Shown one piece after another: positions 1 to 52,354 of a DNA stretch of 52,354 nt (positions within the stretch are counted from its first letter, which is position 1; every line of letters starts with the position of its first letter). Position numbers and translations under genes: made by a program. The DNA lies in the NCBI GenBank assembly GCA_964524125.1, contig CAZGBY010000002.1:1-52354 (forward strand). The letters run 5' to 3'. The notes under the pieces are model-generated. The model searched no databases. It worked only from the letters and a program-made list of their open reading frames with translations, and was not told the origin of the DNA. Origin of the DNA: an uncultured Clostridium sp. GTDB lineage: Bacteria > Bacillota_I > Bacilli_A > Acholeplasmatales > Anaeroplasmataceae.

Positions 1-2
1 AT

Positions 3-39
3 AATTCCTTTAAGAGTCAAATTTTAAAGGAATTTTTTT
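3..39 (+). terminator. Rho-independent terminator-like hairpin, probably for a plus-strand gene ending outside the window
   Basis: Perfect 11-bp stem AATTCCTTTAA (3-13) / TTAAAGGAATT (24-34), followed by a T-run at 33-39. Confidence 0.5.
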
Positions 40-49
40 AATTTAATAC

Positions 50-102
50 AAAAAAAGGACTGTGAAACCCACCTTTTTAAAAGTTAGGTTTTTTCACAGC
101 CC
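50..102 (-). terminator. Terminator downstream of the P-type ATPase gene
   Basis: GGACTGTGAAA (57-67) pairs with TTTCACAGCCC (92-102) with one mismatch. The forward A-run at 50-56 is a T-run on the minus strand after the hairpin. Confidence 0.5.
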
Positions 103-113
103 CTTTTATTATA

Positions 114-3100
114 TTATATTCTATTTAAAGCATCTGTAAGTTTTTGAAATTGTTTACGTAAGAATGGTACACAATTTTTAATTAACCATATAAGTGGATG
201 AGATGCTAAACATAGACATAAAAGTAATAATATTGATGATGTAGGTAAAGATTGGACTTGAGTGCCATATTGAATAGTAAAGTCTACCTTAATATTGGTA
301 ACTAAACCATCAATTTTTAAATATCCATCTTCTGTTAATGATTGGACTATAGTTGTACCCGTACCTCTACTTTGATATTTTGTAATCTTATTATTAACAA
401 CATAATAGCCAGCTTCAGTAGTATCAATTTCTGGTGTATACATTACTGAAGTTTGTTCATCATTTATATAATATTCTTTACCAACTATTTTTAATGTAGA
501 AGATAAATTTTCATCATATGCAATAGTTGATGCTGTACCACCTAAATATATACAATTATTATAAGAAGATAGCAATAATCCTTTACCTTCGAATAGAGTA
601 TAAACATATTGTCCATCAATATAAACTTCATAATTATTTTTCATAGAAACATTACCAACACTTGTTTCTGCAGTTCTAACATCTGTACGATAGCCATCTA
701 CTATATAATAATTATTATTAATATGTACTTCAGGTAAAATATTATATGTAGTATTAATAGTTACAACATTTTCTCCATCTTTATAAACTAAACTAACATT
801 ACCAGTTGAAGAAACTGTAATTTCATAATCATATATACTATTATAAGCATATGAAGTTTTATAAGCACCTATTGCAAAATTTCCATCAGTAGTTTTTGAA
901 AGTGTAGGCATTTCAGGCATATATTTTGTAGTTACAACTGTATCAACAACCAAATATCCATTTGCATTAATTTCAGCCGAATGGGTAGTTGAAGGTTTAA
1001 CACATAATTCTTCAAGAACATAGCCATCTACAGTATAATGATTTGCTTCTGAGATAGACACAACTTGTGTTTCCCAGGTTTTTATTTCTTCAGTCTTAGA
1101 ATAATATTCAAGTCCTGGAATGACAGGTGAAAAATCAAAGAATGAAGGTAAAACTAAAGTTGCAAATACAAATACAGAAAATACAGAACCAAATAAAATT
1201 TTACGCATATTATTAGTAAATGGTTTACATGTTTCATATAAAACCATCATACAAGTAAACGTAGCCGCAATTACAATAACTGTAGATGTTGTTCTTGCAT
1301 TCATATCTAATTGATTTTGAAGTAAGAATACTAAAATCGATTCTATAACAATTACTATCGCACCTGGCAAGGCACTTTTTACAATTGTTGTCAAGAAATT
1401 CTTAGGAGCAGCTTGTTTATTTGCTTCAAGTCCTAAAGCAAGTGAAGGAATACCTATACAAAGTAAATCTATCATTAATAATTGATTAGTACTAATAGGA
1501 TAGGAACCTTGAATTAACGCAACTATTGTTAAAAGCAAACTAAACATCGTTTTAGTTAAATATAATTTAGCTACTTTTGCAATATTTGAAATAACTCTTC
1601 TACCTTCAGCCACAACTACAGGCATTGAATCAAAATTAGAATCTAATAAAACAATATGAGACACATTACGTGCTGCTTCACTACCTGAAGCCACTGCAAT
1701 AGAACAATCAGCTTCTTTTAATGCTAAAATATCGTTAACTCCATCGCCTGTCATCGCCACTTTATGATCAAGTTCTTGTAAAGATTTAACAAGTAATCTC
1801 TTTTGTGCAGGGCTTACACGTCCAAATACAGTATAGCGTGAAGCTGTTCTAACAACTTCAGCGTCTGAAAGGCCATCAAGTGAAATATAATTTTCAGCAT
1901 TTTCAATTCCAGCTCTTTCAGCAACTCTTGAAACAGTTATAGGATTATCTCCAGATATTACCTTTACTTCAACACCTGCCTCTTTAAAGTATGCAATAGT
2001 TTTAATAGCATCAGGTCTAACATTATCTTCTATTAAAATTAAAGCTATTGGATTTAAATCACAGTTAGGTAAAGCACCATTATCAATAACCTCATTAGTA
2101 TGAGCTATAACAAGAACACGATATCCTTCTTTTGCAGATTTATTAACATCCTTTTCAACTAATTTAAAATTATTTTTAAGTACAAATTCTGGAGCACCAA
2201 GTACTATTGTACCAATGTTTTCAAATGTAACTGCACTATATTTTCTTTGTGATGAAAAAGGAATAGTTTCTATATGTTTAATTCTTTTAGCACGACCAAA
2301 TTTAGCCTCAAGTGCAACATTTGTTAAATTTTGATCATTTGTAGCATTTAACATAGCAGATACAATATCTTTAATTGTCAAATTACCAAGTAAATCATAT
2401 TCAATTACATCTTTTACATTCATTGTACCATCTGTAATAGTACCAGTTTTATCTAGACATAAAACATCAATTCTTGCAAGCATTTCTATACAATATAATT
2501 CTTGTACTAAAACATTATTCTTTGCCAGTCTTAAAACGCCTACAGCTAAGGCTACTGATGTAACCAGATAAAGACCAGATGGTATCATACCAATCATTGC
2601 ACCTGCTGTTTTTCTTATTGAAGTTTCATAATCAAGACCTGTTTTAAAATATTGAATACAGAAAAGACCTGCGCCTAGTACAACAGTTAAAATACCCATT
2701 ACTAAAATAATTGTATTTAAAGTTTTTAATAATTCAGAATTTGGTTTACGATATTGTTTAGCTTGACCAGTTAATCTTTCTATATAATTGTCTTCACCGA
2801 CTTTATCAACTCGCGCTGTACAACTTCCAGAAACTACAAACGAACCAGAATATAAAACATCTCCAGGCTTTTTAATGATAGCATCTGCTTCACCTGTAAG
2901 CAAAGATTCATTAACTTCTATTTGGCCTTCAACTACAATACTATCAGAACAAATTTGTTTTCCATTTTTAAGTCTAATTAAATCATCAAGTACTACCTCA
3001 TTAATAGCTACTTCTTGATATTTACCATCTCTTAATACATCACAAGTAGGAGCTGATATTAACGTTAATCTATCTATAGTTTTCTTAGCACTAATTTCTT

Positions 3101-3830
3101 GAATAATACCTATAACTAAATTTGCAAGTACAATAACTAAGAAAGTTAAATCCTTAATACTTTGAATAGAAATTAAGAACCCAGCAATGATAAATATTAA
3201 TATATTAAAAGGTGTAAAAATATTATCAAGTATAATTCTAGAAATAGTTTTAGTAGAACCATTCATTTTATAATTATTTAAACCTTGATTAATTCTTTTT
3301 TCAACCTGTTCTTCACTTAAACCAGTATGAACATCAGCGTCATATCTTTCAATATCAACAAGTTTCTTTTTAAGTTTTTTGGAAAGCTTTGCAGAAGAAA
3401 TGATTTTATCTTTTCTTTTTTGAGCTTCAGACATAGTTTTTTCTTCTTCTGATTTGTTCTTATCCAAAGCTCTTTTTTGAGCACGTTCTATAAATTCACG
3501 TTCTCTTTCCTTTTGTTCTTGAAGCTTTTTTTCTTCTTTCAAAAGACGTTTTTTATCTCTTTCTTGTCGCTTGATATCTATTTCCTTTTGACGTTGTTCA
3601 TACACTTGTCTTTGTTGTTCTTCTTTTATAGATTCAATTTCATCATAAATAGAATTTTCTTCATCTTCTATAATTTCTCCTTCAAGAGATTCTTCATCAG
3701 TTGAAATTTCTTCATTTGTTAAATCTTCAACAATATCTTCATCTTCAAATGATTCTTCCTCATAAACTAATTCTTGGTCATCTAGTTTAGTTTCATTTTT
3801 TTTCTCATCATTATTTTTCAAGATGATCAC
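114..3830 (-). CDS. Cation-translocating P-type (E1-E2) ATPase with a charged N-terminal extension and a roughly 330-aa C-terminal repeat domain
   Basis: Motifs: LTGEAD (actuator), CLDKTGTITDG (phospho-Asp), TGDGVNDILALKEAD (hinge). TM4 reads IPSGL rather than PEGL. The start is uncertain: GTG at 3830, or TTG at 3821 behind GGCGGTG. It overlaps the mrnC 3' end. Confidence 0.9.
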   Translation of the reverse strand: MIILKNNDEKKNETKLDDQELVYEEESFEDEDIVEDLTNEEISTDEESLEGEIIEDEENSIYDEIESIKEEQQRQVYEQRQKEIDIKRQERDKKRLLKEEKKLQEQKEREREFIERAQKRALDKNKSEEEKTMSEAQKRKDKIISSAKLSKKLKKKLVDIERYDADVHTGLSEEQVEKRINQGLNNYKMNGSTKTISRIILDNIFTPFNILIFIIAGFLISIQSIKDLTFLVIVLANLVIGIIQEISAKKTIDRLTLISAPTCDVLRDGKYQEVAINEVVLDDLIRLKNGKQICSDSIVVEGQIEVNESLLTGEADAIIKKPGDVLYSGSFVVSGSCTARVDKVGEDNYIERLTGQAKQYRKPNSELLKTLNTIILVMGILTVVLGAGLFCIQYFKTGLDYETSIRKTAGAMIGMIPSGLYLVTSVALAVGVLRLAKNNVLVQELYCIEMLARIDVLCLDKTGTITDGTMNVKDVIEYDLLGNLTIKDIVSAMLNATNDQNLTNVALEAKFGRAKRIKHIETIPFSSQRKYSAVTFENIGTIVLGAPEFVLKNNFKLVEKDVNKSAKEGYRVLVIAHTNEVIDNGALPNCDLNPIALILIEDNVRPDAIKTIAYFKEAGVEVKVISGDNPITVSRVAERAGIENAENYISLDGLSDAEVVRTASRYTVFGRVSPAQKRLLVKSLQELDHKVAMTGDGVNDILALKEADCSIAVASGSEAARNVSHIVLLDSNFDSMPVVVAEGRRVISNIAKVAKLYLTKTMFSLLLTIVALIQGSYPISTNQLLMIDLLCIGIPSLALGLEANKQAAPKNFLTTIVKSALPGAIVIVIESILVFLLQNQLDMNARTTSTVIVIAATFTCMMVLYETCKPFTNNMRKILFGSVFSVFVFATLVLPSFFDFSPVIPGLEYYSKTEEIKTWETQVVSISEANHYTVDGYVLEELCVKPSTTHSAEINANGYLVVDTVVTTKYMPEMPTLSKTTDGNFAIGAYKTSYAYNSIYDYEITVSSTGNVSLVYKDGENVVTINTTYNILPEVHINNNYYIVDGYRTDVRTAETSVGNVSMKNNYEVYIDGQYVYTLFEGKGLLLSSYNNCIYLGGTASTIAYDENLSSTLKIVGKEYYINDEQTSVMYTPEIDTTEAGYYVVNNKITKYQSRGTGTTIVQSLTEDGYLKIDGLVTNIKVDFTIQYGTQVQSLPTSSILLLLCLCLASHPLIWLIKNCVPFLRKQFQKLTDALNRI

Positions 3831-4215
3831 CGCCTAATTCAATAAATTCGATTGCTTTATCAAATAATTCATTCATTCTGATAATATTACCAGATAAATA
3901 TAAATATCCAATTAACGATTCAAAGCCTGTACCTTCAAGATAATTAATTCTATCTATATTTTTTCTTGTTTTAGCAATATTTGAATTCCTACCCCTTTTA
4001 TAATACATCAATTCTTCGTCTGATAAAAGACTTTTATCTTTAAAATATCTAATAATGTTAGCTTGAGCTTCACCACTAGTGTATTTAATTGCATTTTTAT
4101 GTAGATCATTAACTTTCGTAATACCTAAAGATAATAAATGACACCTTATATATGTTTCATATACTCCATCACCGATATATGCTAATGTAAGTCCATTATA
4201 TAATCTAGCATCCAT
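3811..4215 (-). CDS. mrnC: Mini-ribonuclease 3 (Mini-III)
   Basis: LAYIGDGVYETYIR motif and a size of 134 aa. It lies immediately downstream of cysS with a TAATG overlap, the same order as B. subtilis cysS-yazC. Confidence 0.85.
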   Translation of the reverse strand: MDARLYNGLTLAYIGDGVYETYIRCHLLSLGITKVNDLHKNAIKYTSGEAQANIIRYFKDKSLLSDEELMYYKRGRNSNIAKTRKNIDRINYLEGTGFESLIGYLYLSGNIIRMNELFDKAIEFIELGGDHLEK

Positions 4216-5546
4216 TATAAAACTCCAAGCTCTATTAAAGTTAATCTTAACTTATCAGCAGTTTCAAAATCCTTTTGATTCTTTGCAACTAGCCACCTAC
4301 TATAAATGTCTCTTTTATTTTCATCTAATTTAATATAAGGTAATTTAATACCTAGTACATCCATTATTTGTTTAATCATATTAATTTTTTGTGATAATAA
4401 TTTAAGTTCATTATTTCTTAAAGCATTATTTGCTTCTTTAAGTAATGAATTTGCCAAACTCATCGCATTTTGACAATTTAAATCTTGATTCATATAATTA
4501 ATAAATTGTTCTTTATCTTCATTTAATACATCTAAATCATTAATATTATTATAATCAAGTACCAACATAGATTTTTTATATGCACGTTTAAATTTATCAT
4601 ATTCTTTTTTATATTGTTCTAATAAGTCGTTTGTATAATTAATTGAATTCCTATATGGTTGAGATACAATTAATAATCTTAAAGCCATTAATTCATCTTG
4701 AGTTTTAAAATCATTAACATAAATAACGTTCCCTAAAGATTTAGACATTTTTTCACCTTTAAGATTAAGTCTACCAACGTGCATCCAATAAGAAGCTAAG
4801 GTATTGTTGTACATAGCCTTTGCTTGAGCCATTTCATTTTCATGATGAGGAAATTTCAAATCCATTCCACCGCCATGAATATCAATCTTCTTATGATTAA
4901 AAATCTTATCTATCATACAAACACATTCAGTATGCCATCCTGGTCTACCTTCACCAAATTTTGAATTCCATTTAATACCAATATTGGTTTTTTTCCAAAG
5001 TGCAAAATCTAAAGGATTATCTTTCTTTAAATCTACATCCTTACGTACACCTTTTTGAAGTTCATCTTGAACTTGATTTGAAAGTAAACCATAATCTGAT
5101 AATTGATTTATTTTAAAATATACATCACCATCATTGTTATATGCATATCCTTTTTTTACTAATTCTTCAATAAAGTTTATCATGTCAGATATATATTCAG
5201 TTGCATGTGGAACAAAATTTGGCCTTTTAGACCCTAATGAATCGCAATTATTAAAATAAGCTTTTTCAAATTTTTTGGCAATTTCAGATTCAGTTGTATT
5301 TTCTTCTAATGCTTTATTAATTATTTTATCATCAATATCAGTTATATTAGATGCATAATTAACTTTATATCCAATATATGTTAGGTAATTTTTTAGCATA
5401 TCATAAAATATTACTGGTCTTGCATTACCAATATGAATATAACCATAAACAGTAGGCCCACAAACGTACATATTAACTATACCGGGTTCTAATGTTTTAA
5501 AATCTTCTAATTTATTTGTTAAAGAATTATATATCTTTAGTCCCAT
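4215..5546 (-). CDS. cysS: Cysteine--tRNA ligase
   Basis: HIGN (HIGH-class) and KMSKS motifs, with zinc-site residues in the WHTECVCM context. I chose ATG 5546 behind AGGTGA; the ORF-track start at 5564 is 6 codons upstream. Confidence 0.93.
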   Translation of the reverse strand: MGLKIYNSLTNKLEDFKTLEPGIVNMYVCGPTVYGYIHIGNARPVIFYDMLKNYLTYIGYKVNYASNITDIDDKIINKALEENTTESEIAKKFEKAYFNNCDSLGSKRPNFVPHATEYISDMINFIEELVKKGYAYNNDGDVYFKINQLSDYGLLSNQVQDELQKGVRKDVDLKKDNPLDFALWKKTNIGIKWNSKFGEGRPGWHTECVCMIDKIFNHKKIDIHGGGMDLKFPHHENEMAQAKAMYNNTLASYWMHVGRLNLKGEKMSKSLGNVIYVNDFKTQDELMALRLLIVSQPYRNSINYTNDLLEQYKKEYDKFKRAYKKSMLVLDYNNINDLDVLNEDKEQFINYMNQDLNCQNAMSLANSLLKEANNALRNNELKLLSQKINMIKQIMDVLGIKLPYIKLDENKRDIYSRWLVAKNQKDFETADKLRLTLIELGVL

Positions 5547-5578
5547 AAAATCACCTAAATTCATTATTAATAATTAAT

Positions 5579-5603
5579 AAAAACGTCCAGTAAAATCCAG
5601 ACG
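5579..5603 (-). terminator. Weak terminator between the lipoprotein gene and cysS
   Basis: On the minus strand, CGTCTGG...CTGGACG forms a 7-bp stem (two G-U pairs) followed by TTTTT. Confidence 0.35.
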
Positions 5604-5617
5604 CTTTATTAAATCTA

Positions 5618-7570
5618 CTAGAATAATTTTCTTAATTCTGTAATAAGTTTTTCCAAAGTCTCTGCATTAGTAAAATTTTCAATTGCAGTTGATTCTCCTA
5701 ATAATTCTTCACAAATTGAAATACTATAATTTTCACCTTCTGGTAATTCATAATAATAAATAAGTTTATCACCATTAGAACCTAAATAACTAAATTCTAA
5801 TATTCTTTCATAAGAAATAGTTGGTGTTGTTGTATCTCCTGATGAAGAATTATTATCACTATCATTTGTTTCACCAGTTGTACCTGATGATTCTCCAGTA
5901 TTATCTGTTGTAATTATTGTTGTTTCACCAGTTGTACTTGATGATTCTCCAGTATTTTCCGTTGTAATTACTGTTGTTTCACTTGATGATGGAGTTGTTG
6001 TTGTATCTTCAGATGCAGTTGAAACTTCATCGTTAGAATCAGTTGAAGTTGTTGTGTCTTCAGTACTTATTGTTTGTTTATCCTCATCACGTAAAACAAA
6101 ATTTATAGTATTATCATTATTAATATATGCAGTATTGTTAATTGATAAATCAAAGTCTGATGTATTATATCCACAGAATAATCCTAATTTTACATTATAT
6201 GCATTTATAGATTCAAAAGATAAATCTCCACTTGTAACACAATCCTTGATAATACCAGTATTATAACCTACAAAAGAACCAATTGCTACATTTAAACTAT
6301 TATCAATTTTCCATTCTTTTTCAGCATCATTACTTGTATCTTCACTATTAACTTTTGCATAAATAGTATCATATAAACTAGAATCAATTGAAAAAGATGA
6401 AGTAATATTTATATTTGATATAGTGTTTTTTATTCTACCATCATTATGACCAACAACACCACCAACAATTTCAATAATTTGATCAGATTTACTAAATGTT
6501 GATGAAGTATTATAAATTTGAGAAACATTAATATTACCTGAAACTTGACAGTCTTGAATCCATTTTCCTTGTGCAAGTGCATTATAACCAGCAATACCAC
6601 CTACATAAGTAGCTTTAGAACCAGTTATATTCATATCTAAATCAGTTAACTTACAATCAATAATACTACCACTATAATATTGACCAACAAGACCACCTAC
6701 ATAGAAAGTTTTACCGCTTGTTGTACTTGTAGAAATAGTAATTGAGGCATTCTCAACATTAACATTTTCTAAAGTAACTCCAACATCTGCATAACCAGCA
6801 ACTGTACCACAATATGTATCAGAATATCTGGCAGATTTAATATAAACATTTTTAAAGTTTACATTTTTAATAGTAGCGCCTTCTGATAAATATCCAAAGA
6901 AACCATAATATGATAAACTTGAAGTTTGTTTAAAGTTTGAGATAGTATATCCTTTTCCGTCAAATGTACCTGTAAATGCTTTAGAAGTTGATGATGAGAA
7001 AAGTGATGACCATTCAACCAAACCTGCTTTATCTAATGTTTCAAGTTCACCAGTTTCTTCATTTTCTACAGGGTCTGTACCAATAGAAATATCATTGTCA
7101 AGAACATAATAGCCATCTAGGTCATTTAGCATTTTATCAAAATCATCTTTACAAGTTATATGAATTGCATCTTCTTCAGATTCACCAGCTTTTGTAGTAC
7201 ATGCATCTATTTCACATAAAGTAACTGTTTTATCTTTAATAGTACAAATAAGTTTTGCAACATATGACGTATTAGAATCTAATGCAGTTAATGTTACTGT
7301 TTGAGTGTTACCTTCATCACTTGTTGCTAAACTATCACAAGATGAAGAAGTTTGTCTTGTACCATCAGTATCGTATAAAACCACTGATACAGACCCACTA
7401 GTAATTTGATTATCATTATCACTTACTGTAGCTTTAATACTTAAAGTATATCTTGTTGCAGATAAAACTTCTAAAGAACCTTTAGCAGTAACTTTACCAG
7501 AACACCCAGTTAAAATACATAACGATATTATAAACATAGCAAATATGCTAAGAAATTTTATTTTTTTCAT
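5618..7570 (-). CDS. Surface lipoprotein with GLUG-type repeats and a Ser/Thr-rich tandem-repeat stalk
   Basis: Signal peptide with lipobox LTGC. Recurrent GGLVGQ / GGIAGYN / GGVVGHN motifs (GLUG-like). The C-terminal third is T/S/E-rich low complexity. Confidence 0.7.
   Translation of the reverse strand: MKKIKFLSIFAMFIISLCILTGCSGKVTAKGSLEVLSATRYTLSIKATVSDNDNQITSGSVSVVLYDTDGTRQTSSSCDSLATSDEGNTQTVTLTALDSNTSYVAKLICTIKDKTVTLCEIDACTTKAGESEEDAIHITCKDDFDKMLNDLDGYYVLDNDISIGTDPVENEETGELETLDKAGLVEWSSLFSSSTSKAFTGTFDGKGYTISNFKQTSSLSYYGFFGYLSEGATIKNVNFKNVYIKSARYSDTYCGTVAGYADVGVTLENVNVENASITISTSTTSGKTFYVGGLVGQYYSGSIIDCKLTDLDMNITGSKATYVGGIAGYNALAQGKWIQDCQVSGNINVSQIYNTSSTFSKSDQIIEIVGGVVGHNDGRIKNTISNINITSSFSIDSSLYDTIYAKVNSEDTSNDAEKEWKIDNSLNVAIGSFVGYNTGIIKDCVTSGDLSFESINAYNVKLGLFCGYNTSDFDLSINNTAYINNDNTINFVLRDEDKQTISTEDTTTSTDSNDEVSTASEDTTTTPSSSETTVITTENTGESSSTTGETTIITTDNTGESSGTTGETNDSDNNSSSGDTTTPTISYERILEFSYLGSNGDKLIYYYELPEGENYSISICEELLGESTAIENFTNAETLEKLITELRKLF
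5868..5990 (-). repeat. In-frame 54-bp tandem repeat inside the lipoprotein gene (two full copies plus a partial one)
   Basis: Units at 5868-5921 and 5922-5975 differ at a few positions. They encode ITT(E/D)NTGESS(S/G)TTGET(T/N). Confidence 0.8.
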
Positions 7571-7676
7571 ATAAACAACCTCATTTTTTGTATAATATTC
7601 TTATTTTATTATACTCTAAAATTGAATTTCTTACAACAAATAATTAAGTAATATTTTTTTTATTTTATTTTTATCA

Positions 7677-7711
7677 TTAAAAAACTATGACTTTTAGATT
7701 AAATCATAGTT
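7677..7711 (-). terminator. Terminator downstream of ackA
   Basis: 8-bp stem AACTATGA (7683-7690) / TCATAGTT (7704-7711). The adjacent forward A-run is a T-run on the minus strand. Confidence 0.55.
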
Positions 7712-7730
7712 CTTATTTTATTATAAATAA

Positions 7731-8948
7731 TTATTTTACATTTCCAATTCTACAAACATCACGTGCAATCATTACTTCTTCATTTGTTGGAAGTACATAA
7801 ACCTTAACTTTAGAATTTTCAGTTGAAATTTCAGTTTCAGTACCATATACAGTATTATTTAGTTCCTTATCAATTTTAACACCCATAACTCCTAAACGGT
7901 CACAAATCTTTTCACGTAAGTGACAAAGATTTTCACCCATACCAGCGGTAAAGCAAATAGCATCACATCCACCTAAATATACATAATAAGATCCAATGTA
8001 GTCCATAATACGTTTAGATTGAACATTGAAAGCCATAATACAACGATGATCTCCTTCGTTCATTCCCTTAGTAACGTCACGTGCATCATTAGTACGGCCA
8101 CCCATACCAAGCAAACCTGATTTTTTATTTAATTCATTAATTAATTCAGAAATACCTTTTCCTTCGTGTTTAGCGACTACTTCAAGTGCAGTTGGATCAA
8201 TATTTCCTGAACGAGTTCCCATAGGAATACCTTCAAGTGGTGTTAAACCCATTGACGTATCAATACATTTTCCACCTTTAACTGCAGATATAGATGCACC
8301 ATTACCTAAATGACATACAATAATTTTTGTATCTTCTAAAGATTTACCTAAAAGTTCTGCAGCCCTTTGAGATACATATTGATGTGATGTACCATGAGCA
8401 CCATATTTACGAATTCCATATTTTTCATACCATTCATATGGTGTAGCATACATATAAGCTTCTTCAGCCATTGTTTGATGGAATGTAGTATCAAATACTG
8501 CAACTTCAGGAACATCTGGTAAAACCTTCATAAATGCACGCATACCAACAACATGTGCTTTATTATGTAAAGGAGCTAAATCAGCAAGTTCTAAAATCTT
8601 GTTAATTACTGTTCCATCAGGACCATCAATTAAAGTTGAATCCTTAAAATATTCTCCACCTTGAACTACACGGTGACCAACACCTGTAATTTCATTTAAA
8701 TTAGATACAATATTTTTTTCAACTAAAGTCTTAAGTAAAAGTTCAACACCTTCAGCATGAGAAGGAAGTACTGGATTTGATTCTTCCTTAACTTTTTCAC
8801 CGTTTTTAATATACTTAATAGTGAAAATACCTTCATCTAGACCGATACGCTCCATTACACCTGAAGCTATTACTTCTTCAGCTGGCATTTCTAATAATTG
8901 GAATTTAATAGAACTAGAACCAGCATTAACTGCCATAATTTTTGACAT
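7731..8948 (-). CDS. ackA: Acetate kinase
   Basis: N-terminal AVNAGSSSIKFQL motif and full-length acetate/propionate kinase architecture. I chose ATG 8948 behind GAGGAA; the track start at 8963 is a GTG lying inside the RBS. Confidence 0.93.
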   Translation of the reverse strand: MSKIMAVNAGSSSIKFQLLEMPAEEVIASGVMERIGLDEGIFTIKYIKNGEKVKEESNPVLPSHAEGVELLLKTLVEKNIVSNLNEITGVGHRVVQGGEYFKDSTLIDGPDGTVINKILELADLAPLHNKAHVVGMRAFMKVLPDVPEVAVFDTTFHQTMAEEAYMYATPYEWYEKYGIRKYGAHGTSHQYVSQRAAELLGKSLEDTKIIVCHLGNGASISAVKGGKCIDTSMGLTPLEGIPMGTRSGNIDPTALEVVAKHEGKGISELINELNKKSGLLGMGGRTNDARDVTKGMNEGDHRCIMAFNVQSKRIMDYIGSYYVYLGGCDAICFTAGMGENLCHLREKICDRLGVMGVKIDKELNNTVYGTETEISTENSKVKVYVLPTNEEVMIARDVCRIGNVK

Positions 8949-8971
8949 AACTAATTTCCTCACTTCTTATT

Positions 8972-9901
8972 TTATTTATTTATATTATTTTCAAACCACA
9001 CTTCAATTTGATACAAAGCCTCATCAAATTTCTTTGCATCAGTAAAGCTTGGTAGTTTGACCATCAAACATTTCTTATTCTCAATTTTAGATTTTTGAAT
9101 AAGAATAATAGATTTAGGATTAGAACTAAAGAATGAATCAGGTAGTTCAATTAATCCAAGCATTGTATGTTCTTCATTTAATTTCTTTTTAAATGTTTGT
9201 TCTTTATCATATTCAAAGAAATCATTTGGAATAACACACATCATTATACCATTTTCATTTAAGGAATTTAAATGATGTAGTATTACCTCATAAGGGAAAT
9301 ACTTATCATCTATTTTAGTTGTTGTATCAAAATCACAAACAATATAATCTATATTAGACACATTTACATTTCTTGTGTCTTGAAAATATATTTCAAGTTC
9401 AGTTTGTGTCATATCAGATATTGATTGCATAATTTTTACAAACAATTCGTTATTATCACATGCAAGTGCATTAATTTCTAGATCTAAATGATTTACAATA
9501 GTAAATAATAAATTACCTACACCTGCTATAGGGTCAAATATTCTAATATTTCTTTTTTTAGGTTCAAATTTAGAAATTAAATATGCAAATAACATACCAA
9601 TTGTATCTGGTGTAATACTTCCATTTGAAATATGTTGTTCACTAAAACCTTTAAGAATTATTGCCTGTAAAGCTTTTCTAATTGATTCAACATCTAAATC
9701 CATATCTTCTATTGGTGAATATATTTGTTCTAATTTATTTTTTTTGTCTCCAGGCAAGTCGTTTAAAACTTCTCCTTCTAAGATATTTTTGACTGTTAAA
9801 AAGAACAAATCAAAATACTTTAATTTATATTCATCATATAAGAATTCAATTGATTCCTTTACAACATCATGAAATATTTCTAAAGCATTTTCTTGTTCCA
9901 T
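8972..9901 (-). CDS. Class I SAM-dependent methyltransferase (YtxK-like)
   Basis: SAM-binding motif IFDPIAGVGNLL. It lies directly upstream of ackA, as ytxK does in B. subtilis. ATG 9901 sits behind GGTGA. Confidence 0.65.
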   Translation of the reverse strand: MEQENALEIFHDVVKESIEFLYDEYKLKYFDLFFLTVKNILEGEVLNDLPGDKKNKLEQIYSPIEDMDLDVESIRKALQAIILKGFSEQHISNGSITPDTIGMLFAYLISKFEPKKRNIRIFDPIAGVGNLLFTIVNHLDLEINALACDNNELFVKIMQSISDMTQTELEIYFQDTRNVNVSNIDYIVCDFDTTTKIDDKYFPYEVILHHLNSLNENGIMMCVIPNDFFEYDKEQTFKKKLNEEHTMLGLIELPDSFFSSNPKSIILIQKSKIENKKCLMVKLPSFTDAKKFDEALYQIEVWFENNINK

Positions 9902-10033
9902 ATTTATCACCGATTGAAATTATAACAAATATTTATTTGTTTGTAAATGTTGAATTCTTATATGTCAAATTAAAATATGATATTCTATTTCCACTACTAA
10001 AATAGCAAATAAATCAGATTAAACTTCAATATT

Positions 10034-10738
10034 TTACCTTTTAGCTATTTCATACATTAAAATAGCCCCAGCTACTCCAACATTTAAAGATTCTGTGTTA
10101 ATCATAGGTATATATAAGTTAGTAAGTTCTAAATTTCTTATCTCATCTGATACACCATTACCTTCATTTCCCAAAATTAATATTACTTTATCTTTAAATT
10201 CTATTTCTTGAGGTGTATGACCATTTTCAACATTTGTAGATAATACTTGATACTCGTTTTTATATTTATTAATGAATTCAATCTTATCTCCATATATAAA
10301 ATTAAGTTTAAAAATAGCGCCTTGAGATGATCTAATAACTTTATCATTATAAATATCACAAGTACCTTTAGCTAAAAATATAGTATCAAATCCAAAAGCT
10401 TTAGCACTTCTAAGTAAGGTACCTAAATTACCAGGATCTTGAATCCCATCAAGAAATAATACTCTATCAGTAATTTTAAAATTATTATTGATATAACAAA
10501 TACCTATTTGAGGCACAACAGTATCTGTTTGAGATATTTTTTTCATTACTGCCTCACTTACAAGTTCACCTTCATATTTATCTGAAATAGTATACGATTC
10601 TTTTAACACTCCACACATTTTAGCTTCTTTTACTAAATGAGGACCTTCAACTATAAATAAGCCTTCTTCATTTCTATACTTTGAATTTCTTAGTTTAACT
10701 ATTTTCTTAATTTTTTCATTATTTACACTTTCAATCAT
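10034..10738 (-). CDS. TrmH/SpoU-family RNA 2'-O-methyltransferase
   Basis: Motifs: DGIQDPGNLGTLLRSA, ILGNEGNGVS, SLNVGVAGAILMYE. The start is ATG 10738, or TTG 10747. Confidence 0.8.
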   Translation of the reverse strand: MIESVNNEKIKKIVKLRNSKYRNEEGLFIVEGPHLVKEAKMCGVLKESYTISDKYEGELVSEAVMKKISQTDTVVPQIGICYINNNFKITDRVLFLDGIQDPGNLGTLLRSAKAFGFDTIFLAKGTCDIYNDKVIRSSQGAIFKLNFIYGDKIEFINKYKNEYQVLSTNVENGHTPQEIEFKDKVILILGNEGNGVSDEIRNLELTNLYIPMINTESLNVGVAGAILMYEIAKR

Positions 10739-10789
10739 ACAAATCAATCCTTTAAATTATTTATAAATATTTTAACATTAAAATATATT

Positions 10790-10823
10790 AAAATCCACTC
10801 TTAAGATAATTTTAAGAGTGGAT
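10790..10823 (-). terminator. Terminator downstream of the SASP gene
   Basis: 12-bp stem ATCCACTCTTAA (10793-10804) / TTAAGAGTGGAT (10812-10823), with a short T-run on the minus strand. Confidence 0.55.
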
Positions 10824-10829
10824 AAATAA

Positions 10830-11162
10830 TTATTTATTTTGTTTTCCTTTGTTCACTAATTTCTTAGTCATAGAACCTCCAACACGACCATTTTGTCTTG
10901 CAGACGCATCTGGACCAAGTTCAACTCCAAGTTCTGAAGCTGTTTCATATTTCATTGATTCAGTATCAGTTGTTTGCTTAGCACGATTTACCAATTCCTT
11001 AGTTACAGAACCTCCAACACGACCATTTTGTCTTGCGGATGTATCTGGGCCAAGTTCAACTCCAAGTTCTTGAGCAACTTCATATTTCAAATTACTATTT
11101 GTAGCAGCTTGTTTTTGGTAATTTTGATAATTAGCGTTTGCTCCTTTTTTATTAGATGCCAT
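10830..11162 (-). CDS. Alpha/beta-type small acid-soluble spore protein with two tandem SASP domains
   Basis: The core appears twice: KYEVAQELGVELGPDTSARQNGRVGGSVTKELV and KYETASELGVELGPDASARQNGRVGGSMTKKLV. Compare the canonical KxEIAxEFGVxLG...TSRxNGSVGGEITKRLV. Confidence 0.85.
   Translation of the reverse strand: MASNKKGANANYQNYQKQAATNSNLKYEVAQELGVELGPDTSARQNGRVGGSVTKELVNRAKQTTDTESMKYETASELGVELGPDASARQNGRVGGSMTKKLVNKGKQNK
10850..11100 (-). repeat. Intragenic 135-bp (45-codon) duplication generating the two SASP domains
   Basis: GAACCTCCAACACGACCATTTTGTCTTGC starts at both 10873 and 11008. The flanking sequence is near-identical. The outer boundaries are approximate. Confidence 0.8.
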
Positions 11163-11186
11163 TATAATTGCACCTCCTTACATAAA

Positions 11187-11215
11187 TAGTTTGGTACAAT
11201 TATTAAATTTTATAC
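11187..11215 (-). promoter_or_regulatory. Forespore sigma-G (or sigma-F) type promoter for the SASP gene
   Basis: The minus strand reads GTATA, then 17 nt, then CAAACTA. This fits the consensus GHATR-N17/18-CAHWHTA and lies about 25 nt upstream of the GGAGGTG RBS. Confidence 0.6.
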
Positions 11216-11217
11216 AA

Positions 11218-12456
11218 TTATTTTTTATAATTATTTAATGCATCTCTTACTTCTAGACCTAATAATGATAGATCTAAATCACTTTCAGGTGATAAATGAA
11301 TTGTTATTGTGTTTTCAACACACCAATCAACTAAAGCTTCAAAATCAATTTCGTTTTCATAAGAAATAGCTCTATCAAGTTTTGGTGCAGTAGCTGGATT
11401 TTTAGGTAAATATACAGTACAACAATCTTCAAATGGCCTAATTGACATTTCATAAGATCCTATCTTATGAGCTATATTTACTATATCTACTTTATCATAT
11501 ACAGCAAGTGGTCTAATTACTGGTATATTAGTCACATCGTTAATTGTATACATAGATTGTAATGTTTGTGAGGCTACTTGTCCTACAGATTCACCATTAA
11601 TTAAACATAAACAATTTCTTTTCTTAGCAAGCTTCGTTGCAATTCTATACATCATTCTTCTCATAATAGTAATTATATAAGAATCAGGTACTTTATCTAA
11701 AATAGCCATATGTAATTCTTTAAATGGAACCATATGAAGAGCCATTCTATTTTCTTTAGAATAAGCTGATATAAGTTTAACTAAATCCACAACCTTTTGA
11801 CTAGATTCAATAGATGTTAAAGGTGTAGATTCAAAATGTAAACATTCAACTTCTATACCTTGTTTTTGAGCAAGATATCCTGCAACGGGTGAATCAAGGC
11901 CACCTGATAACATAAGCATTCCCTTTCCTGCTACACCTACTGGGAATCCGCCCATACCACGAATTGCATTTAAATATAGATATGTTCCATCTTCTCTAAT
12001 TTCACAAGTTAATAATTTTTGTGGATTATGAACATCAACATTTAAAATCTTCATTTCCTTTAAGATGTAAGAAGATAAAATCTTAGTCATTTCTTGAGAA
12101 TTAATAGGGAATTTCTTATTAGCTCTTCTTACTTCTAATTTAAATGTCGAAGGTTCTTTAATTTCATTTTTCAAAAGTAAAACGCTATTTTTCTTAATTT
12201 CTTCTTCTGTTGATTCGCTCTTTAAACATAAAGAATAAGAATAAAGTCCTGATACATGGTCAAGTGCATTAATAACCTTCTTATATTCTTCATCTTTTAA
12301 ATCAATATAGATTCTATCGTGACGATTAATAATATCTACATTTAGCCCTTCTAATTTTCTTCTAACAAGTGCGTATACCCTACTTAAGAATTCTTTTTGA
12401 TTTCTTCCTTTAAGTGTCAGATCACCAAATCTAACTAATATTTGATTATATATCAT
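11218..12456 (-). CDS. thiI: tRNA 4-thiouridine synthase (THUMP plus PP-loop, no rhodanese domain)
   Basis: PP-loop SGGLDSPVA. N-terminal ILVRFGDLTLKGRN, typical of ThiI. Confidence 0.9.
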   Translation of the reverse strand: MIYNQILVRFGDLTLKGRNQKEFLSRVYALVRRKLEGLNVDIINRHDRIYIDLKDEEYKKVINALDHVSGLYSYSLCLKSESTEEEIKKNSVLLLKNEIKEPSTFKLEVRRANKKFPINSQEMTKILSSYILKEMKILNVDVHNPQKLLTCEIREDGTYLYLNAIRGMGGFPVGVAGKGMLMLSGGLDSPVAGYLAQKQGIEVECLHFESTPLTSIESSQKVVDLVKLISAYSKENRMALHMVPFKELHMAILDKVPDSYIITIMRRMMYRIATKLAKKRNCLCLINGESVGQVASQTLQSMYTINDVTNIPVIRPLAVYDKVDIVNIAHKIGSYEMSIRPFEDCCTVYLPKNPATAPKLDRAISYENEIDFEALVDWCVENTITIHLSPESDLDLSLLGLEVRDALNNYKK

Positions 12457-12458
12457 AA

Positions 12459-13943
12459 TTAAGCCTCCATTGCATTTCCATTTATTTTAAAATCAATATC
12501 ATAATATTTAACTAAATTACCTTTACAAGCAAATAATCCTAAATACATATATTTATTATCAACTGCTTGAAGATCAAAGTCTAGACATTCGTTTTCATAT
12601 GTAAATTTATCATTTGATACACGTAAGATTATTCTTTGACCAAGTCTTTCTAAATAAATATTAAATATATCTCCTTCTTGATAAAGATCTAAAACATTGT
12701 TTTTAAATCGAGATATTTCAGTAGTAGATTCTCTTTTATAATTGACAGAGTATGAACTAGAATCAGTAAGTATACCTGCAACTACAAAATTAGATGCACA
12801 TATAACTTTAGATACTTTTTGATTTAAATACATATCATCCCTTAACATTATACCAAATGCTGATTGTTCCTTATAATTAAGTTTTTCTACTTTACATTTT
12901 AAATTTATAGAAAAATTTAAATTTAATGGAATTTGTTTAAATACTCCACAAATAGTATCACTTGTTGCACAAATCCCACCTAATATTTTATTTCCTATTT
13001 GTCCAATAGTAAATGATTTATCCATTTTATCATATGAAATAGTATACCCATCTTCTTTTAAATCAGTTGTCCCAATATTTCCAAACACACTACTTTTAAA
13101 TCCATCTATTTCTATATTAAATACTTCATCTTTTGTATTATAATTTGGAATTTCATATAAAGACAATTTAAATTCAGGATTCATTTTAAGCTCATCTATA
13201 CTAGGTCTTTTTAGATTAATAATATGGTCTTTTAATGATAAGTTGCTTTCTTTAATTTTCGATAATATATAATAAGCTACAACTTTAGCCCCATACGAAT
13301 TTAAATGTGTTTTGTCAACAGATTTAGGATCGCATACAAGTTTATCATCAACTAATTTTCCATTTGTCATTGCATGAAAATATATAGCTTTATTAAATCC
13401 CTCTTTAGCGTCTAATATTGTAGGTGTTGTTAAATCTATAACTAAAACATTAAGTTCATTGCCTAGTTCCATAATTGAATTCTTATATGAACCATTTATA
13501 GTTTCATGAATAATATTCCCTTCATATAATTCATCTTTAGTTATACGGCATATTGGAGTACAAAGTATTGGTATTGCACCTTTATCTATAATGTATTTTA
13601 TATAATTATTATATAAACTATATTTAAAAGAATTAGGATTATTAATATCTAAAGAAGCATTTGTAAATCTTGAAATATCATCTGATTTTTGATCATTATG
13701 TCCAAATCCAATAAATACATAATCTCCCCTATTTAAACTATTTTTAAATATTTGATAATTTTCTTCTTTTATATAGCTTTTAGAACTTCTACCTGACAAA
13801 GCTAAATTAACAACTTCTACATTATCATCTAAAAAGCATTTCATTCTAGTTCCATATCCATATCTAGGATAAAAATATGATGTATCATTAAAAGATGATA
13901 CAGTAGAATCACCTAACATATATATTTTAATTTTATTTTTCAT
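12459..13943 (-). CDS. SGNH/GDSL hydrolase (rhamnogalacturonan acetylesterase-like) with an uncharacterised roughly 230-aa C-terminal beta-rich domain
   Basis: Block I GDSTV, block II LSGRSS, block III GHNDQ, block V DKTHLNSYG. Confidence 0.7.
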   Translation of the reverse strand: MKNKIKIYMLGDSTVSSFNDTSYFYPRYGYGTRMKCFLDDNVEVVNLALSGRSSKSYIKEENYQIFKNSLNRGDYVFIGFGHNDQKSDDISRFTNASLDINNPNSFKYSLYNNYIKYIIDKGAIPILCTPICRITKDELYEGNIIHETINGSYKNSIMELGNELNVLVIDLTTPTILDAKEGFNKAIYFHAMTNGKLVDDKLVCDPKSVDKTHLNSYGAKVVAYYILSKIKESNLSLKDHIINLKRPSIDELKMNPEFKLSLYEIPNYNTKDEVFNIEIDGFKSSVFGNIGTTDLKEDGYTISYDKMDKSFTIGQIGNKILGGICATSDTICGVFKQIPLNLNFSINLKCKVEKLNYKEQSAFGIMLRDDMYLNQKVSKVICASNFVVAGILTDSSSYSVNYKRESTTEISRFKNNVLDLYQEGDIFNIYLERLGQRIILRVSNDKFTYENECLDFDLQAVDNKYMYLGLFACKGNLVKYYDIDFKINGNAMEA

Positions 13944-14002
13944 ACTACCGAAACCTTTCTAAAAAGATTATACCATAAAGAAAATTTAGATAAAAGTTTA
14001 AC

Positions 14003-14031
14003 TTTACATTTATTTTAAATAAGAGTAAAAT
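14003..14031 (+). promoter_or_regulatory. Sigma-A type promoter for the FNT transporter gene
   Basis: TTTACA (14003-14008), exactly 17 nt, then TAAAAT (14026-14031). Confidence 0.5.
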
Positions 14032-14062
14032 AAACCTTGTATTGTAAAAAGGAAGTAGTTTT

Positions 14063-14731
14063 ATGAGGTATTTAAAAATTTTTATAAGTTCATTCTTAGC
14101 TGGATGTTGTATAGTGTTTGGAGCAACTTGTTTTTTAGTTTGTGCAGCACAAGGTAGTTTTTTACTTAAATTAATTGGTTCATTTATGTTTGGAATTGGA
14201 CTGTTTACAATTATACATTTTAAATTTTGGTTATATACTGGAAAAGTAGGTTATACACTTGATAATAAACCCAAATATATCATAGATTTACTTGTATGTT
14301 TAGCTGGTAATTTAATGGGCGTTATTCTTCTTTCTAGTATCTTAAAATCTACATATATAATTAATGATAATATAATTTCATTTTGCAAGAATTTAGTTGA
14401 GACTAAGCAAAATGAAAATTGGTATGAAGTTCTAATATTAGGGTCTTTATGTGGAGTTATGATTTATCTTGCGGTTGAAGGACATAAAAAGGTTGAATAT
14501 ACTATTGGAAAGGTACTATTTGCATTTATGCCTATATCATTATTTATCCTTTGTGGATTTGAACACGTTGTAGCAAATGCATGTTACTACACATATGCTG
14601 GTATATTTAATTTAAAAGTATTACTTTGGTTTTTATTAATGGGTGTTGGTAACGCAATAGGTGCTATTTTATTTGATGGGGCAATTAAATTAATTAAATA
14701 TATTGAAAATAAAGAAATTAATAATCAATAA
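14063..14731 (+). CDS. Formate/nitrite transporter (FNT) family membrane protein
   Basis: It is polytopic and carries the FNT-type signature CGFEHVVANACY. Confidence 0.7.
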   Translation: MRYLKIFISSFLAGCCIVFGATCFLVCAAQGSFLLKLIGSFMFGIGLFTIIHFKFWLYTGKVGYTLDNKPKYIIDLLVCLAGNLMGVILLSSILKSTYIINDNIISFCKNLVETKQNENWYEVLILGSLCGVMIYLAVEGHKKVEYTIGKVLFAFMPISLFILCGFEHVVANACYYTYAGIFNLKVLLWFLLMGVGNAIGAILFDGAIKLIKYIENKEINNQ

Positions 14732-14735
14732 TATA

Positions 14736-14775
14736 TAAAAAACAATCACTGCACTGTGGCAATGATTGTTTTTTA
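14736..14775. terminator. Bidirectional terminator between convergent genes
   Basis: ACAATCA (14742-14748) / TGATTGT (14763-14769) with an inner TGC/GCA pair. It is flanked by an A-run and a T-run. Confidence 0.5.
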
Positions 14776-15429
14776 ATCTAATAATTCTTTATATGATTTA
14801 ATAAATAGATGAGAATATTCTTTCTTTAAATCTATAACATTTTGTTCATGTATATCATCAACTGCAACAGTTATAAAACCGGCATTGAATGAAGTTTTTA
14901 AAGCTGTAGGAATATCTTCAAATACTGCACATTCAGATATTTTTACTCCTAAATTTTGCGCTGTATAAATATAAATTTCAGGACTATCTTTTCCATTTTT
15001 AAATTTAGATACATCGCATATGAAGTCAAAGAAATGATCTATTTTATTTCTTATTAAACAAGGCATATAAAACTCTTTGCTATTAGCAGTAGCTACAGCT
15101 AATTTAATACCTTCTTCTTTTAATTTTACTAAAAATTCATATACATATTCTTTTATATTTATATCATTTGTATAAGCATCTATAGCAGAATTGTTCCATT
15201 CTTTAATTATTTCTTCTTCTGTTTGGGGCAAATCAAATCTTTCTTTTGTATATTTTGCAGCTTTAGTTAGGCCTAAATGTGCAATCGCATCTGCATAATC
15301 AGATGGCATTTCTATATTTCTCTTTTTAAAGAAATTTCTATCAATTTCTGCCCACATACCAAGAGAATCAAATAATGTACCATCTAAATCAAAGATAATT
15401 CCTTTTACTTCTTTATTATCTAATTTCAT
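14773..15429 (-). CDS. HAD-superfamily hydrolase (beta-phosphoglucomutase/phosphatase-like, subfamily IA)
   Basis: Motif I IFDLDGTLFDS, with a downstream cap domain and an EDI motif. Confidence 0.8.
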   Translation of the reverse strand: MKLDNKEVKGIIFDLDGTLFDSLGMWAEIDRNFFKKRNIEMPSDYADAIAHLGLTKAAKYTKERFDLPQTEEEIIKEWNNSAIDAYTNDINIKEYVYEFLVKLKEEGIKLAVATANSKEFYMPCLIRNKIDHFFDFICDVSKFKNGKDSPEIYIYTAQNLGVKISECAVFEDIPTALKTSFNAGFITVAVDDIHEQNVIDLKKEYSHLFIKSYKELLD

Positions 15430-15521
15430 TTATTATCACTCATTTCTTAATAATTATATCATTTGAAAATGGTAGAATCAATAAAAAACACATTTTTTAG
15501 CTTACTATGCTCAATTTTCAC

Positions 15522-15550
15522 TTGACAGACTATATACTTTTTAGTAAAAT
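15522..15550 (+). promoter_or_regulatory. Strong sigma-A promoter of rpsD
   Basis: TTGACA (15522-15527), exactly 17 nt, then TAAAAT (15545-15550). Confidence 0.7.
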
Positions 15551-15732
15551 TTTAAAGGCAGGTAAAATCGCAGCAATAATTAAATCCCTTTGGTAAATAT
15601 CCAATCCCTATAGGAGGCATCTAGTAATCTCGGCTGCTTTAGGTGAAAGATGGTAATTGTTGATAGATCAAATATTTAATTATATCGATTCATTTACCTC
15701 TAAAAATATAGACATTATAGGAGGAAATTAAT
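15551..15732 (+). promoter_or_regulatory. Long rpsD 5' leader, a candidate S4 autoregulatory structure
   Basis: The untranslated leader is about 175 nt and locally GC-richer. Complementary segments are visible, for example GCAGC / GCTGC. In Bacillus, S4 represses its own mRNA through its leader. Confidence 0.4.
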
Positions 15733-16332
15733 ATGTCACGTTATACTGGACCAAGCTGGAAAATTTCTCGTCGTCTTGGTTATTCAATCAGCGAAACTGG
15801 AAAAGAAATCGCTAAAAGAAACTATGCACCTGGTCAACATGGTCAAGCTAGAACAAAATTAAAGGAATATGGTATCCAACAACAAGAAAAGCAAAGAGTT
15901 AGATATACATATGGTATGTCTGAAAAGCAATTCCGTAAGGTATTTGCTGAAGCTTCTAAAATGAGCGGTAAAACTGGTGAAAACTTCTTAAAATTATTAG
16001 AATGCCGTTTAGATAACATCGTTTATCGTTTAGGATTTGCACGTACTCGTGCTCAAGCTCGTCAATTAGTAAATCATGGTCATGTTACTGTTGATGGTAA
16101 GAAAGTAGATATCCCTTCTTACAGATTAAAAGCTGGTCAAAAGATTTCTTTAACTGATTCAGCTAAAAAATTCGTAATCGTTACTTCTTCTTTAGAAGCA
16201 ACTGTTGCTCGTCCTGAATATGTTTCTTATGATGAAAATTCATTCACAGGTTCTTTAGTAAGAGTTCCTGAAAGAGATGAATTCTTAAGAGATATCAACG
16301 AACAATTAATCGTAGAATTCTACAACAGATAA
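15733..16332 (+). CDS. rpsD: 30S ribosomal protein S4
   Basis: [17 protein letters not shown]-terminus, an S4 RNA-binding domain ([25 protein letters not shown]), and RBS AGGAGGA. Confidence 0.97.
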
Positions 16333-16342
16333 GAAAATTAAA

Positions 16343-16375
16343 ATCTTTGGAATTAATTTCCAGAGATTTTTTTTG
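16343..16375 (+). terminator. rpsD terminator
   Basis: ATCTTTGGAA (16343-16352) / TTCCAGAGAT (16358-16367) with one G-T pair, then T8. Confidence 0.7.
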
Positions 16376-16405
16376 TTTTATACAAATAATACTTATGGTG
16401 AAATT

Positions 16406-16591
16406 ATGAGTGAAAAATATAATTTTAAAGATACAATTATGGATGAAAGACTAATATCCGAATATAAAGATGAAATTAAACTTGAAGTTGCTAACAGTTT
16501 AGGTATTGATTTTGAAGATGATGCAATAATAACAAATAATAAAATAAATAAAAATATATCTAACAGGAAGAAAAAGAAAAAAAATCAATAA
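16406..16591 (+). CDS. Small hypothetical protein with an N-terminal SASP-like half-motif and a poly-Lys tail
   Basis: IKLEVANSLGIDF resembles the first conserved SASP block. The second block (NGSVGG) is absent. I chose ATG 16406 because the track start at 16373 lies inside the rpsD terminator T-run. Confidence 0.4.
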   Translation: MSEKYNFKDTIMDERLISEYKDEIKLEVANSLGIDFEDDAIITNNKINKNISNRKKKKKNQ

Positions 16592-16652
16592 GGTTTTGAA
16601 TATTAATTAAAATATGTTATAATCATTTTATAAATAAACGGAGTGATTATAA

Positions 16653-17018
16653 ATGAAGATTCAAGAATCAGCTGAAAATTATTTAGAAAGTATTTTAAAA
16701 CTAAAAGAACAATTATCTAAAGTTCGTTCAATCGATATTGTTAATGAACTTGGATTTTCAAAACCTAGTGTTTCAATTGCAATGAAAAATCTTAAAGAAA
16801 ATGGATATATCACAATTGATAAAAATGGTTCAATTGAACTTACAGATAAAGGCTATGAAATTGCAAGTAAAACATATGATAAAGAAAAACTTATTACTAA
16901 ATTATTAACTAAATTTGGTGTTTCCTTAGAACAAGCTCAAATAGATGCATGTAAAATAGAACATGTTATTTCTGAAGAATCAGTTAAATGTATTAAAGAT
17001 TTCTTAAATGAGGAATAA
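16653..17018 (+). CDS. DtxR/MntR-family metal-dependent transcriptional regulator (short form)
   Basis: N-terminal ESAENYLESILKL and a winged-HTH (FSKPSVSIAMKNLKENGYI). RBS GGAGTGA. Confidence 0.75.
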   Translation: MKIQESAENYLESILKLKEQLSKVRSIDIVNELGFSKPSVSIAMKNLKENGYITIDKNGSIELTDKGYEIASKTYDKEKLITKLLTKFGVSLEQAQIDACKIEHVISEESVKCIKDFLNEE

Positions 17019-17020
17019 AT

Positions 17021-17800
17021 ATGAGAATTGCAAAGAATAATCAAATTATTAAAGATTTAAAGGAACTTCAAAAATCTAATAAATCTGATTTAATATATGT
17101 TGATGATTTATCAAGTATTAAAGCATATGTAAATAAAAATAATAAAGTAGAAACATTCTTATATTGTGACGAAATAGAATATCATGAAGACACTTTATTA
17201 TTAATTAAAAAAATAGAGAAGCTTGCAAATAATACATATACAATATCTAAACAAACTTATGAATCTTTAAGACTTAAAGAAAATTCTGCAGGATTAATAT
17301 GTACAGTTAAATTTATTAACCATCCTTTAGATGATTTAAAAAATGAGGAAGTAATTATTGTATGTGATAGACTTGAAATACCTGGAAATATTGGTACTAT
17401 TTATAGAACTATGGAAGCAACCAAATTCAACGCAATGATATTAACTGACGCTGTCGTTAAACCCCAAAGTGCTAAATTATGTCAAGCATCACGTGGTGCA
17501 AATTTATTAATACCTACTTCTTCAGTTACATATGAGGAAGCTCAAAAATGGTTACTTGATAATGGATATGAGATATTTTTAGGAGAACCTAATTTAGGAT
17601 TATCATATAAAGATTATGATTATAAAGGGAAAATTGCAATTGTTGTAGGTCATGAACGATTTGGAATTAATGATAGTTGGTATAATAATCCTCACAAAAA
17701 AGTATTCATTCCTATGTTTGGTTCTAATAATAGTTTAAATGTAGGAGTTGCGGCTTCTATACTTATATATGAAGCTAAGATGAAGAAAATAAATGAATAA
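17021..17800 (+). CDS. TrmH/SpoU-family RNA methyltransferase
   Basis: Motifs: EIPGNIGTIYRT, VVGHERFGIN, SLNVGVAASILIYE. It starts 2 nt after the regulator gene. Confidence 0.8.
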   Translation: MRIAKNNQIIKDLKELQKSNKSDLIYVDDLSSIKAYVNKNNKVETFLYCDEIEYHEDTLLLIKKIEKLANNTYTISKQTYESLRLKENSAGLICTVKFINHPLDDLKNEEVIIVCDRLEIPGNIGTIYRTMEATKFNAMILTDAVVKPQSAKLCQASRGANLLIPTSSVTYEEAQKWLLDNGYEIFLGEPNLGLSYKDYDYKGKIAIVVGHERFGINDSWYNNPHKKVFIPMFGSNNSLNVGVAASILIYEAKMKKINE

Positions 17801-17827
17801 AGTTTGGGATTATCCAAACTTTTTTTA
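17801..17827 (+). terminator. Terminator of the regulator-methyltransferase pair
   Basis: AGTTTGG(G) / (T)CCAAACT stem with loop ATTA, then T8. Confidence 0.7.
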
Positions 17828-17843
17828 TAGAAAAAGTGTAAAG

Positions 17844-17873
17844 CACTAAGACTCTACACTTTCATTATTTTCT
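17844..17873 (-). repeat. Left copy of a perfect 30-bp direct repeat: a duplicated tpiA 3' end (last 9 codons plus stop) and part of its terminator
   Basis: CACTAAGACTCTACACTTTCATTATTTTCT is identical to 20321-20350. An imperfect extension of about 13 nt (17831-17843) completes a minus-strand hairpin plus T-run, which would terminate the ABC gene. Confidence 0.9.
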
Positions 17874-17940
17874 TTTTCTCATTAAATAATGTACTCTGAT
17901 TTAGTAGTATAATTGTATAAAATATTTATGTTCAACTTTT

Positions 17941-20138
17941 CTATTTTTCATATACCAAATCAATTATATTAGTTTTATTTATTTTCTTTTTACATAGTAA
18001 ATAATAAATACCAGTAAAAACAAATAAGACTAATATCATAGTTAAAATCGATAGGATTGAAAATGATGTTAATCCATAATCAACTAATTCAATATCTCTT
18101 AGTAACATATTAATTGGTTCAGTAAGTATTGATGATAAAATCATATTTACCATTGACACAATAAACATTATACTTACTGTATCAATAAATATAATACTTA
18201 CCATATCTTTTTTATTTATGCCAAAACTTGCAAATATACCAATTATTCGTGTTTTCTTTCTTTTACTTGCATTAATATATGTGACAGATATATAAAATCC
18301 AATTAATAAAAATATAAGAGATATAACTAACAGTAATATATTAATAATGTTTTGATATTTCAAATTATCTTCTATTTTTTCAGAATAGTTTGAAATATCT
18401 GTAAGACCAAAATTATGCATTCTTTTAACTTCTTTAGTTGTAACACCATTAAATACAGTTATTCCATATCTATTATTTTCATAATGCATATTATATATGT
18501 TTTCAAATTCATTATCTGTAACAGTATAATGGTAAGAATTAGTTAATCCAACTATAATATATGTTTTAGGATAGAATTCTAAAGAAGCAAAATCAAGTGT
18601 TGTTCGAGCATTATATTCATAATAACTCGGTATAAAATAATTTACTGTAAGTTCACGATTTAATAATTTCTCAAAATCCATATAATCTTCTTCAGTTAAC
18701 AATTCATTTCTTACTAAATAAGAATCAATCCCAACAACAATCTCATCATCCTTTTCAGGCATTCTTCCTAAATAGCATTGACTTGTTTGTTCTGAAACAC
18801 TACATATCGTTGTTTGCTGAATACTACGGCTAATATATGTGGCATAAAAATGTTTTGATAAATTATTATATGTAGAATCATATGTATTTTCGTTTATAAA
18901 TATATATTTTTCGTAATAATTATAATCATTACCTTGATTAGAGTTGCTTATTCCAACAACTTTAACTTTAAAATATAATTTACTGTTATTTTCGTTATAA
19001 TTAAATTCAATGTTTTGATTTAATAACTCACTTACATTTTCACAAAATTGTTTTGCAAAAAATTCTGGCAAAATAACCTCATTATCATTAATAACATTTG
19101 TACCATATAAAATTTTTGTAGGACATTCGTCAGCTAAAATAATTTTATCTGTCTTTTCATAACAACCATTAAATTTAATATAAATATTTTTAAATATTGT
19201 CTTTTTTTCATTTTTATTCAAAGAATTCCAATCAAAATCAATTAAAGATTCTTTATATGTAATATCGCTATCTTCAAATGTTTTATGAAATGACACTTCT
19301 TCAACAATCTCTTGATTATAAGCTTTTGATACTTTCTTCGCTTCACTAGTATATAAAAAATTTAGTGAATATGTTAAGAAAAATATTGAAATGAGTAAGA
19401 AAATCGAGTACGTAATTATTCTAGCAAGATTCTTCTTAAATTGATAAAAACTTAAATTAAATAGATTTTGAGTCCTTACTTGTGGTTTTAAAACTTCAAT
19501 GTTTTTATTTGAATTACTTAGATCTACCTTCATAATTTCTTGAATATTTCCATCTTTAATCTCATAAATTCCATCACTTATATCTGTAAAGAATTCTTTA
19601 TCATGAGTAACTACAATGACTAATCTTTCTTTTGAAATTTCCTTTAATACGTTTGAAACAATTAGTGCATTTTCTTCATCTAGTGCACTAGTTGGTTCAT
19701 CACATATAATAACAGTTTTTTTAGAAAGTAAAGCTCTTATAATTGATACTCTTTGTTTTTCTCCACCAGAAATTTTTTCAATTTTAGAATCTTTAATATT
19801 TGTTAAATCAAATTTATCTAAAGTGTTTAATAATAGTTTTTCATCTAAACAATTAAATAATTCCATTATTAATTTTATATTTTCGTATACTGTATATCCT
19901 TCTATTAATTGAGAATCTTGAAATACTATTGTTGAAAAATAATCATCTGAATAATTATGAATTATCTCTCCACTAGTTTGTGTATCAAGACCTGAAATAA
20001 TATTTATAAGAGTAGTCTTTCCTGTTCCACTTCTTCCTATAATAGAATATAGCCCAGTGTCGTAAAAGATATATTAACATCATTTAAGACACATTTTTTA
20101 TTATCATATACCTTGTTTATATTCTTTAAATCAATCAT
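17941..20138 (-). pseudogene. Fused ABC ATPase / FtsX-MacB-type permease, interrupted by a single frameshift near codon 23
   Basis: ATG 20138 sits behind AAGGAG. The first frame stops at 20037-20039. Walker A (IIGRSGTGKTTL), the signature (ISGGEKQRVSIIRAL) and Walker B (VIICDEPTSALD) continue in the frame of the 641-aa ORF. Adding one T to the T4 run (forward A4 at 20064-20067) restores ...NISFYDTGLYSIIGRSG. Confidence 0.8.
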
Positions 20139-20165
20139 ACTAACTTAAACTCCTTTATTGTAAAC

Positions 20166-20194
20166 ATATTATCATATCGAAATTAACTAATCAA
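20166..20194 (-). promoter_or_regulatory. Sigma-A type promoter of the ABC ATPase-permease gene
   Basis: The minus strand reads TTGATT (20189-20194), exactly 17 nt, then TAATAT (20166-20171). Confidence 0.5.
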
Positions 20195-20320
20195 GATTTA
20201 AATACTTTCCTTCAAATCCGATTATGTTTTATAAATAAGTAAAAACATTTCCCAGATCAATTATAAAAAATGTACAAGTGAAATCACAAAGAAAATTACA
20301 TTAATTTAAAAATGTAGAAT

Positions 20321-20350
20321 CACTAAGACTCTACACTTTCATTATTTTCT
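20321..20350 (-). repeat. Right copy of the 30-bp direct repeat: the genuine tpiA 3' end and terminator
   Basis: It is identical to 17844-17873. On the minus strand, TGTAGA...TCTACA plus TTTTT forms the tpiA terminator and overlaps the stop codon. Confidence 0.9.
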
Positions 20351-21108
20351 AAAGTTTTAAGGGCTTCATCACACATTTTAATAAATTTACCAGAATCAAG
20401 TGCAGCTCCACCAATTAAAGCTCCATCAATATTAGGTTTACTCATAAGTTCGTAACAATTTGCAGGAGATACAGATCCCCCATAACAAATTCTAATCTTA
20501 TCAGCTTCTTCTTTAGTATAAAGATCACCAATAATCTTACGAATTAAACCACACTTCTGATCAGCTAAATCACTTGGTGCTGACTTTCCAGTACCAACAG
20601 CCCAAATAGGCTCATATGCCAATATAACACTAGAAACATTTTGCTTTTTAACACCTTTAAATGCCGTTCTAACTTGTTCTCTTAGAATATAGTCAGTATC
20701 CGCATGTTCAAATTGTTCTTCAGTTTCACCTAAACAAACAATCGGTGTAATATGATTTTTTAAAGCAGCTATTAATTTTAAATTAACATCTTCTTCAGTT
20801 TCATTATTATATCTTCTTCGTTCATTGTGACCAATAATTACATAAGATACTCCAGTAGAAACGAGCATATTAGGAGAAATTTCTCCAGTATATGCCCCTT
20901 CTTCTGCATAGTGCATATTTTGAGCACCTATTCTTATATTGTCACCCTGTCTTTTAACAAGACTTCTTAAATGAATTGCAGGAGCGCAAATTATTGTTTC
21001 TAGGATATCTTTGCTTGGAACCTGATCATTTACTGCATAGATGAATTGTAAAGCTTCATCACGAGTTTTGAACATTTTCCAGTTTGCAGCCACAACTGGC
21101 TTACGCAT
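20323..21108 (-). CDS. tpiA: Triose-phosphate isomerase
   Basis: Motifs: AANWKM, IIGHNERR (compare the usual GHSERR), AYEPIWAVGTG, GGSV. ATG 21108 sits behind GGAG; the track start at 21114 is a GTG. Confidence 0.93.
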   Translation of the reverse strand: MRKPVVAANWKMFKTRDEALQFIYAVNDQVPSKDILETIICAPAIHLRSLVKRQGDNIRIGAQNMHYAEEGAYTGEISPNMLVSTGVSYVIIGHNERRRYNNETEEDVNLKLIAALKNHITPIVCLGETEEQFEHADTDYILREQVRTAFKGVKKQNVSSVILAYEPIWAVGTGKSAPSDLADQKCGLIRKIIGDLYTKEEADKIRICYGGSVSPANCYELMSKPNIDGALIGGAALDSGKFIKMCDEALKTLENNESVES

Positions 21109-21127
21109 TGACACCCGCTCCTTTCTA

Positions 21128-21376
21128 TTATTTTTCTAATAAATCCGCAATTTCTTCAATAGCTTGTTGTGCTTGATCTCCTGAGGCTACTATTTTTACA
21201 TTTTCACCTTGTGGTACAGCAAGAGACATTAAGCCTAAGATAGATTTTACATCTACTACCTTATCATGATAATGTAAATTAATATCAACTGCATATTTAG
21301 AAGCTGCTTGAACAACTTTAGCTGCTAAACTAGCATGTAATCCTACTGTACTTTTAACTAAAATTTCCTTTTCCAT
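21128..21376 (-). CDS. HPr-family phosphocarrier-like protein
   Basis: 82 aa. GLHASLA around His14 (canonical GIHARPA) and KSILGLMSL around Ser45 (canonical KSIMGVMSL). Confidence 0.75.
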   Translation of the reverse strand: MEKEILVKSTVGLHASLAAKVVQAASKYAVDINLHYHDKVVDVKSILGLMSLAVPQGENVKIVASGDQAQQAIEEIADLLEK

Positions 21377-21420
21377 TTTTCTAAGTCCTTTCTTAGGTAA
21401 ATATTTTATACTAATAAATA

Positions 21421-22614
21421 CTACTTATCATTTACACAAACAATACCAGGTAATTGTTTACCTTCAAGATATTCTAAAGATGCTCCTCCACCTGTAGAAA
21501 TATGAGAGAATTTAGACTTATATCCAAATTGAATTGCAGCAGCTGCTGAATCTCCACCACCAACGATTGTATTAGCATTTTCAAGGTTTGCGATTGCATC
21601 ACATACACCTATTGTACCATGAGCATAGTTAGACATTTCAAATACACCCATAGGTCCATTCCATACAACAGTTTTAGCAGTCTTAATTACATTTGCAAAT
21701 TCTTCAACTGATTTTTGACCAATATCTAGACCCATTTCATCATCTGCGATTGAATCAATAGAAACTGTCTTAAATTCAACATCATTAGAGAACTCTTTAG
21801 CTACTACTGTATCAACTGGTAAAATAATCTTACCATTAGCTTTCTTTAATAATTCGCTTGCAAGTTCAACTTTGTCATCTTCACATTTAGATTTACCAAC
21901 GTTATATCCTTGAGCCTTTAAGAAAGTGAACATCATACCTCCACCGATAATTAACTTATCAGCTTTTTCAAGAAGTGCACTAATAACTTCAATCTTATCA
22001 GAAACCTTAGAACCTCCAAGTATTGCTACATAAGGTCTTTGAGGATTATCTACAGCTCCTCCAATAAACTTAATTTCCTTTTCAAGTAAGAATCCTGCTG
22101 CAGTTTCTTTAATATTAGCTGCGATACCTACGTTTGATGCAGCAGCTCTATGAGCTGTACCAAATGCATCATTTACAAATACATCACCAAGTGATGCCCA
22201 GTATGCACCAAGCTCAGGATCATTTTTAGATTCTTTCTTACCATCTAAATCTTCATAACGAGTGTTTTCAAACATTACGATTTGAGATTCTTCCATTCTA
22301 TTAATTGCAGCCTCAAGTTCTTCACCACGTGTAACTGGTACAAACTTAACAGGAGTTGCAATTAATTCTTCTAAACGTTTAGCAACAGGTGCTAAAGAAT
22401 TCTTAGCCAAATCAGCTTCTTCTTTAATACGTCCTAAATGAGAAAATACAATTGCTTTTCCACCATTTTCAATAACATATTTAATTGTTGGTAATGCTTC
22501 ACGAATTCTGTTGTCATCAGTGATAACTCCATCCTTCATAGGAACATTAAAATCAACTCTAATTAATACTTTTTTACCTTTAAGATTTAAATCTGTAATT
22601 ACTTTTTTAGCCAT
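21421..22614 (-). CDS. pgk: Phosphoglycerate kinase
   Basis: Motifs: [40 protein letters not shown]. Confidence 0.96.
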
Positions 22615-22705
22615 TTTATTACCTCCATTACGATTAATGACTTTACATAATCTATTATACCATAAAAAGAACTAATGACAATTAAATTCAATCAATATTT
22701 CTTTT

Positions 22706-22734
22706 AAAAAATGCCATCTAATTAAAGATGACAT
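22706..22734 (-). terminator. Terminator downstream of the sugar ABC ATPase gene
   Basis: ATGCCATCT / AGATGACAT stem (8 of 9 pairs), flanked by a forward A-run (a T-run on the minus strand) and a forward T-run. Confidence 0.5.
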
Positions 22735-22741
22735 CGTTTTT

Positions 22742-23860
22742 TTATAAATCTGCAACGTTAATTTCTGATTCTATATCAAAGAAATGACACTTGTTCATAT
22801 CAAATACAAGCTTAACATCAGAATCAAATGTTAAATCTGAACGAGAATCTACAGACGCAATTAAACTACATCCACCAACTTCAGTATAGATATTAGTTTC
22901 AGCACCTAAAAGTTCAGAAATCTTAACCTTGCAATTAACAACTGCGTTTGGATAAGTTTCAAACATAATTGGATCACGTTCATCGTGAATATTTTCAGGA
23001 CGGATACCTAAATATACTTTCTTACCAATGAAATCTTTGATCTTTAATAATTGAAGTTTACCTTTTGGCACTTCAATCTTAACATTTTCCTTAGAAGTTG
23101 TAAAAATACCCTTTTCATCTACAGTACCTTCAATAAAATTCATAGGTGGAGTACCAATGAATCCTCCAACGAATACATTATGAGGATGAGCATAAATTTC
23201 TTTTGGAGTACCAACTTGTTGAATACGTCCATCTTTCATACAAACAATTCTTGAAGCCATAGTCATCGCTTCGATTTGGTCATGAGTTACATAAATTGTA
23301 GTTGCATTTAAACGTCTATGTAATTTAATTAATTCTCCACGAGTAGAAACACGAAGTTTAGCGTCTAGGTTAGAAAGTGGTTCGTCCATTAAGAATACCT
23401 TAGCATCACGAACGATAGCACGTCCAAGTGCAACTCTTTGACATTGACCACCTGAAAGTTGACGAGGTTTACGGTCTAAATAAGGAGTAAGTCCTAGAAT
23501 TTCAGCAGCTTGTTGAACTTTTTCTTTAATAACGTCACGGTCAATTCTTCTAAGTCTTAAACCAAATGCCATATTTTCATAAATAGACATATGTGGATAA
23601 AGTGCATAAGATTGGAAAACCATTGCGATGTCACGATCCTTAGGAGATACGTCATTTACCATTCTATCATCAATCCAAAGTTCACCTGCAGAAATTTCTT
23701 CAAGTCCTGCGATCATACGAAGTGTAGTAGATTTACCACAACCAGATGGTCCTACGAAACAAATGAATTCTTTATCTTGTACTTCAAGATTAAAATCAAA
23801 TACAGCTTGTGTACCATTTGGATAAATTTTATTAATATTTTTAAAGCTTAATGTTGCCAT
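22742..23860 (-). CDS. MsmK/MsmX/UgpC-type carbohydrate ABC transporter ATP-binding protein (orphan, with no adjacent permease or binding protein)
   Basis: Walker A GPSGCGKST, signature LSGGQCQRVALGRA, Walker B FLMDEPLSNLD, and a C-terminal MalK-like regulatory domain. ATG 23860 sits behind GGAGG; the track start is a TTG. Confidence 0.9.
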   Translation of the reverse strand: MATLSFKNINKIYPNGTQAVFDFNLEVQDKEFICFVGPSGCGKSTTLRMIAGLEEISAGELWIDDRMVNDVSPKDRDIAMVFQSYALYPHMSIYENMAFGLRLRRIDRDVIKEKVQQAAEILGLTPYLDRKPRQLSGGQCQRVALGRAIVRDAKVFLMDEPLSNLDAKLRVSTRGELIKLHRRLNATTIYVTHDQIEAMTMASRIVCMKDGRIQQVGTPKEIYAHPHNVFVGGFIGTPPMNFIEGTVDEKGIFTTSKENVKIEVPKGKLQLLKIKDFIGKKVYLGIRPENIHDERDPIMFETYPNAVVNCKVKISELLGAETNIYTEVGGCSLIASVDSRSDLTFDSDVKLVFDMNKCHFFDIESEINVADL

Positions 23861-23911
23861 AATTAATTCCTCCAATTTTTAATACGAAAATATTTTATCA
23901 AATTTTAAACT

Positions 23912-23940
23912 AAAAAAGAATGTACAAAGTGCACATTCTT
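23912..23940 (-). terminator. Terminator downstream of the PLD-family gene
   Basis: AAGAATGT (23916-23923) / ACATTCTT (23933-23940), with a T-run on the minus strand. Confidence 0.5.
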
Positions 23941-23946
23941 TAAAAA

Positions 23947-25323
23947 TTATAATAAATATCTAACAAGCTTTAATATCATTCTTAATATAAAATAGAGTAC
24001 ACTTTTATACCATGGCATTTTACGTTCTGTAAAGTTATCTCCATATGATATTTTTCCATCTTTTGATGTTATTTTTGACTTAGATTGTAAACTTTCAATT
24101 TCCTTAGATACCATTTTATTAAATTCTTTACTTTTAATACAAATCATCATTTCAGTGTCTAAGTAAGAGCTTCTAATATCTGCATTATAAGAACCTATTA
24201 TTGAAATATCATCATCAATTAATATTGTTTTTGTATGCATAGATTTACTTCCGTGACATTGATAAATATTCATACCCATTTTTAATATTTTCTTCTCTTC
24301 ATTAATATAATCACATGCACCCCACGGATTATCATTAGTAGATACGCTATTCGTCAACATTGAAACTTCAACATTTAAACTTAATTTAGTAAGTTCTTCA
24401 TACATATAATCATCACATATAAAATATGGAGTTTGTATTAATACACTTTCTTTTGCATCGGATAGCTTATCAATTATTTTATCAAATACATAAGGATTTT
24501 TATTCTTATTAATAACATCTCCGGTCATTAAAGATAATTCTTCAACTTCAAATACTTTACTATCAATATTTAAATCTTCAATTTCATCATTATATTGATT
24601 TTTCATTTCTTTATAATGAGAAAGTAAATTTTTATTAGAATATCCTTTATATTTTTTATTCTTTGCACAATCTAAATTCCATACATCTCTGGCATATTCT
24701 TTTAGTTCATATAAAGATGAATTAGTACTTGTACCATTTATAACAACTACATCTCTATCAAAGTTGTTCTTATTAGAATAATCTCCTAAAAATAGGTCAT
24801 TTACATTTCTTCCACCAACAATATATGCATAATTATCTATAATAAAATATTTATCATGTAATCGATAATTTATAGAATAGAATTTAATTAAATTGATTGG
24901 ATTATAAAACTTAACTTCAATATTTTCATGACATGTTAAAGCTTTAAAATCCTTAGAATCATTAAGTTGCACAAACCCAATTAATCCATCCATTATGATT
25001 TTAACTTTAACTCCACGACAAGCTGCGTTATATAAAGAAGACATAATATCAGTACCACTATTATCACATCTAAAATCAAATGTAGAGATGATAATTTCTT
25101 CTTGTGCCATATCTATTAATTTAAGTCTCCAAATTAAAGCTTCTTTATTATCCTCAACTAAACATACTCTTTCATTTTGATATATATCATTTGTAATACC
25201 ATCATAATCTCTTTCATTACTTACAAGTGGTGGAATTACTATCATACATACCAAATATAATATTATTCCAAGTAATGTAAATATAATTGATCTTTTTATA
25301 ATCTTATTTCTTCTTTTTTTCAT
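23947..25323 (-). CDS. Phospholipase D / cardiolipin synthase-like protein with an N-terminal membrane anchor
   Basis: Two HKD motifs: LHDKYFIIDNYAYIVGGRNVND and MHTKTILIDDDISIIGSYNAD. Confidence 0.85.
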   Translation of the reverse strand: MKKRRNKIIKRSIIFTLLGIILYLVCMIVIPPLVSNERDYDGITNDIYQNERVCLVEDNKEALIWRLKLIDMAQEEIIISTFDFRCDNSGTDIMSSLYNAACRGVKVKIIMDGLIGFVQLNDSKDFKALTCHENIEVKFYNPINLIKFYSINYRLHDKYFIIDNYAYIVGGRNVNDLFLGDYSNKNNFDRDVVVINGTSTNSSLYELKEYARDVWNLDCAKNKKYKGYSNKNLLSHYKEMKNQYNDEIEDLNIDSKVFEVEELSLMTGDVINKNKNPYVFDKIIDKLSDAKESVLIQTPYFICDDYMYEELTKLSLNVEVSMLTNSVSTNDNPWGACDYINEEKKILKMGMNIYQCHGSKSMHTKTILIDDDISIIGSYNADIRSSYLDTEMMICIKSKEFNKMVSKEIESLQSKSKITSKDGKISYGDNFTERKMPWYKSVLYFILRMILKLVRYLL

Positions 25324-25338
25324 AAGCTTACCTCATAT

Positions 25339-25373
25339 AAAAATAGTAAAAGAGTAGAACCCTACTCTTTACT
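25339..25373 (-). terminator. Terminator downstream of the PucR-like gene
   Basis: 12-bp stem (one bulge) AGTAAAAGAGTAG / CTACTCTTTACT with a 4-nt loop, then ATTTTT on the minus strand. Confidence 0.6.
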
Positions 25374-25929
25374 TTATTAATGTGTAAATAACATACGCAT
25401 CTTTAAACTTTCTTAAATCATATCCTGTTATATTTAAAAATTTATCTAACTTATTAATTAATGTATTTCTATGCATGTATAAATTCTTAGATGTTTGTAA
25501 TATATTTAAGTCGTTATTTATGAATGTTTTTATAATATATATCATTTCTAAATCATTAGAATATTCTTTTAAAATAATACTTCTGTTTACATCTTGTTTA
25601 TACCCAATTATATAATCAAGTAATGTATTTTCATAAAAAAGTTCTTCTTTATCTATATACTTTAAAATATTATAAATCATATTATAATGAGTTAATATTT
25701 CATCTTCTTTAATGTCATTTGAAATAAAACATTTAAACTTAATATTTAAATCATACATGTAAGCCTTAATCGTTTCTTCAAACATTAAATCTTCATTATT
25801 ATTAAATACATAAATATAACAATCATTATACTCAACAGGTTCTAAAGCACCTAAAAGAGAAAATACTAACTCTTTAATCCCGTTATCCTCAAGTTCATTT
25901 TGTTTAAAATAAATAAAATATCTTTTCAT
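25369..25929 (-). CDS. PucR/CdaR-type C-terminal HTH domain protein
   Basis: The C-terminus NLYMHRNTLINKLDKFLNITGYDLRKFKDA matches the PucR-type HTH pattern. The N-terminal part is unassigned. Confidence 0.5.
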   Translation of the reverse strand: MKRYFIYFKQNELEDNGIKELVFSLLGALEPVEYNDCYIYVFNNNEDLMFEETIKAYMYDLNIKFKCFISNDIKEDEILTHYNMIYNILKYIDKEELFYENTLLDYIIGYKQDVNRSIILKEYSNDLEMIYIIKTFINNDLNILQTSKNLYMHRNTLINKLDKFLNITGYDLRKFKDAYVIYTLIK

Positions 25930-26819
25930 TATTCATCACAAGCTTCATCTATTTCTATCATATCATCAATATCAATAATATCATTATTTTCAACTTTTTG
26001 ATTTGACTCCTCTTTATTATTATATAGTGGCTTAATATTAATCACTTCTGTATCTCCATTATTATAAGTGTCATCTTTAGAAAAATTAATGTCACTCTTA
26101 TACATATTATTATTCATACTCTTTTCGTAATCCTGTGCAGCTTTATCATATCTTATCATTCTAGTTTGACTAAATGCATCTCCAACAGATACATTTTGTT
26201 TATATATTTTATACCAGTTAATTATTAAAGCAAGACCACAACATACATTCAATAAATTAAATAGTCCAAATCCCACAACATCTCTTAATAATAATTTAGT
26301 TGGATTTATATCAGTTCCATCATAAGTTACAGCTTTAATTTTCATTATCAATCTACCTATTGTTTGATATTTCCATAAATATCCTATAATATCATAGTAG
26401 ATAATCATTATAATGAAATAACTTAGTAAAGTTACAAGTAAATTATAAATAGTATATTTTGTATATTCTTTTTGATAATCAATACATTTATTATAAAATG
26501 ATAATATCTCATCAGAATTAATATAATTACTAAAATAAGATGTAACATCTTCTTCATCCATTGCAGAAAAATATGTAGCTACTAAAGTAATATCTGCATC
26601 TTCTTCTAATAAATCATTCCCCAAAACTTCACTTAAATAATCATTTATATATACTATAACTTCAGATTTGACATCTTCTGAAGGTTCTTGAAGAATTGGT
26701 TCTTCTAAAGAAAATATTAAACCCAATAACAAAGCTACTATGAAACTAAAAAAACTAATAATTATTCCATCTATTACAAAAGCTAAAAACCTTTGAGAAG
26801 CACTCGCTAATGTTTTCAT
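25929..26819 (-). CDS. RDD-family membrane protein
   Basis: ASQRFLAFVIDGIII N-terminus and a LLRDVVGF motif. ATG 26819 sits behind GGTTGGTG; the track start is a TTG. Confidence 0.6.
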   Translation of the reverse strand: MKTLASASQRFLAFVIDGIIISFFSFIVALLLGLIFSLEEPILQEPSEDVKSEVIVYINDYLSEVLGNDLLEEDADITLVATYFSAMDEEDVTSYFSNYINSDEILSFYNKCIDYQKEYTKYTIYNLLVTLLSYFIIMIIYYDIIGYLWKYQTIGRLIMKIKAVTYDGTDINPTKLLLRDVVGFGLFNLLNVCCGLALIINWYKIYKQNVSVGDAFSQTRMIRYDKAAQDYEKSMNNNMYKSDINFSKDDTYNNGDTEVINIKPLYNNKEESNQKVENNDIIDIDDMIEIDEACDE

Positions 26820-26904
26820 ATATAACACCAACCTTTAATTTAAAAAAATTATAGCATAATTTATTAGCATTTACAATTTAAACAAGTTTTTTCACATAAT
26901 TTAC

Positions 26905-27888
26905 TTATTTTAATTTATTATTATATTTTAAAATATCTTTATTAACTTCAAGATTGTTTACTTTAAATTCATTCAAATGCCTATCAATTAAAGTATTTAA
27001 TACTTTATCAAAATCATCAAATAAAAAATAAGATAAACTGCCAGGTAATGTATTTACTTCATTTAAATAGATTATATTATCTTTAATAAAGAAGTCTATT
27101 CTTACAATATCTTTACATTCAAGTATTTTATATACCTTACTACCTATTTCATATATATTATTTACAATATTATCATCACTTATAAAATGATGATTAAATC
27201 CTTTATTATTAGTTAAATACTTATTATCAAAATCAAATATATCATTGTCATATTCATTTTTTTCTACTTTAGACATGATTATATCTTTTCCATCAAAATA
27301 GAATGCTGTACAATATTCATCCTTATCTTCTAAATACTTTTCTATTATTAATTTATTATCATATTTTAAACTATCATATTTAAAATATTCTAGTTCTTCT
27401 TTATTATTACATATATGTATACCTAAAGAAGAGCCACATCTTGCTGGTTTTAAAATTACAGGATAATCTATACTAATATTTTCATTATATAATTGTTTAT
27501 CTACTTGTATTATATTATTATATTTTAATAATAAATAAGTAAGCCATTTATCCATTGATATTATACTAGAATACAAACCACTACCTAAATATCTAATATT
27601 ATAAAAATCAAGTATTCCACTTATTCTATCTTCTATAAGATATCCATGGTTTATTAATATAATAAAATCTATATCAGTATTATATACTTTACTATTTTTA
27701 AAATATACTTTTCTTCCTTTTTTATTAATTATATTATCTGTAGTAGGCTTTTTAATTAGAAATAAATTATTTGATTTATCTAAATATAAAAATTTAAAGT
27801 CTTTATATTTATTATAAATAGTTAAGGCACTAATAATAGATATTTCATGTTCAGAAGAGTTTCCACCACAAAGTATTGCAATACTCAT
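26905..27888 (-). CDS. ddl: D-alanine--D-alanine ligase (ATP-grasp)
   Basis: IAILCGGNSSEHEISIISA N-terminus, ILKPARCGSSLGI, and C-terminal LNEVNTLPG. Confidence 0.85.
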   Translation of the reverse strand: MSIAILCGGNSSEHEISIISALTIYNKYKDFKFLYLDKSNNLFLIKKPTTDNIINKKGRKVYFKNSKVYNTDIDFIILINHGYLIEDRISGILDFYNIRYLGSGLYSSIISMDKWLTYLLLKYNNIIQVDKQLYNENISIDYPVILKPARCGSSLGIHICNNKEELEYFKYDSLKYDNKLIIEKYLEDKDEYCTAFYFDGKDIIMSKVEKNEYDNDIFDFDNKYLTNNKGFNHHFISDDNIVNNIYEIGSKVYKILECKDIVRIDFFIKDNIIYLNEVNTLPGSLSYFLFDDFDKVLNTLIDRHLNEFKVNNLEVNKDILKYNNKLK

Positions 27889-27926
27889 TAAATCACCTAA
27901 ATAAATATATGTAATTAAATAAGAAT

Positions 27927-29357
27927 TTATTTATAAATATCAGGTATATCATTTTCTATTAATATTACATCAAATCTATTTATCGCTATACTTAGAGCTT
28001 TATTAACATTTGAAATATATTCTTTTTTAATATCTATTAAATCATATAGAATATTAGAATTATAAGATTTAACAATATATGCATAGTCACACGTATTATT
28101 AATCATATTTGCATAATTTATATATAATTCATTAATTATAGAGTCACATTCTACAAATCCAGGTGTGATTATACATTTAGATTTATTAGTATAACTATTT
28201 AATATATTTATAGCTTTTAATGCTCCATTTATATTAGAATTAAATGAATCATCAATAATTGTAGAATTATTTATATTATATATATTTTGTCTATTTAAAG
28301 GCCTTTTTAAATTATCTATATTATAGATGATTTTATCTATATTTAAATTATAAATAAATCCTAGAATTATACTTGGTAATATATTAGAGATATCTATAAT
28401 ATCTTTATTATTTTGTTTAAACTTAAGTATTAAATTATCATATGCATAAATATATACTTCATCATATTTAATTTCATATCTAAAATCACCATTTTTACCA
28501 TATGTAATGATATAAGCTTTAGTATTTAGTTTAATATTATTTAAATATTCATTATCTATATTAATAATACTTAAATCATTAGTCTTCAAGTTATTAAATA
28601 TAGATATTTTTTCTATTATGATATTATCTATATTTTTAAAACTATTTAGATGCATATGTCCTATTGATGTTAAAATGCATATATTAGGTTTAAAAGTACT
28701 TGTTAATTTTAATATTTCACCTTTATTTGATGTACCAAATTCTAATATTAATTTATCATATAAGTTTAAATTAGAATCATTATTGATTTGTAATGAAATA
28801 CCATTTAAAGTATTATATGATTTTTTAGTAGAAAAAACATTTAATTCATTTAATATTTGACTCATATAATACTTAGTAGATGTTTTACCAAACGAGCCTG
28901 TAATTGCTATTATATCATTATTATAATCATTTAATTTATTTAAAGCTTTCTTATGATATCTATGATTAATATGTTCTTCTATTATATTTAAAATATAATA
29001 ATTTATTATTATTAATACTGGATATAAAATATATAAGTTTGATTTTACTAATAATATATTAAATATTAGATTTGAAAGTATTAATCTTATTATTCTTTTA
29101 GTATATTTAAGTTTGATTCTTAAAGTATATAGTATATAAAGATAGTATATTAAATATAATAAAGTACTTATTATGAACATTATATTATTACTTATTAAAT
29201 ATATTAAAAACATAATAAAATTAAGCATTATTAATGATAAATGTCTTTTAATATATATTAAATATTCTTTTATATTATAATGAGTTTGTTGGTATATAGT
29301 TATATAAAACAATGAAGATATTTGTATTATAGTAAACCATAATATATTATTTAGCAT
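27927..29357 (-). CDS. murF: Mur ligase (MurF-like, UDP-MurNAc-tripeptide--D-Ala-D-Ala ligase) with a hydrophobic roughly 140-aa N-terminus
   Basis: P-loop AITGSFGKTSTK. It is adjacent to ddl. The N-terminal region is made of Leu/Ile/Tyr-rich predicted TM segments instead of the usual soluble domain 1. Confidence 0.7.
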   Translation of the reverse strand: MLNNILWFTIIQISSLFYITIYQQTHYNIKEYLIYIKRHLSLIMLNFIMFLIYLISNNIMFIISTLLYLIYYLYILYTLRIKLKYTKRIIRLILSNLIFNILLVKSNLYILYPVLIIINYYILNIIEEHINHRYHKKALNKLNDYNNDIIAITGSFGKTSTKYYMSQILNELNVFSTKKSYNTLNGISLQINNDSNLNLYDKLILEFGTSNKGEILKLTSTFKPNICILTSIGHMHLNSFKNIDNIIIEKISIFNNLKTNDLSIINIDNEYLNNIKLNTKAYIITYGKNGDFRYEIKYDEVYIYAYDNLILKFKQNNKDIIDISNILPSIILGFIYNLNIDKIIYNIDNLKRPLNRQNIYNINNSTIIDDSFNSNINGALKAINILNSYTNKSKCIITPGFVECDSIINELYINYANMINNTCDYAYIVKSYNSNILYDLIDIKKEYISNVNKALSIAINRFDVILIENDIPDIYK

Positions 29358-30021
29358 ATTCTCTTATCACCGCTTGTGTTTTATTTAAATCATTTAAATA
29401 TGCAAAATGATCTCCATTTAACTTTATTAACATTGAATTACGTATATGTTTTTTTCCATATTTTGCAACACATTTAGGAACTACTTTATCTTTATTTCCA
29501 TAAATTATAAGTACATCAGATTTAATATTATTTAAATTTATATTTTTCATATCTTTAAATATATTTTTCATTATTGATTTTTGAATATCATTAGACATTA
29601 AATAATCAGAAGAAGGTTTGTATATTTTAAATAATTTATAGAATTTTAATTTGTTTTTAGTAAATATACTCCTATAGTCATAAATAGGTGTAGATATTAA
29701 TACTATTTTATAATTATAAAGTTCTGCTAATTTTAAAGCTATTCTACCTCCAAATGAGAAACCTATTATTATAGGATTTTGTATATTGTTTTCTAATATA
29801 AACTTATATATCATATTAGATACTTCTTCTAAAGTATAAGACTTATCTATATAAGACATACCAAAACCTGGTATATCAAGTAAGTATGATGTATATTCAT
29901 CTTTTAAACAATTTGCAAGTGGAAGTAAACTTAAATTGTTACCTAACCATCCATGTAACATAATTAAATTCTTATCTTGATTACCTACTTTTTTAAAATA
30001 TATATTATTCAAATTTAACAC
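29347..30021 (-). CDS. Alpha/beta-fold hydrolase
   Basis: HGW oxyanion region and nucleophile elbow GFSFGG, with Asp/His candidates near the C-terminus (GNKDKVV, GDHF). The start is uncertain: GTG 30021, or TTG 30012 behind TAGGTG. Its 3' end overlaps the murF start by 11 nt. Confidence 0.7.
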   Translation of the reverse strand: MLNLNNIYFKKVGNQDKNLIMLHGWLGNNLSLLPLANCLKDEYTSYLLDIPGFGMSYIDKSYTLEEVSNMIYKFILENNIQNPIIIGFSFGGRIALKLAELYNYKIVLISTPIYDYRSIFTKNKLKFYKLFKIYKPSSDYLMSNDIQKSIMKNIFKDMKNINLNNIKSDVLIIYGNKDKVVPKCVAKYGKKHIRNSMLIKLNGDHFAYLNDLNKTQAVIREYAK

Positions 30022-30063
30022 CTATTATTAATATATGAATTAGTTTTTAATTATTACATTATT

Positions 30064-30103
30064 AAAAAGAAAAACTGTAATCTTAAATATAATAAGATTA
30101 CAG
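30064..30103 (-). terminator. mscL terminator
   Basis: Perfect 11-bp stem CTGTAATCTTA (30075-30085) / TAAGATTACAG (30093-30103). The forward A-rich run at 30064-30074 is a T-run on the minus strand. Confidence 0.7.
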
Positions 30104-30128
30104 CAGTAATTCATTTATTGTATATCCG

Positions 30129-30692
30129 TTACTCTTTTGAATCCTTATTTAAAGAATCTCTTATTTCTTCAAGTAAGGAAATAATTGGATCTTTAGGTTG
30201 TGGTTTATTTTCTTCTTCTTTTTTCTTAGCTTGTTCTTCTTCCTTTTTTATTAAATAAGCCTTTTCTTTTTTGGATAATTTAATATTCTTAGACTTTTTA
30301 AATTCAATTCTTTTTTCTATGTTAGATGTTTGTTCTTTTATGTTATTAAATGTTCTAATAATTAAGAAAAGTACAATAGCTACTAAAAAGAAATTTATTA
30401 CAGAACTTATAAATGCACCCCAGTCTATTAAAATAGAATTATTTAAATCTAAAACTTGTACTCCATCTTCATATGTATATACTTTAACAAGTACTGTATA
30501 CATTTTACCTAAAGCATCACTATCTCCGCCGAAACAATAATATAAAATCATATTAATGATTGGTTTTAAAATACCATTTGATAGTGCAGTTACTATAGCT
30601 GTAAAGGCAGCACCTATAATAGTACCTACAGCCATATCCATTACATTTCCACGTGATACAAACTTTTTAAATTCTTCAAAAATTTTTTTCAT
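30129..30692 (-). CDS. mscL: Large-conductance mechanosensitive channel with an extended loop and a Lys/Glu-rich C-terminal tail
   Basis: EFKKFVSRGNVMDMAVGTIIGAAFTAIV is the MscL TM1 signature. ATG 30692 sits behind GTGAGGTG; the track start is a GTG. Confidence 0.88.
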   Translation of the reverse strand: MKKIFEEFKKFVSRGNVMDMAVGTIIGAAFTAIVTALSNGILKPIINMILYYCFGGDSDALGKMYTVLVKVYTYEDGVQVLDLNNSILIDWGAFISSVINFFLVAIVLFLIIRTFNNIKEQTSNIEKRIEFKKSKNIKLSKKEKAYLIKKEEEQAKKKEEENKPQPKDPIISLLEEIRDSLNKDSKE

Positions 30693-30870
30693 ATTAATAC
30701 ACCTCACTACTTATTAATATTTTAGCATATAATTATATTATCATAAATATTTACAAATTAAAAAATTATACATTATTCTTAATTCTTATTTTATCTTTCT
30801 TATTTATTATTTTAAAAATCAATATAATTTCTAAATTTTTAACTTCTTTAATTGCTAGAAATAAAAAGTT

Positions 30871-32229
30871 TTATAAGAAACTTGCCATATAATATGGAAG
30901 ATATATTATTTCGTCTTCTCTTTTAATATCTCCATCATGAAGTACGTATTGAAGACCTATCTTACATGAAAAAGTAGATTTGAATTTTTTTAATGATACA
31001 ATAGAATCAGAAGATGAAGACTTAACCTCGATTGGAATTACTTTATTATTTCTCCTAATTAAAAAGTCAATTTCCATTATAGTTTTCTTTTTTTCTTTAT
31101 CAATTTTTTTATAGTAGTAAATTATGTCGCCTTTACTTCTTAGCGCTTGCGCTGTTATATTTTCAACTATCATACCTTCATTAATATGGAGTTTATCAAA
31201 TAGAATTGCTCTATATAATTCATTTTCTAAATAATCTTGATTTTTATACGCTAGTGAAACTAACAAACCCGTGTCCATCATATAACATTTAAAAGAAGGA
31301 TTAATTGTTGACAAATTAAACGCTGCACTAGGGTCATTAACATTTTCTGCAATATTTATAATCATCGCTTCATTTAACCAATTTAATGGGCCTTTATATT
31401 CTCTTAATCTAGCATTAGAATCCAGATGCAATAGGTTATATTTTTTATCGTGCTTAGACAATTCAGAAGGTATGTGCCAAAACAAATTCTTAACATATGT
31501 AGGATTTTCCTCTTGTTGATTATCCATATCATTTTCATATAACTTTAATATATTTTGATTTATAAAATCAGTTTCCCCAAAATCTTTTGTATTAATATAA
31601 GCATCAACTGCTTGAGGCATTCCGCCAACCAACATATATTCACGATAAGAATACATCAGTGATTTATGCAAATCTCCAAAAGGTTTAAGTTTTTCAAAAT
31701 GAGTTTTCATTATACTATAAGAGAATTCATCACCTTTAGCTAATAGAAATTCCTCGAAATCCATTGGAAGTACATCGATTGAATATTCTTCTGAAGGGAT
31801 TAGAATATTCTTAGATTTTTTCGTGATAGAAGCTAATGATCCAGTTTCAATATAATCAAAACGCTTATCTTCTAATAATGTTTTTAAAGCTTGTCGTGCT
31901 TATGGAAATAACTGTACCTCATCTAAAATAATTAAAGATTCTCGAGGATATAATTTCTTTTTATAAAAGAATTGCAGTTTTATAAAAAAAGAATCTAGGT
32001 CCTCTAACGAATTAATAAATAAATCTTTTATTTCATGAGGAACCGTGTCAAATCTTATTTCAATAAAGCTTTTATATTCTTCTCTTGCCAATTTATTTGC
32101 AAGAGTTGATTTACCAACACGACGAGGACCCCTTAAAAATAGAGCATAATTCGGAGCATACTTTTCTTTCCATTGTAGCATCTTATCATAAACTTTTCGT
32201 TTAAATTCTATTTTTTTTGTCTCAAACAT
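30871..32229 (-). pseudogene. AAA ATPase with a C-terminal DUF4143 / PD-(D/E)xK-like domain (COG1373 type), interrupted by one in-frame TAA
   Basis: Walker A GPRRVGKSTLA and Walker B LIILDEVQLFP, immediately followed by a TAA at 31900-31902. The same frame then continues ARQALKTLLEDKRFDYIETGS... into the 297-aa ORF. The C-terminus EIDFLIRRNNKVIPIEVKSS is nuclease-fold-like. Confidence 0.8.
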
Positions 32230-32280
32230 GAAATCACCTTCTAAAAAATTTTATAATAATTCATATCTAAATTCATTTTA

Positions 32281-32360
32281 TCACGTTTGCGCCATTGTTT
32301 TTTGCCTTGATTTTCACGTTTGCGCCACTATTTTTAACCCATTTTATCACGTTTGCGCCA
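32281..32360 (-). repeat. Three direct repeats of TCACGTTTGCGCCA with exactly 33-bp periodicity in the ATPase promoter region
   Basis: Copies lie at 32281-32294, 32314-32327 and 32347-32360. Copies 1 and 3 share 23 identical nt. The minus strand reads TGGCGCAAACGTGATAAAATG, which contains an extended -10-like TGATAAAAT. Confidence 0.9.
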
Positions 32361-32406
32361 TTTTAGATGTTGTTATTTATATATTTTTATAACAATCTAT
32401 AAAATT

Positions 32407-32436
32407 TAAAAAGTACTAAGAAATTAATCTTAGTAC
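32407..32436 (-). terminator. Rubrerythrin terminator
   Basis: Perfect 9-bp stem GTACTAAGA (32413-32421) / TCTTAGTAC (32428-32436), then TTTTT on the minus strand. Confidence 0.65.
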
Positions 32437-32444
32437 CATATATT

Positions 32445-32981
32445 TTAATAATTATTAGCGTCTACTTCAAAATAGCTTTGAGCATGATTACATACAGGAC
32501 AAATAGCAGGTGCTTTCTTACCAATTACTAAATGACCACAATTTCTACATCTCCACATAACTTCTTCAGACTTTTCAAATACTTGTTGCATCTCAACATT
32601 TGATAAAAGTTTTAAATAACGTTCTTCATGAGCTTTTTCAATTTTACCAACAGCTCTAAACTTCCATGCTAAATCCTTGAAACCTTCTTCTTCAGCTGTT
32701 TTTGCAAATTCATCATACATATCAGTCCATTCATAGTTTTCACCAGCTGCGGCCGCATGTAAATTAGCTTTTGTATCTCCAATTCCACCAAGTTCTTTAA
32801 ACCACATCTTAGCATGTTCTTTTTCATTTAAAGCAGTTTCTTCAAAGATAGCTGCGATTTGTTCATAGCCTTCTTTTCTTGCTACTGAAGCGAAATAAGT
32901 ATATTTATTTCTTGCTTGTGATTCACCTGCAAAAGCGGCTTCTAGATTTTTTTCTGTTTGAGTTCCTTCGTATCTTGACAT
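32445..32981 (-). CDS. rbr: Rubrerythrin
   Basis: The ferritin-like diiron domain has two ExxH motifs ([16 protein letters not shown]). The C-terminal rubredoxin motifs are CRNCGH...CPVCNH. Confidence 0.93.
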
Positions 32982-32982
32982 T

Positions 32983-33357
32983 TTAATAATCTCCTTTATC
33001 TTTTATGTTTTTGCAATTATTACATTTTTTAGAAATGGTTAATTGATATGATATAAATTCATTCAAATCCTTAGTTAATATTTGAGTTATTAAAGATGAA
33101 TTATAATCATCAATTTTACCACAACACGGACATATTATATGACCATGAGGGTTCCATGATTTATCATAAAAATCAGTACCATCATTTGTAAACTTTCTTA
33201 TTTCTTTTTCATCATTTAATACTGATAAATTACGATAAACAGTACCTAAAGATATATTAGGCATTTCCTTTCTAGCTAATGTAAATATTTCTTCGGCAGT
33301 TAAGTGTAGCATAGATTCTTTTATTATTTTATTTATTAAATCTTTTTGCTTACTCAT
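32983..33357 (-). CDS. perR: Fur-family peroxide-responsive repressor (PerR-like)
   Basis: LGTVYRNL in the [17 protein letters not shown], and a second CNNC pair. It lies directly upstream of rubrerythrin. Confidence 0.8.
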
Positions 33358-33369
33358 GTTACCTCCAAA

Positions 33370-33386
33370 ATAGGAATGATTCCTAT
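33370..33386. promoter_or_regulatory. Perfect 8-1-8 palindrome, a candidate Fur/PerR-type operator
   Basis: ATAGGAAT-G-ATTCCTAT lies between the predicted -10 and the perR RBS. Its 7-1-7 core TAGGAATNATTCCTA has the same architecture as the PerR/Fur box TTATAATNATTATAA. Confidence 0.55.
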
Positions 33387-33396
33387 TACTACTTTA

Positions 33397-33425
33397 ATTT
33401 TACAACTTTAAATTCTATTTGTCAA
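33397..33425 (-). promoter_or_regulatory. Sigma-A promoter of the perR-rbr operon
   Basis: The minus strand reads TTGACA (33420-33425), exactly 17 nt, then TAAAAT (33397-33402). Confidence 0.65.
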
Positions 33426-33573
33426 TAACATTTTATATATTTATTATTTACAATTATTAGTAAATTATTCATTAATATATATTAACAAACAATTTTATCT
33501 ATCATTTGAAGGAAGAGTTATTTTGAATAATAAGATAAATCTTCTCTTTGGATTATAAATCTTTCTGCTTCTT

Positions 33574-34173
33574 CTATAACTTGAGTGAAATTAATCGTTT
33601 CAAATATCTTAAAAAAGTATTAATGGTATTACAATGATATAATGGCCCTACTGTAAATAATTCTTCTTTATTTAATGTTTCTAGACAATCTTCATCTATT
33701 CTTAAGTCATTAAATAATAAGTATTCTAAATCTTTGAAACTTCTAACACTATACTTACTATATAAAATATCAAGTAACGCTTTTTCTTTACTTGCTATTT
33801 TATATCTAATTCCATCTTCATTTTTTAAATAATCAACCAAATAAGGATATGATGCATCTGGTATACTTCTATATTCAAATACATAACCATTACTTGAAAA
33901 CTTCTTATAATTTTTCTTTTTAAAACATGCACAAGTAAACATAGATACTAATTCGGGTATCATTCCATAATAAGAAAGTGCATATTCAAATGATATGTAT
34001 GAAGGTTCACAACACAAATTCGCAATTATTGGTGCGTCTTTATCGATATTTGTACTATATAATCCTCTTTTAATTCTATATAATTTCCCCTTTTTACATT
34101 CTAATGATACTTTTTGATTTAAATTAGAAACATTTTTATAAATATTATTTAAGGCTATCATATTATAAATCAT
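33574..34173 (-). CDS. AbiEi-like (type IV toxin-antitoxin antitoxin / transcriptional regulator) domain protein, with no partner gene
   Basis: KGKLYRIKRGLYS and PSYISFEYALSYYGMIPE match the RGxY ... YISxxSAL..hG.ip pattern of AbiEi-type proteins, as I recall it. ATG 34173 sits behind GGTGGTGA; the track start is 27 codons upstream. Confidence 0.5.
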   Translation of the reverse strand: MIYNMIALNNIYKNVSNLNQKVSLECKKGKLYRIKRGLYSTNIDKDAPIIANLCCEPSYISFEYALSYYGMIPELVSMFTCACFKKKNYKKFSSNGYVFEYRSIPDASYPYLVDYLKNEDGIRYKIASKEKALLDILYSKYSVRSFKDLEYLLFNDLRIDEDCLETLNKEELFTVGPLYHCNTINTFLRYLKRLISLKL

Positions 34174-34276
34174 TGTTAATTCACCACCGTTAATATTATT
34201 ATATAATTTTTTTTTGTAGCAAATCAACAAGGTATATAGAAAAAGATAAATCAATATCGACTTATCTTTTAGTATT

Positions 34277-35677
34277 TTAACCTATTGAATTTTCCATATT
34301 TAAATTAATCAATCTATTTAATTCGACTGCATATTCCATAGGAAGTTCTTTAGCAAAAGGTTCAATAAATCCCATTACAATCATTTTAGTAGCTTCTTCT
34401 TCAGAAAGACCTCTACTCATCAAATAAAATAATTGTTCTTCATTTACTTTAGATACAGATGCTTCATGTTCAATATACATTTCATCGTTTCTACCTTCGT
34501 TTAATGGAATTGTATCTGAAGATGATATATCATCTAAAATTAGGGTATCACATTCAACATGACTTCTTGCACCTTTAGCACCTTCTAAAGCTCTTACCAT
34601 ACCTCTGTAATTAACTTTACCTCCACCACGTGAAATTGATTTAGATATAATTGTAGATGTAGTATTTTCACCTATATGAATCATCTTAGCACCAGTATCT
34701 TGGAATTGATCTTTTGATGCAAACGCTACTGTAATACAAGTACCTTTAGCTCTTGCACCTTTTAATATACATGCAGGATATTTCATATTAATACCAGACC
34801 CAACATTTCCATCTATCCATTCCATTGTACCATCTTCTTCAACTAAAGTTCTTTTAGTTACCAAGTTTACAATATTATTAGACCAGTTTTGTACAGTTGA
34901 ATATCTACAATATCCACCTTTTTTTACATATATTTCAACTACAGCTGCGTGAAGTGAATCTTTAGAATATTGAGGAGCTGTGCATCCTTCTACATAATGA
35001 ATAGACGCTCCTTCATCTACAATAATAAGTGTTCTTTCAAATTGTCCCATTCTTTCACTATTTATTCTAAAATATGATTGAACAGGCTTTTGAAGTTTAA
35101 CCCCTTTTGGTACATATATAAATGAACCACCACTCCATACAGCACTATTAAGCGCTGCATATTTATTATCAGAAGGTGGTACAATCTTACCAAAATATTC
35201 CTTTAAAAGATCTGGATATTCCTTAAGGGCTGTATCTGTATCTGTAAATATAACACCTAAATCATCTAATTCTTTTAAATTATTATGATATACTACCTCA
35301 GACTCAAATTGAGTAGACGCACCAGCTAAGAATTCTCTTTCTGCTTCTGGAATTCCTAATTTCTCAAAAGTTTCTTTTATTTCTTCTGGCACTTCTTCCC
35401 AAGTATGTCCTTGACGTTCTGTAGATTTTATATAATATGTATAATCATCAAAGTTTATACTAGATAAATCAGGCCCCCATTTAGGATTTTCTTGATTTTT
35501 AAAAGATTCATAACTTTTAAGTCTAAATTCTTTCATCCAATCAGGTTCACCTTTAGCCTTAGATATAAACTCTACAACTTCTTTATTTAATCCTTTACCT
35601 GAATCAAGTACACTTTTAGTATTTGTTACAAAGCCATATTTATAATCTTCAGAAATTAATTCTTCATTATTTTTCAA
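34277..35677 (-). CDS. sufB: Fe-S cluster assembly scaffold protein SufB
   Basis: Full-length SufB pattern ([28 protein letters not shown]) at the last position of sufCDSUB. Confidence 0.93.
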
Positions 35678-36110
35678 GGCCTTCAGCCTCCTTTAAAGCT
35701 TGCTCTAAAGCTTTCCATGCAAGTGTTGCACATTTAATTCTTGCAGGAAATTGACTAACTCCACTATAAGCTATAGCTTCACCTAATTCTTCCTCATATT
35801 TAACATCATTACCTTTAACAAGCTCAAAAAAATCATTAATAACTTCTAATGCCTTAGAAACTTCCATTCCTTTTAGACAATCTGACATTACCGAAGCGGA
35901 AGACATTGAAATAGAACAACCTCTACCATCTTGTCTTACATCTTTAATAACACCATCTTCAATTTTAACTTCAACGTTAATATCGTCCCCACAAGAAGGA
36001 TTTTTAAAGTGAACAAATTTATAATTAGGATCTTTAGTTAAACCTTTATTTTTAGGATTTTTAGCATGATCCATTATTACAGCTCGATATAATTCTTGAA
36101 TATTAGACAT
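35667..36110 (-). CDS. sufU: Zinc-dependent sulfurtransferase SufU
   Basis: [17 protein letters not shown] and a C-terminal conserved Cys (IKCATLAW). Confidence 0.9.
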
Positions 36111-36119
36111 AATTCCTCC

Positions 36120-37325
36120 TTAGAAGCTTTTAAAAAAATCACTTGCTTCTTTAACACTATCTACAAATTTATAAACATCATCTAATGTATTATATAAATA
36201 AAATGATGCACGAGTTGTAGATATTTGACCTAAAAAGTTAGTAATCAGCTGTGCACAATGATGACCAGCTCTTATACATACATTATTTTTATCATAAATA
36301 CTAGCTGCATCATGAGGATGAACTCCTTTAATATTAAACGCTATAACACCAGTATCTGTATTTTTATTATATATTTCTACATCTTCAATTTCACTTAAAA
36401 GTTCTATAGCCTTGCGAGCCAACATATTTTCATATGATGAAATTTCATCAAGGCCGATTTCTTCAAGCATTAAACACGCTTCACCTAAACCTATAGCCTC
36501 AGCTATTAAAGGAGTTCCCACTTCAAACTTATAAGGTGAATCTTTATAAGTTTGGCTTTCTTTATCAACTAAATCAGCCATATCTCCACCAAATTCAATT
36601 GGCTCCATTTTATCAAGTAGACTCTTTTTTCCATATAAAACACCAATTCCAGAAGGTCCTAACATTTTATGACCTGAAAAAGATAAGAAATCACAATCAA
36701 GTTCTTTGACATCTATTTTCATATGAGGAACAGCTTGTGCCGCATCTACACTTACAACAATCCCTCTTTCGTGACATATTTTAATAATTTCTTTAAGAGG
36801 TGTAATGTAGCCCATTACATTAGATACATAAGTCAGTGCTACAACCTTAGTTTTATCAGTTAAGACACTCAAAAAATTTTCAACAGTGATTCTACCTTCA
36901 TCTGTAAGAGGTATATATTTAAGTTTAGCACCTTTTACCTTACAAACATTAAACCACGGCATATGTGATGAATGATGTTCAAGTTCAGATGTAACAACTT
37001 CATCTTCTTCATTAATGTTTGCCATACCATATGAAAGTGCGACTAAATTAAGTGCAGATGAAGCACCTCTTGTAAAGACAACCTCTTCAAAATCAGCATT
37101 TATAAATTTAGCTACTATATTTCTTGCGTTTTCATATAAATCTGTCGCTTCAAAAGACATTTGATAAACACCACGATGAACATTACAGCTTAAATTATTA
37201 TAATAATAATCCATCTTATCAATTACTCTTTTAGGTTTCAAGCTAGAAGCTGCACTATCTAAGTAACACAGATCTTTATGAGTATTAAATTGAGGGAACT
37301 CATTTTTTATTTTTGTAATGTTCAT
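36120..37325 (-). CDS. sufS: Cysteine desulfurase SufS
   Basis: PLP lysine context SFSGHKM and catalytic Cys context RAGHHCAQ. ATG 37325 sits behind AAGGGTGA. Confidence 0.92.
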   Translation of the reverse strand: MNITKIKNEFPQFNTHKDLCYLDSAASSLKPKRVIDKMDYYYNNLSCNVHRGVYQMSFEATDLYENARNIVAKFINADFEEVVFTRGASSALNLVALSYGMANINEEDEVVTSELEHHSSHMPWFNVCKVKGAKLKYIPLTDEGRITVENFLSVLTDKTKVVALTYVSNVMGYITPLKEIIKICHERGIVVSVDAAQAVPHMKIDVKELDCDFLSFSGHKMLGPSGIGVLYGKKSLLDKMEPIEFGGDMADLVDKESQTYKDSPYKFEVGTPLIAEAIGLGEACLMLEEIGLDEISSYENMLARKAIELLSEIEDVEIYNKNTDTGVIAFNIKGVHPHDAASIYDKNNVCIRAGHHCAQLITNFLGQISTTRASFYLYNTLDDVYKFVDSVKEASDFFKSF

Positions 37326-37336
37326 AATTATCACCC

Positions 37337-38110
37337 TTAAATTAAATTATATATAGAATCTTTAACTTTATCCTTATAAGATTCTTCTATTAAATTATCC
37401 ACAAATGGATTAATTACTCCTGATAATATCAGCTTAAACGCTTCTGTTTTATTAAGCCCTCGACTCATTAAATAGAAAAGTTCATCATCAGACATTTTAC
37501 CGATAGCCGCTCCATGATTAGCAGATACATCATATTCATCAATTAATAATATTGGAAGTGATTTAACTGCAGAATTATTGCCACAAATTATACCACGAGA
37601 CAATTGTTTACAAACTGATTTTGAATTACCTTTTTTTATAATTCCAGTTGTATCAAAGCTAACTTGACTATTTTCTAAACTTATACCATAATTTTCAATA
37701 TTAGAGTTAGTATTTTTACTATTATGATTAATTGTTTGTATAATATTAGATTTAAAATCTTTACTAACTATTAAATAATTAGATGTAATACTAGCATATT
37801 CTTCTTGTAAGTTAACTTGTAAGTTAGTATTAATTACATATGCAGAAATAACCTTTTCTTTAAGATTTGCATTCTTATAAATATTAATTGTTCGATTAAG
37901 ATTCACTTCATTAAAATGAAGATAATCAATTAATATATTACTATCTTGTAAAACATTTATTTTTATATCTTTAATTTCATCTGATATAAATAAAACTTTA
38001 CAATTACTATTTTCTTTAAAAGTAATATCTAATAAATCATTCCTACCTTTTATAATTGTATCTGATGAAATTATAAGTTTATTTTCTAAACTAATATCAA
38101 TAACATTCAT
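37337..38110 (-). CDS. sufD: Fe-S assembly protein SufD (short form, 257 aa)
   Basis: It lies between sufC and sufS. The C-terminal [13 protein letters not shown] is shared with the SufB/D family. Confidence 0.8.
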   Translation of the reverse strand: MNVIDISLENKLIISSDTIIKGRNDLLDITFKENSNCKVLFISDEIKDIKINVLQDSNILIDYLHFNEVNLNRTINIYKNANLKEKVISAYVINTNLQVNLQEEYASITSNYLIVSKDFKSNIIQTINHNSKNTNSNIENYGISLENSQVSFDTTGIIKKGNSKSVCKQLSRGIICGNNSAVKSLPILLIDEYDVSANHGAAIGKMSDDELFYLMSRGLNKTEAFKLILSGVINPFVDNLIEESYKDKVKDSIYNLI

Positions 38111-38922
38111 TATTTAGCCTCTTTTCTAGCACAGCTACCAAGAAGCACGTGAGTTTCTTTTTCATCACTTTCAATTTGAATACCAAGTTCTTTTTTAACC
38201 CAAGAATATCCTTCTTTATCTATTTTACTGATAAGTTCACTTGTTCCCGTTTTAACTATACGTCCATTAATCATTATATGAACATGAGTAGGTTTAATGT
38301 AGTCTAGAAGTCTTTGGTAATGTGTAATTAATAAACATCCAAATGAATCATTTACCATATCAGATACATTTTCCCCAACAATTCTAAGAGCGTCAACATC
38401 AAGTCCTGAGTCAATTTCATCTAAAATTGCAAATTTAGGTTTTAACATTTTCATTTGAAGAATTTCATTACGTTTCATTTCTCCACCAGAAAAACCTACA
38501 TTTAAATATCTGTGGGCTAAATCCTCTGGCATTTCAAGGTCTTTACAAGCTTTATCATATTCTTTAATAAACTTAAATAAAGAAATATCATTTCCACAAG
38601 ATGACATAGCACTTCTTACAAAATCACTATTTGTAACACCTGATACTGACATAGGATATTGATATGCTAAAAAAAGACCTAGTCTTGCACGTTCATCTAC
38701 TGGCATGTTTAATATACTTTTACCATCAAGTAAAATATCACCTTGTGTAATAGTATATTTAGGATTACCCATTATACAACTAGATAAGGTAGATTTTCCA
38801 GTACCATTAGGCCCCATAATTGCATGAACCTCACCTGTATTTATAGTTAAATTTACTCCTTTTAAGATTTCTTTATCTTCAATATTTGCATGTAAATCTT
38901 TAATTTCTAATATATGAGCCAT
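38110..38922 (-). CDS. sufC: Fe-S assembly ATPase SufC
   Basis: Walker A GPNGTGKSTL, signature FSGGEMKRNEILQ, Walker B AILDEIDSGLD. Confidence 0.93.
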   Translation of the reverse strand: MAHILEIKDLHANIEDKEILKGVNLTINTGEVHAIMGPNGTGKSTLSSCIMGNPKYTITQGDILLDGKSILNMPVDERARLGLFLAYQYPMSVSGVTNSDFVRSAMSSCGNDISLFKFIKEYDKACKDLEMPEDLAHRYLNVGFSGGEMKRNEILQMKMLKPKFAILDEIDSGLDVDALRIVGENVSDMVNDSFGCLLITHYQRLLDYIKPTHVHIMINGRIVKTGTSELISKIDKEGYSWVKKELGIQIESDEKETHVLLGSCARKEAK

Positions 38923-38934
38923 ATATATTCTCCT

Positions 38935-40398
38935 TTATTTTAAACCATGTAAAAAAATATGATTTAATTTATTAAATATTTTTTCATCGTTTGTGGTATT
39001 TAATACCAAATTAGATTCATTTTTTATATTACTTGTACCATTTAAAGATGTAAAACTATAATTTGCTTGTGCAAATAGTTTTTCATCATAAATGCTTGTA
39101 CCACAAGCAATTATATTATTATCATTTGTATTTAAATAAGATAGAGCATCTAGTTTTAATATGTCTTTATTATATATCTTTAAATAACTATATCCATAAG
39201 TATCATCATCATTTTTCATCTCGTAACAATCATATTCTTGAAGTGTTACTTTATCACTTATATTTGAATTTAAAATATAGTCCTTAATATTTTTAATTAC
39301 TTCTTTTTTCTCAACAAGTAAGATATAGCATACTTCTTTATCTTGAGGATACATTCCTTCAATAAATGCACCGTATGCACTATTTTTTCTGTTATTTGCA
39401 TATGTAATTTCTGCTTCATGATTTAATTTTTCGTTATAAGTATAAAGCACATCATTTGAAATAATATTTATAAATGGCGAAACATTTTCATTCTTAAATA
39501 TTTGATTTAATTCTTTTACAACATCACCATCTAAATTACATACATATAAATATTTTAAAGTATTCATATCATAAAGTGCAGCACCTGACATACAAATTAC
39601 AGGTTGTTCAAATGTAATTTCTCCTAACATATTTTTTAAAGTAATAGGGGTTCTTGTTGTAAAACAAGTCATTTTACAGCCTAAGTCAATCATATTATTT
39701 AATTTATATGCGTTATAACCATATACATAATTATTATCATCATTATAAATACCATCTAAAGATATAACAAATAATGATTCTTTATCTTTATTTTTATAAG
39801 GTAATTTAAAGTTATTTACAAAAAGAGCTATTAAAACACCAATTATAGTAGAAAGTATTCTATTAAATCCATAAATTATAGGTTGTGTACCTAAGCTTGT
39901 CATTACAGCTGTAAGTGATAATACTGCTATAAAAGTAGTTTGTTTCTGGCGAAGTAAATTACATACCCATATTACTATAATTGTAGATATTAATATTAAT
40001 AAGCAAGGTATAATAAAAGATAGTAAATAAGATATAGTAAAATCTGAAACTGTAAAATCATTAGTAGGATTTCCCGTTGCAGAAATATGTGAAAAAGGCC
40101 AATCTTGTCTAAATAGTTGAGTATATATTGTAATAATAAATACACCAACAAGACCTCCTATTATACTAGCAATTACTCTTAATTTAGCTTGAAAATAAGA
40201 TTTCTTTCTATCATTTTGAACAGAATATGCAGCACCTATACATGCAAAGAATGGAGTATATATTTGAGTTGCAAGTTTAATACTTTTATCTATAGTTTTG
40301 TAAAATATATATGCAACTAAAGTTATTAACAAATATAAAACCACACATAAAAAAACACTTACAGCAGTTTTTATATTTCTTTTACCTATTTTTGGCAT
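38935..40398 (-). CDS. Fusion protein: an N-terminal aromatic-acid-exporter / UPF0421-like membrane domain plus a C-terminal Cof-type HAD-like domain with degenerate catalytic motifs
   Basis: N-terminus PKIGKRNIKTAVSVFL plus several TM segments. In the C-terminal domain, motif I reads ISLDGI (canonical DxDGT), motif II-like reads CFTTRTP, the cap region reads ICMSGAALYD, and motif IV reads ACGTSIYD (canonical GDxxND). It ends 12 nt before sufC. Confidence 0.55.
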   Translation of the reverse strand: MPKIGKRNIKTAVSVFLCVVLYLLITLVAYIFYKTIDKSIKLATQIYTPFFACIGAAYSVQNDRKKSYFQAKLRVIASIIGGLVGVFIITIYTQLFRQDWPFSHISATGNPTNDFTVSDFTISYLLSFIIPCLLILISTIIVIWVCNLLRQKQTTFIAVLSLTAVMTSLGTQPIIYGFNRILSTIIGVLIALFVNNFKLPYKNKDKESLFVISLDGIYNDDNNYVYGYNAYKLNNMIDLGCKMTCFTTRTPITLKNMLGEITFEQPVICMSGAALYDMNTLKYLYVCNLDGDVVKELNQIFKNENVSPFINIISNDVLYTYNEKLNHEAEITYANNRKNSAYGAFIEGMYPQDKEVCYILLVEKKEVIKNIKDYILNSNISDKVTLQEYDCYEMKNDDDTYGYSYLKIYNKDILKLDALSYLNTNDNNIIACGTSIYDEKLFAQANYSFTSLNGTSNIKNESNLVLNTTNDEKIFNKLNHIFLHGLK

Positions 40399-40535
40399 AA
40401 GAACACCTCTTTAATAATATAACAAATATCAATAAATCGACTTATAAATTATACTATAATTTCACCTATTTGACAAATGATATGAGAAATTTTACTATAT
40501 TTTGTTAAAAAATTAAAAGACAGCCTAAACTGTCC

Positions 40536-41447
40536 TTAATTTATAACTTCATCGAAGTTAAATATTTTAGAATGATTTTTATCTAAAGATGGCACAATTC
40601 TTTCAATATCTTTATCAATAAATCTTTCCATCTTAATTTCAGGATATAAATCTATATCAAATGATGTTGTTTTTATACCATAAAGTTTATATTCACAACC
40701 ATCTTTTCTTAAAATACCATAAGAAGATATATAATAATAATCAGCTATATTACCAAGTAAATCTTTCATGTTGATATTTCCTTTAACACATGTCTTATAA
40801 AGTTCTACATTACCTTCAACATCTAAAACAAAAATGATTTGATATTCTTTGCTAACCTCAGCTTTAATAGTTATTACATTACAGTCATCTTGTGGTTTTG
40901 GCATTTTAGCTTTAATTATAGTCATAACTATAAAGTAAATAAACAATGTAATACAAATAATTGAAACAATTTTAGAAGTTAATAACTCAGTTTCATAACT
41001 AGATGTATAATTTATGGAATAATAAACCCATGAAAATATACCACCTGCGCCAAGTACTCCAGTTATAACTAAAGGTACTGCATAAGACACTTCCTTACCT
41101 TTAACTTCTCTTTCAAATCTTCTTTGACGAGCTGATTTGAATTTCATACCAGGATTTATAGCATAAATTGTTTGTATATACATAAATATTACAACAGCAC
41201 TTGATAAAACACCATCTAAGATTATATATAAAGGTTCATTACCTTGAGCAACATATGTATTATAATTGATTAAGGTATCAATACCATATAACCATAAAAG
41301 TAAAGCATCTAGTACAGATACTAAAATAATAGCCCACATTTTCTTTCTTTTAATTGAACCAATAAAAGATACAATACTTACAATTATTCTGTTCAAAAAA
41401 AATACTTCTATAAGTATAAAAAATAAATTTAATAATACTGAAACCAT
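40536..41447 (-). CDS. Hypothetical polytopic membrane protein with a roughly 110-aa soluble C-terminal domain
   Basis: It has about 5-6 hydrophobic segments and no motif I recognise. It has its own promoter and lies downstream of kinase A. Confidence 0.5.
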   Translation of the reverse strand: MVSVLLNLFFILIEVFFLNRIIVSIVSFIGSIKRKKMWAIILVSVLDALLLWLYGIDTLINYNTYVAQGNEPLYIILDGVLSSAVVIFMYIQTIYAINPGMKFKSARQRRFEREVKGKEVSYAVPLVITGVLGAGGIFSWVYYSINYTSSYETELLTSKIVSIICITLFIYFIVMTIIKAKMPKPQDDCNVITIKAEVSKEYQIIFVLDVEGNVELYKTCVKGNINMKDLLGNIADYYYISSYGILRKDGCEYKLYGIKTTSFDIDLYPEIKMERFIDKDIERIVPSLDKNHSKIFNFDEVIN

Positions 41448-41477
41448 ATAAACAACGCCTTTCGCTATAACGTTTAT

Positions 41478-41506
41478 ATTTTACTATAATAAATATGGGA
41501 TTTCAA
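41478..41506 (-). promoter_or_regulatory. Sigma-A type promoter of the 303-aa membrane protein gene
   Basis: The minus strand reads TTGAAA (41501-41506), exactly 17 nt, then TAAAAT (41478-41483). Confidence 0.55.
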
Positions 41507-41522
41507 GAAAAATACTTTTAAT

Positions 41523-41554
41523 ATTATGTGAATAATTATGTGAAATTATGTATT
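41523..41554. repeat. Three adjacent direct repeats ATTATGTGAA / ATTATGTGAA / ATTATGTATT just upstream of that promoter
   Basis: Copies start at 41523, 41535 and 41545. The array lies between the kinase A stop (41560) and the -35 element. Confidence 0.7.
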
Positions 41555-41559
41555 GTTAA

Positions 41560-42843
41560 TTATTTAACTTGAATTAAAAGTGACACTTTAAAGCACTTTC
41601 CGTCTTGCATGGTTTGCACATCGCCATTATATCTTTTTGCAATTTTTTTTACATTATCAAGACCTATGCCATGACAAGTTTCTTCTTTATTACTTTTAAG
41701 TCCTATATTAATTGTGTTACATGTATTTATAACCATAACATTAATGAAATTATTTACATTATTAATTTTTAGTTGAATTTTATTTTTCAAAGGATCATTA
41801 CATCCCTCAATTGCATTATCAAGTAAATTACCAACAGCAACACATAAATCTAAACTATTAACTCCATCAAATTCTAAAATATTTGATTCGCAATTAAATT
41901 CTATATTCTTATCTATCATTATTTTTCTTTTTGTATGAATTAAAGCGTTTAGTGAATCGTTTGTAGTATATTTCATATTTTCATTTGATTGAATTACACC
42001 ACATATTTCATCAATCAAATTCATTCCTTCTTCTGGGTCATCTTTAAGAATTTCTTTAATTGCATATAACTTATTTTTTAAATCATGCATTTCTTTAGAC
42101 GAATTATTTTGATTTTTAATCATTTCTTTTAAATATGATATTTCATTATTTAATTGGCTAACAGTTTCACTATCAACTTCCTGTTTTTTTGAATAATTTA
42201 ATACATATAAAACAATTACTGTAAATACAAAATATATAATATGTAAAGATAATAGTGTAAAGACAGAAAAATAATAAAATACAACAAAATTTTCTTTAAA
42301 AACCAATTTCATTATATAAGTCAATAATAAACAAGAAACAATTATAATGATTGATTTAAAAGAATCTAAATTCACCACTTTATTTTTAAATCTTTTTATC
42401 AAAATGTAAATAATAAAATTAAAAACAATAAATAATATCAAAAAAGACAAATAATCACGCCAAAAATTGCAAATAGAATTTGTACTAGAATGAGCATAAA
42501 ATTCATTACAAATGTTAAATATTAGATAGTTTGTAAACAAACAATATGTTTCAATTATAGAAATTAAAAGTATTCTTTTTTTTATATTTTTTTCTTTTGT
42601 GAGAAAAATATAAATATAACTAAATGGCATCAAATAAAATACATACCAACTATTTTTAAATTTTATCAATAATAGTATATATATGATCAAACTAATTACA
42701 AGTATTGTTATACAGATTTTCTTTTCTTTAAATTTACAATTATTTATTTTAAAATAATATAATATAATGTAGGCTTGACTAATAAACAATATTATATTCA
42801 TTATCAAAACCAATTCGAAACTATACTCACGTAAATTCATCAT
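41560..42843 (-). CDS. AgrC/ComD-like (HPK10-type) membrane sensor histidine kinase, module A
   Basis: The N-terminal polytopic region spans about 225 aa. H-box EMHDLKNKLYAIKE, N-box VGNLLDNAIEGC, G-box HGIGLDNVKKIAKRYNG. Confidence 0.85.
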   Translation of the reverse strand: MMNLREYSFELVLIMNIILFISQAYIILYYFKINNCKFKEKKICITILVISLIIYILLLIKFKNSWYVFYLMPFSYIYIFLTKEKNIKKRILLISIIETYCLFTNYLIFNICNEFYAHSSTNSICNFWRDYLSFLILFIVFNFIIYILIKRFKNKVVNLDSFKSIIIIVSCLLLTYIMKLVFKENFVVFYYFSVFTLLSLHIIYFVFTVIVLYVLNYSKKQEVDSETVSQLNNEISYLKEMIKNQNNSSKEMHDLKNKLYAIKEILKDDPEEGMNLIDEICGVIQSNENMKYTTNDSLNALIHTKRKIMIDKNIEFNCESNILEFDGVNSLDLCVAVGNLLDNAIEGCNDPLKNKIQLKINNVNNFINVMVINTCNTINIGLKSNKEETCHGIGLDNVKKIAKRYNGDVQTMQDGKCFKVSLLIQVK

Positions 42844-42856
42844 ATCATCATCCTTT

Positions 42857-43561
42857 CTAATATAATTTTAATAAATATTTATTTAAACTTTTAATAACTT
42901 CTTCTTTGTATTTTCTACTAATAGGAATATTGTCAGAATTATCATTAAATTTAATCATATTATTATTAATTTCATATATATATTTAATATTAACCAAATA
43001 ACTTTTATGAGACTTTATAAAACCATACTTAATTAAAGTTTGTTCGTATTCATAAAGTCTTCCCGTTGTCTTATAAGTTTTATTTTTAGTATGAATAAAA
43101 ATATCTTTAACGATAATCTCTAAATATAAAATATCATTAATATCTAATATATACAATTTATTTTCCGATTTAAAACTTAATTTATAATGATTTTGAAAAT
43201 ATAAATCAATAGCTCTTTTCAAATCAATCTTTAGATTTTCCTCATCCATAGGTTTTTGTATATATTGAAAAGTTCCTACCCTAAATATATCAGTTATATA
43301 ATTACTATAAGATGTTTGAAAAAATACTATTAAAGAAGAATTTCTTTTTTGTAATTCTTTTACAGTATCAATACCATTTTTTCCTGGCATTTCTATATCT
43401 ATAAATAGTATATCGATAGAATAATCATCATCAAGTATAGAATTACCAGAGGTATATGTTTTTATTGTATACTCTGTATTAATATTAGATTTTTCTATTA
43501 TATTTGATACTTGATCAATATATTTAATATCATCATCACATATTGCAAAATTAATCATCAT
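42857..43561 (-). CDS. LytTR-family response regulator, module A
   Basis: Receiver domain (ICDDD, FIDIEMPGKNGID, KP) plus a C-terminal LytTR DNA-binding domain (FIKSHKSYLVNIKYI). Confidence 0.9.
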   Translation of the reverse strand: MMINFAICDDDIKYIDQVSNIIEKSNINTEYTIKTYTSGNSILDDDYSIDILFIDIEMPGKNGIDTVKELQKRNSSLIVFFQTSYSNYITDIFRVGTFQYIQKPMDEENLKIDLKRAIDLYFQNHYKLSFKSENKLYILDINDILYLEIIVKDIFIHTKNKTYKTTGRLYEYEQTLIKYGFIKSHKSYLVNIKYIYEINNNMIKFNDNSDNIPISRKYKEEVIKSLNKYLLKLY

Positions 43562-43590
43562 ATACCTCTTTCTTACTTTTTAATTAATAA

Positions 43591-44853
43591 CTATATAGTA
43601 TTTTTACTCGCAGTCATTGAAGCTCTTAAATTCTTATTAACCCAATCATCTGAGCCAATCCCTGAAGCAGAATATCTTATATATAATGTATTTAAAGTTT
43701 CATCTATTTTAGAAATATCAATATTATAAAATTCAAATATATACAAACTATAAGAACTAGTTCCACTTATTTTATCACTACTAGTGATTAAGTAATCATT
43801 AGAATTCTTTAAACTCGAATATAAATGAATATGTTGATAGCCATCATTTATTTCTTTTATATAAATATTCATTCTAAATGATAAGTATTTATATCCCAAA
43901 TTCTTTAAACATTTTACATCAATACCATAATATTTATTAAAGTTAATTATATCAAATTTTTGTCCAAATGTATTAGTTTTATCGGTAATTAAATATTCAG
44001 CTTCATTATCTTGTCTTACAATAGTTTTATATCCAAAATGGTATGAATCAGCTCCTCCAAATAAATTATAAGGATTATATGAGATAGAATTACTTACAGC
44101 AACTTGTTCTATATTATCTCCAGAAATAGTTACATTCCCTAAAGAGCCAACATTAACAGAGACAGAAACATCATACATCTTATGCACATATTTACTATAT
44201 ATTTGAATTTCACCTGATTCTATGATATCAGATTTTGGTTTGATTTTGAAAGTTGTATAATTTGATACATAACTATCAATCCACTTCTTTGCACCAAATT
44301 GTACAAAATTAGAACCTATATCAGATAAACTTTTAGTAACATTGTAATCATATAAATTTCCTTTTGAATAAGTCGCATACGAAACAACACAAGCACTATT
44401 ATCAACATATCTAAAATTACTATCATCCCAAGACACAACATTAATATCTTCTAATGTCTCATTAACATGTACCTTCCAATAACTAATTACTTCTACTCTA
44501 ATATACTCTAAATTACCGTCACTATCATAAGAATTCCATAATAATAAATTATGAGAAAAGTCATCTTCTGATAATGTAGAGCGAGCATTAGTTATAAATC
44601 CTGATTTTTCTAATCCATTAAAAGAGTCATTATTAGATATTGAATTATCATAAATCAATTGTAACATAGTTTCATCTAAATCAGATATAAAATCAATATC
44701 AATGCCTTTTTCAAGCAAGAATTCTTCCTTTTCATTTGTTAAACTTTTAGTAATACTTGAACTTTGCATATCTTCATTAGTTTGAGCATTAACTGCATTA
44801 CAATTATAACATATTCCAAATAATACCAAAATACATAAAATAATTTTCTTCAT
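43591..44853 (-). CDS. Secreted hypothetical protein, first gene of the module A operon
   Basis: Signal peptide MKKIILCILVLFGICYNCNAVNA. The mature part is beta-rich with no motif I recognise. ATG 44853 sits behind GAGGTG. It ends 29 nt before the regulator gene. Confidence 0.6.
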   Translation of the reverse strand: MKKIILCILVLFGICYNCNAVNAQTNEDMQSSSITKSLTNEKEEFLLEKGIDIDFISDLDETMLQLIYDNSISNNDSFNGLEKSGFITNARSTLSEDDFSHNLLLWNSYDSDGNLEYIRVEVISYWKVHVNETLEDINVVSWDDSNFRYVDNSACVVSYATYSKGNLYDYNVTKSLSDIGSNFVQFGAKKWIDSYVSNYTTFKIKPKSDIIESGEIQIYSKYVHKMYDVSVSVNVGSLGNVTISGDNIEQVAVSNSISYNPYNLFGGADSYHFGYKTIVRQDNEAEYLITDKTNTFGQKFDIINFNKYYGIDVKCLKNLGYKYLSFRMNIYIKEINDGYQHIHLYSSLKNSNDYLITSSDKISGTSSYSLYIFEFYNIDISKIDETLNTLYIRYSASGIGSDDWVNKNLRASMTASKNTI

Positions 44854-44909
44854 CTTGACACCTCGATTAAACATTTTATCATTTTATAATAGTTTTTAAA
44901 CCCTTTTAC

Positions 44910-44941
44910 CATAAAATGCAATTTCATGGTTATAAAATACA
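44910..44941 (-). promoter_or_regulatory. Pair of 21-bp-phased direct repeats, a candidate LytTR binding site upstream of operon A
   Basis: The minus strand reads TGTATTTTATA (44931-44941) and TGCATTTTATG (44910-44920), with starts 21 bp apart. The same motif and phasing occur upstream of operon B. Confidence 0.5.
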
Positions 44942-44954
44942 CAACATTACAATA

Positions 44955-44982
44955 CAAAAGAGTAGTTTAAAACTACCCTCTT
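44955..44982 (-). terminator. Terminator downstream of the ABC exporter pair
   Basis: Minus-strand stem AAGAGGGTAGTTT / AAACTACTCTT (one bulge), followed by a T-rich tract. Confidence 0.45.
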
Positions 44983-44990
44983 AAATAAAA

Positions 44991-46784
44991 TTATTTATTC
45001 TTAAGCCCCTCATATTGAGAATCATACATATCCTTATATATCATACAATTATCATATAAAAATTCATGTGTTCCCTCACCCTTAATTAATCCTCCATCAA
45101 GTACAACTATTTTATTTGCATCCTTAATAGTAGATAATCTGTGTGCAATTATAAACGTAGTTCTTCCCTTACAAACTATATCCATTGCATGTTTAATTTT
45201 AAGTTCAGTAGCCGTATCTATATTAGCAGTTGCTTCATCAAGTACTAAGATTTTAGGATTTCTTAAAAGTATTCTTGCAAAAGATATTAATTGTTTCTCA
45301 CCTAAAGATAGATTTTCACCTTTAAAAGAAATATGTTGATAAATACCATCTTTATGTTTATCTATTATATATTTAGCTCCTACTTCTTCTAAAACCTTAA
45401 TTACTTCTTCATCAGTAAAATCATAATCTAATGTTACATTACTTTTTAAAGTACCTTCAAATAAAGCTGGTGTTTGAAGTACAATACCACAATGACGCCT
45501 ATATAAAGCTTTATTATACTGCTCTATATTATTGCCATCAACTAATATTTCACCACTTGATGTATCGTTGTATTGAAGTAATAGATTCATAAGACTAGAT
45601 TTACCAGAACCAGTATGTCCAACTACACCTACTTTTTCTCCTGGCAGAACTTCTAGATTAATACCATGAAGTACTTCTTTATCTTCAACATAAGAAAAAT
45701 GTACATCTTTAAATTCAACATGACCTTCTATCCTATTTGGTGGAGTTAAACCTTCAAATATTCTAGAATCATCAACCTCATCAATAAACATATATACACG
45801 ATTTGACGCAACCATTGAATCTTCAAGTTCATTTAAATTATTAAATATTGTATTAATAGGATTGATCATTCTATCGATATAATTAGTAAATGTAGTAATA
45901 AGCCCTGCAGTTACAATAACACTAGCTATGTTAAAGTATGCATACCCAAAATATATTAAGATTCCTGCTTCTGCAAGTCTTTTTATGAATATTAAAAGTT
46001 CCCATCCAAAATAGGCAGCTATTGTATTTACTTTTTTATCTTGATTATTATAATCAGTTACTAATTCTTTATAGTCATCAAGCATATATTCTTCTTGATT
46101 AAATGCTTGTATAACTAAAGTACCTGATATTAATTCATTTAATTTACCTGTAATACGAGAAGATGTTTCTCTTAGTTCGGTATAGAATTTATGTACTTTC
46201 TTTCTATAAAATGTTATCCATACTAAAATAATAGGAGCTAGTACAAGAATAATTAAAGAAAGTTGCCAAGTAAGTAATATCATACCAACATAAACACATA
46301 CTAAATTAACAAAGGCTTGTCCTATAGAAAAATATACATTAAAATATGTTCTTACACCATTTGAATCTGAAGTTATTTTAGATACTATTTTACCATCTGG
46401 TTCAAGTGAAAAGTAATCTACTGGTAAATGATTTATCTTTAAGATAGCATCTTCTCTAATACTTCTTTCTATATTCATACCAGTCAAATTTAATATATAA
46501 TTTTGAGCATATCTTAGAATTACTACTACAATAGTTAATATACTATATTGTATTAATAATAGTTTTATCATTTTAAAAGCTTCTTCTTTAGTTAATATAC
46601 CATCTAGTGTAGGTGATATATATTCATCTAAAATAGCTTTAGTAATACGAGGTGTAATAGTAGTTAAAATTGCAATACTTATTGCAGTTATAATACAAAA
46701 TATTATTTTAATCTTATTTTTCAATATATAAGGAAGAGTTCTTTTAAGTAAACCTGATTTGTTATATTTATCATATTTAGCCAT
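44991..46784 (-). CDS. ABC exporter half-transporter (TMD-NBD), the canonical-NBD subunit of a heterodimer
   Basis: Walker A GHTGSGKSS and Walker B with catalytic Glu (ILVLDEATANID), but a degenerate signature LSLGEKQ. Confidence 0.9.
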   Translation of the reverse strand: MAKYDKYNKSGLLKRTLPYILKNKIKIIFCIITAISIAILTTITPRITKAILDEYISPTLDGILTKEEAFKMIKLLLIQYSILTIVVVILRYAQNYILNLTGMNIERSIREDAILKINHLPVDYFSLEPDGKIVSKITSDSNGVRTYFNVYFSIGQAFVNLVCVYVGMILLTWQLSLIILVLAPIILVWITFYRKKVHKFYTELRETSSRITGKLNELISGTLVIQAFNQEEYMLDDYKELVTDYNNQDKKVNTIAAYFGWELLIFIKRLAEAGILIYFGYAYFNIASVIVTAGLITTFTNYIDRMINPINTIFNNLNELEDSMVASNRVYMFIDEVDDSRIFEGLTPPNRIEGHVEFKDVHFSYVEDKEVLHGINLEVLPGEKVGVVGHTGSGKSSLMNLLLQYNDTSSGEILVDGNNIEQYNKALYRRHCGIVLQTPALFEGTLKSNVTLDYDFTDEEVIKVLEEVGAKYIIDKHKDGIYQHISFKGENLSLGEKQLISFARILLRNPKILVLDEATANIDTATELKIKHAMDIVCKGRTTFIIAHRLSTIKDANKIVVLDGGLIKGEGTHEFLYDNCMIYKDMYDSQYEGLKNK

Positions 46785-46785
46785 A

Positions 46786-48546
46786 TTACATTCCTTCCTT
46801 TGTTGTCATTTGTTGTTCTATAAAAAGATTATAATAAAATCCTTTTAAATCCATTAATTCTTGATGAGTACCTTCTTCTTTTATATATCCATTATCAAGT
46901 ACTATAATATGATGAGCATGCATAACTGCAGAAAGTCTATGAGCTACAATAATATTAGTTTTATCTTTTCTATATAAATTAAGATTTTTAATTATATTAG
47001 ATTCTGTCTTACCATCTACAGCTGACAAAGAATCATCTAATATCATAACATCTGCATTTTTCATAAATGCACGAGCTATAGAAAGTCTTTGTTTCTGACC
47101 TCCAGAAAGAGTTACTCCATATTCACCAACTATAGTATCTAAACCACAAGGTAGGTTTTCAATATCCTTTTCAAAGTCTGCAAGCTCAATTGCTTTATAT
47201 ATATCTTGTGTATCTACATCATGAGCTGAAGTACCAAGGCGTACATTTTTAAATACACTACGAGAAAATAACATATGCTCTTGAGGTACATAACCTATTC
47301 TTGATCTTACTGATTCTTTCTTATAATTTTTTATGTCCATACCATTAATTAAGATTTTACCATCAGTTATCGGAAATTGACGCATTAATTGGCGAACTAA
47401 AGTTGATTTACCACTACCTGTTTTACCAACTATACCAAGAGTTTGTCCTTCCTTTATTGTAAGATTAATATGATTAAGTACCGGGGATTCATCACCAGGA
47501 TAAGTAAAAGATATATCTTTAAATTCTATTGATTTAACTTCATCTAAATCATAAGCATTATCAATATCTAAAATTACTGATTTAGAATTATATATTTCAT
47601 TTAATCTTTCAAGCGAAATAATACTTTGATAGAAATTAGTAAGCATATTTCCTATATTTGTTAAAGGTGATGATAAATTATTTAAGTATACAATAAATTG
47701 AATAAATAGGGCAACAGTAAAACCAGTATAAGAATTATTGATAAGCATGTAACCTGCCATTGCATATGATATTATAAGTGAAATAGCTGTAATTGATTGA
47801 AATATTGGTTGGAAAATAACATTTATTTTTAAATTCTTTCTTTCTATATCATATACTCTTTTTGATTCAATTAAATTTTTCTTATAATTAGATTCTTCTA
47901 AAGAATATGCTCTTATAGTTCTTACGTTAGTAATACTTTCAAGTACTACATTTCCCATTTGACTTGAAGCATCTCTTACTTCTTTCCAGTTTCTTTTTAC
48001 TTTAACTTTTAAAATAATATTAGTAATAAATATTAAGGTTAAAGGAAGTACTGAACATAAAGTAAGTAATGGATTTATTAAAATCATCGCAATTACATTA
48101 ACAATAATTACGGTAAATTCAAATGATATATTTAAAAGTCTATTTCCTCCTGAGAAGTTAACGCTTTTAACATCTCCTAAAGCTCTTGTAAGTAAATCTC
48201 CTGATTGAAAGTTTTCAAAGAAAGTAGCGTCTTGTATGATTATATTTTGCATATAACGTACTTGAAGGGCATAGAAAAGTTTTACTTTTAGCCTATTTTG
48301 AACAACTCTTTTTGTAGTAGTAATTAAATATATACTTATTGCAGTTAATATGGAAAATAATCCTATATGATAAATCATATATGATTTTGTAAGAGTATTA
48401 TCAGTTATTCTTGTAGTAAAGTCTCCTAATATATATGCTGGTATTAAACATATGAATGCTTGAATAACACCTAGTATAAATATTATTATGTAATATAGCG
48501 GATGTTTACGTATAAACCACCACATTTCTTTTATGAAGTTAATCAT
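46786..48546 (-). CDS. ABC exporter half-transporter (TMD-NBD), the degenerate-site subunit of a heterodimer
   Basis: Walker A GKTGSGKST and canonical signature LSGGQKQ, but Walker B MILDDSLSAVD carries Asp in place of the catalytic Glu. There is no N-terminal C39 peptidase domain. Confidence 0.9.
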   Translation of the reverse strand: MINFIKEMWWFIRKHPLYYIIIFILGVIQAFICLIPAYILGDFTTRITDNTLTKSYMIYHIGLFSILTAISIYLITTTKRVVQNRLKVKLFYALQVRYMQNIIIQDATFFENFQSGDLLTRALGDVKSVNFSGGNRLLNISFEFTVIIVNVIAMILINPLLTLCSVLPLTLIFITNIILKVKVKRNWKEVRDASSQMGNVVLESITNVRTIRAYSLEESNYKKNLIESKRVYDIERKNLKINVIFQPIFQSITAISLIISYAMAGYMLINNSYTGFTVALFIQFIVYLNNLSSPLTNIGNMLTNFYQSIISLERLNEIYNSKSVILDIDNAYDLDEVKSIEFKDISFTYPGDESPVLNHINLTIKEGQTLGIVGKTGSGKSTLVRQLMRQFPITDGKILINGMDIKNYKKESVRSRIGYVPQEHMLFSRSVFKNVRLGTSAHDVDTQDIYKAIELADFEKDIENLPCGLDTIVGEYGVTLSGGQKQRLSIARAFMKNADVMILDDSLSAVDGKTESNIIKNLNLYRKDKTNIIVAHRLSAVMHAHHIIVLDNGYIKEEGTHQELMDLKGFYYNLFIEQQMTTKEGM

Positions 48547-48571
48547 AATACCACCTTCAATCTTAAACTAT

Positions 48572-48600
48572 ATTTTACAACTTTCTACAAAATATAACAA
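48572..48600 (-). promoter_or_regulatory. Sigma-A type promoter of the ABC exporter pair
   Basis: The minus strand reads TTGTTA (48595-48600), exactly 17 nt, then TAAAAT (48572-48577). Confidence 0.55.
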
Positions 48601-48876
48601 GGAAAAACTATAGCAAAATTTTATGTTGTTAATAATTTTATCTTTATAAGCATTTACTAAAGATTTTACTATTACTTTTGGATGCTCATAAATAGTTTAT
48701 AGCTTTTAGTGCATTTGGTATAATAACTACTTCTAACTCATATTTTTTCAAAAACTTTCTTTTATAATATTAAATATAAATGAATTTACATTCACCAAGC
48801 ATACTATAAAATAAACCTTCAATTATTTTATTTGGACTAGTGGTTACACATATATCATATAGAATTTCCTATTATT

Positions 48877-48924
48877 AAAAAAAAGATGATAAATTATAAT
48901 TGGACAATATAATTTTATCATCTT
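48877..48924 (-). terminator. Terminator of operon B
   Basis: 15-bp stem with one bulge (48884-48898 / 48908-48923). The forward A8 run at 48877-48884 is a T-run on the minus strand. Confidence 0.7.
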
Positions 48925-48940
48925 CTATGATTCTAATAGT

Positions 48941-49417
48941 TTAACACCAAGTTTCTATAAATCCTATATTAACATCTAAGTTTGAATCATCTTCATTTAA
49001 AGACACTCTAACCTTTTTAACACCTGCTATAAATACAGAATATCTAACATCTGAAATCTTATGACTTTCTAATAAAGTTAATTCATCATAATCAGTTACT
49101 TTTAATTCATAATTATCATAACTAAAATATGCATCTAATTTTTCAAATATTAAATATGATGTATTGTCTTTTAATATAAATTCATTATCATCATTTCTAT
49201 AAACATTATAATATGTTAATACATATGTATTCTTTTTTTCTTTATCCTTTAATTTAATGCTCTTCTCTTCCTCATAAGCTACAATATCTAGTTTTGAAGC
49301 ATCTATTGTAAATGAGCCACCATTGCTTATTTGTGAAATATATATAAAGAATATTATTATAGCTACACTTATTACTGATAAGAATATAGCACTTGAAATT
49401 ATTATTTTTTTCTTCAT
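48941..49417 (-). CDS. Hypothetical membrane-anchored extracytoplasmic protein, last gene of operon B
   Basis: A single N-terminal TM (IIISSAIFLSVISVAIIIFFIYI) and then a beta-rich domain. ATG 49417 sits behind GAGGTGA; the track start is a GTG inside the RBS. Confidence 0.55.
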   Translation of the reverse strand: MKKKIIISSAIFLSVISVAIIIFFIYISQISNGGSFTIDASKLDIVAYEEEKSIKLKDKEKKNTYVLTYYNVYRNDDNEFILKDNTSYLIFEKLDAYFSYDNYELKVTDYDELTLLESHKISDVRYSVFIAGVKKVRVSLNEDDSNLDVNIGFIETWC

Positions 49418-49488
49418 TTTTCTCACCTCATTTGTATAATAAAACTAATAATTTAAATGTTCAATAATATAAACCTATTAAGCAATAT

Positions 49489-50070
49489 TTAGAACTTATT
49501 ATGCATATATTTATTTATACTTTCAATAATTAATAATATAGTACAAATGACTAAGGGAATTCCTACTGAACTTAAATATATAAGATTTAATTTATATAAT
49601 CTATTAAACATAGATATGAATAATAAAATTACAGTTAATAAGATAGATATTATATTAAATATTAGCTTATTAGTTTTATTATTTAATTTAATAAAATAAG
49701 TATTGACATAATTTCCTGGACTTAACAAAATTATAGGAAATAGACAAATAATTGATGACCAGAATGCAAATGTATTTGATATCTCATCCTGAGGTATTAT
49801 TTCATTAATAAATAATATTAATATTAATACACCTATCTTTGAATAATTATGTTTAAGTTTATAACCACTAATTACAAAATCAAATATTATAAATGATAAA
49901 CTAATTATTAATGTCCCAATTACTTTTTCAAATAATATACTGTACATAACTAATATTAATGCTACAAGTAAATTAAATATTATATGTTCTACTATATAAA
50001 TATTTTTTTCATTATTTTCGTTATTTCTAAATAATATTTTATCACAAATTAATTTAGCAAGATATTTCAT
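49489..50070 (-). CDS. Hypothetical polytopic membrane protein with an AgrB-like layout, lacking the AgrB catalytic His/Cys
   Basis: 193 aa with about 5-6 TM segments. It starts 2 nt after the kinase B stop. The segment FIIFDFVISGYKLKHNYSKIG lies where AgrB proteins carry R..GG.HA.....C. Confidence 0.45.
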   Translation of the reverse strand: MKYLAKLICDKILFRNNENNEKNIYIVEHIIFNLLVALILVMYSILFEKVIGTLIISLSFIIFDFVISGYKLKHNYSKIGVLILILFINEIIPQDEISNTFAFWSSIICLFPIILLSPGNYVNTYFIKLNNKTNKLIFNIISILLTVILLFISMFNRLYKLNLIYLSSVGIPLVICTILLIIESINKYMHNKF

Positions 50071-50072
50071 TT

Positions 50073-51335
50073 CTAGCCCTCCTTTTCTAGTAATAATATT
50101 TCTACTTTGAATTCATTATTATTTGTATCAATATTAATGACTCCATTATATTTTTTAACAAGATTTTTAACACTATTGAGTCCTATACCATGTAATAATT
50201 TATTTTCTTTACTAGTTAATAAACTTATATTATCTTTTGTATTATTATTCACCATAATACTCAAACAATTAACATTTACTATCATAGATAGTTCAAGATA
50301 TCCATTATCTAATTGATTTATATGTTCTATTGAATTATCTAATAAATTACCTAAAATAACTAATATATCTAACATTTCAATATTTAAATCATTTATCTTA
50401 TCTATTCTGATGTCATATTTAAATACTTTGTTATTTTCTAAGTTCTTAAGTTTACTATTTATTAAAGAATTAATATAATAATTATTAGAATAGTTTATTT
50501 GATTTGGTTTATCAACTATATTACAAATATTATCAATTAACGTTAAAGCTTTCTCTTTATCTTTATTAATAAGATCTTTTATTAAATAAAGTTTATTCTT
50601 TAAATCATGAACTTCTTTATTTGATATCTTATAATTACTAACTAAATCAACAAAATAATCTCTTTCATTTTCAATTTGTCTATTAATAATTTTGTCCTTA
50701 GTAGTTTCAATTAAATTATCATAATAACTATCCAAAATATTTAATATAATGAAATTTATAAACAATAGTATAAACAAAATAATATATATCAGGTTATTGT
50801 TAATATTAGAGTATAGTGATATATGATATATAATAATTGATAAGAATAAACATAGTATAGATACTAATAAAAAGTATAATATTTTAAATAAATTAAATTC
50901 ATATAATTCATACCTTTTCTTATATAAATAAAATTTTAGCAAGATTAAAGTTAAGTTATTTGATATTATGATAATATTTAAAAATTCTTCATTAAATAGA
51001 GTATTTATATCTTGACTAGAATTTAAAGAAGATATTATAAATATCACGAATGCTATCCCAGTAATTTTAAATATATTATATAAAGAGATATTTAATAAGT
51101 TTTTCTTCCAACATTTTAAATTATGGAATATATGAATATACTTAATAATAAAATATACTAATAAAGAAATTATCTTATTAGAAATAAATATATTAATAAT
51201 ATTAAAACATATAAAATAAAATATAATTATTAAAATTGATTTGATTTTATTTTTATTAGAAACATTAATAAATAATATTAACATTAAAAATTCTATTAAT
51301 GAAACCAATATTGTCATTATAATTTCAAATATCAT
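50073..51335 (-). CDS. AgrC/ComD-like (HPK10-type) membrane sensor histidine kinase, module B
   Basis: H-box EVHDLKNKLYLIKD, N-box LGNLLDNSIEHI, G-box HGIGLNSVKNLVKKYNG. There is an ATGA overlap with the regulator gene. Confidence 0.85.
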   Translation of the reverse strand: MIFEIIMTILVSLIEFLMLILFINVSNKNKIKSILIIIFYFICFNIINIFISNKIISLLVYFIIKYIHIFHNLKCWKKNLLNISLYNIFKITGIAFVIFIISSLNSSQDINTLFNEEFLNIIIISNNLTLILLKFYLYKKRYELYEFNLFKILYFLLVSILCLFLSIIIYHISLYSNINNNLIYIILFILLFINFIILNILDSYYDNLIETTKDKIINRQIENERDYFVDLVSNYKISNKEVHDLKNKLYLIKDLINKDKEKALTLIDNICNIVDKPNQINYSNNYYINSLINSKLKNLENNKVFKYDIRIDKINDLNIEMLDILVILGNLLDNSIEHINQLDNGYLELSMIVNVNCLSIMVNNNTKDNISLLTSKENKLLHGIGLNSVKNLVKKYNGVINIDTNNNEFKVEILLLEKEG

Positions 51336-52042
51336 ACTATTTTCTCCATTATATATTTATTAAATTTTAATTTAAATTCATCTTTATAATTTCTACTTAA
51401 AGGGATTATATCAGTGTTATCTTTTATTAGTATATAATCATAGCCAAGTTTAGAAATATAATTCATATTAATTAAATAACTCTTATGAGATTTTACAAAA
51501 TTATATCCTAATAACTTTTTTTCATATGTATTAAGATTTCCCTTAAATTCTAACACTTTATTATCTGTTAGAATCATTTTAATTTTATGTTGATAAACTT
51601 CTAAATATTTAATTTGTGATACTTCTTGATAGATAATTTCATGATTAACATCTATATTTAATACAAAATGTATTTTCGTATAATATTCTAATGATCTGAT
51701 TATATCTTTTTGAAGTTCTTCTTTATTAATTGGTTTATGTACAAATTGAAATGTACCTAATCTAAATATTTCAGTTAAAAATTTATCATATAAAGTACAA
51801 TAAAATATAATCATGTTAGGATTCTTCTTTTTAAGTTCTTTTACAGTATCAATTCCATTAATTTCTTTCATTTCTATATCAATAAATAAAATATCAATAT
51901 TTTTCTTACAGCTACTTAATAATTCCTCACCACTTAAATAAGTATCTATTATATAATCATAATTAATTATTGTATCTATAAGAATACTTTTAATTTCATT
52001 AATATACTTAATCTCATCATCACATATACATATATTTAACAT
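51332..52042 (-). CDS. LytTR-family response regulator, module B
   Basis: ICDDE, FIDIEMKEINGID, KP, and a LytTR domain FVKSHKSYLINMNYI. It is a clear paralog of the module A regulator. Confidence 0.9.
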   Translation of the reverse strand: MLNICICDDEIKYINEIKSILIDTIINYDYIIDTYLSGEELLSSCKKNIDILFIDIEMKEINGIDTVKELKKKNPNMIIFYCTLYDKFLTEIFRLGTFQFVHKPINKEELQKDIIRSLEYYTKIHFVLNIDVNHEIIYQEVSQIKYLEVYQHKIKMILTDNKVLEFKGNLNTYEKKLLGYNFVKSHKSYLINMNYISKLGYDYILIKDNTDIIPLSRNYKDEFKLKFNKYIMEKIV

Positions 52043-52058
52043 ATTGCACCTCTATTAA

Positions 52059-52072
52059 TAGTTAGCTAACTA
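52059..52072. promoter_or_regulatory. Perfect 14-bp palindrome in the 5' leader of operon B
   Basis: TAGTTAGCTAACTA lies between the predicted -10 (52085-52090) and the RBS (GAGGTG, 52047-52052). Confidence 0.4.
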
Positions 52073-52084
52073 CAATTAAATTAT

Positions 52085-52148
52085 ATTATAGTTTTATATT
52101 TTTACAAGAATTTAGACTTAAAATACAGTTTTTAAAACCTTAAATACA
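52085..52148 (-). promoter_or_regulatory. Activator-type promoter of operon B with two 21-bp-phased direct repeats (candidate LytTR site)
   Basis: The minus strand reads TGTATTTAAGG (52138-52148), then TGTATTTTAAG (52117-52127), 3 nt, a poor -35 AAATTC (52108-52113), exactly 17 nt, and TATAAT (52085-52090). Confidence 0.55.
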
Positions 52149-52179
52149 AAAAATCTTAGCGTTTAATAAAACTAAGATT
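52147..52179 (-). terminator. nfo terminator
   Basis: 8-bp stem AATCTTAG (52152-52159) / CTAAGATT (52172-52179), then a T-run on the minus strand. Confidence 0.6.
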
Positions 52180-52185
52180 AATATT

Positions 52186-52354
52186 TTACTTATTATAATG
52201 TCCTCTTAAGAAGTCGATTTCTAATTTATAATCTTCTTCTTCATTTGGAGTTTCTAAGAAGAATGGCAAATGACGAAGTTTAGGATGATTAATAATATTT
52301 ATAATCGCATTCTCACCGATAGTTCCTTTACCTATTTTTTCATGTCTATCCTTA
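52186..52354 (-). CDS. nfo: Endonuclease IV, C-terminal fragment (the gene continues beyond the window)
   Basis: My own minus-strand translation reads [55 protein letters not shown], stop. It matches the DRHxxIGxGxIG ... LETP C-terminus of Nfo. Confidence 0.8.

Follow-up and report, generated by a model that had tools for sequence, protein, structure and literature searches.

What do two paralogous regulator–kinase operons sense when neither is accompanied by a pheromone gene? In Firmicutes, quorum sensing by peptides relies mainly on Agr-type circuits, and to our knowledge these have hardly been studied in uncultured gut lineages, CAG:307 and its Anaeroplasmataceae-like relatives among them. 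The window examined here—the whole stretch of 52,354 nucleotides that was analyzed—comes from a gut bacterium related to Clostridium sp. CAG:307 and holds two operons that each pair a LytTR regulator with an AgrC-like kinase, with a heterodimeric ABC exporter between them. All ten genes of the region lie on the minus strand, at the positions given in a first-pass annotation made from the sequence alone. That annotation had treated the region as one island, including the exporter and a 303-aa membrane protein, and had found it to match no characterized Agr-type locus; neither view held.

Cassette-free related genomes keep the order nfo-ABC-ABC-303-(487)-sufC, with the first ABC gene directly next to nfo in L010 and the second directly next to the 303-aa gene in L010-L013. 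Because this backbone persists where the cassettes are missing, the ABC pair and the 303-aa gene (40536-41447; five transmembrane segments, directly after the ABC pair in relatives) are core genes that lie outside the cassettes. The region is thus probably a conserved backbone (nfo, ABC1-ABC2, the 303-aa and 487-aa genes, and suf) carrying two Agr-type cassettes, inserted separately at hot spots or variable junctions that flank the ABC pair. The half-transporters themselves, one SmdA/Tet46A-like (46786-48546) and the other SmdB/Tet46B-like (44991-46784), are core genes by synteny. Each contains ABC_membrane and ABC_tran alone, the membrane domain forming the N-terminus (Pfam), and the domain search found no N-terminal C39 peptidase domain in either, as the first-pass annotation had proposed. 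A role for the pair as a dedicated signal exporter was rejected in view of its synteny in cassette-free genomes.

The paralogy of the two operons is clear. Operon A encodes a 420-aa secreted protein (43591-44853; signal peptide, ATG behind a ribosome-binding site), the AgrA-like regulator RR_A (42857-43561), and the kinase HK_A (41560-42843); operon B encodes the AgrA-like regulator RR_B (51332-52042), the kinase HK_B (50073-51335), a 193-aa protein (49489-50070), and a 158-aa extracellular protein with an N-terminal anchor (48941-49417; ATG behind a GAGGTG ribosome-binding site). Both regulators combine Response_reg and LytTR domains (Pfam) and are 44% identical over their full length, while the kinases are 33% identical across the C-terminal 250 aa. 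The assignment of the kinases to the HPK10/AgrC-like class was borne out: both have the H-box HDLKNKLY (VHDLKNKLY in HK_B) and a GHKL-type HATPase_c_5 domain, and the kinases have ~6-7 hydrophobic segments. HK_A has a weak NCBIfam match to staphylococcal AgrC, and the polytopic HK_B finds its best match among solved structures in Staphylococcus aureus AgrC (PDB entries 4bxi and 6e52). Exact-sequence look-ups with RR_A and the 158-aa protein yielded no further contigs. The 420-aa protein belongs to an orphan family, with only two homologs among 5.8 billion proteins. The 420-aa, 158-aa, and 303-aa proteins had no match in PHROGs, PADLOC, Pfam, or NCBIfam, and the first two were too poorly modeled by AF2 for a fold search (pLDDT 43 from a three-sequence alignment and pLDDT 42 from a single sequence, respectively).

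Where does operon B come from? The closest relatives of HK_B are kinases of agr loci, and, of the four nearest kinase relatives whose genomic context is available, three sit in complete regulator-kinase-AgrB-AgrD loci with a canonical AgrB. The 193-aa protein, previously listed among accessory proteins without a recognizable motif, exceeds the Pfam AgrB (PF04647) gathering score (28.4 bits vs. 23) and aligns with AgrB by hhalign (97.1%, E = 7e-11); an exhaustive profile search of 1.8 billion proteins returned only canonical AgrBs as distant matches. It has no sequence relative among solved structures, and a profile search of genome contigs with an AgrB-like alignment gave no match. AgrB proteolysis requires R70, G75, H77, and C84 in the S. 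aureus reference (PMC10196373). In the window and in the only ortholog (P0002), the catalytic His and Cys are replaced by K71 and K78, and the Arg is lost too. The protein is therefore a putative pseudo-peptidase, catalytically dead in its canonical site, and operon B is unable to yield an autoinducing peptide through the established route. Given the replaced catalytic residues and the complete agr loci around its kinase relatives, we judge it probable that operon B is a degenerate agr locus descended from a regulator-kinase-AgrB-AgrD ancestor.

Nor could a precursor be recognized elsewhere at the locus, in keeping with the earlier reading. An AgrD regex scan in six frames found no match in the whole window or in L001, L003, or L010. 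A custom AgrD HMM, made from four AgrD sequences that belong to related loci and able to recover its positive controls (1e-26 to 1e-31), gave a best window match of E = 2.9 and was negative for L001, L003, and L010. A regex search of the window for double-glycine leaders in stop-to-stop ORFs of 20-130 aa was likewise empty, and no ComC-like ORF was found at the locus. The neighborhoods of the two true orthologs, L001 and L003, hold no recognizable pheromone precursor either. A 25-aa ORF at 48844-48921 was considered and rejected, as it lacks AgrD features and has not been kept in L001.

How might the two operons be controlled? Upstream of operon B, a sigma-70-like promoter (TTGTAA-16-TATAAT, 52080-52107, minus strand; a consensus match only) is preceded, 11 bp from its -35 hexamer, by a candidate regulator-binding site (52119-52148, minus strand) made of the 9-bp direct repeats TGTATTTAA and TGTATTTTA, with a 12-bp spacer and thus a 21-bp period. 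The candidate site of operon A (44912-44941, minus strand), TGTATTTTA-N12-TGCATTTTA, has the same period. Paired direct repeats at 21-bp phasing are the classic geometry of LytTR sites. The pattern TGYATTTWA-N12-TGYATTTWA occurs exactly twice in the 52 kb, both times at the operon promoters, where ~0.1 occurrences are expected by chance, a count that is partly circular because the pattern was derived from these same two sites. Both L001 and L003 conserve the operon A pair, which in L003 forms a perfect 9/9 repeat; the operon B repeats differ by a single base in L003. The shared phased repeat of the first-pass annotation thus stands as two sites that are conserved in relatives; the shared stretch GGTTTAAAAACT was rejected as a motif, since relatives do not conserve it. 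Because each cassette sits behind a promoter with LytTR-geometry repeats, the phosphorylated regulator most likely activates its own operon, which makes the autoregulation proposed earlier probable; the near-identical repeat cores also make cross-talk between circuits A and B plausible.

Operon A contains no AgrB-family protein; it is probably an AgrCA-like pair of orphan type that shares its transcript with the orphan secreted protein. The hypervariable sensor segment of HK_A (42150-42843) exists as two alleles, one in the window and one shared by L001 and L003; between them, nucleotide identity drops to 55-75%, from 90-97% in the flanking sequence. At the protein level, the sensor is 54% identical (dS 1.0), and the cytoplasmic half is 97% identical (dS 0.21). 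These comparisons mark the sensor domain as an allelic segment of old origin with sharp boundaries, its alleles being defined, like the decay described below, from three related contigs, all metagenomic. The alleles are likely old and recombining, resembling the pherotypes of agr and com systems, without a linked peptide gene. A metagenome scan with the cytoplasmic half of HK_A as query recovered distant kinases only.

Taken together, we favor, with moderate confidence, the reading that both cassettes are receiver-only, autoregulated Agr-type circuits sensing peptides made elsewhere, with ligand class, autoregulation, and outputs deduced from sequence. The kinases would sense a peptide from an unlinked locus or from other gut bacteria and would respond by raising expression of their own regulator–kinase operon, and with it that of the co-transcribed 158-aa anchored and 420-aa secreted proteins. 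There is precedent for AgrCA-like pairs that are not linked to AgrD or not coupled to it (PMC10602386).

Could the kinases instead sense no peptide at all? AgrCA-like systems uncoupled from quorum sensing, such as Clostridioides difficile RgaS-RgaR (PMC10602386), suggest that a membrane, metabolite, or host cue could control the adjacent secreted and anchored proteins. The missing precursor gene and the dead AgrB would suit such a cue, as would L007, in which a related regulator–kinase pair has neither AgrB nor AgrD. We nonetheless consider this unlikely, as old and sharply bounded sensor alleles are what receptors typically show when they co-evolve with a polymorphic peptide, and they are hard to fit to a fixed chemical cue; in addition, HK_B has true agr kinases as its closest relatives.

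It is improbable, too, that operon B is only a decaying, nonfunctional agr remnant, leaving operon A as the sole working system. Decay is evident around it: besides the loss of agrD and of both AgrB catalytic residues, the sister strain L003 has a frameshifted regulator, a truncated kinase, a deleted AgrB, and a remnant of the 158-aa gene, which by its sequence is a further stage in the decay of operon B. The operon B proteins also evolve fast, at 59-64% identity (64% for the L001 ortholog of the 158-aa protein) where the ABC genes, with a similar dS, keep 91-93%. In the window, however, all four ORFs are intact, and L001 shows three of them, also intact; the kinase, the AgrB homologue, and the 158-aa protein each have a pN/pS significantly lower than 1 (P = 0.003 to 1e-9); the promoter with its repeats is 98% conserved; and both substituting lysines are conserved between orthologs. 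For the AgrB homologue itself, the constraint is weak (pN/pS 0.64, P = 0.003), and the protein could be heading for loss instead of being functional. As a long shot within the receiver-only reading, selection may have kept the non-catalytic, Lys-substituted AgrB as a receptor partner—a co-receptor or a peptide-binding or transport subunit—in a listener-only circuit eavesdropping on the autoinducing peptides of other gut species, or the HK_A alleles may track a polymorphic non-AgrD signal encoded elsewhere.

In autoinduced pheromone operons, the precursor classically comes first, and in operon A it is the secreted protein that holds this place; the AgrB homologue is also retained, with a conserved Cys109 and His190, and may through them have a relocated active site. 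Yet it is very improbable that the locus makes an unconventional signal, whether a fragment of the 420-aa or 158-aa protein, possibly handled by such an AgrB, or the product of a tiny unannotated ORF exported by the neighboring ABC transporter: L003 keeps RR_A and HK_A without the secreted protein, the HK_A allele does not covary with the secreted protein or the operon B allele, a homolog of the secreted protein (41% identical) lies in an unrelated context, the ABC pair is core in cassette-free genomes, and the intergenic small ORFs are not conserved.

The locus is an unusual variant of the known Agr system and not a new kind of system, and the advance is incremental. It illustrates how hot spots take up Agr-type circuits and how such circuits are duplicated and taken apart. 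A receiver-only configuration occurs here naturally, in which kinase and regulator are intact beside an apparently dead AgrB and no AgrD, together with a receptor that has pherotype-like alleles but lacks a linked peptide. Should the receivers be active, they would correspond, on the Gram-positive side, to LuxR solos and serve for eavesdropping; otherwise the locus captures agr decay in a clear snapshot.

How, then, does the locus compare with known systems? With ComCDE, Blp, and Pln it shares the HPK10 kinase, the LytTR regulator, and promoter repeats of the autoinduced type (autoinduction here being likely), but both a double-glycine-leader peptide and an ABC transporter with a C39 peptidase are missing; the adjacent exporter is a multidrug-type heterodimer and a core gene. 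The S. aureus agrBDCA locus is closer in its protein families, with AgrC as the best solved-structure match, in its 9-bp repeats with a 12-bp spacer, and in the hypervariable receptor sensor domain, found here in HK_A. It differs in gene order and in that the hypervariability of HK_A is confined to the kinase, with no extension into an AgrB/AgrD pair; moreover, Rfam detected no RNA family within the window, hence no RNAIII-like divergent transcript or riboswitch element. Operon B most resembles the clostridial-type agr loci (agrA-agrC-agrB-agrD; e.g., L005, L028, and L030 of uncultured Firmicutes, and C. difficile agr2), with the genes for its LytTR regulator, HPK10 kinase, and AgrB-family protein translationally coupled and arranged in the same order behind a direct-repeat promoter; in contrast to them, it lacks AgrD, both the His and the Cys of its AgrB are Lys, and the anchored 158-aa protein takes the precursor's place. 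Like C. difficile RgaS-RgaR, the locus has LytTR/HPK10-type pairs without an adjacent precursor, the signal being unlinked or absent, and C. perfringens VirS-VirR is a further orphan AgrCA-like system of this sort. What sets the present locus apart from these orphans is that a core ABC operon lies between two paralogous cassettes, the one retaining a seemingly dead AgrB and the other carrying pherotype-like sensor alleles.

How are the genes of this region ordered, and which of them are related? All lie on the minus strand, and in transcription order the 3' end of nfo (endonuclease IV), with a hairpin and T-run, comes first. Operon B follows, encoding the AgrA-like regulator RR_B (51332-52042; Response_reg and LytTR domains), the AgrC-like kinase HK_B (50073-51335; HATPase_c_5, overlapping RR_B by 4 nt), a 193-aa membrane protein (49489-50070, after a 2-nt gap), and a 158-aa anchored protein (48941-49417). 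A 394-bp non-coding gap leads to two ABC half-transporters, ABC1 and ABC2 (46786-48546 and 44991-46784), and a hairpin. Operon A comprises a 420-aa secreted protein (43591-44853), the regulator RR_A (42857-43561; Response_reg and LytTR), and the kinase HK_A (41560-42843; HATPase_c_5); a 303-aa five-TM protein (40536-41447), a terminator, and a 487-aa ArAE/HAD protein with the suf genes complete the order. The first-pass annotation had mapped the same genes as two paralogous two-component operons, and domain matches, pairwise identities (44% end to end for the regulators; 33% across the dimerisation/ATPase half for the kinases), and the H-box HDLKNKLY common to both kinases establish that it was correct. 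Its AgrC-like kinase class also held: S. aureus AgrC is the only solved-structure match of HK_B, and the NCBIfam staphylococcal AgrC model matches HK_A weakly over its full length. The ABC proteins resemble SmdAB/Tet(46)-type heterodimeric exporters and, as first proposed, lack a C39 domain. Elsewhere in the window (17941-19866), a 641-aa ORF pairs an FtsX permease domain with an ABC ATPase domain reduced to its C-terminal third, and may encode a MacB-like transporter whose N-terminus is truncated or whose start is misassigned.

Do these genes form a single island, as the first reading had it? Scanning species-representative genomes with ABC1 identified neighbors at 76-85% identity in metagenome-assembled genomes (MAGs) labeled Clostridium sp. 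CAG:307, uncultured Mollicutes, and Anaeroplasmataceae. Three loci (L011, L012, and L013) carry ABC1-ABC2-303-aa-(487-aa)-sufC without any cassette; in a fourth, L010, ABC1 directly adjoins nfo and a different regulator-kinase-canonical-AgrB cassette follows the 303-aa gene, while L011 and L012 hold other cargo between nfo and ABC1. This gene order shows that ABC1, ABC2, and the 303-aa gene belong to the core rather than to an island, and that operons A and B were inserted separately at two variable junctions. The junction upstream of ABC1 also gathers defense-type cargo, since L001, a related metagenomic contig, holds there a candidate defense gene matching PADLOC PDC-S01 (E 1.5e-170), encoding a 442-aa AAA_14/DUF4143 protein (2991-4319, minus strand) between a 161-aa gene and ABC1; a 297-aa DUF4143-only ORF lies elsewhere in our window (30871-31764). 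Genes for a D-Ala-D-Ala ligase and a protein with a Mur-ligase domain lie at window positions 26905-29357, its lowest G+C stretch (17-21%); peptidoglycan synthesis by the organism is therefore probable, despite the Mollicutes or Anaeroplasmataceae labels on several of its closest database relatives.

Where did operon B come from? Of the closest kinase relatives whose genomic context is available, P0005 (31% identity; locus L005) sits in a regulator-kinase-AgrB(GGYHANTHLTC)-AgrD-AgrD locus, P0006 (locus L028) in regulator-kinase-AgrB-AgrD (…CAWWANQPKVP), P0008 (locus L030) in regulator-kinase-AgrD (…CCFFFHQPKLP)-AgrB, and P0009 (locus L007) in regulator-kinase-357-aa-146-aa, without AgrB. These neighborhoods show operon B to be derived from a complete regulator-kinase-AgrB-AgrD locus, where no characterized Agr-type match had been seen before. 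Nor is the 193-aa protein devoid of a recognizable motif, as had been said of all the accessory proteins: its entire length aligns to Pfam AgrB (28.4 bits, E 1.3e-6, exceeding the gathering score), and profile-profile comparison with six canonical AgrBs gave 97.1% probability (E 7e-11, 178 columns). In the same alignments, canonical GG[FY]HAxTHxxC becomes SGYKLKHNYSK in the window and GLFKIKQNYLK in P0002, its one close relative (59% identity) in 5.8 billion proteins; a HMMER profile run exhaustively against 1.8 billion representatives added just two proteins, both canonical AgrBs (Pfam 1e-29 and 1e-33). Lysine thus occupies both catalytic positions (His and Cys), each kept in the window and P0002 orthologs, and the conserved Arg seven residues upstream is likewise lost. 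Proteolysis by S. aureus AgrB needs R70, G75, H77, and C84 (PMC10196373). The reading frame is uninterrupted in both genomes carrying it, and purifying selection on it is weak (pN/pS 0.64, P = 0.003). A full-text literature search returned no paper that connects AgrB with pseudoenzymes or with variants lacking catalytic activity, and we consider this conserved Lys/Lys homologue one of two unusual features of the locus.

Is a peptide precursor encoded nearby? The small intergenic ORFs of the window have no AgrD-like features, and a Cys-x4...QP..P signature that recovers the AgrDs of L004-L006 matched nothing in the window, L001, L003 (a related contig from a sister strain), or L010. An HMM trained on four AgrDs from related loci (controls 1e-26 to 1e-31) gave a best window match of E = 2.9, on the wrong strand inside HK_A, and no double-glycine leader was found, bearing out the reported absence of AgrD- or ComC-like ORFs. 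At 16739-17516, L010, a Clostridium sp. CAG:307 MAG, encodes a canonical AgrB (FGGYHAKTHIGC) with an ABC ATPase gene directly after it and no AgrD ORF up to the contig end; agrD may often be absent or unlinked in that lineage.

Operon B is decaying in L003, which matches the window at 90-93% identity in the flanks: a frameshift splits RR_B, foreign sequence replaces HK_B beyond residue 259, the AgrB homologue is gone, and the 158-aa gene is left as a fragment. At L003 2680-5516, the fused HK_B precedes a 513-aa orphan protein and then three small ORFs (67, 75, and 70 aa), which take the place of the AgrB homologue and the bulk of the anchored-protein gene. Operon B proteins show 59-64% identity versus 91-93% for the ABC genes at similar dS, which points to relaxed or diversifying evolution of the proteins, not to an older origin. 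In L001, an additional 380-aa secreted protein (1244-2386) separates the AgrB homologue from the anchored protein and bears a weak similarity (E 0.019) to the 357-aa secreted protein (9279-10352) that follows the related pair in L007. Neither has a family match, and because they have a Cys-Gly motif in common (GNCGYVG/TDCGVIA), they may represent a recurrent secreted cysteine-peptidase-like accessory gene. The 420-aa and 158-aa proteins match no family in Pfam, NCBIfam, PHROGs, or PADLOC; the former has two homologs only, one (41% identity) in an unrelated GNAT/NUDIX context.

In operon A, a comparison based on three related metagenomic contigs puts the window and L003 at 94-97% identity (dS 0.21-0.29) for RR_A and for HK_A's cytoplasmic half, versus 54% (dS about 1.0) for the HK_A sensor half (aa 1-225, about 42150-42843), a sharp-edged segment that also diverges between the window and L001. 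L001 and L003 have one allele in common and the window has the other, a pattern that marks old receptor alleles reshuffled through recombination, like those of agr and com pherotypes. Unlike those, no neighboring gene covaries with the allele: carriers of different alleles have secreted proteins that are 91% identical, and operon B alleles are distributed differently. This unlinked polymorphism is the second unusual feature. Against L001, dS is 0.15-0.32 for the secreted-protein gene and RR_A and 0.6-0.8 for the neighboring core ABC genes, which suggests that operon A was recently exchanged horizontally between lineages.

The phased repeat previously noted before both operons was recovered as TGYATTTWA-N12-TGYATTTWA. 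With at most one mismatch, these two sites are the only matches in 52 kb versus 0.1 expected, an optimistic estimate because the pattern was drawn from the very sites on which it is counted. We regard conservation in relatives as the stronger argument: the operon A pair is kept in L001 and L003 (a perfect 9/9 repeat in L003, where the promoter joins straight to RR_A and the 420-aa gene is absent), and the operon B repeat region is 98% conserved in L003. AgrA, ComE, and PlnC sites share this geometry.

The best-supported reading of the 52-kb window and three related contigs, from sequence only, is of two autoregulated, receiver-only Agr-type circuits—a degenerate agr locus and an orphan with pherotype-like sensor alleles. 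Each regulator-kinase pair would autoregulate its own operon, with outputs including the co-transcribed anchored (158-aa) and secreted (420-aa) proteins, and the ligand of both would be made elsewhere, by an unlinked locus or by other bacteria. AgrCA-like pairs unlinked to or uncoupled from AgrD, such as RgaS-RgaR, are already known (PMC10602386), and the locus would thus be a variant of a documented system.
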